Below the pieces are notes generated by a model that saw only the letters and a program-made list of their open reading frames with translations, ran no database searches and had not been told where the DNA came from. Positions 1-64,000 of a stretch of 64,000 bases of DNA are shown here, piece after piece (within the stretch, counting starts at the first letter, position 1; every line of letters starts with the position of its first letter). The stretch lies in contig CATNEN010000003.1 of assembly GCA_950097015.1 (NCBI GenBank), forward strand, positions 3,782,001 through 3,846,000, in the 5' to 3' direction. The position numbers and the translations under genes are program-made. The DNA comes from Macrostomum hystrix. Its lineage: Eukaryota; Animalia; Platyhelminthes.

Positions 1-985
1 ATGAACGTCAGCGGCGACTTCTATGTTCGAGTTTGATGAACTGACTGGCTGAAACAGAATTCAGGTGTTTTTTTCCATCCTAAAACACATTGTAGTTTTT
101 TGTTAGAGGTTTGAACCCCTAAGAGGTTTGAACCCCTAAACGTGAGGTCTGGAGTCTCAAGAGGCTGAGGTTATCGAATGTGCCTATACAGTTGGAGGAA
201 ATGATTTGTGACTTCTGTGTTCCAAACTGAGTAGAAATCTAATGTGCATATTTGTTGATATCAATGTTAAGTTGTGAGATGTTAAAATACTGTAGTAATC
301 TATTATTGACTCATTCACACAGACATTGTACGCAGGCACATAACTCGAGCCTTCCAGAAATATCGCACAAATACAGGAAGACAGGACTATGTCAGCTAAT
401 ATATTGTTGATTATATTTTTTATTGCTCGCCACAGAGCGTGTTTAGTCTAAAATGATGCAGGTATTCGGGGTCTATGCTCACTGCAAATTAATTTTTCTG
501 TATTCTATATCTATCTCCGCCATTACTTTAGCATTCATTCATAAAGTCAAAGTTTTGAAGGCCCTCATAAGTTTATTCTGCCTCTAATTATTTATTGTCG
601 TTATTATTTTGTAATTTCTCTTCACTAAAATAGGAAAATATCTCTTTACCATTGAATGACAAATTAATTTCTTTAGTCAGGATGCAAAAAATTTCACCGA
701 CTCTTTACTGTCCATACGCTCGTATGTGCTTTGGTCACCTGTTTATCAGGATGTACATTTTTCAAGCAGTCTGATTATTTACGGTGTACATTTTATATGT
801 CCACTGATCTGAAACATCTAGCTCGTTATAACAAGTGGCTATCCGCTTGGTAGCTTGCCCATAAGACACTCTGCCAAATGATAAACACTGCTGGTAGCAA
901 GACTTTCCTGACATGAAAATTCTTTTTAGAATTTCGCTAGGACCAAAAACTTCTAACAGTAGGTAACTCGATAGGTCCAGCAAGC

Positions 986-3900
986 ATGCTACCAGATCCT
1001 AGTATCAAACTTTATCGCACCAGCTTCATACTACATGCGATTCTAACATCAATTCTGCCGCTTGCTGTCACAGCGAACCCCAGCTTCCGAGGCAGGGTAA
1101 TCACCAACGGTTGTCCCGTATCCGTGCTGGACTTCGGGCCCAACCTTGAAGGCACACAGGGCCAGCGAGTGTGGTCTGTTGAACCCCTGATGTGTGTCAC
1201 AGCCAATCTAAGCGAGCTGAAGCCTAGCTTCGATCCGGTGACGCGTAGGACGTACCTGAGTGTGCCGGTACTGCTGGCGGACAAAGGCGAGATGTTGATC
1301 AACGCTGCGCGCCAGCTCGGTCTTCTGGATGCTAGGCAGCTGACGTATGCCGGCATCGCCGATATAACAGTCCTGGGCGACGCCTTTGGGCTGGAAACTG
1401 ATCTCATTGTTGCGCTGGACTTTGTGTGGACACCGCCGCAATCTCTTGGTTTCCTGTGGCTGGGCTGTCGAACTGCGAATCGCTGCGATGAATTGTGAGG
1501 CTGCTTGGAAGAAACAGATCTGATGATGTTTTACTTTTTAAAAAATTGTTTTTTTAAGAGGGTCGTGGTCTTGTGGTTTGAGCATTGATGTACGAGCATC
1601 AAGCTGTGAGGTGTAATTTCTATCTCTTTAACCCTCAACCAAAGATAGATTTACAGATAGATAAAACAGAGAGATTGATAACACCTAGCCCAGTTCTGCT
1701 GCAAGCTCCAACCAATGGCTGTGTACAGCTGTTCAAACCACCGAGTTTGAGTTCCAAGCTTCCTGACCCAAAGTCCTGACCCAAAGTTGAAATAATTTTT
1801 TTTAATTCAGGCTTGTAGCCCACCAGGCCGAGGCAATTGAGAGCACCCGATTGTCGGCCTCTCTCTTGGGACTCACCGGAAACGTCAGCTCGCCTTTCAC
1901 CTATCGTCTGACTCTAAAAAACCAAGCCTACTCTGCTGTGGACAGTACAGGCAGTCACGGCATGATTCGACCGCCAATTTGTCGCCAACTGCGACCTATT
2001 AACTTGGTCGATTCGGAAAATTACACCTTCCAGCTGCATCGGAGGCTGGACAGAAAGGGTCACTACCTGCTGGAGCCATTGCTCTGCTATCGGGCCTCGA
2101 GTTTGCCGAGAATTCTAGTCGATAGGATGCGTGGCAAGTACTATTTGCAATTGGACCTTCTCCTGACGGACGCTGTCGTGTTGAACGAGGCGCGCAGATC
2201 TCTCGAACAGATGAGACCGATCTCAGTTGAGTTCATGCGCCTGTGGCTCGCTCAAGCTGTTGTCGATGAAGAATTCGGTCGCCGATTCCAAGTCCGACCG
2301 TTGCTTATTTCGACAGACGGAACGTCGGCTAAAGTGCACGTGTACTGTAATAACTGGACGGATTGCTCGACGCTCAGGTGGGTACTGCTTTGTTTGACAG
2401 AGAGTCGATTATCAGGGGTCGGAAAACTTTTAGACTACAGGCCGAAATTGCATGACGAACCAAAACTAAACATTGTACCTAACTAAAACGCGAGAGATAA
2501 GACGCTGGATGGACAATACATGGGAGAGATGAGACACGGGAAAGATGAGACAGGAGTGATGATACAGGGGGTGATGAGACAGGGAGAGATGAGACAGGGG
2601 GAGATTTGACAGGGAGCGATGAGACGTGAAAGATGAGCTAGAAAAGAGCAGGTGTTGAAACCACGTTGGGTTGGAGTTTTGCAGGCTGTACCGGGTCTAC
2701 AGGCATGAGTTTGCCCACCATTTGGGAAATCTTATCGCTTTGGTCGTGCACTTTTTCATCCTAACTATATCCTGTTCAGGTGTGCCATCAGAATGGATCC
2801 AATCTACCTGTGGCGCCATATCAAATGGACAGTTCAGCTCACAGTGGAGGACAAGTGCCTTCACACGCCATCGAGCCCAAGGCACTCCTGGCAAGTTCGC
2901 AGGAACACAATTCCGCTTCTATCTGGATGGCTTGGCCTCATTAAATGCGCCGGTGCGCCCTGTAAATACGTCCAAGTTAGAGACGGAAAAGAGTTTGTTG
3001 TGCTCATGCAGCGACTCAATGGCAGCGTCAGCTTTCAACGAAACTGGGACGACTATGAGAAAGGCTTCGGAGACGAAACAGACTTCTGGCTTGGTGATTG
3101 GATAAAAATAATAATTGCAGTTGGGCTGCGGGCAATGGCACATCATTTGGTGACAACTGGACCCGCTGCCAGCGAGGAGGCAATTCAGACCATTTCGCTG
3201 ACTCCTCAGCACACACGCACTCAGGTGCGTACATCTGCCCTGACTTTCTCATCGTCAGGCAGTGTACACTCTCACTGTGCCTTGGAGGTTGGCGCTCAGG
3301 GGAATTAATTGCACGACAAGTCCCCAAAATTTAATGTGGCCTCACCGCGGAATCGAGCTCAGGAACCTTGTTGTGAGAGGCAGACGCGTTAGCCGATCTG
3401 CCAACCATACTGGTAAGCAGGATACAGAGCGTACATGTAATCGACGTTTCTCAAGGCTTTTTTTGACGTCGATCTCGAATAGTACACACACTCGTGGAAC
3501 TTGGAGTAAGAACTGCAGTTATTAAGTATAGGAAATGCCTTTTCTGTGGCATATACATGTATGTGAGCAGTCATCAGTGCAGTTTGCAGTATGAGACTGT
3601 TTTACTTATTTACGGTAAATCGGTCTTCTTTAGCAAGACAACAAACTATTTGATGCTTCACCCAGTAGTTAAATGAGTGCCAGCATTAGCTGGGGTAATT
3701 GAGGGTGGGTGTGACGTCCCCCCAGTCCATGGACTGAACAGCGGTACGCAGCTTTCAGATGCGCCGCGCAATAGCTGCGGCTGTCGGCTGCACATCTGGC
3801 CCGATTGGGAATCTACAGGAGTCTTTGTTCTGGTGCAATACTTTCACTTGGAAATACTTCTAACTCTTGAATTACAATACAAAAATTCATTCTTGTAGTT

Positions 3901-4381
3901 TGGATGGCGTCAAGAAATCAGAAAACAAAACTTTAATAACTTTTTAGGCCTAGCTACGGCGCACAAGCTGAGTTTGGAAGGAGTCAATCTTCGAATGGAA
4001 CTCAAATTGTGGAACGGCAGCGAGTTAAATGGAGAGTTTACAAACTTTCGCGTTGAAAACGCCAGCTTTGAATATCGCATGACTTACTCGGAGATGCTAA
4101 CAAACAGTTCAAATATTGGATTTGACCCAATGTTCCAGCACAATGGAATGAAGTTTTCGACTATGGATAGAGACAATGATGCCAACGAGAACTCGTGCTC
4201 AAATAGTTGGAGTCAAGGTGGCTGGTGGTTCAACAGCTGCTACGACATGTACCCAACTGGGCTGTTTCCTAACAGCGACTCCGCAAACTATTCCCATATG
4301 ATTCTGGGAGATTCTCAGCGGCTGCTCCTGCGAGGAGTGCGTCTGCTGATGCAGGTGAACATGTGCGACCTATCGGACTAA
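986..4381 (+). CDS. Secreted fibrinogen-related protein (FREP): signal peptide + two tandem unknown domains + C-terminal fibrinogen domain, ~607 aa
   Basis: Exons 986-1494, 1811-2377, 2780-3093 and 3948-4381 join through GT-AG introns with matching phases (2,2,1). Total 1824 nt. FReD motifs: QRLNGSVSFQRNWDDYEKGFG, FWLG|L, HNGMKFSTMDRDND, GGWWFNSC. Hydrophobic N-terminus. Confidence 0.85.
2413..2722 (-). mobile_element. Degenerate hAT-like MITE with internal 16-bp minisatellite (FREP intron 2)
   Basis: Ends CAGGGGTCGGAAAACT and GAGTTTGCCCACC match the termini of the 14091-14587 element. GGGAGAGATGAGACAC-like units inside. Confidence 0.6.
3107..3406 (-). mobile_element. tRNA-derived SINE, family 1
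   Basis: Minus-strand head with A-box-like TGGCAGATCGG and B-box-like CTCGATTCC, and a (TAT)n tail. Body shared with copies at 8762, 29505, 32720, 50030, 50965 and 63185. Confidence 0.75.
3625..3812 (+). mobile_element. SINE family 2 (CORE-like), 5'-truncated
   Basis: Matches 35146-35415 and 60905-61140 (CAGCATTAGCTGGGGTAATT, CCCCAGTCCATGGACTGAAC, AATAGCTGCGGCTGT). Confidence 0.65.
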
Positions 4382-4504
4382 ACTATTATTGATCAATCAA
4401 TTTACTGTGCGCATTGACTTGCAGCTTAATTGTGCAATAGAAATCTAAACATGGACTCCAGATTTAACTGATTTTTTATATGAACACTGTCGAGTGGAAA
4501 ATTT

Positions 4505-5652
4505 GAGAGTGCAGATTCTGTGGGTAGGGTTCGGAGGGTAGAGTGCAGATTCTGTGGGTAGGGTTCGGAGGGTAGAGTGCAGATTCTGTGGGTAGGGTTC
4601 GGAGGGTAGAGTGCAGATTCTGTGGGTAGGATTCGGAGGGTAGAGTGCAGATTCTGTGGGTAGGGTTCGGAGGGTAGAGTGCAGATTCTGTGGGTAGGGT
4701 TCGGAGGGTAGAGTGCAGATTCTGTGGGTAGGATTCGGAGGGTAGAGTGCAGATTCTGTGGGTAGGGTTCGGAGGGTAGAGTGCAGATTCTGTGGGTAGG
4801 GTTCGGAGGGTAGAGTACAGATTCTGTGAGTAGGGTTCGGAGGGTAGAGTGCAGATTCTGTGAGTAGGGTTTGGAGGGTAGAGTACAGATTCTGTGAGTA
4901 GGGTTTGGAGGGTAGAGTACAGATTCTGTGAGTAGGGTTTGGAGGGTAGAGTGCAGATTCTGTGAGTAGGGTTTGGAGTGTAGAGTGCAGATTCTGTGAG
5001 TAGGGTTTGGAGGGTAAAGTGCAGATTCTGTGAGTAGGGTTTGGAGTGTAGAGTGCAGATTCTGTGAGTAGGGTTCGGAGGGTAGAGTACAGATTCTGTG
5101 AGTAGGGTTTGGAGGGTAGAGTGCAGATTCTGTGAGTAGGGTTCGGAGGGTAGAGTACAGATTCTGTGAGTAGGGTTTGGAGGGTAGAGTGCAGATTCTG
5201 TGAGTAGGGTTCGGAGGGTAGAGTACAGATTCTGTGAGTAGGGTTTGGAGTGTAGAGTGCAGATTCTGTGAGTAGGGTTCGGAGGGTAGAGTACAGATTC
5301 TGTGAGTAGGGTTTGGAGGGTAGAGTGCAGATTCTGTGAGTAGGGTTCGGAGGGTAGAGTGCAGATTCTGTGGGTAGGGTTCGGAGGGTAGAGTGCAGAT
5401 TCTGTGAGTAGGGTTCGGAGGGTAGAGTGCAGATTCTGTGGGTAGGGTTCGGAGGGTAGAGTGCAGATTCTGTGGGTAGGGTTCGGAGGGTAGAGTACAG
5501 ATTCTGTGAGTAGGGTTCGGAGGGTAGAGTGCAGATTCTGTGGGTAGGGTTCGGAGGGTAGAGTGCAGATTCTGTGAGTAGGGTTCGGAGGGTAGAGTGC
5601 AGATTCTGTGGGTAGGGTTCGGAGGGTAGAGTGCAGATTCTGTGGGTAGGGT
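4505..5652. repeat. 34-bp minisatellite (GAGTGCAGATTCTGTGGGTAGGGTTCGGAGGGTA)n
   Basis: Direct tandem array. Explains ORF 4426-5733. Confidence 0.97.
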
Positions 5653-6402
5653 TTCGATAGTGGTCTCTCTTAATTGCAATGTTTGTACAATAGTCAAATC
5701 TATTAATCTATTAAAATATGTAAACGTAAGCACGAAATAATCATTCTATCGATAAAGTTTTAAGATCTATACTTTCTAATAACTGCTTTGAAAGCGTCCC
5801 ATTAAGAATTCAGTTTGGACAAAATATAATTTGTCTTCATTGGCGCCGTATACGGACTACTATATAATTAGACACTTATAAGACGATTGTTTTTTACGTT
5901 GGCTCTCTTGCGACGATTCTGCTGAGACGATCCACTAGAGGGGCCACTTGACAATTTGACAAGTTGTCTTTTCCATGTGATGGCCATACATCAAGGACTG
6001 ATTTATCAAGCAGTCATTGGGATACAAATCATATTTCCCATTTGTTTAGTCTCTATGGCAATAAATTTCCAGCTGTTTCCGCTGTCAGCGCTGCTCAGAC
6101 AGATCCTATCGGTTAGCACTCCTTCTGCCAAGTGGCGGAGTCTTAGAAAAAAGAACTTTCTGGCTTTGAAACATGCGCCAATCTATCTAGACCAATATTG
6201 ACCAGCGGCACACTACAACAACAGCAACCTAACTGGCTAGCAGCTTGTGGTCGGGAATGGTTAGAGCAAACAATGGGCTGGACAAACTCACGCTTGGTCT
6301 TGCTTTTCACTGTTTCCGCTTTCCGGGGAAATTGAACCGACATGGCCAAAACACGGTTTGTTAAATAGGGTGATGTCAACCATTGATTGGTGGGGTGGCA
6401 GT

Positions 6403-8547
6403 TGTTGTGCAGTTGATTAATGCACGTACATAGTTCGTACATGGGTACATGTTCTCAGCTGATATCGATCCAATAACTGAGAATATATAGTCAAACAACT
6501 GAGAGCCAACTTTGCGTGAGAGTTTCGGCTACTAACTTGGCTGACTAGCTATTATTCATTTACAACATTGGCATCGCAAGCTCAAGCGAACACCCACCCC
6601 AATAAGCCGGGTGAAAAGATTGCGGACTTCGTGGCGGCTCTGTATGTTTTGGCTGGCTCATGTGAGTTCCGTGACATGATGGAAGAAATGATCCGCGACC
6701 AGATCGTGGAGAAGGTCAGCGACAGGCGAATTCGAGAGCGCTTGCTGATCGAGGACGGCCTGACGCTGCAGAAAGCAGTGACGCTGAGCCAGCAATGGGA
6801 GACCAGCATCGCTAAGCCAGCGCGATAGAGACGGAAGGCGCAGCCGCGGCCGGAGCACAGCTGGAAGAAGAGGTGAAGAGAGTCCGACTGCAACCCGACA
6901 GGAAGAACACAGGACAAGGGCGACCAGATCGAGAGTCATGCTCCAAGTGCGGAGGCGGGCACAACAGACGAGCCCGGTGTCCAGCTGAAGGCAAGAGTTG
7001 TCATGTCTGCGGGAAGGCGAACCATTTCGGCCGGATGTGCAGGTTGCAGGGCGCCAAGGTCGCCGAGGTCATGGACGAGAGCGGCCAAGCCGTGTACATG
7101 GTGCGCGGCGCCGCCAGTCCCGACATCCGCTGCCGGCTGAGGTGCATGGCATCTGGCTGAATCTGCTTGTAGACTCGGGAGCCAAGGTGTCCATCCTGTC
7201 AGAGAGGACCTTCAGGAAGCTCGAAAAACCGGGCGCCACTCCAGCCGTCGACCAAGAAACTCATCGCGTACAACGGCAAGGCAATCGATGTCGTCGGCGA
7301 GGCGGTGCTGTCCGTCAGCTATCGCGGCCAGCTGGTGCCATTTTTCTGCTTTATCGTGGTACGGCAAGGCTCTGACATCATGGGAACGGATCTGATGCAG
7401 CACCTCAGCTTCCAAGTGGTGGACAAGGACGGCGACCTCGTGCGCACAGTCAAAAAAACGGCAGAGCTACCGGTCTGGCTGTCCGAGCGCTTTAAGCCAC
7501 TGACGCAGGGACTCGGGCGGATCCGAGGATTCGAGCACCGGCCCAGGCTGAACCCCGCCATGCCCCCGGTGGCGCAGTCGCTACGCCGCATCCCACTTAG
7601 CATCAAGGACAAAGTCCAGGCGGAGATTGAACAGCTGCTGGAGGATGACATCATCGAGGAGATCCAGGCTTCAGGGTGGATTTCGAACCTGGTGATCGTC
7701 CCGAAGCCTGATGGCAAAATCAGGGTCTGCAATGACCTCAGGTGCCCAAACAAAGCTATAGTTCCGGATAAGCAGCCGCTGCCGACATTCGAGGAGCTGA
7801 CAACGGAGTTCAAGGGCTCGACCGTGTTCACTAAGCTGGATTTAAATTCTTCGTATCTGCAGCTGGAGCTAGCAGAAGATAGGCGGGACCTAACGGCCTT
7901 CATTGGGGAGAAAGGGCTGTACCGGTATGGCCTAAACAGCGCCCGGGCGGCCTTCCAGAAAGTTCTCAGCAAGATTCTCCATGGCTGTTCCGGGACGCTG
8001 CACTACATCGACGACATAGTGATGCACGCTGCCAACGAGGCGGAGCACCTGCGGCGGCTCACGACAATGCTGGACAAGATGCTCGCAGATGGCGTCACGC
8101 TCAACGCCACAAAGTGCCAGTGGGCTGCAGAGACAGTGCAGTTCCTGGGCTACATCGTCTCCGCGTTTATTAGTGACGGTTATTCGTGGCGGAAGTGTCA
8201 TCCGGACGAACATTGCGTATTGGAGATCTGATTAGTAGTTGGATCAGCTGTTTTGATTTAATTCTCTTTGAAGTACCTGATGCGAAAAAGATCATTTTAC
8301 TCCTTCGATGCTTTGCAATGCACTTTTATTTCCTGCTCAAGATTTCCATAATTCATTTTCGTTGTTCTATCCTTTGAAAGGGAAGGTGAATGTTGTGCAG
8401 TTGATTAATTCACGTACATAGTTCGTACATAGGTACATGTTCTCTGATATCGATTGGCGCAGAATTACAGTCCAATAACTGAGAGCCAACATTGCGTGAG
8501 AGTTTCGGCTACTAACTTGGCTGACTAGCTGCTATTCATTTACAACA
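6403..8547 (+). mobile_element. Internally deleted Ty3/Gypsy LTR retrotransposon
   Basis: LTRs at 6403-6567 and 8391-8547 (TG...CA). 5-bp TSD GCAGT at 6398-6402 and 8548-8552. PBS-like TGGCATC after the 5' LTR, PPT GAAAGGGAAGGTGAA before the 3' LTR. Confidence 0.95.
6590..8165 (+). pseudogene. Disrupted gag-pol: partial gag, zinc knuckles, aspartic protease, truncated RT
   Basis: CSKCGGGH..C and CHVCGKANH..C knuckles, LVDSGA protease motif, RT motifs KLDL and YIDD. Stops and frameshifts present. The PF of the usual PFGL motif is missing. No RNase H or integrase core. Confidence 0.9.
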
Positions 8548-8761
8548 GCAGTCTGGCCAGTTGCTTGGCTGTCTGGCCAGCCCTTGGGGGCAATCTTTCG
8601 CCGGCGGTAGAATATCAGCGAGGCCAGAACGCAATTTGATTGGCTGGGCGGGGGTAGAGTTGACGGGGTGGTTAGCGTCTCACCACCTCATCTGCAAGCT
8701 TAAAAATAGATCACGATAATAAAACACTAGAATGCAGATAACATTACATTGAATTCGGTAC

Positions 8762-8890
8762 CGAGGCAATTCCGCCCATTTCGCGGATTCCTGAACACAC
8801 GCACACAGCTATCGTTAGCAGGCATGCGCTTACACAGGTGTGTACATCTGCCCTGACTTTCTCATCGTCAGGCAATGCCCACTCTCACGA
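8762..8890 (-). mobile_element. SINE family 1 fragment
   Basis: Shares GAGGCAATTC and CTGACTTTCTCATCGTCAGGCA with other copies. Confidence 0.65.
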
Positions 8891-9028
8891 ACATTAATCT
8901 TTGCAGCAGCCAATTAGCAGCGAGCTCGATCATTGATGACTCCCTAACTGCCAAATACTTGAGCTGCTGATCTATGCTCACTGAGTCCTGTCATCCAGAC
9001 TCTCACAATTTATCCAAAATACGTCGAC

Positions 9029-9897
9029 ATGCAAACTGCTGGAGCTTCAGAACTTCTAGCTTTCATCATCTGCGTTGCCACCAGCTGCTGTCAGTCCTCG
9101 GCTCAGCAAGCTCCGCAACGACAGTTCGCATTGTGGAAGGGCGACCAGTGCCCGAGTGACAACCAGCGGCTGCTGCCAGCTCGACAGCAGCTGGTGGCGG
9201 TGGGTAGGAACCCAGCCAGCCGCTGCACCCTGCTCTGCCACCTGACTGCCAGCTGCCAGGCAGCCTGTGTGCGGCGCGGCAAGGCTCCCGGCGACAGTTC
9301 TGTGGAAGACGACTGTCGCATGTTCGGCTGGGGCATGTTTATCGGTGGTAATTTTTCGGTTCAGACTGTCAAATGCGAAGCGGAGTACAACGGTGGATGC
9401 TTTGTTGCCACCACAGGTGAGATAAATAACTCTGTAGATGTTTATCAGAGGCATCGGACGTAAAATGATTTTTTACGTCCACAGGACCATTACCTGAGCT
9501 CATTCCCCTGAGAAACGGCTCACAGAGCAGTGTCGAATACGGTGGCTACTGCGAGTACGGAATGGACGGAAACTTCACCCAGAATCACTACCAGCACCCG
9601 TGCACGCACACTGCCTTCGAGCCTAATCGATGGTGGCGCGTCAGCTTCGCCAGGCGAGCTGTGGTCACCTCTGTCACCATCTTCAACCGAATGGACTCAA
9701 GTCCAGAGAGGCTGGACAACTTCAGCATCTCCGTGGGCGGCCAGACCTGCGCCGACTTCGCTCTGAACGGAACTGCCGCCTTCTACGTGCGCAGCTTCGC
9801 CTGCCACCGAGCCGGGAGCAGCCTGGAGATCAGCAGCCCGCAGATCGGCATTCTCAGCCTGTGCGAGGTTCAGGCCTGGGGCTACCAAGTCGACTGA
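9029..9897 (+). CDS. Secreted PAN/apple-like + F-type lectin (fucolectin) protein, ~266 aa
   Basis: Exons 9029-9416 and 9485-9897 (phase 1). Signal peptide and a CxLLC..CQAxC..CR PAN-like exon. Exact fucose-binding motif H-x26-R-x-D-x4-R (CTHT...NRMDSSPER) and LSLCEV. Confidence 0.9.
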
Positions 9898-10445
9898 AAG
9901 TACAAAAGTTCTTGAGAATTCCGTCCAATTCGATGTTTGGAAGTCACTTCTTCTCTCGAGAGCTGTTACTGAAATATAACTTTGAATTGATTAGCTTAAA
10001 TATTTTAATTGCGATTACAACAAAATAGAATTTTGATGAAGCTTCTGAGCAGTCAATTCACTTAAAAACTCATAGTTATAAACTCTTTTGTCTGAAAATA
10101 CAAATCTGTCTCAAGTTGATGCTTAATCACACAGAGTGCTCGATAGGTGCTCGGCAGATGCAGCGCTAATAAACATTTATTAATTTAACGTAATCACTCA
10201 TCTGATATAAAAAGAATATGAAATAATTTTTAAATAGTCACGTGTAATTTTAAAACAAGTCACTCCATTTTTTTTTTAGACTCAAGCACACAATTGCTTC
10301 CAATTCTATGCCCGGTGCGTAAGTAGAATTGATGGAAAGCTTTGACTTTAAGTTGGGTAAACCTCTATGATATGAGGGGGGAATGCGTCAATTGAAGCTT
10401 GACAGTGGTAGCGAGAACGGTAATCGCGTCAGTCTTCAACCAGAC

Positions 10446-11895
10446 ACCCGTGTCCCTTGTCCTATTTCTCCCGTGTCTCATCTCTCCCGTGTCTCATCTC
10501 TCCCGTGTCTCATCTCTCCCGTGTCTCATCTCTCCCGTGTCTCATCTCTCCCGTGTCTCATCTCTCCCGTGTCGTATCTCTCCCGTGTTTCATCTCTCCC
10601 GTGTCTCATCTCTCCCGTGTCTCATCTCTCCCGTGTCTCATCTCTCCCGTGGCTCATCTCTCCCGTGTCTCATCTCTCCCGTGTCTCATCTCTCCCGTGT
10701 CTCATCTCTCCCGTGTCTCATCTCTCCCGCGTCTCATCTCTCCCGTGTCTCATCTCTCCCGTGTCTCATCTCTCCCGTGTCTCATCTCTCCCGTGTCTCA
10801 TCTCTCCCGTGTCTCATCTCTCCTGTCTCATCTCTCCCGTGGCTCATCTCTCCCGTGGCTCATCTCTCCCGTGTCTCATCTCTCCCGTGTCTCATCTCTC
10901 CCGTGGCTCATCTCTCCCGTGTCTCATCTCTCCCGTGTCTCATCTCTCCCGTGGCTCATCTCTCCCGTGTCTCATCTCTCCCGTGTCTCATCTCTCCCGT
11001 GGCTCATCTCTCCCGTGGCTCATCTCTCCCGTGTCTCATCTCTCCCGTGGCTCATCTCTCCCGTGTCTCATCACTCCCGTGTCTCATCTCTCCCGTGTCT
11101 CATCTCTCCCGTGTCTCATCTCTCCCGCGTCTCATCTCTCCCGTGTCTCATCTCTCCCGTGTCTCATCTCTCCCGTGTCTCATCTCTCCCGTGTCTCATC
11201 TCTCCCGTGTCTCATCTGTCCCATGTCTTATCTGTCCCGTGTCTCATCTCTCCCGTGTCTCATCTCTCCCGCGTCTCATCTCTCCCGTGTCTCATCTCTC
11301 CCGTGGCTCATCTCTCCCGTGTCTCATCACTCCCGTGTCTCATCTCTCCCGTGTCTCATCTGTCCCATGTCTTATCTGTCCCGTGTCTCATCTCTCCCGT
11401 GTCTCATCTCTCCCGCGTCTCATCTCTCCCGTGTCTCATCTCTCCCGTGGCTCATCTCTCCCGTGTCTCATCACTCCCGTGTCTCATCTCTCCCGTGTCT
11501 CATCTCTCCCGTGTCTCATCTCTCCCGCGTCTCATCTCTCCCGTGTCTCATCTCTCCCGTGTCTCATCTCTCCCGTGTCTCATCTCTCCCGTGTCTCATC
11601 TCTCCCGTGGCTCATCTCTCCCGTGTCTCATCTCTCCCGTGTCTCATCTCTCCCGTGGCTCATCTCTCCCGTGGCTCATCTCTCCCGTGTCTCATCTCTC
11701 CCGTGTCTCATCACTCCCGTGTCTCATCTCTCCCGTGTCTCATCTCTCCCGTGTCTCATCTCTCCCGTGTCTCATCTCTCCCGTGGCTCATCTCTCCCGT
11801 GTCTCATCTCTCCCGTGGCTCATCTCTCCCGTGGCTCATCTCTCCCGTGTCTCATCTCTCCCGTGGCTCATCTCTCCCGTGGCTCATCTCTCTCG
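10446..11895. repeat. 16-bp minisatellite (GTGTCTCATCTCTCCC)n
   Basis: Tandem array, flanked by ~110-bp direct repeats at 10276-10386 and 11931-12042. Confidence 0.97.
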
Positions 11896-12043
11896 TGTAT
11901 TGTCAATTCCAGCGTCATATTTCTTTCTTCTTAGACTCAAGCACACAATTGCTTACAATTCTATGCTCCGGTGCGTTAGTAGAATTGCTGGAGAGCCGCG
12001 ACTTTGAGTTGGGTAAACCTCTATGATATGAGGGGGCAATGCA

Positions 12044-12330
12044 GACCAGACCCCAGGCCTGCACCTTGCTCAGAATAAGAATGCTTATAGTTACTGGCTG
12101 CTGATCTGAAGGCTAGAACCGACAAGATGGAGCATAGTGAGATCGTAGCTTTGTGAGACCACTACTCATAACGTGAAATCGTAATGTAACTAATCTCGTT
12201 GATATTAGTTTACTCAAAATGCCCAGATCTAGCACAAGGCTTCAAACAACAGAAAATTGCATTTTTTACCTGGGAAGTTAGCAATGCATCGGTTGTCAAA
12301 GTCCAGTCTGTTGATGATAGATGAAAGTGG
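12044..12330 (-). pseudogene. Remnant of a third F-type lectin paralog
   Basis: Minus strand 12125-12044 reads VGSSLQISSQ*..ILILSKVQAWGLV versus AGSSLEISSPQIGILSLCEVQAWG, with nucleotide matches. Near 12270, DFDNRCIANFP|gt resembles the exon-1 end DFGRCFIRYP|gt of the 19264 gene. Confidence 0.5.
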
Positions 12331-12639
12331 CTCGACTGTGAATTGGGGGCATAGTAGTTCGCTTTAGTAATCCACTTTAGTAGTCCTTGAAAGGATCTTA
12401 GCGATGGCGTGCTAACTCAGACGTCCTATTTCTTGCTTAAATTGGCTTTGTTTCATTGCTTCCCTGTTCCGCTACAGTTGTCTATAGAAGCGACATCGTT
12501 TTTTAGCGACTTTATTCAATATAGCTGTGTACAAGGGTTATGGGTGATGGGTAGAGAGAGGTTAGGTAGAGATGAGTATCGAGAGGGTCGGGTTGATGTA
12601 AGATCGATAAGTAAGCTTATCTGTAAGTTTAACATACAT

Positions 12640-13310
12640 ATGTTTAAAATGCCGAAGCTTTTCATCCTAAGCGGACATCGTCAGGGTCGATTTATTGAAA
12701 AACGAAAACGCAGGTGTTTAAAAGTAGGTTGTTGTACATTGTGAGTTAAAGTCCGATGGACAGGTCAAAAGGCGAACCATGATCAAAATGTTTGGAGAGG
12801 AACGCACACACAGTGCGAGCGTGCCTCATACGTCAGAACACTTGGAGCTGTTGGCTTGCACCGTTCCCCGCTAATTGGACATTAAGGTTGGGCTTGAGGG
12901 CCTTGATGTACATGGCTTCAAGAATGGCCAGTTTGTAATATTGCCTACACGTGTCAACAACTTTTGAACAGTTCAAGTGGCTCCATATTACAACAACTAT
13001 CGCAACCTAGCAAATGGTCCCAGATAGCAGTTTTTTACCCAATGCTCCTTAAGCCCTCGTGTATAAATGTCGTTTTGTCTTTCCCACGTAGGTGGTGTTC
13101 TGATCCACAGAACAATTGAATTGGTACACGACACCTGCAACAAGTGGCCTTGGAACACGGGATTTCAATCTCCTAACAAAACGGGAAATCTTTTCGGTGC
13201 GAAAGATGACCTTGATATCAGAGTCAAACCATTTACGGAAAACCTTTTGAAGTTGTTTCTTGAACATCATCGAAGGGGTTCCTATAAATGGCAAATCGCA
13301 ATTCTGCCAT
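12640..13310 (-). mobile_element. Penelope-like retroelement 3' fragment (GIY-YIG endonuclease pseudogene + 3' UTR)
   Basis: LPFIG...GVVYQFNC...YVGKTKRHLYTR, then after a stop/frameshift KLAILEAMYIKALKPNLNVQ. Confidence 0.85.
12648..12692 (-). ncRNA. Minimal type I hammerhead ribozyme of a Penelope-like element
   Basis: Minus strand GACC-CUGACGA-U-GUCC-gcuua-GGAU-GAAA-AGCU-UC-GG. It has the core boxes, stem II, a palindromic AAGCUU helix III and a UC site. Same strand as, and ~180 nt 3' of, the GIY-YIG ORF. Stem I is weak. Confidence 0.65.
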
Positions 13311-14090
13311 TCTGCTTCTTCTGCCATTCTGCCATTTTTTACTCTCTGCTTTTAACACAGTTGGCTAATATGACTATAGATACTTATTCAACAGCGGTTG
13401 ACAGCCGTTCACTGACGTTGAATGAGAACAGAACGGGAGGTTTTTCAGAGTCACTAGTCTCTTTTTATTCAAAATGCTGGATTTAAGCGTCGCAGAATAC
13501 AATATAACCTTCTTGTTCATTGTTCTCGCAAGCTATATTTGAGGGGGTTGAGGAGACTAAAAACCTGTATTCCGTGACCTGTACGCTCGTATCTAAGCAG
13601 AATTGATGGAAATGCACTCCGTTGAAAGACAATGCATTATTTTGTCTCTTGTGAGGAATGCAATTATTTTTTATAGAAATTAACCAGCTGCAACACCCTT
13701 CCAACTACAAAAATTCGAATTGTATTCCAACAGTAAAAGCTTTTTTTCAACGAAACCTGTCACAGTAATGCTTGCACAGCCTCCAGTGTTTGAAATTGAT
13801 AATATTACTGTTTCTCTTAAATGACTGTTGTTTATTTTTGCGTGTTTTCCCTAACTACTTATAGTAGTATTATACGAATAATATAATACTTATTTTGTTC
13901 AGGTAACAATGCTAACTTAGAGACATTTTATTTCACACTTCAAAGCAAGTTGTCTTCTCGGTGCTTTTTCTAAACATATCGCTTTCATTCCGATAATCTC
14001 AACTGAAGCCCTAAAAAATAAGGGGATTGTTTGGCTGTAATTATCGTTGGCGTTTTCACATTGATCTATGTGAAAGCTGATCGGATATTG

Positions 14091-14587
14091 CAGGGGTCGG
14101 CAAACTCCGGCACGCGGGCCAGATGTGGCCCTCGAAACTCCCAAATCCGGCCCGTTGCCCCTTCTGACACCTACAGTATCCTGTCTCATCTCTCCCGTGT
14201 CTCATCTCTCCCGTGTCTCATCTCTCCCGTGGCTCATCTCTCCCGTGTCTCATCTCTCCCGTGTCTCATCTCTCCCGTGTCTCATCTCTCCCGTGTCTCA
14301 TCTCTCCCGCGTCTCATCTCTCCCGTGTCTCATCTCTCCCGTGTCTCATCTCTCCCGTGTCTCATCTCTCCCGTGTCTCATCTCTCCCGTGTCTCATCTC
14401 TCCTGTCTCATCTCTCCCGTGGCTCATCTCTCCCGTGGCTCATCTCTCCCGTGTCTCATCTCTCCCGTGTCTCATCTCTCCCGTGTCTCATCTCTAACTT
14501 GTCTCATATTTTTACAGTCGATGCGGCTCACTGTCGTCTTTTAGGTTCTCTATTTGGCCCGCTGGCTAATAAGTTTTCCGACCCCAG
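14091..14587 (+). mobile_element. Non-autonomous hAT-like MITE carrying the 16-bp minisatellite
   Basis: TIRs CAGGGGTCGGCAAACT and AGTTTTCCGACCCCAG (14/16 match). Perfect 8-bp TSD GGATATTG at 14083-14090 and 14588-14595. Confidence 0.92.
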
Positions 14588-14626
14588 GGATATTGAATTG
14601 AATTGAAAATTGAATCCTTAAGGTCT

Positions 14627-15260
14627 TCAAGCCGAGGTCTGGCGATCGCTGCTCACCAGCGCTTCAGAGCTGAACCAGTTATTGCCGAAGCTTGCATCAA
14701 AAACTATCTTGAGCAGTCTAGCTCCGGATGAGGCCAGCAGCTCCACGATGAGCTGCCGACGCGGCATCAGCTCAGTAGGCTGAGTCAGCTGAGTCAGTCG
14801 ATAGATCCAGCACGATCGATAGCTGGCCACCTGAGGCACGGAGTCCGGCCACATCATGAGGAACCCGCCAGCACCGCAGTCGGCAACAGGAGTCGAATAG
14901 AGAGACCTCGCAGAGACTCCCGATCCGGCCCTGATGGGGAACAGAGCGAGTCTGAGCTGTCCGATGCGCGAGTTCGCGAACAGCTTCAAAGAAGGCTGCT
15001 GCACGGCTGGCGAATGGTTAGCCGAGACGCCTGCAGTTTCGTGAGTTCTCGTCGAATTCGACCACAGGCTCCCGTGGTGGTTCTTGAGTTACCCAGGACA
15101 GAGTCGATACGCAGCTGATGACGCTATCTCCGCTGCCGTCCTGCAGCTGCTTGTACCCGCTAGATGTCACAGTCAAGTGCTGAATTCTGAGCACAACTTC
15201 TCCGGCCCGGCAAACCTCTACAAAAAGCAGCAGGAACAGCACTGACGATGCTTGGAGCAT
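14627..15260 (-). pseudogene. Frameshifted secreted protein gene (signal peptide, PAN-like segment, uncharacterised C-terminal domain)
   Basis: ORF 15018-15260 has a signal peptide and VEFDENSRNC. It continues in a shifted frame into ORF 14627-15004 (KIVFDA..NWFSS). No intron signal at the junction. Confidence 0.5.
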
Positions 15261-15684
15261 GCTTCTGCACGATTAATAATTGCTCGACGAGACCAGTAAG
15301 ACACTACACTAATACAAATGAGCCCAAGGATTTTTAAACACCCGTTTGGCCCAGTTTATTTTCGGGTTAAATTGACAGTATCTTCTTTTGTGCTTTCTCA
15401 TCGGCTGCTTATTGGCTGACTGTTGCTTTTTGTTTTTATTGAATTAAATGCGAGCTAATGTTATTCTGTGAAAGCAGACGACACTTGTAAAAGAAGTTTT
15501 ACATTTAAAAGCGTGTTTTACGTTTACTTGCGTCGCTAATTAACAGGGGAGATGTTGAGATAGTCTTGATGCAATTGTCACCTATTTTATCATCATCAAA
15601 GAAGCAACTTCATTGGTACACTCTCAGAATGTCTATGGCTTAAAGTTGGGGGCAGTTTAGCAAGAGAGATATAGAAAGTCGTGG

Positions 15685-16408
15685 CCACAGACATTCAGGG
15701 CGTGCAGCAAATGCTTTTCATTATAAGGCTTCAGCAACGTATTATGGTATAAACGATCACTCAGCGATAATGGCATGTCTATGGCACAAACTGCGCGAAT
15801 CCGCCATGAGCCAGAAGCTGACAAAATTTGGACGCTTATATTTGTTTCTTTTAATTATCAATTTAAGTATTTTACCAACCGGTAAAAGCATTATAAGGCT
15901 TCAGGCCATAGACAAATCAACTCCCTCTATAACACCGTTGCTTGTCGACCGACAGCCGCCAGATAGCGTTATAGGGGGAGTTGATTTGTCTATGGCCTGA
16001 AGCCTTATAATGCTTTTACCGGTTGGCTGCCTCGCAGTTAATGGCGATTACGATCTCGGCGCTACGCGCCTCGATCGACCGCCATTAACTTGCTCGGCAC
16101 CCAACCGGTAAAGTTCCATTGTACACATTTGGAGGGGCTTTTTTCCCAGCCACCAATGAAGCCTGATTGTTGCACGCCTTTACTGTCTATGTCCCGAACC
16201 CCGCCAGCTGTCTCGCTGTCTTACAGCCTTCCCCAAACTGAGTTCTCTTGCTGCCCTAAGTCAGGCTTTCTACTTTTGGACCATAGACATTTCGGGCGTG
16301 CACCAATCGACAAAATAATCGATTGCTGCACGCCCCGCGAGACCGCTGGCTATATCCGCTCCGTGAGACTGATTGTTGCACGCCCCAACTGTCTGTGGTC
16401 CAAAAGTA
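15685..16408. repeat. Nested inverted-repeat (foldback/MITE-like) complex
   Basis: 59-bp arms at 15875-15933 and 15968-16026. Second IR at 16271-16308 and 16371-16408. Recurrent CCAYAGAC...GTCTRTGG termini. Confidence 0.8.
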
Positions 16409-17129
16409 TACAATGCCAGTGATAAACGGCTAAAGTTTTAAGTTTTAAAAAGTTTTAAAAACATTGCAGCACTCATAGCCGTTTATTACTATATCATTGG
16501 GCGACCCCAAAATATCCCTCTAAAATGATGAAATGCTTTTGCTTGGCTAAGCATGATTCACAGCTGGATTTACAGAAAAATATAAAATTCCGGAAGTTGC
16601 GCCGACAAAGTCAGGTGGACGACCAGCTGAAATCCGCATTTTTTAGTCTCCTGTAGGCCTCCTGCGGGTAGCAACAGGAAAAGACTTCGTTAAAATCAAA
16701 TACAAAAGGAAGACTAAAAAACAATTAATAGGCACAGAAGCTTGATGCTGTAAAAAAATTTGAAACAGTTCATTTTTCTTAGTATTTTCACCGATACTCT
16801 CTTTGTTTTTTTGCAAAAAATGGGAGTAGAGTAACATGGAAGCAAGGCATTGGACAGTAGGCACTATTTCCTGATGGATCGCACTCTATTCAGCATTGAG
16901 CAACGGAAGTTCTTTACATAGTTTTTTCCAAGGTTTTTACGAGCTTTGTTCGAGTTCTACAAAGAACTTCGAATGGGGTCGAGTTTGCAGTAAAATCTAC
17001 TTAAAAGTTCATACCTTTTAATTTAAAAAATCGCTACCCACTAAGACTTTCCATTGTTCGTAACACGACTTTTTTAAATAAAACCCAGCGTCTCGAAACA
17101 CGCTGAGCAACAGCAACACCAACAGCTCA

Positions 17130-18096
17130 CGTGCTGTTGCTGACTGATGCTGTTGCTGACTGATGCTGTTGCTGACTGATGCTGTTACTGACAGATGCTG
17201 TTACTGACAGATGCTGTTGCTGACTGATGCTGTTGCTGACTGATGCTGTTGCTGACTGATGCTGTTGCTGACTGATGCTGTTGCTGACTGATAAGTATTG
17301 CTGACTGATTCTATTGCTGACTGATGAGTGTTGCTGACTGATGCTGTTGCTGACTGATGCTGTTGCTGACTGATGCTGTTGCTGACTGATGCTGTTGCTG
17401 ACTGATGCTGTTGCTGACTGATGAGTGTTGCTGACTGATGAGTGTTGCTGACTGATGAGTGTTGCTGACTGATGAGTGTTGCTGACTGATGAGTGTTGCT
17501 GACTGATGCTGTTGCTGACTGATGCTGTTGCTGACTGATGAGTGTTGCTGACTGATGCTGTTGCTGACTGATGCTGTTGCTGACTGATGCTGTTGCTGAC
17601 TGATGCTGTTGCTGACTGATGAGTGTTGCTGACTGATTCTATTGCTGACTGATGAGTGTTGCTGACTGATGAGTGTTGCTGACTGATTCTATTGCTGACT
17701 GATTCTATTGCTGACTGATGAGTGTTGCTGACTGATGAGTGTTGCTGACTGATGAGTGTTGCTGACTGATGAGTGTTGCTGACTGATGAGTGTTGCTGAC
17801 TGATGAGTGTTGCTGACTGATGCTGTTGCTGACTGATGCTGTTGCTGACTGATGAGTGTTGCTGACTGATGCTGTTGCTGACTGATGAGTGTTGCTGACT
17901 GATGCTGTTGCTGACTGATGAGTGTTGCTGACTGATGCTGTTGCTGACTGATGAGTGTTGCTGACTGATGCTGTTGCTGACTGATGAGTGTTGCTGACTG
18001 ATGCTGTTGCTGACTGATGAGTGTTGCTGACTGATGCTGTTGCTGACTGATGAGTGTTGCTGACTGATGCTGTTGCTGACTGATGAGTGTTGCTGA
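17130..18096. repeat. 16/17-bp minisatellite (TGCTGTTGCTGACTGA / TGAGTGTTGCTGACTGA)
   Basis: Tandem array with two alternating unit variants. Confidence 0.97.
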
Positions 18097-18408
18097 CATA
18101 TGTTTTTAGATGCTCTGTATGAGTGCGACAAGCTAAAGTGTCACCATACTTCAGAATGGTTAGCATTATGACAGAATATATATTCTTTCGATAACGATAA
18201 CATTTTCAGACCGTCAATGATTACTTTTATTTCTTGATAATGGAGCGCCCATGCAATTATACGCTTATACAGGTAAAAATACGTGATAATTTATCGCCTA
18301 AGGCTTGTGGTGCAAGAGTCACTGAGGAATCTTGCGCATTTCATACGAGCGATAACCGGAAAATGTTTGACTTCGGTTGGTCAGTGCTCTGGTCAGTGCT
18401 CTCTAGGC

Positions 18409-19264
18409 TTAGAACTCGTCAATAGCGAAGCCGAATGCCTGGACCTCGCACAGGCTGAGAATGCCGATCTGCGGGCTGCTGATCTCCAGGCTGCTCCCGG
18501 CTCGGTGGCAGGCGAAGCTGCGCACGGAGAAGGCGGCAGTTCCGTTCAGAGCGAAGTCGGCGCACTTCTGGCCGTCCACGGAGATGCTGAAGTTGTCCAG
18601 CCTTCCGGGACTTTCGTCCAATCGGTTGAAGATGGTGACAGAGGTGACAACAGCTCGCCAGGCGAAGCTCACGCGCCACCATCGGTTAGTCTCGAAGGCA
18701 GTGTGCGTGCACGGGTGCTGGTAGTAATTCTGGGTGAAGTTTTCGTCAATTCCGTACTCGCAGTAGCCACCGTATTCGACACTGCTCTGTGAGCAGTTTC
18801 TCAGGGGAATGAGTTCTACAACGAGAGCAATCGATTAGCTCAATAAATCTGTTGGGGCAATTCTGAATTATAGCAGCCTTTAATTTCTCACCTGGATACC
18901 TAATGAAACATCGGCCAAAGTCAGTCATGCGGATAACCACTCCAGTGGCTGATTCGCTGACGAATGTTCTTACCCCAAACAGACGGCAGTTGTGCCGTGC
19001 TGATGGCATCGATGACTCCAGGCAAAAGGCTTGACAGCCCTGCGTCTGGAGACACAGCAGCGAGCAAAGGCCTGCATTCAGAGAGTCGGCATCAACTTCT
19101 GGCAGATCAAAGACGAGCTCCTCGACGAAAGTTGGGCAGCTGTCGTTCATGCATTGCAGAAATGCTCTGCCAACAGGTTTCGTTGTTCCAATAGTGGCTA
19201 GGTGCAGTGACGTCAACGGAAAGGTTATGCAGAGGACAGCTGCAAATGATGAAAGTGCCTGCAT
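18409..19264 (-). CDS. Second secreted PAN-like + F-type lectin protein, ~259 aa
   Basis: Exons 19264-18892 and 18815-18409 (phase 1). Signal peptide, CSLLC..CQAFC..CR, CTHT...NRLDESPGR and LSLCEV. Confidence 0.9.
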
Positions 19265-21704
19265 GCTGAATTACAGTATCTACTTGATTTTCACAAAACA
19301 ATTCGCTTCCCATGGCACGCTTATATAACATCTTACAATGAATTTTCATAGCTGGTTTTGATTGGTTAGAATTAAAACACATGCATTACTTAGTCGCGTC
19401 TGGTATATTTGTTTGTTCTATTGATTTTCACTGTCGTCTTAAAAAGTGTTTAACTGACACTCAAAATCTACTGCATTTTACCTTTACAAAGTTATAAATT
19501 AAGCACGATTCGGTCGTACACAAAAAGCACCTTAATAAATCAGCCCTGTGAGCTTCATGATATACAGAAGCACAATTGCAACATGTGATTGACGCCCACA
19601 GCTGGTATAGCTCACATGCGGCTTCTCGGGAAAGCGCTCAATCAGCAGTTGAGATGTTTTATTTTGAGCGTCAGGAAAAGATTTTCCTCAACTTTAGCAA
19701 CCAAGAATTCTCTTATTTCCTGATCATGCAGTCTTGCACAATTTTTTCACGTCACTCTGCCCCCTTATGGTCGAAGTTGTAATTGCGATACGGATTAAGA
19801 TTCTAGCAATGACAAGGCCTCTCGATCAAATAGACTTTGCAAAACTTATTAATTCCATGACTTTGGTGTGCAGTCTGTGGCCTGGCTTGTTTGTCTATGG
19901 TGGTCTATGGCGTCCCGTTTTGATTGAACTAGCTAATTCCATTTAGATTGTCAAAAGCGATCTTGTATGATAGGTAGCTTAAAAACTGAGTTTTTTTACT
20001 CCAAATCTATACCACACGCTATTCCATGCAGCATACACATGATTTGAACAGCAAGCATTGCTTCCGGCGTCTGCAGTTCTGAATCTGGCATGAATGCAGT
20101 TCGTTTTCTATAGAGCTAAAAAGAATCTTAATTGCGGAAGCTCAGCAACCATAGGCGACTTTTTTCACTGTTATAAGTTTCACTGTGGACTACAAATTCC
20201 ATTTGCGTTATAGAAAAAGTTAAAAAAGTTGACAAAATTGAATGATGAGAATTAAAATGAATAGAAACAAAAAACCTGGGAGCAATCTCGGGATATTTTT
20301 TTCATAGATTTCTTAAAACTGTCTCTCCAACATGCTGCTGATCTGTTCTCCAACAAGCTGGGGAACTTGAGATCGGTGTAGAGCTTCCTGTAGTTGCTTT
20401 TTATTGTTCTTTTGATGTCCTGAGGATCACAATTCGAAACAGTACGGTATTTCTATCCGTATGTCGTTTACTAGTTTTACAAACCCTTTTTACACATATG
20501 CAGTGCGACAATCCTACTAAGCTGGACATCAGCAACTCTGACTCTATTGAAATTACAGAATCAATTTTTTGTCTTTTTAAAACTAAAAATTAATGTATTT
20601 AGTTTGATCGTTTTCAACTTAACGACTTTCAAATTTTTTAAAAGGTATAGCAATTTGAATTTTTGTACCTGTTCAAGCCTTCCGAAAATTTTTATCTGTT
20701 TAATGCTTTAATTCGATACTTAACTATGAGTAAGTGATTTAAAAAGGGCCCTGTACTAGGCCTGTAGATCATTTTTATGTGCAACTCAAAATGCTTATTC
20801 CTTTTATTTTATTTGTTAACGAAAAAAGTGCTTTAAATATTACGAATTGACATTTGAAATCTTAACTTTCAGAATCTTCACAGAAAAGAATCGGTAACAT
20901 AATTTATAACTGATGCATATGTATTATTGCTAATTTATTTTTTAAAGCACTTTTTATTTGTTTAAATAATACAATAAGTCTTCAGCATCAACACTTTACT
21001 TTACAAGCACACTTAATTTATTAAAATCATGTTAACTTTTTAAAAAAGGACGTCAATTACGGATTCAATAACTTTCGCACTAAATTAACTTTTCAAAAAA
21101 GAACGAACTTGAAAAACTGCTTAACATACAGATTTATTAATATACTAGCGTATTGCTTGTCTTGGTCAGAAAGCATCGTCATAATAAATGCTTAATTTTT
21201 GAAATGGCGTTGTTGTTAATATTCATAGGCCTACACAAGGAATCATTTAATATGATGTCTTCAAAATTATTTGATGAACAACATTGTTACTATTAGCGTT
21301 GGCCAATTGCTAACGTCAAGGTTATATTTTAGAACACTAGTAAGCCTAGCTAAAACAAGAATAAATTTGGGTCTAGTAATAAATGCCTAGCTCATACACC
21401 AATTCATATTTTACTATTTCATATACTTTAATATTAAGTGATTCAATATATCCAAACGAATGTAAATTATAAATAGGCCTAATGTGAGAATCCATCCGAA
21501 AATATCTTTGAATATAGTCAGTCAAGTCATGTTGGGCCTAGTCATGTTATACACCTTAAGCAGAAGATCCCCCTGTTGGCATTAGCAAACTGTTCAATAT
21601 TAAAGCCTTAGGTCTACCTCTTCAGAAGTTGTAGGGCGTAGCTCCCCAAATAACAACTTTGTCAAATTTACTCTTCGCTCCTAAGCAGTTGGGGGCTTAA
21701 GCCA

Positions 21705-22774
21705 GGGTGCTGGTCATTTCGTCAACTGCCAGTTCGTCAACTTGGTTGACGAATTGACCAACATTTTAAGGTGGTCTCACTTGCAGTTGACGAAATGACC
21801 AAGGTTTTAGATTGCTTCATCAGTCAGTTGACGAAATGACCTGAGAATGTTAGTTACTTTGTCAACTGGCTAGCTACAGTTTGCAAATGTCATAACATGT
21901 ACATAACATTACCTTTGTTATCATTACTTATTATCCGGAATGTTCTCAATCCATCTTTGCCACCCCCTAAACTGACAATGTGCTGTAACTTGAACCAGGG
22001 CCCCTCGCGCTGACACCTGTTCTCTTAAGCTGACAACGTGCACCCTGTCTCTTTTACTTAAACCAGCGCCCCTCGCATTGACACATGTTCTCTCAATCTC
22101 TCAATGCAAATTAGCACCTTGTCTTAATCCTCAACTATCATGTCTCAACAACCCCACCAGCCAAACCAATCCGAAATACTTTAAACCTGACACTGCAACC
22201 TCCTCAAACACTATATAATGGAGTAGGGTTTCAGGAGGGCCACTCAATTTTTTACATCTTGGTAATGGACACTGATAACAGAAAAACGTTTCATGCAGGG
22301 CATGTATTATTGGCAGTTGATTATTGGCAAAGTGACCAAAAGTTGACATTGTCCCATTGAACAGTTGACGAAATAACCAAGCTTTGAAAGTATCCTATTG
22401 GTTGGTTGACGAAACGACCAATACAGGGAACAGGTTGACAACATACATGCGCAACCTCCCAAATCTTAGCCAGCCGTGCAACTTAGTTTTTGCTCTTATT
22501 TGCGACTTAGTTCGTTTCATTGCTCTATTTACGACTTAGTTTGCTCTCATTTGCTCTCTTTTTCTCTCCCCTTTTTCCTTTTCTTCACGCCTTCCTTTTT
22601 TGTCCTTTGGTCCCCCCTCTGATTTTTTTGCGCTTGGTTGATTGGTTTTTGCGACTTACCTTGCTTGGCCCTTGTTTCACCCAGCCGGTTCGGCCGGGTC
22701 GGCCGGGTATTGCGCATGTATGTTGACAATGTGCCCAGTTGACGAAATGGCAGTTGACAAAATGACTAGGATCC
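21705..22774. mobile_element. Non-autonomous DNA transposon with subterminal GTTGACGAAATGAC repeats
   Basis: TIRs GGGTGCTGGTCATTTCGTCAACTGCC and GGCAGTTGACAAAATGACTAGGATCC. 8-bp TSD TTAAGCCA. Superfamily not determined. Confidence 0.8.
22442..22722 (+). mobile_element. MITE with CATACATGCGCAA TIR (P-element-like), nested copy
   Basis: CA...TG termini, 13-bp TIR, 7-bp TSD TTGACAA. Confidence 0.85.
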
Positions 22775-24169
22775 TTAAGCCAATCTTAAGCTGTTGATTT
22801 CCCCCAAAGCAAGAAAACTTTCTATACATGCAATGATCTCATCTCAATGCTAAATTGAAGCTCAATGCTTGAAATAGCCAAACTGATGGCAAAACATTTT
22901 TAATGAATAGGGCCATAAATTATGTCTATCACTCTCAGCTTGGCTATTATCTTAACAGCCTAGCCATTATCTCATATCAGCTTTAAAAGCTAAACTATAT
23001 ATATAGCCATAAACTCATATAAGCTTAGCCCTAGCCATAATCTTATTTCAGGTTAGCTTAACTTGGGCCTAGCTATAAAAAAATATTTTTTTTGTAGTTT
23101 AGGGCCTAGCCAGCCATTGGCCCATTGCTAATCTTATATAGGCAATCAGATCAGCTTTTGGAAAGTACCTATTAGACTGGAGTTTAGCCTTAGTATCTCA
23201 TTGTAGTTTAGCAATATAGCATTCTAGTTTGCTAAGATGTATAAAACTAAGAACTAGACATGGGCATATGATATGGCCTAGCAGTTGCAATTGTAATTTT
23301 TTAAAAATTTTATTGTCATTTTTATGATTAAGAATTCAGAATTAAATATTTAAAATCTAGAGAATGGATTTCAGAAGATTTAGACAGAAAAAGAGAGTTT
23401 ATAGAGTTCAGAGTTGGATTTTATAGTATTCAGAATTGTTTCTCTATATAATAGAAATTTTTTACAATTAAAAATTAATTTGAACTTTATATTATATTTT
23501 TGATTCTAGTCAAAGCATTAAGTAATAGGAACATTAAGTTGTCAGTAAGTCACTTAGTTCCTCAGTGTAGGCTTAATTCAGCTCAAACGGAAAATAATAA
23601 TCTTGTAAACCAGTTCCATATTTGAACCAGTTAATTTGTATTATGCAACCATCATAAATCTTTAAAGCACAATCTTTGAAGCTTTTTTCTTGTAACTGTG
23701 GAGACTTGTTTTGCAATCAGTTTCTGAAATCAAGTCAGAATGGTTCATAAACTATCTTCATAAACTAATGGAACAAAAGTGACCTTTTGAGAAAGCATAT
23801 TTTCAAATATTTATTGTCTAATTTTGTCTTCAGCATTGACTATTTTTGTCTAGAAAATTGTTGCTCTAGGAAAATTTTCTAAATTCTGACCATATTATGC
23901 AAGTATTTTTTAAATAAATTTTGCTGTTTTTTTAATAACTTTATCCTTTTATTCTTTACAATGTTTCTCTTTAGTGCTATGGTTATTAAATTAATTTTAA
24001 AAAACACATTTTTACTTATTAAGCACAAATTTATCACATAGATCTACATAAATCTAGGCTTAACGAAGTATGTTTTACTATTGCCTCCTAAGTGGCTGTG
24101 TGGTTTCAACTAAATTACTTCACTAGAAAAAAACATTGGACAACTTCTAAATGAGCTTGTAATAAGCAT

Positions 24170-24418
24170 CATACATGCGCAACCTCCCAAATCTTTGCTG
24201 GCCATGCGACTTAGTTTTTGCTCTATTTACGACTTAGTTTGCTCTCATTTGCTCTCTTTTTCTCTCCCCTTTTTCCTTTTCTTCACGCTTTCCTTATTTG
24301 TCCCTTGGTCCCCCTTTGATTTTTTGCGCTTGGTCAATTGGTTTTTGCAACTTACCTTGCTTGGCCCTCATTTCACCTGGCCAGTTTGGCCGGGTCGGCT
24401 GGGTGTTGAGCATGTATG
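24170..24418 (+). mobile_element. Same MITE family, copy 2
   Basis: Homologous to 22442-22722. 8-bp TSD ATAAGCAT. Confidence 0.88.
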
Positions 24419-24879
24419 ATAAGCATTACATTATTTACTTATATGTATACAAAAGTCTTAAATTTTCTAATCTTTTATTGTTTAAACCTTCTTCACTGCT
24501 TTGCTTAGACTTAGAGAATAGTAATTAACTTGGGCCTAGTAACTTGAAATATTAAACAATTTAAATGAAAAATGTATTAAAAATCTCAGAATTTTGTCAC
24601 ATATGACTACTGGCTATGACAGCTTAAGTCAAGCCAAAAATTGAATTTATAATGTGCTGCGAGATTTACTTAGTTTTAACCTAAAATAAAAAATAAAATG
24701 TCTGTATGTATGATAACTTTTAATAGCTATCAGGCTGTGAAATTTACTTGAGTCTTTAAAAATGGTTACTATTGTTTATAAAGCAAATAAGGTTTATCAA
24801 TTATCATGGTCTATTAGACTTACTTAACACAGTCTTTATTTCCATAAATTTTGCAGCACAAAACTGCTTCAATAAGGCT

Positions 24880-26222
24880 ATGCCAAGTATGCCATCTGTA
24901 GCCATGATGGATGAACAAATCTTAGACGTCTGGAAGGGCAACCTGAATGTGGGCATGAAGCGACTGCGAACTTTAGCAAAGAAATATCACTACGTGGCTA
25001 TTGTGAGTGTTTCCCTGTAAACTGTTATATTGCGGCCCTATTTGAGTTTTAGTACATTTTTTATATACTATCACTACTGCCCACTCAGGACACAGAATTT
25101 CCTGGCGTTATCGCCCGACCATATGGCACCTTTGAGAACAACCAGGAATATCAGTACACCAACCTCAAGGCCAATGTTGACATGCTCAAGCCCATACAGA
25201 TTGGCTTCTCATTTTTTAACGACGCCGGCGAATCCGCCGATCCAATCTCTACGGTGCAGTTTAACTTTTTGTGGAATCAGGACAGCGAGGCGCATGCTCA
25301 GGATAGTATAGATCTGCTCAACCTGTCTGGCATTGATTTTGAAAAACTCAAAGTTGAAGGCATCGATTCCGCTGAGTTTGCTGAACTGTTTATTAGCTCT
25401 GGATTGGTTTTGAATGACCAGGTTTGTTAAATTGTCATTTTAAATACAAATAGTAATTTTTCAAATCCGATATGTATCGAAAATCGCATACTTAATACCT
25501 CGACACTGCAGATCACTTGGCTGTGCTTTCACTCTCCATTCGACTGGGCCTACGTTATGAAGCTGTGCACAGCTCAGCGCTGCATGCCGCCAAGTCTGCA
25601 GGAATTCACTGAGAGTCTGAGCCTATTCTTTCCAAACATTGTCGACATCAAGGTGCTGATGAAGCGGTGCAAGAATTTAAAAGGCGGTCTCCAGGAGGTG
25701 GCTGATCAGTTGGACGTTCAACGCATCGGATCGCAGCACCAGGCCGGATCTGACGCCAAAATCACAGGCGACGCCTATTTCAAGATCATTGATGTAAGTG
25801 GCTCTCAGATATAGTCCATGGACCTCTTGGGAGTGGAAAGATGCAAGACTATGTTTCTTAGAAAACATTTTAGCTGCAGATTCGAACCCACGATCTTTTT
25901 GATATTAAGTCGTTCGCTTTACCATGGACGGAAAACTAATTAAAAGAGAGTGGCTTTTTTAAACTCGCCTTTCATCCAGATGTACTTCGAAGGAAAAGTG
26001 GACACTAGCTTAGTTGGCCTAGTCTGGGGCCTCCACGAGAGCGGCAGTTCCACTGGCAATGGCATCAACTCCTGGGTGCCGACTACTGTCGCTTCGTCTA
26101 TCGGCGGCTACGACGGCTCATCTGGCGCCGGCGCCCTCAACGGCTCTGGCGGGGGCAGTGCGGCATCCAGCCAACCAAGTTCTCACCGCGCTAGCCCTGT
26201 ACCAGTTCAGGAGAGCAGCTGA
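24880..26222 (+). CDS. CNOT7: CAF1/POP2 deadenylase (CCR4-NOT subunit 7/8-like), ~326 aa
   Basis: Exons 24880-25002, 25089-25421, 25512-25793 and 25980-26222. DEDDh motifs VAI|[24 protein letters not shown] and HQAGSD. CNOT7 versus CNOT8 cannot be separated for an invertebrate gene. Confidence 0.93.
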
Positions 26223-27171
26223 GTGAACAACCTGAATGAGATTTAATTCATAAAATTATTAAATAGCGAATCAATAAAAGGAAATCTGTGTTTTTATTTT
26301 TTCCAACTTTTGGTCCCACAGTGTTTTAGTTTTTAAAAAGTAATATAGGATAATATAACGTAACTGGCAGTTACGTTTGTTTTCTTATTAAGTTACTTTC
26401 AGCTTTAAACGTTAGTTTTTTTCAAATAATTGAAATGGCACTTACACAGCTGCTCTACTTCTCGTATCTTTAAAAGTAACGAAATTCATAAAGTTTTTTA
26501 ATTTAACGAACGTTTCTTGCAAGCGAAAGTAACGATTCTAAATTTGTACGCCCCTAGTTACACATTTTCCATTGCCATATTCAGTAATTTATTAAGTGTT
26601 CCGCTTATGTTTGCTGTTGTGTCGATATTATTTCTTTAGGGTTAGCTCTACAACTCTAATAATAATCATAAACCTCATGTTTGTTAATCTACTTAATTAC
26701 TGCTAATTGCAATTAGTTCTGTTATTTAAATTAATTTTTTTAATTTTACAGCTTTTCCATAGCGCCTAATCTGTACTACTTGAAAAAAAACTAATAATTT
26801 TCTGAGTGGTTTTTCTGTTCTCCTTGTTTTCATCTTTGTCATGTACCTCATTTCTAATCTAATATATCCTTATTTTGCTTTCATCTGTTTTTTCTCCATC
26901 TAAAATTAATATTATTAATACTCTTCGCTAAAATATTTACATAAATCGTTTGTTAGACTGTTCGGTTACCTTGACGACAAAAGTCATTCTTTTGTGTTAA
27001 AATGTCAGCATTGAACTGATGATGGATTGGGGAGGGTGAGTTGGAGGTTTGCTTAAGCATGCAATCAGCGGACTCACTGTTGTCATTTTCGGTCGTTTAG
27101 CATGTGTTCTGCTGCGTAATCATTTTTGGTAGGTTGTTTAGGTCAATAACGATTTCCGTTCAAGACCCGTT

Positions 27172-27386
27172 TGTAATTTGGTGGCGTCATTGACCTCTTA
27201 GGTAATTTGGTGGGGTCATTGACCTCTTAGGTAATTTGGTGGGGTCATTGACCTCTTAGGTAATTTGGTGGGGTCATTGACCTCTTAATAATTTGTGGGG
27301 TCATTGACCCCTTGGGTAAGTTGTTGGTGTCATTGACCTTTTAGGTAATTTGGTGGGGTCATTGGCCCCTTAGGTAATTTGGTGGT
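27172..27386. repeat. ~29-bp tandem repeat (GGTAATTTGGTGGGGTCATTGACCTCTTA)
   Basis: About 7 degenerate units. Confidence 0.9.
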
Positions 27387-29316
27387 TAAAGGACATATTT
27401 TCTTTACTGAGGTCGCTAGTCATTCAATTTTTCAATGGGATCAATAGCCATATGGGATAGTGCTCCTAGAAATTGCGTGAAAATGCTTGATGACCGCATT
27501 TTTCTTTTATAAGGAAAGTTTTTAATGTTTGATACACACGCTGTCTGATGCAGCCAGTGTATTGTCCGGTGTTGTACGTAATGCACTCAATTCTGCCACT
27601 GCATGCGTGTCCTAAAATTTGTTGGCAGCGCAAGTTTCTTATTTTGTTGATTTTTTTAATTCTTAAGGAGTTTAGAAAAATAAGAAAATTAACAACAAAA
27701 AGTTATATTTGTTTGTTGCAGCAATATGTTGGTTAAGACTGTGATAGATTGACAATTCCTTCATTAATTTTCTTTATGATTGTAATTACACTCTTAGTAC
27801 AAAAAACTTCTGCTGCTGCTGCTGCTGCTACTACATCTGACTCCACCCTTCCCAGTATCGTTGAAGATTTTCAGTGAAGCCAAACAATTAATTTACCTGA
27901 CTAATTCTGGGCATGTGTCCAATATGTATGATGCGAGATAAAGCGAAGATTTTTTTGTTATAATTTCTGGCGTAAATTTAAATTCTGTCTCACTAATTAA
28001 GGCTTTAATTCTAAATTAACATTCATATTCTGCTCCTTAAGGTAATAATAGATTTACTATAATTAAAAGCAACTGTTAAGTTTATTGAATAAAGTTCATT
28101 ACTCTGTTCAGTGATTGTAAAAATCATTCACTCACTTATCAGCTATTGAAATTTATAGATACTTATAAATAATATGGCGATTTTGTTTGTTTATTGTAGT
28201 CCAGCTTTTGTAATCCTGTAGTGTTCGTAGTCTGCTCCCTATTTATATATGCGTGTCTCATTGTTGTGCATCAATTTTGCCAAGCTTTCGAGCTATTTGT
28301 TGTACATAAAGCAAAGTTCGTAGGCATTCATTCTTTAATTATTCTATTGTATCCCCTGCCCCTGTCTGTCTCTGTCTTATAATAAATAAACTTGAATTTG
28401 AAAAAACCATTAAAACGATTTAAACAGTTCTTGAATTCGTATGCTTCTATAGCTTCTTTCTTTTGAATATACTCGGCTCTAATTAGTCTGCGTTTGTTTG
28501 ACTGACTCTTATTGGTCAGGCGGGGACGAAATTCCGCGTACATGTATTTGCTTGACGCTTATTGGTCAGGCGGTTAGACTAGCGGGGACGAAATTATGCG
28601 TACAATTTTTCACTCGACTCTCATTCGTCGGGGGTTTAGACTTTAGCGGGGGAACAAACTTTACTACACATTTCGCATTTTCAATGTTGTAAAACTGTTT
28701 AGAAAAGTTCAGAAAAGAAAAACGTATGAACGAGCGTATAAAAAAAAAATGAATATAGAAATTTTAAGCGGTTAAAAAACCTTAGCAAGCAACCAGGTGG
28801 TTATAGCCACTGTGCTGTCAACAGGAATATATTTAAATATCATTTGTTATGTTAAAAATTCATTTTTTCTTCTGTAAATACTGCGAACCCTAGTAGCGTG
28901 TTGTTCATTATACAGTGTAAAAATGTCCATTTTAATGGATAAGAAGAGGATAGCTATTGGGTGGGTTACTTTAAAACAGTTGAGCTGTTAATAACAAATA
29001 CTAAAAATAGAATTTTTTGTTTCTTGGAAATCCTGTTAAAAACAACACTACTTAAAATAATATATAACATTTTTTATCACAGCTGAATTCAACAGCAGTG
29101 CGTTGTGCGCCTTGCTAGGAATATATTGTTAAAATTGTTATTTATAGTGTGTTGCAAACAATGTTCGCACACGACCGACTCAAATGGTAAACATTATTGT
29201 AGGTTCTCAGTCTGCATACACGGATAACATAATTTGAATTTGAGTTGTTTTTTCTATTTTTGTCTTATTTAATTTGGTTGCCATTGGTCTCAGTGTGTCT
29301 CGTGAAGTCCACTAAT

Positions 29317-30353
29317 TCAAGGATCGTGTCGACTGCGCCAATAGGACACTGCGTTATCGAAAAATTCCTTTGTTAGCCAATAGCAGCTCAGCTGCTTAAC
29401 ATTTCTGGAGCTGAAAATGATTGACGAAGAAACGGGGTGAGGCGGATTGTCGAAGATGTGTGGAGACAACCAATCAGAATCGAGCTGAGAGATAAGGGGT
29501 AAAAAATAATAATAGCAGGCTCTTGGGCCATGGCACATCATTTGGTAACACTGGACCCGCAGCCAGCGAGGAGGCAATTCTGCCCATTCCGCTGACTCCT
29601 GAGCACACACGCACACAGATACCGTACGCAGGCACACGCTCACACAGGTGTGTACAGTTGTCATCTTGGAGGTTGGCCAAGGGCGTAAATTGCGCGACAA
29701 GCTTCAAAGCCTTCCCTCCGCGGCTGCGCCCCAAATGAATGTGGCCTCGCCGCGGAATCAAGCTCAGGGACATTGTTGCGAGAGGCAAACGTGATAATCG
29801 CTCTGCCACCGACCCCATGAGATAAGGGGGTAAGGGTCGCAACGGTAACGCGTCCGACTGTCGCTGCGAGGTCCGTATCACGTGACAGCTCTCAGCCAAT
29901 CAAGACATTCACGGTGTGTGAAACATTCTTTATAGCCAATAGAAGGTTGTCCTCAAGGCTCGTACTAATAATTCATCAGCTCACCTGGAGCCGTCGACAA
30001 ATTTCACATTGACGGTGGAGTCTGCGTTGACAGACATCACCCAGCCGGGCAGGAAGATGATATTCCTTGCGATCTGGGCCAGCACTCGGTCGCCTTCGTG
30101 CAGGGCGCAGCGGCGCGACAGGCCGCCGAAGATGAACTCGAGCGCCTGCACCGCCTGATGACCATCGGAGAATTCGACGACATACTGGCGACCGCTGCCG
30201 ACTCGGTTCTTCACAGTGGCTGTCGGGTGCGGGTTTAGGAGCTACTTGATATTCGACAGGACTAGCTAGCGGCTTCAGTTATGTCAGTTTGTAAGCCCAG
30301 TTTTTCAAACTTATACACCACCCTCCACTCTACCGTCTCCTTTTTTCCAAGCT

Positions 30354-30389
<36 letters not shown>

Positions 30390-33300
30390 ATTGATTTTTC
30401 TCGTCATTTAAAACTTTACATATACACAGCCTATCGCGTCAAATAAAAACCGTTTTTTCTGCCAAGACGAAGAAATTTAAATTGAAAATATCGGCAAATT
30501 TAAATTTAACGTCTGCATTTGTTTTTTACTCCCTCTTTCCCTACGATCTCTCCCTCTCTCTCTACGATCTCTCCCTCTCTCTCTACGATCTCTCCCTCTC
30601 TCTCTCTCTACGATCTCTCCCTCCCTCTCTCTACGATCTCTCCCTCCCTCTCTCTACGATCTCTCCCTCTCTCTCTACGATCCCTCCCTCCCTCTCTCTC
30701 TACGATCTCTCCCTCCCTCTCTCTACGATCTCTCCCTCTCTCTCTACGATCTCTCCCTCCCTCTCTCTACGATCTCTCCCTCTCTCTCTACGATCCCTCC
30801 CTCCCTCTCTCTCTACGATCCCTCCCTCCCTCTCTCTACGATCTCTCCCTCCCTCTCTCTACGATCTCTCCCTCTCTCTCCCTCTCTCTCTACGATCTCT
30901 CCCTCTCTCTCTACGATCTTTCCCTCTCTCTCTACGATCTCTCCCTCTCTCTTCCTCTCTCTCTACGATCTCTCCCTCTCTCTTCCTCTCTCTCTACGAT
31001 CTCTCCCTCTCTCTCTCTACGATCTTTCCCTCTCTCTCTACGATCTCTCCCTCTCTCTTCCTCTCTCTCTACGATCTCTCCTTCTCTCTCCCTCTCTCTC
31101 TACGATCTCTCCCTCTCTCTCCCTCTCTCTCTACGATCTCTCCCTCTCTCTCCCTCTCTCTCTACGATCTCTCCCTCTCTCTCCCTCTCTCTCTACGATC
31201 TCTCCCTCTCTCTCTCTACGATCTCTCCCTCTCTCTTCCTCTCTCTCTACGATCTCTCCCTCTCTCTCTACGATCTCTCCCTCTCTCTCCCTCTCTCTCT
31301 ACGATCTCTCCCTCTTTCACTTTCTTTCTATCACTTTATTCTAACTGGCTCCCTTTTTTCGATATCCCTGATCACTTTCCTTTTCACTATATTTCTCTGA
31401 TAACGCTGACTAACAAGTCCGCCTACCAGGCAAATAGCAGCCAGTCCTGTTGACCCTGGCAATCACCGCCTTGTCCACCCAGAGCTTCTCCCGGTGAATG
31501 ATGTACTCGACAGCGTATTCAAAAGCTCCGCCGTCGATTGCGTAACACTCCTGACGGGGCAGGCGGACCTCGCTGCCGTCGTAGAAGCGAACAGTCACCC
31601 ACATTGTCCCGGAATCCTGCCCGATAATAACTCCAGGAGCATAGCTGTTTGAGTAGGCGGGGTGCAGTGCGACCACTGTGCTGCCGTGCTGGAATGCATG
31701 AGTGAGGATATGAGCTGGTGCTATGCTCGGTTCGGTCTAACATCTTGTCCAACACGTTGATTCATAAGTCTAACATGTATTTTAACATGTCTAACATGTG
31801 GCTTAGCCTTGTCTAACATGTGGCTTAGCCTTGTCTAACAGGTGGCTTAGCCTTGTCTAACAGGTGGCTTAGCCTTGTCTAACATGTGGCTTAGCCTTGT
31901 CTAACATGTGGCTTAGCCTTGTCTAACAGGTGGCTTAGCCTTGTCTAACATGTGGCTTAGCCTTGTCTAACATGTGGCTTAGCCTTGTCTAACATGTGGC
32001 TTAGCCTTGTCTAACATGTGGCTTAGCCTTGTCTAACATGTGGCTTAGCCTTGTCTAACATGTAGCTTTGCCTTGTCTAACATGTGGCTTGTCTAACATG
32101 TGGCTTGTCTAACATGTAGTTTAACCTTGTCTAACATTTACTTTAACCTGTCTAACAAGTAGCTGAACCTGTCTAACATGTACATTTTAATTGAATGTAC
32201 TTAGTATCAGTACTCAGACGCATACAATGCTATTTAGTTTATTAGGAAGTGAGAAATGGCATCTGTGATGACAATAGCATCTCATCAGAATGAGTGAGAA
32301 AAAGTTATTATAGTTCATAGTCATTTTCATATTTCACGATGTGCTTTTTATGGTGTAAAATGACTTGTGCTTTAATAGATTTTTACTTTTTTGAGTTGGT
32401 CATAATTTACTGTTTAGAAGAAGTTTTTAGACTGAATAAGCAGAAGAAAACAAGGAAAAAAAAGATTTTTTTGTCTAAGAAGAAATATGTAATAATTTAC
32501 ATTCAGAGACGATAAACTTACGTTTGGAAACAGCTGAAAATGTAAAAATATGAATATAATTGCCATTTATTTATTTTAATCGCTGCTATCCGCAATCTAT
32601 TGAATTGTGCCAGTCAAAAGTACATAACAAGCAATGTTTCTAAGAAACTCAAGAGTTAGATTGGCAGAAATGGCTTGTAGGCTTTCTGTGCAATTCACAC
32701 CCTACGGGGGCCAATCTACAATGCACAGTGAGAGTGTACACTGCCTGACGATGAGAAAGTAAGATCTGATGTACACACCTGTGTTGAGCGTGTGCCTGCG
32801 TACAGTATCTGTGTGCGTGCGTGTACAGACGCAGGAGGAGTGACTGGGCACACTTGTCTGAATAAGTAAGGTAAATAAAGTAAATACTGGTTGCTATGGT
32901 AAATACTGGTTGCTATGGTGAATAATGGTTGCTATGATAAATACTAGATGCTATGGTAAATACTGGTGCTATGGTAAAAACTAGTTGCTACGGTAAATAC
33001 TGGTTGCTATGGTAAATACTGGTTGCTATGGTAAATACTGGTTGCTTTGGCAACCAGTATCGTATCTGTGTGCCCAGGAGTCAGCGGAATGGGCAGAATT
33101 ACCACCTCGCTGGCTGCGGGTCTAGTGTCACCAAATGATGTGCCATTGCCTGCAGCCCTCCGGCAAATAATATTTATATTTTTATTATCCCTGACACAAA
33201 ATTCTGTGATCAAATAAATAATGGACTGACCTCCAGAGTCGTGCCGGCATCGTCTCCCTCCCTGATGATCTGGCTCCTATCAGCAGTGGCGCTCTGCCTC

Positions 33301-33496
33301 GATCCGTCTTCAACAACGTAGCGACGATTGGCGCCGTTGACCGCGACTCCGTCGTTGTCATCGTCTTGATCTGGGGCAGGTCCGACAATCACGCAGCGAT
33401 AGTACCAGCCGTCGTCCGACCAGCGGGCCAGGACTTCCTCGCCAGATTTCAGCTCGCTCCTGTCCGGCTGTCTCTTCTTCTGCTGAGGCGGTGGCG

Positions 33497-33528
<32 letters not shown>

Positions 33529-36500
33529 AGTTGGCGCTGCCGCTGCCGCTGCCGACCAGAGTCCGGCGGACCTTGTCTGCCCTGCTGACTCACCGAGTCA
33601 TCCGGCTGGATGGCTGCCGATACGTTTTAGAGAGCGGGCGATCAGCCGTTAAGCCAGAAACGTCCTAGTGTCTTATTTTCATACTGTCGTCAAGCCTTTC
33701 TCCTTAAGTCGATCCTCACGTCACTCCTCCAGTCACTCCTCCAGTCACTCCTCTAGTCACTCCTCCAGTCACTCCTCCAGTCACTCCTCCAGTCACTCCC
33801 GTCTGCTCCGGTCACTCGTCAAGTTACTTTTGTCCGCCTCAGTCACTCACCATCTTGCTCACTCTGTCTGCTAGCCAGTCTAGCCAGCTCAGACGAAGTC
33901 TCCTCGTCAGCAGGCCTTAACTCCAGCCGCTGTGGCGGTCGGGAGCTACCAATCTCGCCGCCGGCCTCCGCCTCCCGGATCTCTTCGAACTGGTTGCCAT
34001 CGTCAGCCGCTTCGTCGTCCGGCGATCGATCGCGGCGATCGCCTCGATGACGGCTGCTGCTGTGTCGACGCCTGTGATGCTTTGATCTGCTTTTATCGTT
34101 CTGCAATTTATTTGCGAAACAAGTCGTTACTAAGCTGCAGTTACTGGTACAGGTACCAGTTGCAAAGGCGATACAGGTTGCCGTGATTACTTTGGTAAAT
34201 ACTGGTTGTTATGGTAAATACTGGTTGCTATGGTAAATACTGGTTGCTAGGGTAAATACTGGTTGCTATGGTAAATACTGGTTGCTATGGTAAATACTGG
34301 TTGCTATGGTAAATACTGGTTGCTATGGTAAATACTGGTTGCTATGGTAAATACTGGTTGCTATGGTAAATACTGGTTGCTATGGTAAATACTGGTTGCT
34401 AAGGTAAATACTGGTTGCTATGGTAAATACTGGTTGCTATGGTAAATACTGGTTGCTACGGTAAATACTGGTTGCTACGGTAAATACTGGTTGCTTTGGT
34501 AGATGTTGGTTGGTTTGGTTATAACTTGTTGCTGCGGAAAACACCTATTGCTTCGCGCGTTACAAGTTCGTTAATTTAGAAAAATATCGTTGCTAAGTAG
34601 AAAATACAGGTCGCTATAGACGCACCTGCAGCTGCTGGATCTGTTTCTCCAGGCTATGGATTCTCTCCTGAGCTCCGCGCGACTCGGAGTCCTGAGCCGA
34701 CTGCAGCTTGTCCAGCTGTCGCCGCAGCCGTCTGATTTCGTCTCTAAGCGCATCAACTTCTTCCGATTTCTCTCGATCGCGCTGGGTGGTCGGCGGCTCT
34801 TCATCGCCGGATTTGTCGCCACCGCGGCCGTCTCTCTCGCCGCTGCCGCTGCCGCTGCGGCATTTACTTAAGAGAGCTCGAGTCAGGAAGGTGTAGCGCG
34901 TCTCGCCGATTTTAATTAGACTCGATCGCATGCACTGGCACTGTTTTAAAACGATGAGGTACGTTACTTACAACTCAAACTTGATTGGCTGCTATTTTTA
35001 TAATGTCTTCTGGGGAATCCCGTACCTTATTAATATAATTTAATACAAATTTGAAAGTGAACTCTTACTGCCCAGAATAGTTGTCAGTAGCCAGTAGTGA
35101 ATAGTTTAAAAAGGCGATTTATATATCTCAAAAATGTTGGGGGTTGTAGCCCACTGGTTCGCTCGAGCGTCGGTCTAGCGACTTGAAGGTCAGGGGTTCG
35201 ATTCCCGACTCCACTATAATAATTTGTGTTCTCTAGCAAGTTAACTCTGCATTGCTTTAGTTCACCCAGCTGTTAAATGGGTACCAGCCAGCATTAGCTG
35301 GGGTAATTTAGGGTTGGTGTGGCGTCTCCCCAGTCCATGGACTGAACCGCGGTACGCAGCCAATTTTGATACGCCGCGAAATAGCTGCGGCTGTGCTGTC
35401 GCATCTGGTCCAATTGAAGGCCACTGACCTTCTTTCCATTGTAGAGTCGGACACAGTAGAGTTTGTGACCGCGGCTCTCATCCTGCGCTGGCACCAGAAC
35501 TCGGGCCGGCGCGAAGCAGATCACGCGATTCTTCAGATTGCGCACCTGAGCCAGCACGGTGTCGTTGGTCTGAAATTATTTAGGAAGTTAAATTGATACA
35601 TAGTTTCTAATACCGTAATCCGATATGTATCGAAATGACCTCTTTCTCAAAGGATAAGTCCATGTCAAGCAATCGACAATTGAGCAACTTTTTAAATTTT
35701 TGCAAAAAAACCGATATGTATCGAAATATTTAGACAGTTATTGTACATTTTTTTCTTAACCTTTCCGATGTGTATCGAGACGAACACTTTCACAAATGAT
35801 AAATTCGTGTCAAACAACCCACAAAAATCAACCTTTTAATTTGGAGTAGAGAATCCGATATGTATTGAAAAATGGAACTAACATTTTTTTACAAAACCAA
35901 AAAACATTGCAGATTATTACAAATCCACTGTTAGCCTATATGCATTTAAACAGCTCTTCAACATTGCACCTAAAATTCATGCCTTTTGTAAAAGAAATTC
36001 ACCGATATGTATCGAAAAATTCTTATCTAGGGGTTCGAACCCATGTTCTTACCCGGAGAATGGGATAACTCAGCGCTCCGCAGATGGGGATGCAGAATCT
36101 GGTGGGCACAAGGCTGGCCTCCTTGGGCAGCTCGTCGTACCGAATCCTAGCGGTCCGCATGTCCGGACAGCATTCGACCAGGCCGGCATAGTACAGCCCG
36201 TCCTCTTCGTTGCGCGCAATGACCCGCTGGCCGCGCAGTGAGTCCAGGGCGCGCCGCTCGGCTTCGCGCTGCTGAGCAGAGGTCGCCTGGTCGCGCTTCG
36301 CCGCCGCGGGATCGGCTGATTTCGCCGGCTTTGATTTCGGCTTCGATTTCGTTTTCGGCTTCGAAGTCGACTTTGAACTTTTCTTCTGCTGCTGCTGCTG
36401 TTGCTGCCTGGGCGGCATCCTTTGATCAGTCTGGCAAGTGCAATTGGACTTTTGCGACAATTTGTCTTCTTGCTCCGCTGGTGTTGTTCGATCTTCAACT

Positions 36501-39500
36501 GGAAGTTTCTCTTGGCCGGCTTCTGTAGAGGAGGTCTTCTCCGCTGCTGCTTCAACTGTCAGTGCTTCTGCTTCGGTCTTCTGGTTTGATTCAGTTGCTA
36601 TGGAAACTGTGGAATCCTTGGGGCTCAATGCGATAGTTGATGCTGGCCTCGACTCTAATTGTTTGGAAGCCTGTTGAGAAGTTTCTTTGCTGAGTTCGCG
36701 TTCGGCCACGAGCTCGCCAAAGCCCTGAAAAAATATTTTTTGATTTAGAACTTTTAATACAATATTTTATTGCGCCTACTATCCGAGTAGTGTAGTTCGG
36801 GTAACGAGGTAAATTTCTACTTTGGCTCTGAATCTAATAAATCATTAACAACATAAAAAAGTTAATTTTACTCTTTTGCAGAATTGCCGTGACCAAGACC
36901 TGAAGGGAATGAATGAAGGCCTAAAGTATAGGAGGTAGCGGATGAAGGCCTGAAGGGTAGAAGGGAGCGGATGAAGGCCTGAAGGGTAGGAGGGAGCGGA
37001 TGAAGGCCTGAAGGGTAGAAGGGAGCGGATGAAGGCCTGAAGGGTAGGAGGGAGCGGATGGAGGCCTGAAGTATAGGAGGTAGCGGATGAAGGCCTGAAG
37101 GGTAGGAGGGAGCGGATGGAGGCCTGAAGGGTAGGAGGGAGTGAATACCTAAAACATTCCTAAAGAATGCCTGGAATCTGGAATGAACTAAATGCACTGA
37201 AAACTAGGAGGTCTGACAGTGTCTATAGAGTTTCTGAAGGTTAGTGGGTAATCGAAGACCTTGAAAATCATAGTAATTGAGAAAAATGTATATAAAAGTA
37301 CAAGGTTCAGGAAATATACTAAACGAAGGTACAACGGGCATGCAACTGTTATCTATACAATTAGTAGCAATAGCAGGTAAATTAGGTAATTAATAAATAA
37401 ATTAACAAATGAAAATGGCGTGAAATCACTTGATCGCGCAAAGTGATGTTAATAATTTTATTAGGAATCAGTTTCTAGTCCAATATTGAAGCTAGCTTTA
37501 AATCAGCAATTATAAAATCTTTGAGTTCAATCGCACTTAAAAATATATTCGTAATCATTGTTGCAAATGTACAGTGTGTGATTTCATCATTTACTGTTTT
37601 TTTAACACTCTACTGTCTATTCTTCTCATTAGTAGGCAGTTAAGAATTTTCTAAGCCACGAAGCTATGCTTACAACTATCGTCTGAGCTTAAGGTAGAAA
37701 AAAATAGATATGTTACTTTTGTTTAATAAAGATTGATTATATAGAAATAAATACTTTTGAATATTCGTTTTTATACATCTCCATGGTTAGTGATTCAAAA
37801 GTGAACAATTCGTAAAAAAAGCATTATAAAAGGAAAAATAAAAAACGTTGCGCAAACGCTAAATCTTCTACTAACAGTAGAAATATTAGGAAAGCGTTTT
37901 TAACTACAAGGAAGAATGTGATAGGCAGTGATAGGCAACACTGAATCAAATGGCGGCTTGCTAGAAAAATAATTTTGTGCAAGAATTTAAACAAAGTGAA
38001 AAATAAATAAGCTTTTTAGCCGCGGCAATTAAATTAGCAGAGTTGGAAGAAAGCTTTGTCCATCAATTACATCTCGAATCATACTCATCTTTGGGTTGAA
38101 GCTAATTCGGGTTGAAGCTAATTCGGGTTGAAGCTAATTCGGGTTGAAGCTAATTCAGGTTGAAGCTAATTCGGGTTGAAGCTAATTTGGGTTGAAGCTA
38201 ATTCGGGTTGAAGCTAATTCGGGTTGAAGCTAATTTGGATTGAAGCTAATTCGGGTTGAAGCTAATTCGGGTTGAAGCTAATTCGGGTTGAAGCTAATTC
38301 GGGTTGAAGCTAATTCGGGTTGAAGCTAATTCAGGTTGAAGCTAATTCGGGTTGAAGCTAATTTGGATTGAAGCTAATTCGGGTTGAAGCTAATTCGGGT
38401 TGAAGCTAATTCGGGTTGAAGCTAATTCGGGTTGAAGCTAATTCGGGTTGAAGCTAATTCGGGTTGAAGCTAATTCGGGTTGAAGCTAATTTGGGTTGAA
38501 GCTAATTCGGGTTGAAGCTAATTTGGATTGAAGCTAATTCGGGTTGAAGCTAATTCGGGTTGAAGCTAATTCGGGTTGAAGCTAATTCGGGTTGAAGCTA
38601 ATTCGGGTTGAAGCTAATTCAGGTTGAAGCTAATTCAGGTTGAAGCTAATTCAAGTTGAAGCTAATTTGGATTGAAGCTAATTCGGGTTGAAGCTAATTT
38701 GGATTGAAGCTAATTCGGGTTGAAGCTAATTCGGGTTGAAGCTAATTCGGGTTGAAGCTAATTCGGGTTGAAGCTAATTCAGGTCTAAGCTAATTCGAGT
38801 TGAAGCTAATTCGGGTCTAAGCTAATTCGGGCTGAAGCTAATTCAGGTTGAAGCTAATTCAGGTTGAAGCTAATTCAGGTTGAAGCTAATTTGGATTGTA
38901 GCTAATTCAGGTTGAAGCTAATTTGGATTGAAGCTAATTCAGGTTGAAGCTAATTTGGGTTGAAGCTAATTCGGGTTGAAGCTAATTCGGGTTGAAGCTA
39001 ATTCGGGTTGAAGCTAATTCGGGTTGAAGCTAATTCGGGTTGAAGCTAATTCGGGTTGAAGCTAATTCGGGTTGAAGCTAATTCGGGTTGAAGCTAATTC
39101 GGGTTGAAGCTAATTTGGATTGACGCTAATTCAGGTCTAAGCTAATTCGGGTTGAAGCTAATTCAGGTTGAAGCTAATTCAGGTTGAAGCTAATTCAGGT
39201 TGAAGCTAATTTGGATTGAAGCTAATTCAGGTTGAAGCTAATTTGGATTGAAGCTAATTCAGGTTGAAGCTAATTTGGGTTGAAGCTAATTCGGGTTGAA
39301 GCTAATTCGGGTTGAAGCTAATTCGGATTGAAGCTAATTCAGGTTGAAGCTAATTCAGGTTGAAGCTAATTTGGATTGAAGCTAATTCGGGTTGAAGCTA
39401 ATTCGGGTTGAAGCTAATTCGGGTTGAAGCTAATTCAGGTTGAAGCTAATTCGAGTTGAAGCTAATTCGGGTTGAAGCTAATTCGGGTTGAAGCTAATTC

Positions 39501-42500
39501 AGGTTGAAGCTAATTCAGGTTGAAGCTAATTCAGGTTGAAGCTAATTTGGATTGAAGCTAATTCAGGTTGAAGCTAATTTGGATTGAAGCTAATTCAGGT
39601 TGAAGCTAATTTGGGTTGAAGCTAATTCGGGTTGAAGCTAATTCGGGTTGAAGCTAATTCGGATTGAAGCTGATTCGGGTTGAAGCTAATTCAGGTTGAA
39701 GCTAATTCGGGTTGAAGCTAATTCGGGTTGAAGCTAATTCGGGTTGAAGCTAACTCGGGTTGAAGCTAACTCGGGTTGAAGCTAACTCGGTTTGAAGCTA
39801 ATTTGGGTTGAAGCTAATTCGGGTTGAAGCTAATTCGGGTTGAAGCTAATTCAGGTTGAAGCTAATTCGGTGGCATAAACTAAGCATGGCGGTTGCCTCC
39901 ATCGTCGGAACCCTCCGTTGGGGCGGCGGTGACGATCGAGGCTGTAGCGGCATCCGAAGTACTAGATGATCGGCTTCTCTGAACTGAGTCATCCCTCTTG
40001 GATCCCTTCTGAGATCCCTTGTGAGATCCCTTCTGGGATCCCTTCTGGGATTCCTTCTGGGATTCCTTCTGGGATTCCGGGCTTTTACCGCGCTGATCGT
40101 CGCGGTCACGGCTGCCGACACTATTGCCGCCTCTCCTCACCTCATAATCGCCTTGGTGATCCTCCTGGGAGCGCTGAATCTCAGACAGGATCTCTCTGGT
40201 ACTATCCGGCGTCTCCTTGCCGCTGCTCACTCGCTCCAGATCCTCAGCTTGTTGCAGGTAGAGACGGGCCTGAGTTCAGTTGAGAGGAGGATTTTAAAGT
40301 GTCTGGTTGAAATTTAAAAATGTCAAACGGTCGAGGGACCTTTGTCCTCAGCATCCCAGCCATCCTGGGTCCCCTTCATCCACGTCTGGAGCATCGGTGG
40401 CAACCGTCGGGAGGTTCATCAAAAGCACCCGATGGACAGGCATCTCAAAGACAGCTGAACTCGGATCTGGACTCAGATTAATGTCCATGTCACCGATGAA
40501 TATTGAATACTTGCTGAATATTTCAACGATGCCGACGTCGGATGGCATCGAAAGTTAGTTTATTGTAAAAGGCGGAAAATTTCAAGAAAAATCGGTCATT
40601 CGGTTTGGGAGCTGTCGTGAAGTTGGCAGAGGATATTTGAAATACCCCGTGGTCCTTCCCAAGGGAGGATTGACTTGGTCTTTCTACTGTTAACCCTATG
40701 GAGAATGTAGCATTGCACAATTGAAAACAGACCTTCTCCACTTCCTTCTCCAGTAGGAATACGTCGGCTTCAGACACTGGCCATCTGGCCTGCTCCAGTG
40801 CCTGATAGAAAGCGGCTTTGTTAGTGTCGAAGTCTGGCTTATCAGAGCCGCACTGTTTGGTCAGTTCATCCAGCTGTACCTTGTTCAGGCTGCACAGAAT
40901 CAGCGAGTTCAGCCGTCTGGGACAATGCATAACGGGTTCGGTAATGTTTCAGTTATTAGAAATAAGACACGAGAGACAAGACAGATGAGAGATGAGACAC
41001 GGGAGAGATGAGACACGGGAGAGATGGGACACGGGAGAGATAAGACACGGGAGAGATAAGACGGATGAGAGATGAGACACGGGAGAGATGAGACACGGGA
41101 GAGATGAGACACTGGAGAGATGAGACACGGGAAAGATGAGACACTGGAGAGATGAGACACTGGAGAGATGAGACACGGGAAAGATGAGACACGGGAGAGA
41201 TGAGACACGGAAGAGATAAGACATGGGAGAGATGAGACACGGAAGAGATAAGACATGGGAGAGATTAGACACGGGAGAGATGAGACATGGGAGAGATGAG
41301 ACACTGGAGAGATGAGACACTGGAGAGATGAGACACGGGAAAGATGAGACACGGGAGAGATGAGACACGGAAGAGATAAGACATGGGAGAGATTAGACAC
41401 GGGAGAGATGAGACATGGGAGAGATTAGACACGGGAGAGATAGGACACGGGAGAGATGAGAAAGAGGATGAGACGCAGGCGAGAGATATGTGTCTTTGGT
41501 CCTACTAAAATTAATATTCATTATGACTGACTTCTCGGTCAAGCGCAGAGCTCAGACCCCAGCTCAGATATGACTCACTTATTGTACTTTTCAATGAGTT
41601 TTTTAAGCTTAGCCCTGTAGGCTTTCAGGTTAACAGCGGCCGGATTGACCAGTTGAATGCTCTGACGATTGCGCGGACTGGCGTAGGCGATCGGCATGAT
41701 GTCGTCAAACACTTTAGCCAACACCATCCGGTTTAGAATCGGGACGTACTTCGGCCTGTGCTCCACAATGGTTGGGGACAGAGCGTCAAGTATGGTCATG
41801 CGTTGGGCCACCAAGCCGTGACGTTTCAGCCACTGCTTGCTGCTCATGTTCTCTTCTCGTAGCATGTCCCGATTCCGCTGTCGGTGCTGCTCCTTTTGCT
41901 GCTCCTGTTGTCCTGCAGTCATGATGCCAGGAGGTGATAATGAAGATTTTTTTTCTAATTGAATTGATGTGTAGCTTGGTCCCTTTTACCACCATGTTTC
42001 AGTGCATTCCTTTTACCACCGTGTTTCAGTGCATTCCTTTTACCACCGTGTTTCAGTGCATTCCTTTTACCACCGTGTTTCAGTGCATTCCTTTTACCAC
42101 CGTGTTTCAGTGCATTCCTTTTACCACCGTGTTTCAGTGCATTCCTTTTACCACCGTGTTTCAGTGCATTCCTTTTACCACCGTGTTTCAGTGCATTCCT
42201 TTTACCACCGTGTTTCAGTGTATTCCTTTTACCACCGTATTTTAGTGTATTCCTTTTACCACCGTGTTTCAGTGCATTTCTTTTACCACCGTGTTTCAGT
42301 GCATTCCTTTTACCACCGTGTTTCAGTGCAGTCCTTTTACCACCGTGGTTTTGTCCATTTGCCACCGTGTTTTGGTCCTTTTACCACCGTGTTTTGGTCC
42401 TTTTACCACCGTGTTTTGGTCCATTTACAACCGTGTTTTAGTCCTTTTACCACCGTGTTTTAGTCCTTTTACCACCGTGTTTTAGTCCTTTTATTACCGT

Positions 42501-45500
42501 GTTTTAGTCCTTTTACCACCGTGTTTTAGTCCTTTTATTACCGTGTTTTAGTCCTTTTACCAACGGGTTTTAGTCCTTTTACCACCGTGTTTTAGTCCTT
42601 TTACAACCGTGTTTTAGTCCTTTTACCACCATGTTTTAGTCCTTTTACCACCGTTTTTTAGTCCTTTTACCACCGTGTTTTAGCCCTTTAACACCGTGTT
42701 TTGGTCCTATCTATCCATTCTTCTATTTTTAATCAATTTTGTCATAATTTTCGAAATAACTATCCAAAGCAATGCTAAGGTACACGAGCAGCTCGAGTCG
42801 CTGAACTCACTCATGGCATCGCGCTCCCTCTGTCTGGCCAGCATCTCTCGTGTCTCCGGCAGCACCCAGTCCACGGATCGGTCTGCATTCAGCGTTAGCA
42901 GCGGCTGCGGCTGCGGCCGAGGGGCGCCCATAGCAGTCTGTCTAGACGATCTCGGCGTTGTCTTCTTGACACGATGCGGCGTCGACTGAGGTCGATCCAA
43001 GTAGCGAGGCGTTGAACGGGCGGTTCCGCCACCTCCGCCGCCCCCGCCCCCACCTACTGCTCCGTCGGCTGCATTAGTCTCGCGTTTCCATGCCAACCGA
43101 TGGCATTCATCGCGTAGAGCCGCCACGCGCTCCAAAAAGCTTTTGCCTCGCTCGTACTCCTCGCGTAGCAGCCGAATGTCTTCGCTCTAAGAAAATGTTA
43201 TCCGAATATGCAAAAAGTTAATGTTGTATAGGTTTCCTGTTGGACCTGGAAGATTGGAGAGTCGAAGGGCTGGGTGTTGGCGGAGTGGGGCTTGGGGTCT
43301 GTACGTGTGAGGAGTCGAAGGGGTGGGTGTAGGCGGAGTGGGGCTTGGGGTCTGGACGTGTGAGGAGTCGAAGGGGTGGGTGTTGGCGGAGTGGGGCTTG
43401 GGGTCTGTACGTGTGAGGAGTCGAAGGGCTGGGTGTTGGCGGAGTGGGGCTTGGGGTCTGGACGTGTGAGGAGTCGAAGGGGTGGGTGTAGGCGGAGTGG
43501 GGCTTGGGGTCTGTACGTGTGAGGAGTCGAAGGGGTGGGTGTAGGCGGAGTGGGGCTTGGGGTCTGGACGTGTGAGGAGTCGAAGGGGTGGGTGTTGGTG
43601 GAGTGGCGCTTGTGGACCTTCGGGATCCATGGCGAAATTAAAGGGTTCTAAGGATGAGTAACATTTTCTTAAAATTAAAAATGAACCAGTTGATTGTGTG
43701 CTCTCGGAATGTCTAATTTATGAGGTCTGTGCTTAGCTAAGCGCATGGATGTACATACCGAGTGATAATCAAATAAGCGTTTTGAATACTAATCTAATAA
43801 AATAAAACAATCAAAATTAGATCATTTATTTCAAAACGTAAATTGCGGTAAAGCATTAACTAACTATTTTTTATAACGTTTTGGTCTATTTTAAAAATCG
43901 AATACCAAAGCAGAACATAAACAGCTTTTCCTTTTAAGTATATAATTCACTAGCTGATATAATACATGCACGATTCCAACGAACCAACAAACCAATGGGT
44001 CGTTGTCTATAAATAGTTTCTTAACATAACATTTTCTACTGCCATAGACAACAAGCATTTGTGGACAGCTGTACCCAGTGCTCTCGAGGTAACCAAGCTA
44101 GTTAAATCTACGAGCAATCTTGTGACAATTTTCTGTTCAATTTCTCAACGATTTAAAAGCTCCATCAACCGCGCCTCAAAGCAATGATCAACCCGGAAAA
44201 CTTCGGTCCATTCGGACCAGGCATGAAGCAATTCAGCAGGCCGAAGGTGATCAAGAAGGATAGCACGCAGGACAAGGCCGCCAACGAGGCGCCGACCATC
44301 CCATTCAGCGTGCCGCACTTCGCCATGGACGTTACTCAACGCCGAGACGCCGGTGTGATGAAGATCGTCCAACAAATGGGCCGAGGGTACGAAGACGATG
44401 TGCCCGGACACGAGGACCGCGTAACGGTGCACTACGTAGCCGTGCTGCTCAACGGAGACCGCGACGGCGAGAAGGTCGAGTCCACTAGGGATCGAGGCAA
44501 GCCGTTGGAGTTTGTGCTGAGCAAGGACAAGAATGTGGTGCCCGGGCTGCACCAGGGAGTGAAGACCATGCGAATAGGCGAGATCGCCAACTTCTTTCTA
44601 AGGTCAGTGGTCAGTGAGCTTTTCATTGATAGCGTGTCAGCGTGTTAAGATGCGCTGCCTGAGTACGAGCCATGAATGGTCCGCTTTAAACTCGCGCAAT
44701 CGACCCTGAGTTCGAATCCGCGGCGAGGCCACATTCAGTTGGCCGAAATTCTCCGAAAGAATGTTTGGGGCTTGACGATGAAGAAGTTAGTTAAAGTACG
44801 CGTCAAGTACAAATATTGTGTGTGTGTCCTTACGGGTCAGTGGACGTTGATAAATCAAAATCAAAAGTACAGTCGATTCCATTCTGTGATTTAATAATAC
44901 TTGCGCTCTGCAAATCGTTGATTCCCGCCATGCAGAACCGACTACGCCTACAGTAAGCGCGGCTGTAAGAGCCTGGGCGTGCCACCAAAGCAGCACATGA
45001 TGTACGAAGTGGAACTGCTGGCGTACAAAGGCGAAGACATCTCGCCAGAGGAGGACGGCAGCGTGCTGAAGAGCATCATGCGCAAGGGTTCCGGCTACCT
45101 ATTTCTTCCCGTCGGCTCGCAACTGCGTGTCTCGGTGAAGGGTCGCCATCGAGGCGAATTATTCGACAGTCGAATTCTCAGCTTCGAGCTGGGCGTCGGG
45201 GATGAGCAGGGCATCCCGGAGGGCGTCGAACAGGCCTGCCAGCGAATGATTCCCGGTGAGAAGGCCCGGGTCATCATCCAGCCGTCCTACTCATACGGCA
45301 TTGATTTTGACAAGTTTGGCGTACCGAAAACCGACGTTGTCGAATACGAAGTCGAACTGCTGAGCTATCAGAAACCACCAGAGCATTTTGAGGTGAGGAC
45401 CGCCGTAAAAGCGTTTGAATTATGTTTTCAAATACTGACTTTAACTCGTAATATTTGGGGAGGTATCGTTTTATTGTTCAGGTCTCAGCGTTCGGCAAAC

Positions 45501-48500
45501 TAGAGCAGGCTCGCATAGCCAAGGACAAGGGCGCCCTGTACTTTGCTAAACGACGCTACAAGCAGGCATTGAATCACTACGAATGCGTTCTCAACTACGT
45601 TGAGCACGATCCGGATTTTTTTGACGTTGACAAAACTGAGCACGCCGAATTTCACAAGGAGAGATGCGACGTACTTTTAGCCGGTCGACTCAACTGCGCC
45701 GCCTGCTATTTGAAGCTGAGAAAGTTTAAAAGCGCCATTAAACAATGCGACCTGGTGCTGCAGAAGCTAGATCCGAAGAATATCAAAGCGCTGTACAGGC
45801 GAGGGCTGGCAAAGTTTAGTCTGAATCAGGTCTACGAAGCCAGGGACGACTTCAAAGCAGTTTTGGAGCTAGAGCCTAACAATGGCTGCGCTGGCAGAGA
45901 GCTGGCAAACTGTCTCGAGGCCATCCAGCAGGCCTACAAGCGCGAGCGTGCCCTCTACGAGACCATCTTTCGTCGCGGCGGTCTTGAAGCAGCTGGCTAC
46001 GGCGGAGAAGGAGTCGTTGCTGGCGCCAAGGACGAGTCAACGAGCGGCGCGGAGGCTCCCAAGTCGCAGGCAGGTGATCTCTGCGAGAATGATGCTCAAC
46101 CGGAGGAGAATTCGAGAAGCAATCAACAGCTGGTTGATTCCGCGCACGCGGTGTCAATGGACGCTGCTGTACCTACTGAGAGTGACTGAAGCACATCATC
46201 CCTGCCCTATAAAACTGTACTAGTCAATAGATTTGAATTTCAAGTATAGATAGTATTAGGTCGCTATGGCAACAGTATGGGATTAAAAAAAATTTTTTTC
46301 TGTTAAATATTATTTGAACTTGAATTTGAATGGCAATTATATGCACTCTAGTCGATACTGAATTAAAGCAAGAATAAATTATTGTTATTTCATTTTTTAG
46401 TTCTCGGCTATTGACAGTGACAAAGTGACAGTGTAACTTTAATCCAAAGAAAAATTACAATCACAACATGCTTTTAAATGCGAGGAATAAGCATGACCAA
46501 AACTGATTGACATGTTAAAATGATACTCACAACTCCTTCAATTCTCAGTTGGTCCTCCTGAAATCAATATCTAGCAATCTTAGAATCTGTGACGCCATTC
46601 TTCACAGCTCTTACCCACTTAAATCCGATCTCACTTATCTGAATCCCATCTCCCTTATCTGAATCCCATCTCCCTTATCTGAATCCCATTTTCCTTATCT
46701 GAATCCCATCTCTCTTATCTGAATCCCATCTCCCTTATCTGAATCCCATCTCTCTTATCTGAATCCCATCTCCCTTATCTGAATCCCATCTCCCTTATCT
46801 GAATCCCATCTCCCTTATCTGAATCCCATCTCCCTTATCTGAATCCCATCTCCCTTATCTGAATCCCATCTCTCTTATCCGAAACCTATCTCATCTATAT
46901 GAATCCCACCTTGTCAATCTTAATCTTATTTTACGAACATGAATTCCCTCTCGCGATATTGTCTTACTAATCCCAATCATGTCCTGATCATACTACTTGC
47001 ACGAAAGTAGTGGCGAATCTGGAAAATACCAAGTCTCACAAGCCAGGCCAAGTCAGGGCTGCTCACCTCCCAAGACTCCGGCCCGCCATCGTTGGCCTGA
47101 TCCGAGAATATGTGAAACCGTGCCCCAGTGTCTCTGGCCAATTGAAACAGAAATTGGTTGGCCTCTTTATCGCGACAGTTGAATGAAATTGTGTGAATCG
47201 GCAGGCGATTGTGCAACTGTGCCTGGGCTAGCACCGTTTTGAAGGGCTGGTCCGGCCGACCGTCTGTGAGCAAATAGACCGCGTGAGTCTGCCGATCTGA
47301 CAGGGCGAACTTTAGTGCCGCCAAGGTGTTCGTGGTGCCGAAGCAGCTCAGGGCCTGAGGAGAATTGGGATCGTTTTGCAATAGGTATGACAGGTTTTTA
47401 ATAAATAGTATCCCCCTCTAGGCAATAATATTTCTTTCTAAGAAAAGTACATCTTTCTAAAAAATAGGATCCTTTCTAAGAAATAATATCCTTTTTTAAG
47501 AAATAATATCCTTTCTAAGAAATTGTTTCCATTCTAAGAAATAGTATCCTTTCTAAGAAAATGTATCCTTTCTAAGAAATAGTACCATTTCTAAGAAAAA
47601 GTATCATTTCTAAGAAAAAGTATCACTTTCTAAGAAATAGTGTCTCTTGCATCGAAACGGTGATTCTTTCTACGAAATAGGAACAGTTAGAAGATGTAGT
47701 GTTCGCTTTAAAAATATTAGACCGTAAGGGAAAGCGCTTGTTTACCAGAAATGTTGTGTGTTTCTAAGAAAACTCATTTGCAAATTAACAAAATAGTATA
47801 TGCTAAGATGAAATTGAACTTTTTTATTGGAATTACTTCTAGTTCGAAGCGAATGATATCAGCTTTTTAGAGTGTAAATTCTTCAATGATTTTTTTCTCC
47901 TTAACTGTTTCTTAGAAATTATTTAATAAAGGTCTTGGTTTCTACGAAACATTTCCTTTTTAATGTTTCTTATAAAAATTTTACATTATTGTCAGACATG
48001 GGATCTCAATTGTTGATTAGAAAATCGGTAACGATCCCGCTCACCTTGATCCAGTTCCACGCTGTCTGCAAGCTCTGCTCAGTCACCTCAACTAGACGAT
48101 CCTTCCACGGATAAGCCTTAGTGTTGAAGGCCACGAAGTTCACGCGAAGCTTGTGCCGCAGCTGTTCCTGAATGAGGATGTAGAGCTTGTCCTTGACAAA
48201 CCCGATGCTTGGTTCCATGCTGGCGCTGGTGTCAATCAGGAAGTAAACCTGGAGTTGATTTGGCGGATTAGAGGTGTTATTACTCCCTCCTTCTCTCTGC
48301 GTTTGTTTACGCTCGCGCGCCCTCTTATTGCACTTTCTCTCTCCCTCAGTCTGTTATTTAACTTAGCTAACCTTAACTTCTCTTTCCTCTAACTCGTCTC
48401 TGATTGGCTAGCTGTTCGTCTCTCTTTCCTCAACCCCTCCTTTTCAGCTCTACCGTTTGGCCCCGTCCCCGTACTCGTTTTAACCCTCAACACCATTTCT

Positions 48501-51500
48501 TATCTTTTGGCTAATATAAGCCAGGGGTCGCCTAACTCCGTCTCGCGGGCCAGATGCAGCCCTCGAAGCTCCCAAATCCGGCCCGTTGGCTTTTCCGACA
48601 CCTACAGTATCCTGTCTCATCTTTCCCCCTGTCACATCTCTCCTCGGTGTATTCTCTCTCGTCTCCCGTGTCTCATCTCTCCCGTGTCTCGTCTCTCCCG
48701 TGTCTCATCTCTCCCGCGTCTCATCTCTCCCGTGTCTCATCTCTCCCGTGTCTCATCTCTCCCGTGTCTCATCTCTCCCGTGTCTCATCTCTCCCGTGTC
48801 TCATCTCTCCCGTGTCTCGTCTCTCCCGTGTCTCATCTCTCCCGTGTCTCATCTCTCCCGTGTCTCATCTCTCCCGTGTCTCATCTCTCCCGTGTCTCAT
48901 CTCTCCCGTGTCTCATCTCTCCCGTGTGTCATCTCTCCTCAATCTTATATTTCTACAGTCAATGCTGTCGTCTTTTAGGTTTCTTTGGTCCGCTAGCTAA
49001 TAAGTTTTAATCGAACACTTTTCGATTTGTTTGCAAAGACTGGCATTACTGCGAAGATAAAATTTATTTTTAAGTGAAGTTTAGCCTAACCTGATCTTCC
49101 ACAATGGTGCCAAATAGTTCCCGACTGCCCTCCCGCAGCCAGTCGATGCGCCGTTGAACGGACTCCAGGCAGACATTCATCCGCTCCTCGTAGATCCGGT
49201 GAACCTCCGGCGTCATCTGAACGTGGAGAATCGTGCCATCCTTGCCCAGGACGTGGGCGAACTTGTCGCAGTAGCGAGCGTTAATCAGCTTCGGCTGGAC
49301 GATCTGTTCATTGTGACAGTTAAATTGAACAAGTCTGAATTACGTGCATTGTTAGCATTATAGGAAACCACTGCTTACATTATAAGTGCTTTCAGATCTA
49401 AACTGACGCATACTGGGTTTACCTACCAAGTGATATGCGCCGTTAGTTTAACAGTAGAACTACCAAGGCGGGATTCCCCCCTCCCTGAGGAGTTTTGTGC
49501 TGCACCCAAACGGAAAAACGCAAGCACACAAAACTCAACTCAAACTCAAACTCAACCCGCCAACTTTTTCTTAAGCATCTTCTGAAACAAGAATCAAGTC
49601 GCCAGCTCTTAGGACCGTCGAGATATTCAATGGTTCTGGCCGAAGGTCAAAATGGCTTGGTAGTCCTACTGTTAATCCCATCTCACCAATTAAAATTCAA
49701 TCTCACTAATTGAAGTTCCACTTCACAAATCTAAATCCCATCTCACATAAATCCCATTTTCAACCCCGCCCCTAACAACTGACCGCTCCAGCTTTCTGAT
49801 TGGCCTCCGGATCACCGTCTGGTGGCCGCATGACCTGCACAACACCGTCGCAGTGTCGAAACGACACCCCGGCGAGGATGTCGAAAAAGTCCAGCTTCTT
49901 GGCTTCGATGCCGAATCGTTGCAGCCATTCGCTACTCTTCATGTACTCCTCCTTGCGCTCGTGCGCCGTCAACGTGTCCCGCTCCACTGCCGGCTCTAGA
50001 TATTAAAAAACATAACGATCGTTGCCACAGGCTGTAGGCAATGGCACATCTTTAGACCCGCAGCCAGCGAGGAGGCAATTCTACCCATTTCGCTGACTCC
50101 TCAGTACACACACACACAGATACTGTACGCAGGCACACGCTCACACAGGTGTGTACATCAGCCCTGACTTTCTCATCGTAGGGCAGCGTACACTCTCACT
50201 GCGCCTTGGAGGTTGGCCCTCAATGGCGTAAATTGCACGACAAGCCCTCAAGCCTTCTCTCCGCGGCATTTTTTTGGCCTCGCCGCGGAATCCCCTCTGC
50301 AACTGACCCACTGAGATAAGGAGGCAAGGGACGTTGCGGTAACTTCGACTGTCGCTGCGAGGTCCGTATCACGTGACAGCTCTAGGGCCAATAGGGACAT
50401 ACACGGTGTGTGAAACATTATATATGGCCAATAAAAAGTTTTCCTTCAAGACCCGAGCTATCCCCTACAATTCGTAATTTCCGTTAGTGCACAAAAAATC
50501 TAATAAATTTTCTCACCTTTCGAAGCCAGTGGGTCGGGTGTGTTGGCCAGCACGTGCTGCACCTGCGCCAACAGATTCCTAGCCTCTTCCAGCTCTTCGA
50601 ACACCTTGAACACATCAGTCCGGATGCCCGCGCCCGCTGGAACACCGCCGTAGAGCTTCCTCTTGAGCACAATGTTGGCTTTGTTGGTCTCCGTGTCCAA
50701 TGGAAGGCCTTCGAAGCTGTCAACTTCCATTGTGATGCTGTAGCAGTGAAAGCTGCGGACAAAAAAAATTTGGTCAATAAAATTTCACCTCCGAAAAAAC
50801 TTGATCTTCGTTCTAGCCCAGCTAATCTATTATGACGTTAAGCTGTGTGCCAGAGCGGCTATAATGTCCCTGAACTCTGAGCTGGATTATAATTTGGGCA
50901 GCAGTCGCGAGAAGAGAGCTTAAGCGCTTAATACGCAACTTATGACCTTGGGGTCCAGCCCCCTCAGGCACAGTGAGCGTGTACACTGCCTGACGATGAG
51001 AAAGTCAGGACAGATTAACACACCTGTGAGTGAATAGATCTGCTTGTTAATTGGAGATTACTAAGAAATCGAATCTGGTTATAATAAAATATATTTATTT
51101 CTCTATCTGTGTCTTAGAAGTCGGATCTGTCTTATGAATGGGTGTTTCTAAGAAATCGCACGTTTCTAAGAAATCGCACGTTTCTAAGAAATCGTATCTG
51201 TTTCTAAGAAAGCGGATCTGTTTCTAAGAAATCTTATCTGTTTCTAAGAAATTTTATCTGTTTCTAAGAAAGCGGATCTGTTTCTAAGAAAGCGGATCTG
51301 TTTCTAAGAAATCTTATCTGTTTCTAAGAAACAGGCTCTGTTTCTAATTAATCGGATTTGGTTTTTAAAATATATAATCGGTTTGTTAAAACTGGAATAT
51401 ATTTCTACGAAATGGGATGTGCCTGCCAAAAAAGGACCTGTTTCTAAGAAATGGGATCCATTATTAAGAAACAGAATAAGTGTTCAGGAATCAGTAGATT

Positions 51501-54459
51501 GGCGGAATCGCCTCTCGGGTTTCTGTCGATCAACTGGCACCAGGTTGATAATTTTTGTCGATATGAACCTGACAACCCGCTTCACATATTTGAGTCGTAC
51601 CGTCCTCCAGTGAGTTCGCAGACACCGCGCAGAAATCTCAAAGTGTCCGAGCTCTGACAATTGTAGGCCACCACGTGGAATGGCACCTGACTAACTGACT
51701 TCACTTTGTCTATGAGGATTTCTCTGGAGGCGTCCGATGATGAGCCTTCGGTGAACAAATAGATTGCTTCGATCTGAAGTTTGTATAACAATGAGGAGTG
51801 TAATCGTCTTCACCCACTAAAACTCAACTTTGTCAGACAAGAAACTTTTCAACAACACGATGACTAATTCATATATAGAGTGACAGGCTATAGTAATTGA
51901 CCATATTAATTTAACAGTTTGAAACAATAATATTTTTTTGGAAAAGTGTGAAAGAATTAAACTTCATAGATGAGACAAGCCTCAAAGACAGAGAAATTGC
52001 TAATTAACATAAAGAAAGTACATAAATACGAGTAAACTAGGAAAAGCATGATCAGACTAAAGAATTACGTTTTGTTTTAACTTTTTATTGCAGTATATAC
52101 AGTGTTCCCTAAAATAAGGAAAAGTTTTAATTAATTAGAAATTTATATAGCTCTGCTATGTACGGAATTTAATAGATGAGAAATAAAAAATAGGTTTTAT
52201 TTTCAGCTTTTTAAACTGTTAAGTTAGTAAACACATTGCCATTTTCTAGTTGTATAAAGTATTAGAATTATAGCCTTACTGCAAAAAACAGCAGTTAAAA
52301 AAGTTTTACACTGTTAGGATAAGTCAGTAAACATATTTTCATCATAAAGAAGAGTACAGCATAGGAAATATAGCGTTACAGAAAGCAACAGCAGTTAAAA
52401 AAGAAAGTAAAAAAACTTATTGAAGGGTCGGATGTGATTGGCTCCTTGCGGCGTGAAAACTTGGGCGTGAGGTGGATGTCTGGCGGGACAGAAAACTGTG
52501 GTAAGAGCATGATTCAATGTACATGCAGGCAATGTACATTCCCGGCGTCTAAGATCGAATTGTTGATAAATTGAGTAAAGATAAAATGAAAAAAGCCCCA
52601 GAAATGTTAAGAAAAGATGACCATGTAGAAACAACAATTTACACCAAGTGTACATCCGATGTACATTGTACAGAACGCAACAGCACTCACATCGGGATCA
52701 GCAGCTGCTCGAATCACACCCTCAACAGTGTCCGTGGCACTGGTTGGTGCAAGCCTGTCTAGCTGCCAAAGCCAGTCGATGGCGTTCTGCACCGTCTCCC
52801 TGGTGACAGGTTGGCAACGCGGCGAGAAGTATTGGATCTGGTCAGCGCACCTGCAATAGGAGCGTTAAAGTGAAAATTTACTCATCACTCCGTCAATAAA
52901 ACCAAGCGACGCTTTTCCTGTCTTAGTCTCCTGATTATTCATGCTTGGGAAGCCATCACGACTTTGTCCAGGTATCATGCGTTCGTTCCTGAAACATTTG
53001 GTGCATTTTCATTTTCTCACCGAATCAAATTAAACTTGGCTTTGTGCATAATCTGCTCCTTGAGAACCCGCTCGGCAGCGCACAGGTAGGTGTCAAACGC
53101 TCTCGGCGACATGTTTTTAATGTCCAGAATGAGGCACACCGAGTGTTCATAGATTACTCCGAAAATTCTTCGACTTTCGCTAGTTAGCCATTCCATACGG
53201 CGACGGTACATGCGAACCGCGTGCAACAAGCGCTGTTCCACCTACGATTGAAAGACAGATGCAAAAGTCATTTCGCATTTTTTTATTTATAGAATATTAC
53301 TATTACTATTAATAGAGAGATGAGACAGGGGAGAATTGAGACAGGGTAGAGATTAGATAAAACAGGGGATAGAAAAGACACGTGAGAGATAAGACAGGGG
53401 AGAGATGAGACACGGGAGAGATGAGACAGGGGAGAGATAATGTGAGACAGATAAGAGACGAGATGAGACAGGGGTGAAACGTGACAGGGTAGAGAGTATA
53501 TGAAACAGGTGATAGATAAGACACAGAAGAGATGAAACAGGGAGAGGTGATACAACAGAGAGATTACGTCGTATTCACGGGACAGATAAGAGATGAGATA
53601 AAACAAAGGAGGGATAAGACAGGGTGAGATAAGACACGGTCGATAATAGACGAGCTAACAAAGTGCAGGTGTTTGAACAGGCCTGAGGGCCTTATGTGGC
53701 TTATCTGTCATGAGGGTTAGAGTTTGCCGGCCCATGCTATATTTTGATATACGCTCGTATAGCATGGGCAATACTGCTGTCGTTTCTCCATACTGTCGTT
53801 TCTAGAGCTACAAGTGTTTGCCTTACCTGCTTAAGTTTCTCTTTCCCAGCCGTGATATTGTACACTTTTCCATCGTCTCTAAGTAGCCTTTGAAAGAGAT
53901 TGTCGCCATAGCGCGAACTGATTGGCTTTTTCAGAACGGAGTCGAATTCTGTGAGGTGCTGGAAGCCCAACTGCGCAGCGATGCTGTGCGCATCGAGGCG
54001 GTTCTTCTTCAGGCCGTACTTGGAAAGCCAGGAATCCGACGGGATCAGATCGCGGACGTCGATTTCCCATCGTTCACCGGGTTTTGGTATGTCGACGTTG
54101 TACTGCTCGGCCGTCTGGATGATGTCGCTGCCGCCTCGTCCAGCGACGACATCGCGAATAGCAACTTCTTGCTGCTGCTTTGCCACGTGGAAGGAAGGAG
54201 CTAAAGCAAAGCAAGAATACAAATTGATTTGAAGATCCTACGTACAAAAAGAGACATTTTTCATTTCCTTTTAATTGTCGTTTTAAAATACGAGGAATTA
54301 CTCACTTGGGACACTATAAGCTAGGTCTTTGATGATCGGGGTCGGTGCCAGCTGTAGTGGCTACAATGCGTATTTCAAGTTAATGCTTAGAGATTAGAAT
54401 AAAATAATATAATTTAGTCATTTTCTTACCTGTCGCTCGCTTCCTAAGCTAAACGCCAT
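29317..54459 (-). CDS. VWA3B: von Willebrand factor A domain-containing protein 3B-like, ~1846 aa, 23 exons
   Basis: Exons 54459-54430, 54360-54306, 54200-53827, 53241-53021, 52850-52691, 51773-51601, 50752-50517, 49995-49784, 49303-49091, 48248-48045, 47354-47067, 43186-42811, 41912-41579, 40916-40733, 40269-40141, 36724-36053, 35569-35429, 34940-34626, 34100-33851, 33613-33231, 31688-31427, 30219-29985, 29410-29317. All GT-AG and phase-consistent (5541 nt). Two VWA units (IDTSASM, YLLTDGRPDQ, YLFTEG) and DUF4537-like VIAR..DG.YY repeats. Confidence 0.88.
29505..29815 (-). mobile_element. SINE family 1, near full length
   Basis: Head GGGGTCGGTGGCAGAGCG...GATTCCGCGGCGAGGCCA, shared body, (TAT)n tail. 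Confidence 0.75.
30540..31313. repeat. CT-rich minisatellite (CTACGATCTCTCCCTCTCT..)n
   Basis: Variable-length polypyrimidine units in a VWA3B intron. Confidence 0.95.
31768..32180. repeat. 22-bp minisatellite (GTCTAACATGTGGCTTAGCCTT)n
   Basis: Tandem array. Confidence 0.95.
32720..33185 (+). mobile_element. SINE family 1 copy interrupted by a 19-bp minisatellite (32880-33055)
   Basis: SINE body at 32720-32850 and 33056-33185 on either side of (GGTAAATACTGGTTGCTAT)n. Confidence 0.7.
33716..33800. repeat. 12-bp repeat (CACTCCTCCAGT)n
   Basis: Intronic tandem array. Confidence 0.9.
34193..34500. repeat. 19-bp minisatellite (GGTAAATACTGGTTGCTAT)n
   Basis: Tandem array with the same unit as 32880-33055. 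Confidence 0.95.
35146..35415 (+). mobile_element. SINE family 2 (tRNA head + CORE-like domain)
   Basis: B box GGTTCGATTCC, then GCAAG-TTAACTCTGCATTGC..AGTTCACCCAGCTGTTAAATGGGTACC resembling the MIR CORE domain. Confidence 0.7.
36900..37140. repeat. 29-bp minisatellite (GAAGGGTAGGAGGGAGCGGATGAAGGCCT)n
   Basis: Tandem array. Confidence 0.93.
38092..39870. repeat. 16-bp minisatellite (GGGTTGAAGCTAATTC)n
   Basis: ~1.8-kb tandem array. Confidence 0.98.
40962..41480 (-). repeat. 16-bp GTGTCTCATCTCTCCC minisatellite, reverse orientation
   Basis: (GGGAGAGATGAGACAC)n. No clear TIRs. Confidence 0.93.
41980..42708. repeat. Compound minisatellite: 27-bp unit changing to a related 22-bp unit
   Basis: CCTTTTACCACCGTGTTTCAGTGCATT, then CCTTTTACCACCGTGTTTTAGT. 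Confidence 0.95.
43258..43612. repeat. 53-bp G-rich minisatellite
   Basis: GGAGTCGAAGGGGTGGGTGTAGGCGGAGTGGGGCTTGGGGTCTGTACGTGTGA units. Confidence 0.95.
44184..46189 (+). CDS. FKBP4/5-like immunophilin (2 FKBP domains + TPR), ~527 aa, nested antisense in a VWA3B intron
   Basis: Exons 44184-44602, 44936-45392 and 45482-46189. VTVHY..RDRGKP, DYAY, YEVEL twice, TPR motifs LNCAACYLKL and NIKALYRRG. Confidence 0.9.
46260..46273. promoter_or_regulatory. RFX X-box-like site GTCGCTATGGCAAC
   Basis: Fits the consensus GTYNCY-AT-RGNAAC. Lies inside the VWA3B gene. Confidence 0.4.
46633..46910. repeat. 20-bp minisatellite (CTTATCTGAATCCCATCTCC)n
   Basis: Tandem array. Confidence 0.95.
47430..47640. 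repeat. ~19-20-bp degenerate repeat with TTTCTAAGAAA core
   Basis: Tandem units TTTCTAAGAAATAGTATCC. Confidence 0.85.
48522..49008 (+). mobile_element. hAT-like MITE with 16-bp minisatellite, right TIR truncated
   Basis: Both non-repetitive arms are homologous to 14091-14587. Confidence 0.85.
50030..50295 (-). mobile_element. SINE family 1 copy
   Basis: Body homologous to 29505-29815. Head partly deleted. Confidence 0.75.
51143..51452. repeat. 18-20-bp repeat with TTTCTAAGAAA core
   Basis: Units TTTCTAAGAAAGCGGATCTG. Confidence 0.88.
53310..53736 (-). mobile_element. Old degenerate copy of the minisatellite-bearing hAT-like MITE
   Basis: Degenerate GAGATGAGACA units ending in AGAGTTTGCCGGCCCATG (reverse-complement TIR). 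Confidence 0.55.
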
Positions 54460-56517
54460 CTAATGTGATTATATAAACAGACTTGAATTCTAGTTTTTTA
54501 TTTGATGTAGGGCTGAAATGAGTAGTTGACTTAAAATATAAATAATCGCAGAAGCAAAGTAGGGTTTAAAAATCGTGAACATGGTGGATTGCATCCTAAG
54601 AACAAATCACTAGAGCATGTATAGTTATAGTGACTCAATATATTTATAGATATATCTGCTTTTAATATTATACCATACATTTTTATGTTTATTCCGTAAT
54701 ATAACTGTACATAAATAAATGCGACAATTTGATTTTCTAAGTATTTATAGCACCAGAGCTACCAGATTGACTAAGCTAATTATGTAGTATATAAATTAAA
54801 CAACTAAAAATTTCTAAAGATGCTTCGCTTATGTTGTTTTTAGATTTTTTAGTTAAAAAAAGCTTATTTTATTTCATTAAATTTTTGCTCGTAAGTTAGA
54901 CAATAAAATATATGAAACGCTTGAGGTACTTAATAAGGGCAGGAATTAAAGTAAAAAAAATCGTTCATGAAGATGAGCTCCTATATATACAAAAATGCAG
55001 ATCTAAAAACCCGAAGTTGCGCTTACTTGTGATTGTAAATCGTTTGTGCTGTCGAAAAGCGTCAAAAACATCCAAGTCAGAAACATTTTATTTACCATGG
55101 CGAGACATCTAAAATAATACTTTTCATTTAACTTGAACAGTTGAAAGTTGTTTTTAAACATTTTTCTTGCATAATATTCTCAAATATATGCGATAAATAT
55201 ATATTTGTGTTGTACTATTTGTTAAAATAAAGTAACTGCAAATAACTAGGTTTTTAAATTCTAGCATATTGTGTGATTAATTTAATTTATTGTTTTCGAT
55301 CGCTGCTCGGAATTTGCTTACAAAGCACAAAGTTTGTGCACATTTACTGAGAATGTAAGCATTGATATATCTTTGACGCAGTGAAATCGGTTACATTCTA
55401 GTAACGTGCTTCGTAACGCACAAAATAAACACAAATAGTTCTCCGGAATTCGTATTTAATTTAGGTTCGCCTAATACAACTCGTACGTCGTACAACACGT
55501 TATACTATATACAGCACTGAGTCAAAATACTATTTATTACAAAAAAGCTGTTTCCTACTTTTTGCTAGTCAAAAAAAGAAAAGTTTATATTTTATCTAGC
55601 ACCAAAGTAACCTAGCACTTAAAGCATTTATGTGCCTCAGTGCCTGGTCTGTTTTTTTAATAGGCCCTACTTATTGATGCATTTTGGTCCCCATCCTGTC
55701 AGCTATCAGTTCTAAATATACTTCCTGCATAGGCCTATGTGTTTTTTAGTTTTACTTTGATGATTTTTTGCTTTGTCATTGTTCTTATAGTTTTTATAAA
55801 GAAGTTTTTATTTCTATTTACGCATTAGGCTCCTAGAAAGCCATTGGATTGTTGGCCTAGGCCTAGGCCTATATCGTATCACAATTTAAAAGCAACACAT
55901 CCATAGTCTGGATCATTTAGTGCATGCCATAATTTTCTGGTATGCATTTGAAAACTTGTCCACTGGCATGCAAAAGTAATAGTGTCTCATGGGCTGGCCC
56001 GGCTGGCATGTAGCAGCAGGGTTGGCATTGGTATAGCAATGGATGAGTCCACTGTGCAATGTTGCAGTGGGTACATATCATGCATACATAATTTAATGAT
56101 GCACAGAATATAAAAAAGTACAGACTTATAATTAGTTCAAATAAATATATCTGTTGAGTTTAGTAAGTTATGCATCATGGAATGTAATATTTGTATAGAA
56201 TAAATTTTTCATCTAACTATTCAATGTCAATGGTCAGTATAATATGCTATTTCTATTTAAGTAACTTGATAAAAGCTGAATTCTTAAGATATTTAAACAA
56301 CTTTATATCTTACCATGTATCTGCTTAGCATTGGGTTTCAAAAGAAAAACTCTATGATTTTGTTCTGGCGTGCACCATATATGATCTGGACTATGGCAAC
56401 ACATAGGCCTATGTAACATTTGACACTATCAAGCAAAGGCAACCAAAATAAAACAATTTAGCAAATATAAAGCAAACAAAGTAGGAATGGGGAGTCTACA
56501 GACTGTAAACTAACAAG

Positions 56518-56747
56518 TATACATGCGCAACACCCGGCTGACCCGGCCGGGTGAAACAAGGGCCAAGCAAGGTAAGTTGCAAAAACCAATCAACCAAGCA
56601 CAAAAAATCAAAGGGGGACCAAGGGACAAAAAAGGAAGAAGAGGAAAAGGGGAGATAAAAATAGAGCAAATGAGAGCAAACTAAGTTGTAATAGAGCAAA
56701 AACTAAGTCGCACAGCCAGCTAAGATTTGGGAGGTTGCACATGTATG
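56518..56747 (-). mobile_element. CATACATGCGCAA-TIR MITE, copy 3
   Basis: Reverse complement of the 22442 and 24170 copies. 8-bp TSD CTAACAAG/CTGACAAG (1 mismatch). Confidence 0.85.
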
Positions 56748-57459
56748 CTGACAAGCATGTGTTTAGCAGATACATACATCACTGGACCAGTTAAATTTAT
56801 CTAGCCTTGAACTGCCCTTGAATGACATGTACAAGTGCCTAACAGCAGTTTACAATTGACTGACTCACACTGCTGCAATTCCCAATGATGACCTTGTAGG
56901 TCTTATCCTTATAAGCATTTTATCTACATTCTTACAATCTATGTCCAAATTAAAACATTTAAGCTTTCTGAATGCTAGATAATGTTACAAAAATGTATAA
57001 TTGCACACTTTTAGATACTATTCAAGTTTTAAATGTATTTATTAAGAAAAAACTTCACATTTTTATGTTCAGTCACACTACTTACTGTTCTTAGCTCATT
57101 ATTATCTTAGTAGTCAAAGAATTGAAATTGTTTAACTGTTAGAATTAAATCTGCAAGTTAAGTCTAAGTTGTGTATCTAAAATTTATGTGCCTACTTATT
57201 GACAAATTCTCTATTTAGTCAAATGTCATTCAGCACCCATTGGTATAAATTTCCTGCACATGTTGACCTAAAACTTGATAGTTCTAGGCTTTTCTTGCCA
57301 ACAAATTACTGCTGTTAAAACTTGACTGTCTGGTCACTTGCTAGTGACACTAGCCTACATATATGACCAAGACTGCAAAAAAGTATTTTTGACTTAATGA
57401 CTTACAATATTATTATTACAAACTATAAATTTTTTAAAAGTATACAAAAGCTACTTACA

Positions 57460-60376
57460 ATGAACTCAGGTGAGTTTGAAGGCAAGCTATAGTATTTTAT
57501 TACATTACAAGGCTTATTGCTACTTAAAGTCACATAAATCATGGACATTTTTCAGTTCAACCAATCGGAAGACAGCAATAGAAATTAAGGAAACTAATTA
57601 ATTAAAACATTGTTAAGCAACTAATTATTCTGGATTAAAGATCACAAGCTAAAGCAAGGAAGACACGAATACAAAGACTGTAATACTATCTGGCCAATCA
57701 GAATTGCTGGCGACAATCATCTAGCCAATCCGAGTGAGGGCGCTGCCTCCTTCACCGGTCTGGGCATGCCAGATGGCGACAGTGATGACGAAGGCCGACT
57801 GCCTAACGAAGATCCGGCCGCAGATGATGGACTGGTTGATTTTGTTGAAGGAGAAGAGGAGGAGGAGCAGTACTTCACAGACCCGGAGGATATCATTGAT
57901 TTAGCTAGGCTGTCAGACTCAGTGATTCGAGTGTCTCCAACTCCAACTGATCCCAGTTCTGCAGCAGCCTCGGCTCCGACCAAGGCGGAGTTATTGCGCA
58001 GCCTGTCTTATTTGGAGGCTGAATTACAGGCATCGGATGCGGCTATTGCGGCACTGCAGGCGGACCAGGCTAGGCTAGTGTTCTATCAGGCCAAGTATGG
58101 CAGATTTGGCTTGGCCGATTCGTTTAATTCGGCTCTAGGAAGCCGCCAGCAGGCTTCGCCGTCGGCCCAGCCGTCCGCCGCCGAGTCGGCAGCTTCAACG
58201 GCTGATGAAGAGAGTCAATTGGGCCAGTTGGAGAATCTTATTGATACGCAGCGTAGGGCGCATCTGCGTATGACGGAACAGCTGAACGGACTTAGGAAAA
58301 AACTTAAGAAGGTAGGTTTAGACAAGCTTTGACTAGTTTTAAATTTGAATTTAGGATTTGAAATTAGTATTTCAAACTTAGGGATTGGGATTCCAAGATT
58401 ACCAATTGGGATTCAAAGTTTACCGATTGGGATTCCAAGTTTAACTATTGGGATTTCAAGCTTATGAATTGGGATTTCAAGCTTATGAATTGGGATTTCA
58501 AGCTTTTAGATTGGGATTTCAAGCTTATGAATTGGGATTTCAAGCTTATGGATTGGGATTTCAAGCTTTTAGATTGGGATTTCAAGCCTTTGGATTGGGA
58601 TTTCAAGCTTATGGATTGGGATTTCAAGCTTATGAATTGGGATTTCAAGCTTATGGATTGGGATTTCAAGCTTTTAGATTGGGATTTCAAGCTTATGAAT
58701 TGGGATTTCAAGCTTTTAGATTGGGATTTCAAGCTTATGAATTGGGATTTCAAGCTTATGGATTGGGATTTCAAGCTTATGAATTGGGATTTCAAGCTTA
58801 TGGATTGGGATTTCAAGCTTATGGATTGGGATTTCAAGCTTATGAATTGGGATTTCAAGCTTATGGATTGGGATTTCAAGCTTATGAATTGGGATTTCAA
58901 GCTTATGAATTGGGATTTCAAGCTTATGAATTGGGATTTCAAGCTTTTAGATTGGGATTTCAAGCTTATGAATTGGGATTTCAAGCTTATGGATTGGGAT
59001 TTCAAGCTTATGAATTGGGATTTCAAGCTTATGGATTGGGATTTCAAGCTTATGGATTGGGATTTCAAGCTTATGAATTGGGATTTCAAGCTTATGGATT
59101 GGGATTTCAAGCTTATGAATTGGGATTTCAAGCTTATGAATTGGGATTTCAAGCTTATGGATTGGGATTTCAAGCTTATGAATTGGGATTTCAAGCTTAT
59201 GGGTTGGGATTTCAAGCTTATGGATTGGGATTTCAAGCTTTTAGATTGGGATTTCAAGCTTATGGATTGGGATTTCAAGCATATGGGTTGGGATTTCAAG
59301 TTAAACGATATTATTTACATTCCAAGCTTGGGGTTCCAAGCTTAATAGATTAAGATTCAGCATCAGCAATAAAGGTTTCTGATGTTGAATGGGGTGATCT
59401 AAATAAATAGCTTAAGCAGTTACTCATTCATCATCGTTAGTGTGCACATTGTTATGAAAACACTGCTCAGGCCTGTCAAGACCTAATCGAAGAACGTTGC
59501 AAGCACGAGCAGGACTCAGCGGAAGGCGACGATGTTCTAGCCGGTCTGGGCAAGGAACGAGAACGACTGCTCAACGAGGTAAGTGCGATTTTATATGAGC
59601 TGAATAACTGCTTGCTGCAATATTTTGCAATACTGCCTACTTGAAGTAGGATTATTCATGCAAAATCCGGAGTTCTTTTTCTGCTCCAATCTAAACAGCT
59701 GGAATTCGAACGCGTCAACAATCGCCGACACGAGAAGGAGCTGAAGCGTCAACTGCGCGCCCTAGACGATGTCAGAACGGCTAGCGCCAAGCAGCGCGCA
59801 GTGGCCCTGGAACAGATTCGCCAACGAAAGCGAGCCACAGAACAGCTGGTTGAAGTAGCCGAGCGCTGTCGTCAGCTAGAAGCTAGACAGGCTCACCAAA
59901 CAGCCGGCTCTGGCGTCATTGTCAACGTCGCCAAACTGGAAGCCGAAGCCGCCGCCGGTCACCGTCGCGTGGCCGAACTAGGCCGTCTTGCTCAGGCTGA
60001 AGCCGCGGCTGCTGACAAACTAGCAGCCGAAGTTGAATCTCTGCGCCTGAAGCTCACGACGGCAACCTCGTCGTCATTGTCGTCGTCGACAACAGTGGCA
60101 ATTTCTAGTTCGGCGCGCCGAGCCAAACCGGAGCCGCCAGTGCGAAGAACCTCGGCTATGACAACAGCTCCGGTGGCTGCTAGTTCTAGGCTGGCAAGCC
60201 CTGCGGCTAGCGTCACTGTCGCGTCATCGCCAAGGACGTCAACTAGTCGACTTCCAACTGGCGGCGGTGTCAGCGGCAGCTCCGGCGGCGGCAGTCCCAG
60301 TAAGCGAGCAACGCCTGGCGTGTCTGGGACTGGCAACACTCGAGTCCTGACCGCAGGCGGCGCCAATGGCAAGTGA
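57460..60376 (+). CDS. CTTNBP2/CTTNBP2NL-like (CortBP2 coiled-coil) protein, ~460 aa
   Basis: Exons 57460-57469 (tentative), 57725-58311, 59471-59578 and 59699-60376. KAELLRSLSYLEAELQASD..KYGRFGLAD and EERCKHEQDSAEGDDV..KERERL..LEFE match the CortBP2 domain. Confidence 0.82.
58380..59300. repeat. 21-bp minisatellite (ATTGGGATTTCAAGCTTATGR)n
   Basis: Intronic tandem array. Explains ORFs 58445-59353. Confidence 0.97.
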
Positions 60377-60904
60377 AACCGAGCAATACCGCAAACTAAT
60401 TTAATTCGCTACTAATTAGTTGACAGTAGGTTTACTAATGTATCTCACTAGCGAGATAGCAAATTTTTACAACTCTAACATAAAATGTTGCTTCAAACGA
60501 ATTTCAGAAAGCTTCATTCATCAATAATCATGATTATCTTCGTTTTATTGTCGTTTATTTATTATGTAGCACAGTCAAAAGCATTAAGTGACGAACTCAA
60601 TTCTACAGTCACTTTCTAATATACTCTCTACTATTTACTGAATAATCTGTTGGCTATAGGCTTGATAAATGAAGGCAAATGAAATGAAGATTTATTATTC
60701 ATGAATTAGCCTTGGATCTTGACGTGAAAAAAACATGGAAAGTTCGTATTTCGCTAGTGCATTTTCCGTTAAAATCAGCCCTTAATAAATTTTTCCAAGA
60801 AACGGAGTTCCAGGGGTCCTCCGTAGCCTAATATTCTATGTCTATGGCAAAATCCTCTACTTTTTGCGTCCAATTCAAGAATTTCAGATTTCAGACTGTC
60901 AGCG

Positions 60905-61140
60905 AATGACAAAGGTCGGGGGTTCGATTCCCGACTCTACTTCTTTCGCAAGACACTTAACTCTGCGTTGCCTCAGTTAACCTAACTATTAAACAGGTAC
61001 CAGCATCAGCTGGGATAATTGAAGGTGGGTGTGGCGTCCCCCCAGTCCATGGACTGAACAGCCGTACGCAGGTCCTTCAGATGCGTCGCGCAATAGCTGC
61101 GGCTGTGCTGTCGGCTGCACATCTGGCCCGGTTGGGTCAG
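60905..61140 (+). mobile_element. SINE family 2 copy
   Basis: GGTTCGATTCCCGACTC, GCAAGACACTTAACTCTGCGTTGCCTCAGT (CORE-like), shared 3' body. Confidence 0.72.
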
Positions 61141-62424
61141 GGCTTGGCTGGGCTAATCACCCATTTTCTATCCATCCTTCCCCTTTACCTTGCTTACTGG
61201 AATTAAAAAATTAATTTAAACACTACAATTTGCAATTCTTAAATTTAATGCTAAAAGCTATAGTTGCCATAGTTACTAGCGCCGTTTGTACTCCAAATTC
61301 TGTATAATAATAAAATAACAAAATGAAATTTCTTTTTTATTCGTCTTTTTACACTCGCTCTCAATCATACGATTTTTCTTCTTAACCAAACTAGTCAGTA
61401 AAAGTGCAGATCCTAAAAGTTCTACTTGCTTTTCTTGTATTCTGCTTTGAAAGCAAATAATATTATATAGATGGACTGTTCCTCTAAGTGTACATTAGTA
61501 CTTAAAATAGTTTTTTTCAATGGTTATGTGCATTAAAAATTGTTTAATTGATAACTATTTATTTGTAGTTTTGCTGCAATAACTTTTTTTTTCTTTTTTA
61601 ACAAAATGGATCTCAAATTTTGTTTTGATTAAAAAGCTGACCTATTTATCCTGTCAAACACTGTGCATTATAATTCGGTATGTACAATATACTTGTATAC
61701 GTGTACTTTAAAGCAAATCACTTTTTGTTGTTACATTTTAAATTAGCATTCTGGTCCCTTTCTCGTAATTATATATGAAAGAAATTTCATGTGTCACATT
61801 TCCAAGCGGTGGAAAATTTCTGTTTAGATTTTTTATGTATGCTGCTAACGCACTTCTTGTAGTACTTTATTGATTATTTTATGTAGAATCTATTTTATCT
61901 GTTTGTTTTAATTGATTTACACGTGTTTGACTTTACTATGCTTCTTATTTAAGGAATGCCTTAAGGAATAAACACAGCTTATAAATTATGTTTAAAATGT
62001 CAATATGTATAATTTATGCATGTACATCTAAGGCTTGATATTGATTGCTATATTATGTAACTCAAATATATTGTTATTGACCGAAATATATGGCGCTATT
62101 CTTAATCATTTCAGCATGCCACCATTGTGAAAAAAATCTAAAAAAAATCCAATGTGCTTACTGGTTTAGTAGTAGTAAAAAAGTATATATCAGTCTTTTT
62201 TCAAGTATAATGATTTGTTTAGAATTTTTTGTGGCATGCAAATATTTTAGATTTTGTTATTACTATCTATTTCAGCTACGAAAAACATATTTTTTTGGTA
62301 TTTCATTTCTGTACAAAAATGCATGTTCACCTTACGTCACCATTCTGGAACCACCACCCCACAAGAATCGATTTCTCTGACGTACATAGTTCTCTTTCGC
62401 AGCCAACCCCGCTCCGCCGCTCTC

Positions 62425-62530
62425 TCATTGGCCGCGGAGGGATGGCTAATGTGCATCAGCTTTTGTTGGCCTAGAATGAGCTGATTGGCTAACCGGGGGT
62501 GTGCGCATAGCAGCTCTATTAAATAAATCA
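62425..62530 (+). promoter_or_regulatory. Putative promoter: two inverted CCAAT boxes and a TATA-like element
   Basis: ATTGG at ~62427 and ~62484, and TATTAAATAAA at ~62517, upstream of ATG 62590. Confidence 0.4.
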
Positions 62531-62589
62531 TATCAGCATGCGAGCTAGTAGAGCGCCTAGCGGCAAATAATTAAATATTAAATAGAGAC

Positions 62590-64000
62590 ATGGATAAAAA
62601 TAACAGTCAAGAATATGGTGCCACAGGTAATCAAAGTCTAACTAGTGCTAGCGAAGAGCCAAATACTACGGCTGATGCTAGTGAGACTAGTTTCACTGGT
62701 GAAACAAGCACCGCTGATAGCAGCGGCAGCAACAGCAGCAGCAGCAGCGGCAACAATGCCAGCAGCGAAAGCAGCAGCACAAGTGACGCTACACAGAGCA
62801 AAAGCAGCAGCAGTGCTGCTATTAGTAGCTCTGACAATAGAAACACAGCTGATAGCGAAGGAACTATGGCAAATCAAACAGAGGTCGATAGCGAGATTCG
62901 ACCAGCTGCTATCATTGTCATTACAGGTGAGAACCTCCCACAATATGCGCAGTAAAATTACACGTAACAATTTCCGGCACACTTTCTCAAAACCTAGATG
63001 TCGTGAGTTCGATTCTCGGCATAGGGGGGGTATAATTTGTGTCTTTTTAGCAAGACACTTAATTTTCCGATGCTCCGGTACCATTGGATTACTAGGGGTT
63101 CGATTGGATTTATTATTTGTTTAATCTAGATTATCCCAACCTGGATCACAGATACCGCAACTAATAATAAAATATTAATTCCAGGAGGGCTGCAGCCAAT
63201 AGAACAACAATTGGTGATACTAGACCTACAGCCAGCGAGGAGGCAATTCTGCCCATTTCGCTGACTCCTGAGCACATACTCACACAGGTGTGTAACACCT
63301 GCCCTGACTTTCTCATCGTCAGGCAGTGAACACTGCCACTCGACAAGCCCCCAAGCCTTCTCTCCGCGGCTCCGCCCCATTTTTGCCGACGTGACTTATA
63401 ACTGAACTTAACGATAACCAATCTGCAATGCATCCAAGGTCCTGCTGGTCAGTCGCCGCGTGCCTCCAGCTGCCGCTGGGATCTGGACGCTGACGCCGAC
63501 GCTGACGCCACAGCATTCGAGGACGCGCAAAGCAACCGCTGGTTGAGCTCACAAGAGGAGGCCACAAACTCGGTCTCTGGGCCGCTAGACCCGGCCAGCT
63601 GTGAGAACTTTGCCACACCAGCTGCTGTATCCATGACAGCCGATGATGCAACTGTGGCTTTTGATCATCTGCCTGCAGTCGCTGCCGCCGCCGCAGCTGC
63701 TGATTTTGTCGATGCTGCGGCTAGGCGAACCCTAGGAATCAACGGCAGCAGCGAGTATGACGACGAGAATGATCAGACTGCCCTACCGCAGCAGCCGTCG
63801 GCTTCGCTGCTGCTGACTGCTGGAGTGCTGGAAGACACGGCGGTGCTGGAACTGCCAGCTTCAATGCCTTCAAGGTGCTTCTGCAATAACTTCCAGATCA
63901 CGACAATAAAGATCCCGCAGATCCCACAGAAAGATCCCGCAGATCCCACAGATCCCAAAGATCCTACAGATCCCACATATCCTCAAGTCCCACATATCCT
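62590..64000 (+). CDS. Ser/Ala/acidic low-complexity protein, 5' part (runs off the window)
   Basis: Exon 62590-62926 joins in phase 1 to 63439, which stays open to the window end. No recognisable domain. Confidence 0.55.
63185..63380 (-). mobile_element. SINE family 1 fragment (intronic)
   Basis: Shares CAGCCAGCGAGGAGGCAATTCTGCCCATTTCGCTGACTCC and the hairpin segment. Confidence 0.75.

What the first reader, a model, noticed from the sequence alone, without database searches (positions are those of the whole stretch)
986..4381. FREP with a tandemly duplicated, unrecognised N-terminal domain
Seen: four separate ORF-track fragments splice in phase into one ~607-aa secreted protein. Exons 1 and 2 each encode a copy of the same module: WSVEPLMC vs YLLEPLLC, RRTYLSVPVLLAD..LINAARQL vs GKYYLQLDLLLTD..VLNEARRSL, and CRTANRCDEL vs CNNWTDCSTL. 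Each copy is followed by a phase-2 intron within one codon of the same position. Known: invertebrate FReD proteins are often pattern-recognition lectins (ficolins, tachylectin-5, snail IgSF-FREPs). I recognise no named family for this module. From unverified memory, a similar C-x5-CDEL..M..DP motif occurs in uncharacterised Daphnia proteins. Inference: a new FREP architecture in which an unnamed exon-encoded domain takes the place of the Ig or collagen region.
Basis: partly seen in the sequence, partly recalled or inferred. Interest (0 to 1): 0.82.

Follow-up and report, generated by a model that had tools for sequence, protein, structure and literature searches.

The report
Flatworm lectin gene with unnamed doubled module
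This is an intact four-exon flatworm (Macrostomum-type) gene for a secreted fibrinogen-type binding protein whose front half is two old copies of a cysteine-clasped module that has no named family, resembles no solved fold, and in the same worms also carries a C-type lectin head.

Summary
Exons 986-1494, 1811-2377, 2780-3093 and 3948-4381 have GT-AG borders and intron phases 2, 2, 1. Read exon by exon, they align without any gap at the junctions to a 606-aa Macrostomum lignano protein (Mlig010465, 51-63% identity), which gives a 607-aa product.

Exons 3 and 4 carry a fibrinogen-related domain (Pfam PF00147). Exons 1 and 2 each carry a ~130-aa core. A profile-profile comparison shows the two cores are homologous (98.9% probability, E 1e-17).

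The module has no consistent Pfam hit, no sequence relative in the PDB and no fold match (best Z 4.8). A profile search of 1.84 billion proteins gave 16 hits. All named ones are M. lignano; the unnamed ones are flatworm-like except one spurious repeat protein. No Daphnia protein appeared.

New here:
- The same module occurs six times in front of a C-type lectin domain, in this genome and in M. lignano.
- Every module exon examined, in both gene types, ends at a phase-2 intron after C-x5-C-x2-L or one codon before it.
- Patterns of cysteine loss suggest three disulfides per unit.

The closest analogue is the snail VIgL family, where one scaffold carries different lectin heads. Lectin and stalk roles are inferred, not shown.

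The scan noted this family before on another piece of this genome (s1-262256). I did not search a joined protein model.

The parts
986..1494 (+). Exon 1. Start codon, putative signal peptide (about 986-1075, residues 1-30) and the module-1 core (to C-x5-C-D-E). It ends with 2 bases of a Leu codon, so the intron is phase 2.
   Evidence: hydrophobic stretch 12-30. (hhalign: residues 21-169 match module 2). (51% identity to P0022 residues 31-168).
1495..1810 (+). Intron 1 (GT...AG, phase 2), containing a 13-bp two-copy repeat at 1761-1787.
   Evidence: The junction is confirmed by gap-free collinearity with P0022.
1811..1970 (+). Exon 2, first part: a ~53-aa linker or extension after module 1. 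It was modelled with low confidence. Unlike most paralogues, it has no Cys.
   Evidence: pLDDT 39-62 for residues 1-54. (Cys columns). (only weak similarity among the extensions).
1971..2377 (+). Exon 2, second part: the module-2 core (PPIC...EPLLC...C-x5-C-S-T-L). It ends 2 bases into the next codon, so the intron is phase 2.
   Evidence: hhalign. (AF2 pLDDT about 90 for residues 55-188). (53% identity to P0022 170-357).
2022..2024 (+). Codon TAC (Tyr71 of exon 2) at the position where nearly all other modules, including the M. lignano orthologue, have the second conserved Cys (C2). Its presumed partner C3 (EPLLC) is retained.
2378..2779 (+). Intron 2 (GT...AG, phase 2), with a 15-bp minisatellite at 2522-2637.
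2780..2981 (+). Exon 3, first part: the extension after module 2 (CAIRMDPIYLWRH...EDKC) and a family-specific stretch before the recognisable FReD.
   Evidence: residues 3-55 match only family members. (helix then strand in the orthologue model). (extension Cys co-varies with C1).
2982..3093 (+). Exon 3, second part: start of the FReD (PF00147 positions 39-77). It ends 1 base into a Gly codon, so the intron is phase 1.
   Evidence: E 7e-9, 36 bits against a cut-off of 22.
3094..3947 (+). Intron 3 (GT...AG, phase 1).
   Evidence: The junction is gap-free against P0022 (I463-G464-L465).
3948..4381 (+). Exon 4: the rest of the FReD (PF00147 positions 90-191), with the D-R-D-N-D loop, the Cys pair around GGWW, and the stop TAA at 4379-4381.
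   Evidence: E 1e-19. (alignment to human fibrinogen gamma). (63% identity to P0022).

Best explanation
The locus is an intact gene of a Macrostomum-type flatworm. It encodes a 607-aa secreted glycoprotein made of a signal peptide, two ancient copies of a lineage-restricted module, and a C-terminal fibrinogen-related domain (FReD).

Each module has an alpha/beta core of about 130 aa followed by a linker of about 50 aa. The unit is probably held by three disulfides: C2-C3, C4-C5, and C1 to a Cys in the linker.

Shown:
- The gene model and its orthology to M. lignano Mlig010465.
- The homology of the two modules.
- The absence of any named family or solved fold for the module.
- Its restriction to Macrostomum-like sequences in the databases searched.
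- Its reuse, with the same phase-2 exon border, six times in front of a C-type lectin domain.

Inferred: the module is a mobile, exon-shuffled scaffold that presents, spaces and possibly multimerises lectin-type heads. In this reading the FReD is the Ca2+-dependent ligand-binding head, and the protein works as a soluble recognition or agglutinating factor. This would be a flatworm counterpart of the snail VIgL proteins (FREP, CREP, GREP).
For: Gene model: gap-free junctions against P0022, 51-63% identity; about 27 paralogous loci with the same exon order.

FReD: PF00147 above the cut-off on exons 3 and 4; D-x-D-x-D loop and Cys pair aligned with fibrinogen gamma.

Duplication: hhalign 98.9%, E 1.2e-17; cross-hits at E 5e-8; same order of secondary-structure elements in both modules of the orthologue model.

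Unnamed module: no Pfam family; no PDB sequence relative; confident AF2 core, pLDDT about 90; Foldseek best E 0.058, TM about 0.2; VIA best Z 4.8 over 53 residues, none at Z 5 or above.

Restriction. There were 16 representatives among 1.84e9 proteins. All named ones are M. lignano. The unnamed ones are flatworm-like apart from one spurious repeat protein.

Reuse with a CTLD head: P0019, P0020, P0034, P0035 have six modules plus PF00059; collinear orthologue at C34:6656367-6665282, minus strand, in this genome; the five unit exons examined end C-x5-C-x2-L plus 2 nt before GT.

Age. Window module 1 pairs with P0022 module 1 (support 100/100) and module 2 with module 2 (100/99). All first-position modules, of FReD and CTLD genes alike, form one clade (96/80).

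Disulfides. C2 and C3 are lost together in 7 of 29 units with none discordant; C4 and C5 are lost together in 6 units with 1 discordant; C1 and the linker Cys are mostly concordant.

Analogy to VIgL: PMC12074976.
Against: - No transcript data for this species were available, so expression and the splice junctions rest on comparison with M. lignano models.
- No binding, oligomerisation or immune role has been tested for any family member. I found no paper on them.
- The FReD is atypical. Pfam positions 1-38 and 192-221 are not matched. The C-terminal part lacks the usual Trp-rich motif (my reading of the sequence). The P-subdomain region of the orthologue model has low confidence (residues 538-590, pLDDT below 50). 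A canonical sugar or acetyl pocket therefore cannot be assumed.
- In this copy the second Cys of module 2 is Tyr, which leaves a presumed partner Cys unpaired.
- The modules diverge faster than the FReD (51-53% against 61-63% identity to the orthologue). That would also fit the modules being the variable binding part.
- The AF2 model rests on only 35 sequences.
Confidence: 0.62

Rival explanations
1. The N-terminal modules, not the FReD, are the main variable recognition surface. This is what has been proposed for the IgSF domains of snail FREPs. The FReD or CTLD would then serve as a constant effector or multimerising part.
For: The modules are less conserved than the FReD between orthologues (51-53% against 61-63%) and among paralogues (exons 1 and 2 at 30-43% against exon 4 at 46-50%). 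The FReD P-subdomain looks degenerate. The review PMC12074976 says both the IgSF and FReD parts of BgFREPs are thought to take part in recognition.
Against: The Ca2+-loop aspartates and the Cys pair of the FReD are kept. The same module array carries a different head (CTLD), and heads are the usual binding parts of such chimeras. Module cores have strongly conserved motifs (EPLxC, LSPxSVxF), more as expected of a structural scaffold. No test of positive selection was made.
Confidence: 0.2
2. The family is not a recognition or immune factor. It would be a structural or reproductive secretion (mucus, egg shell, seminal fluid or gland product). Genus-restricted, tandemly expanded, fast-evolving secreted proteins are typical of such roles in Macrostomum (my background knowledge).
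For: The family is restricted to Macrostomum-like sequences. It is tandemly expanded on contig C15, 0.94-1.45 Mb. The CTLD-type protein P0019 begins with a Ser/Thr/Pro-rich mucin-like stretch. No immune data exist.
Against: FReD and CTLD heads are classic lectin folds. The window gene is a conserved single-copy orthologue, not a fast-turnover copy. Nothing here links the gene to any tissue.
Confidence: 0.15
3. The module is a very diverged member of a known alpha/beta-sandwich domain (for example a SEA-like or ferredoxin-like extracellular domain) rather than a new fold.
For: The weak VIA matches to the C-terminal half (residues about 87-188) are mostly two-layer alpha/beta sandwiches: ribosomal S24e, PilN/PilO and BMC shell proteins, Z 3.4-4.0. 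The secondary-structure order there is beta-beta-alpha-beta-alpha-beta-beta.
Against: There is no match at Z 5 or above among 48,161 chains. The tool's own note says unmatched models usually still reach Z 7-8. Foldseek TM is about 0.2. No SEA entry is in the list. No Pfam or PDB sequence signal exists.
Confidence: 0.25
4. The window copy is a decaying or unexpressed gene, even though its reading frame is open.
For: A conserved Cys is replaced by Tyr at 2022-2024. A reverse-transcriptase fragment and a 1.1-kb satellite lie just downstream. No expression data are available.
Against: All four exons are open, with canonical splice sites and no indel at any junction. Amino-acid identity to the M. 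lignano orthologue is 51-63% over the full length. The Ca2+ loop and the other Cys are kept.
Confidence: 0.07

Closest known systems
Snail VIgL family (Biomphalaria FREPs, CREPs, GREP: IgSF domains plus a FReD, C-type lectin or galectin head)
   Same: Secreted proteins in which one or two copies of the same N-terminal module are joined through a helical linker to interchangeable lectin-type heads. Here the heads are a FReD (1-2 modules) and a CTLD (6 modules). Both are expanded, partly tandem gene families restricted to one lineage (PMC12074976).
   Different: The module is not an immunoglobulin domain. It has no Ig Pfam hit, and the predicted core is alpha/beta with three helices. No galectin-headed member was seen. 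No evidence exists of somatic diversification, multimers, or an immune role.
Ficolins, tachylectin-5 and angiopoietin/fibrinogen-type FReD proteins
   Same: A C-terminal FReD with the Ca2+-loop aspartates and the P-subdomain Cys pair. The N-terminal region sits where the known proteins carry their multimerising part.
   Different: There is no collagen-like Gly-X-Y region, and no long coiled coil is predicted. The N-terminal part is two globular modules of about 130 aa. The FReD ends are atypical: Pfam positions 1-38 and 192-221 are unmatched.
M. lignano 'Fibrinogen C-terminal domain-containing protein' Mlig010465g1-3 (PAA87967.1, PAA92085.1, PAA92058.1; 606 aa)
   Same: Orthologue of the window gene. 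It is collinear over the full length at 51-63% identity, with the same two modules and FReD.
   Different: It comes from another species. It keeps the C2 cysteine of module 2 that is Tyr in the window copy. It is present in three near-identical copies.
M. lignano 'C-type lectin domain-containing protein' Mlig001890g2 / Mlig001546g1 (P0034, P0035; about 1437 aa) and its orthologue at C34:6656367-6665282 of this genome
   Same: Built from the same module (six copies). The module exon ends at the same phase-2 intron after C-x5-C-x2-L. Its first module is sister to the first modules of the FReD genes.
   Different: The head is a C-type lectin domain (PF00059), not a FReD. It has six units instead of two. 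Units 1-3 have lost the C2-C3 pair.

Membership tests
Fibrinogen-related domain proteins (Pfam PF00147, Fibrinogen_C) | Match to the family profile above the curated cut-off | tested here: met
   Exon 3 scores 36.2 bits and exon 4 scores 71.3 bits against a cut-off of 22. Together they cover profile positions 39-77 and 90-191 of 221.
Fibrinogen-related domain proteins (Pfam PF00147, Fibrinogen_C) | Ca2+-binding D-x-D-x-D loop and the neighbouring Cys pair of the P subdomain | tested here: met
   FSTMDRDNDANENSC...GGWWFNSC aligns with FSTWDNDNDKFEGNC...GWWMNKC of human fibrinogen gamma.
Fibrinogen-related domain proteins (Pfam PF00147, Fibrinogen_C) | Complete three-subdomain domain (A, B, P), including the N-terminal Cys pair and the C-terminal Trp-rich strand | tested here: inconclusive
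   Profile positions 1-38 and 192-221 are unmatched. The orthologue model has low confidence at residues 382-419 and 538-590.
Fibrinogen-related domain proteins (Pfam PF00147, Fibrinogen_C) | Lectin activity (binding of acetylated or carbohydrate ligands) | not testable with these tools
   This needs recombinant protein and glycan or microbe binding assays.
Gastropod IgSF-FREPs / VIgL | One or two N-terminal immunoglobulin-superfamily domains | tested here: not met
   No Ig family was found among the Pfam hits of 35 module sequences. The predicted core contains helices and matches no Ig chain above Z 3.6.
Ficolins | Collagen-like Gly-X-Y region before the FReD | tested here: not met
   No Gly-X-Y run occurs in any exon translation. 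There is no collagen Pfam hit.
Macrostomum lectin-scaffold module (unnamed; defined here) | Core of about 130 aa with the E-P-L-x-C, D...Y.[LV].[LV]..L.D, L-S-P-x-S-V-x-F and terminal C-x5-C-x2-L motifs | tested here: met
   Both window modules align over 131 columns and fit the 35-sequence alignment. The exception is C2 of module 2, which is Tyr.
Macrostomum lectin-scaffold module (unnamed; defined here) | Phase-2 intron directly after the terminal C-x5-C-x2-L | tested here: met
   Window exons 1 and 2. Five unit exons of the CTLD-type gene on C34.
Macrostomum lectin-scaffold module (unnamed; defined here) | Followed by a lectin-type head (FReD or CTLD) in a secreted protein | tested here: met

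The most novel reading that the evidence does not exclude
The module is a new protein fold that arose within macrostomid flatworms. It spread by phase-2 exon shuffling as a general disulfide-clasped scaffold for lectin heads. This would give these worms an independently evolved 'scaffold plus interchangeable lectin head' family of recognition receptors, convergent with the snail VIgL system.
Probability: 0.3. Interest if true: 0.7.

Novelty: new variant of a known kind. Interest (0 to 1): 0.55.

Why it matters
FReD and C-type lectin proteins are major soluble recognition molecules of invertebrates. What sits in front of the head decides valency and reach: collagen in ficolins, IgSF domains in snail FREPs, coiled coils in angiopoietins.

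Here a free-living flatworm lineage uses a different, so far unnamed domain with no solved look-alike. It uses that domain with two unrelated heads. This is a clean, datable case of a lineage-specific domain arising and spreading by symmetric (2-2 phase) exon duplication and shuffling.

M. lignano is a laboratory model with RNAi and transgenesis (my knowledge of the field), so the role of the family can be tested directly. The module is also a good target for structure determination and for a new Pfam entry. If the immune reading fails, the result is still a well-delimited new domain family.

Tried and rejected
1. The profile search of 1.84e9 representatives gave no arthropod hit. Rejected.

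2. Pfam DUF7646 hit on exon 2 (E 0.095, 13 bits against a cut-off of 27). It falls in the low-confidence linker and is not shared by other members. Chance.

3. P0032/P0054 (1809-1922 aa, SRR6056297). This is a repetitive protein in which each stretch matches only 52 profile positions at domain E 0.008 in a tiny database, with many spurious Pfam fragments. Treated as spurious.

4. Homology of the ~50-aa linkers after module 1, after module 2 and between the CTLD units. hhalign gave E 0.65, 0.0016 and 0.027. This is suggestive at most, so only the ~130-aa core is claimed as duplicated.

5. A third head type downstream of the module pair at C24 (L028). No head exon lies within 3.4 kb and the module-1 frame is broken. 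Probably a truncated copy.

6. ESM Atlas. The window sequence could not be read because the machine was closed. The orthologue P0022 gave no usable hit.

I could therefore not fetch M. lignano or Logan DNA to compare intron positions or compute dN/dS.

8. tRNA and Rfam scans of 1-8000 found nothing.

9. The joined 607-aa model was deliberately not built, searched or folded. The natural orthologue P0022 and the uninterrupted 400-aa ORF L007:775-1974 stood in for it.
Full report
**What is at the locus**

The sequence of 700-4700 and its ORF list show four open stretches on the plus strand that join with canonical signals.
- Exon 1 is 986-1494, followed by GT at 1495.
- Exon 2 is 1811-2377, preceded by AG at 1809-10 and followed by GT at 2378.
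- Exon 3 is 2780-3093, preceded by AG at 2778-79 and followed by GT at 3094.
- Exon 4 is 3948-4381, preceded by AG at 3946-47 and ending in TAA.

The intron phases are 2, 2 and 1, and the product would be 607 aa. Every search was made exon by exon, or with natural uninterrupted relatives.

Pfam finds the fibrinogen C-terminal domain PF00147 on exon 3 (residues 68-104, E 7e-9) and on exon 4 (E 1e-19). It finds nothing credible on exons 1 and 2.

**Whose genome this is, and whether the gene model is right**

The window is C3:3782001-3846000 of a 220-Mb assembly in 42 contigs. A word search used a paralogue's uninterrupted 400-aa ORF that holds both modules (L007:775-1974, minus strand). It returned only Macrostomum lignano proteins of 520-647 aa with PF00147 at the C-terminus. 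The genome is therefore a Macrostomum-type free-living flatworm, not a crustacean.

The best M. lignano match of all four window exons is the 606-aa Mlig010465 group (P0022, P0040, P0041). BLASTP of each exon against P0022 gives 51, 53, 61 and 63% identity. The ends abut exactly:
- E169 of exon 1 aligns with E168, and the split codon (Leu) with I169.
- Exon 2 covers residues 170-357, and the split codon AGG (Arg) matches R358.
- Exon 3 covers 359-463, and the split codon GGC (Gly) matches G464.
- Exon 4 starts at L465.

No residue is missing or extra at any junction. The genome also holds about 27 further loci with the same order of exon types, mostly in a cluster at C15:0.94-1.45 Mb. It has at least 139 FReD last-exon matches in all.

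The only hydrophobic stretch is residues 12-30, ending AVTA. There are nine N-x-S/T sequons. This fits a secreted glycoprotein, but no signal-peptide predictor was available.

**Is the N-terminal half really a duplication?**

Pairwise BLASTP of exon 1 against exon 2 is marginal (E 0.006, 31% over 48 residues). With relatives the signal is clear.
- Window exon 2 finds the exon-1-type exons of paralogues at E down to 5e-8.
- hhalign of a 31-sequence module-1 alignment against a 36-sequence module-2 alignment gives probability 98.9%, E 1.2e-17, over 131 columns. Exon 1 residues 21-169 align with exon 2 residues 54-187.
- Intron 1 lies one codon before the position of intron 2, and both are phase 2.

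A maximum-likelihood tree of 62 module cores (midpoint root only) places window module 1 with P0022 module 1 (support 100/100) and window module 2 with P0022 module 2 (100/99). All first-position modules form one clade and the other positions another (96/80). The duplication is therefore old. It predates the split of the two species and of the paralogue subfamilies.

**What the module is**
- None of 35 module sequences has a consistent Pfam hit.
- A profile of the module finds no PDB sequence (best E 0.47).
- AlphaFold2 on window exon 2 with a 35-row alignment gives a confident core (residues 55-188, block pLDDT 81-97) and a poorly defined first 54 residues. The core is a three-stranded N-terminal sheet followed by a beta-beta-alpha-beta-alpha-beta-beta-alpha part.
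- Foldseek against the PDB gives nothing better than E 0.058 with TM about 0.2.
- The exhaustive VIA-align search of 48,161 chains gives no Z of 5 or more. The best is Z 4.8 over 53 residues. By the tool's own note, that is below what unmatched models usually reach.
- The weak hits to the second half are assorted two-layer alpha/beta sandwiches. A remote link to such folds cannot be excluded.
- A full-length model of the orthologue P0022 is mediocre (mean pLDDT 62.5). It still shows the same order of elements in both modules, each followed by a helix and one or two strands.

**Distribution**

A profile of 21 module cores (A1) was searched against 1.84 billion representative proteins. It gave only 16 hits at E up to 1e-3.
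- Every named hit is from M. lignano.
- Three JGI metagenome fragments (P0024, P0028, P0031) are 36-43% identical to the closest known members. Two proteins from Logan assemblies (P0019, P0029) are 49% and 60% identical to the M. lignano CTLD-type protein. All five look like further, unidentified macrostomid-like species.
- One hit is a repeat protein from a sequencing-run assembly (SRR6056297). I regard it as spurious.
- No Daphnia or other arthropod protein appears. HMMER may miss very diverged relatives, so 'Macrostomum only' means only as far as this search can see.

**The module is not tied to the FReD**

P0019 (1462 aa) and the M. lignano proteins P0020, P0034 and P0035 carry six modules followed by a C-type lectin domain PF00059. 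This genome has the collinear orthologue at C34:6656367-6665282 on the minus strand.

In that gene, the five unit exons I examined all end with C-x5-C-x2-L plus two bases before GT. That is the phase-2 position of window intron 2. Window exon 2 itself is a symmetric 2-2 exon of 567 nt. This is the signature expected of a domain that multiplies and moves by exon duplication and shuffling. One-module FReD proteins also exist (P0025; L031 in this genome).

In the tree, the first module of the CTLD gene is sister to the first modules of the FReD genes. That suggests a common multi-module ancestor whose head was exchanged. This is an inference from a midpoint-rooted tree.

**Cysteine pattern**

I aligned 29 units (core plus 62 residues) from eleven proteins.
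- The second and third conserved Cys are present together or absent together: 7 joint losses, none discordant.
- The fourth and fifth behave likewise: 6 joint losses, 1 discordant.
- The first Cys mostly goes with a Cys about 55 residues after the core.

The joint losses are not all independent, because orthologous units share them. The simplest reading is three disulfides per unit, the last one clasping the start of the core to the following linker. The structural unit would then be core plus linker (about 190 aa). The linker is encoded by the next exon.

Direct profile comparison of the linkers is only suggestive (E 0.0016 to 0.65), so I claim homology only for the core.

In the window gene, module 1 lacks both C1 and the linker Cys, as does its orthologue. 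Module 2 has Tyr (TAC, 2022-2024) where C2 is expected, although C3 is kept and the orthologue has Cys. This could be a real substitution, a polymorphism or a base error.

**The FReD**

Exon 4 aligns with human fibrinogen gamma through the Ca2+ loop (DRDND against DNDND) and the Cys pair around GGWW. The two ends of the domain are atypical. Pfam positions 1-38 and 192-221 are unmatched, and the region before the recognisable FReD in exon 3 is shared only with family members. The ligand cannot be predicted.

**Interpretation**

Shown:
- An intact, conserved gene for a secreted protein built as signal peptide, module, module, FReD.
- The two modules are homologous to each other.
- The module is unnamed and has no solved look-alike.
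- The module is restricted, in these databases, to Macrostomum-like sequences.
- The module is reused with a CTLD head at the same phase-2 exon border.

Inferred: the module array is a scaffold that presents, and perhaps multimerises, lectin-type heads, and the proteins act as soluble recognition factors.

The closest described analogue is the snail VIgL family. There, IgSF modules are joined by a helical linker to FReD, C-type lectin or galectin heads (PMC12074976, read). The Macrostomum module is not an Ig domain, so the resemblance is one of design, not of descent.

The rivals are that the modules themselves are the variable binding part, that the family serves a reproductive or structural secretion, that the fold is a diverged known sandwich, or that this copy is silent. 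I found no paper that describes these proteins.

**Relation to earlier notes of the scan**

Note s1-262256 reports the same kind of family on another piece of this genome and reaches a similar reading: an unnamed module found only in this genus, with almost no look-alike fold. I saw it only after my own hhalign and profile searches, and I treat it as agreement, not as evidence. Notes s1-840541 (WSC-PAN cluster just upstream) and s1-840787 (F-lectin paralogues at 9029-19264) suggest the neighbourhood is rich in secreted binding-protein genes. I did not test them.

**Limits**
- The Atlas could not read new sequences.
- No transcript data were available for this species.
- The AF2 models rest on 26-35 sequences.

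Noticed in passing
window 4506-5653: A 34-bp tandem repeat of 33.8 copies at 96% match starts 125 bp after the gene's stop codon. It produces the spurious 435-aa minus-strand ORF 4426-5733.
   Followed up: partly
window 7305-8228 (+): An ORF with a reverse-transcriptase domain (PF00078, E 5e-21) lies about 3 kb downstream of the gene. It is probably a retroelement fragment. Observed only.
   Followed up: no
window 2522-2637: A 15-bp minisatellite (GGGAGAGATGAGACA, 7.8 copies, 78% match) lies inside intron 2.
   Followed up: no
G000 C34:6656367-6665282 (-) = L026 and L033: This genome's orthologue of the M. lignano six-module C-type-lectin protein (P0035). It has one module per exon (two modules are split by an extra intron). 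The five unit exons examined end at a phase-2 intron. The CTLD exon is at L033:9367-9765.
   Followed up: partly
G000 C15:0.94-1.45 Mb: A cluster of about 16 two-module FReD genes. Several pairs give identical scores (for example 1135k/1273k, 1203k/1320k, 1247k/1347k). These are recent segmental duplications or uncollapsed haplotypes. Three copies (L007, L008, L009) read through the module 1-module 2 junction as one 412-415-aa open frame, so intron 1 is absent or open there.
   Followed up: partly
G000 C24:4633000-4639000 (L028): A module pair with a broken module-1 frame and no FReD or CTLD exon within 3.4 kb downstream. Probably a truncated dead copy.
   Followed up: partly
G000 C3:3857918-3858475 (-), about 12 kb beyond the window's end: Another FReD gene, with exon-3-like and exon-4-like matches and no module hits nearby in the lists. 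Together with the WSC-PAN and F-lectin notes of other readers, it suggests a neighbourhood rich in secreted binding-protein genes.
   Followed up: no
window 45455-46186 (+) and 57766-58329 (+): ORF fragments with TPR repeats (PF00515, E 1e-13) and a cortactin-binding-protein-2 N-terminal domain (PF09727, E 1e-16). These are ordinary neighbouring genes unrelated to the finding.
   Followed up: no
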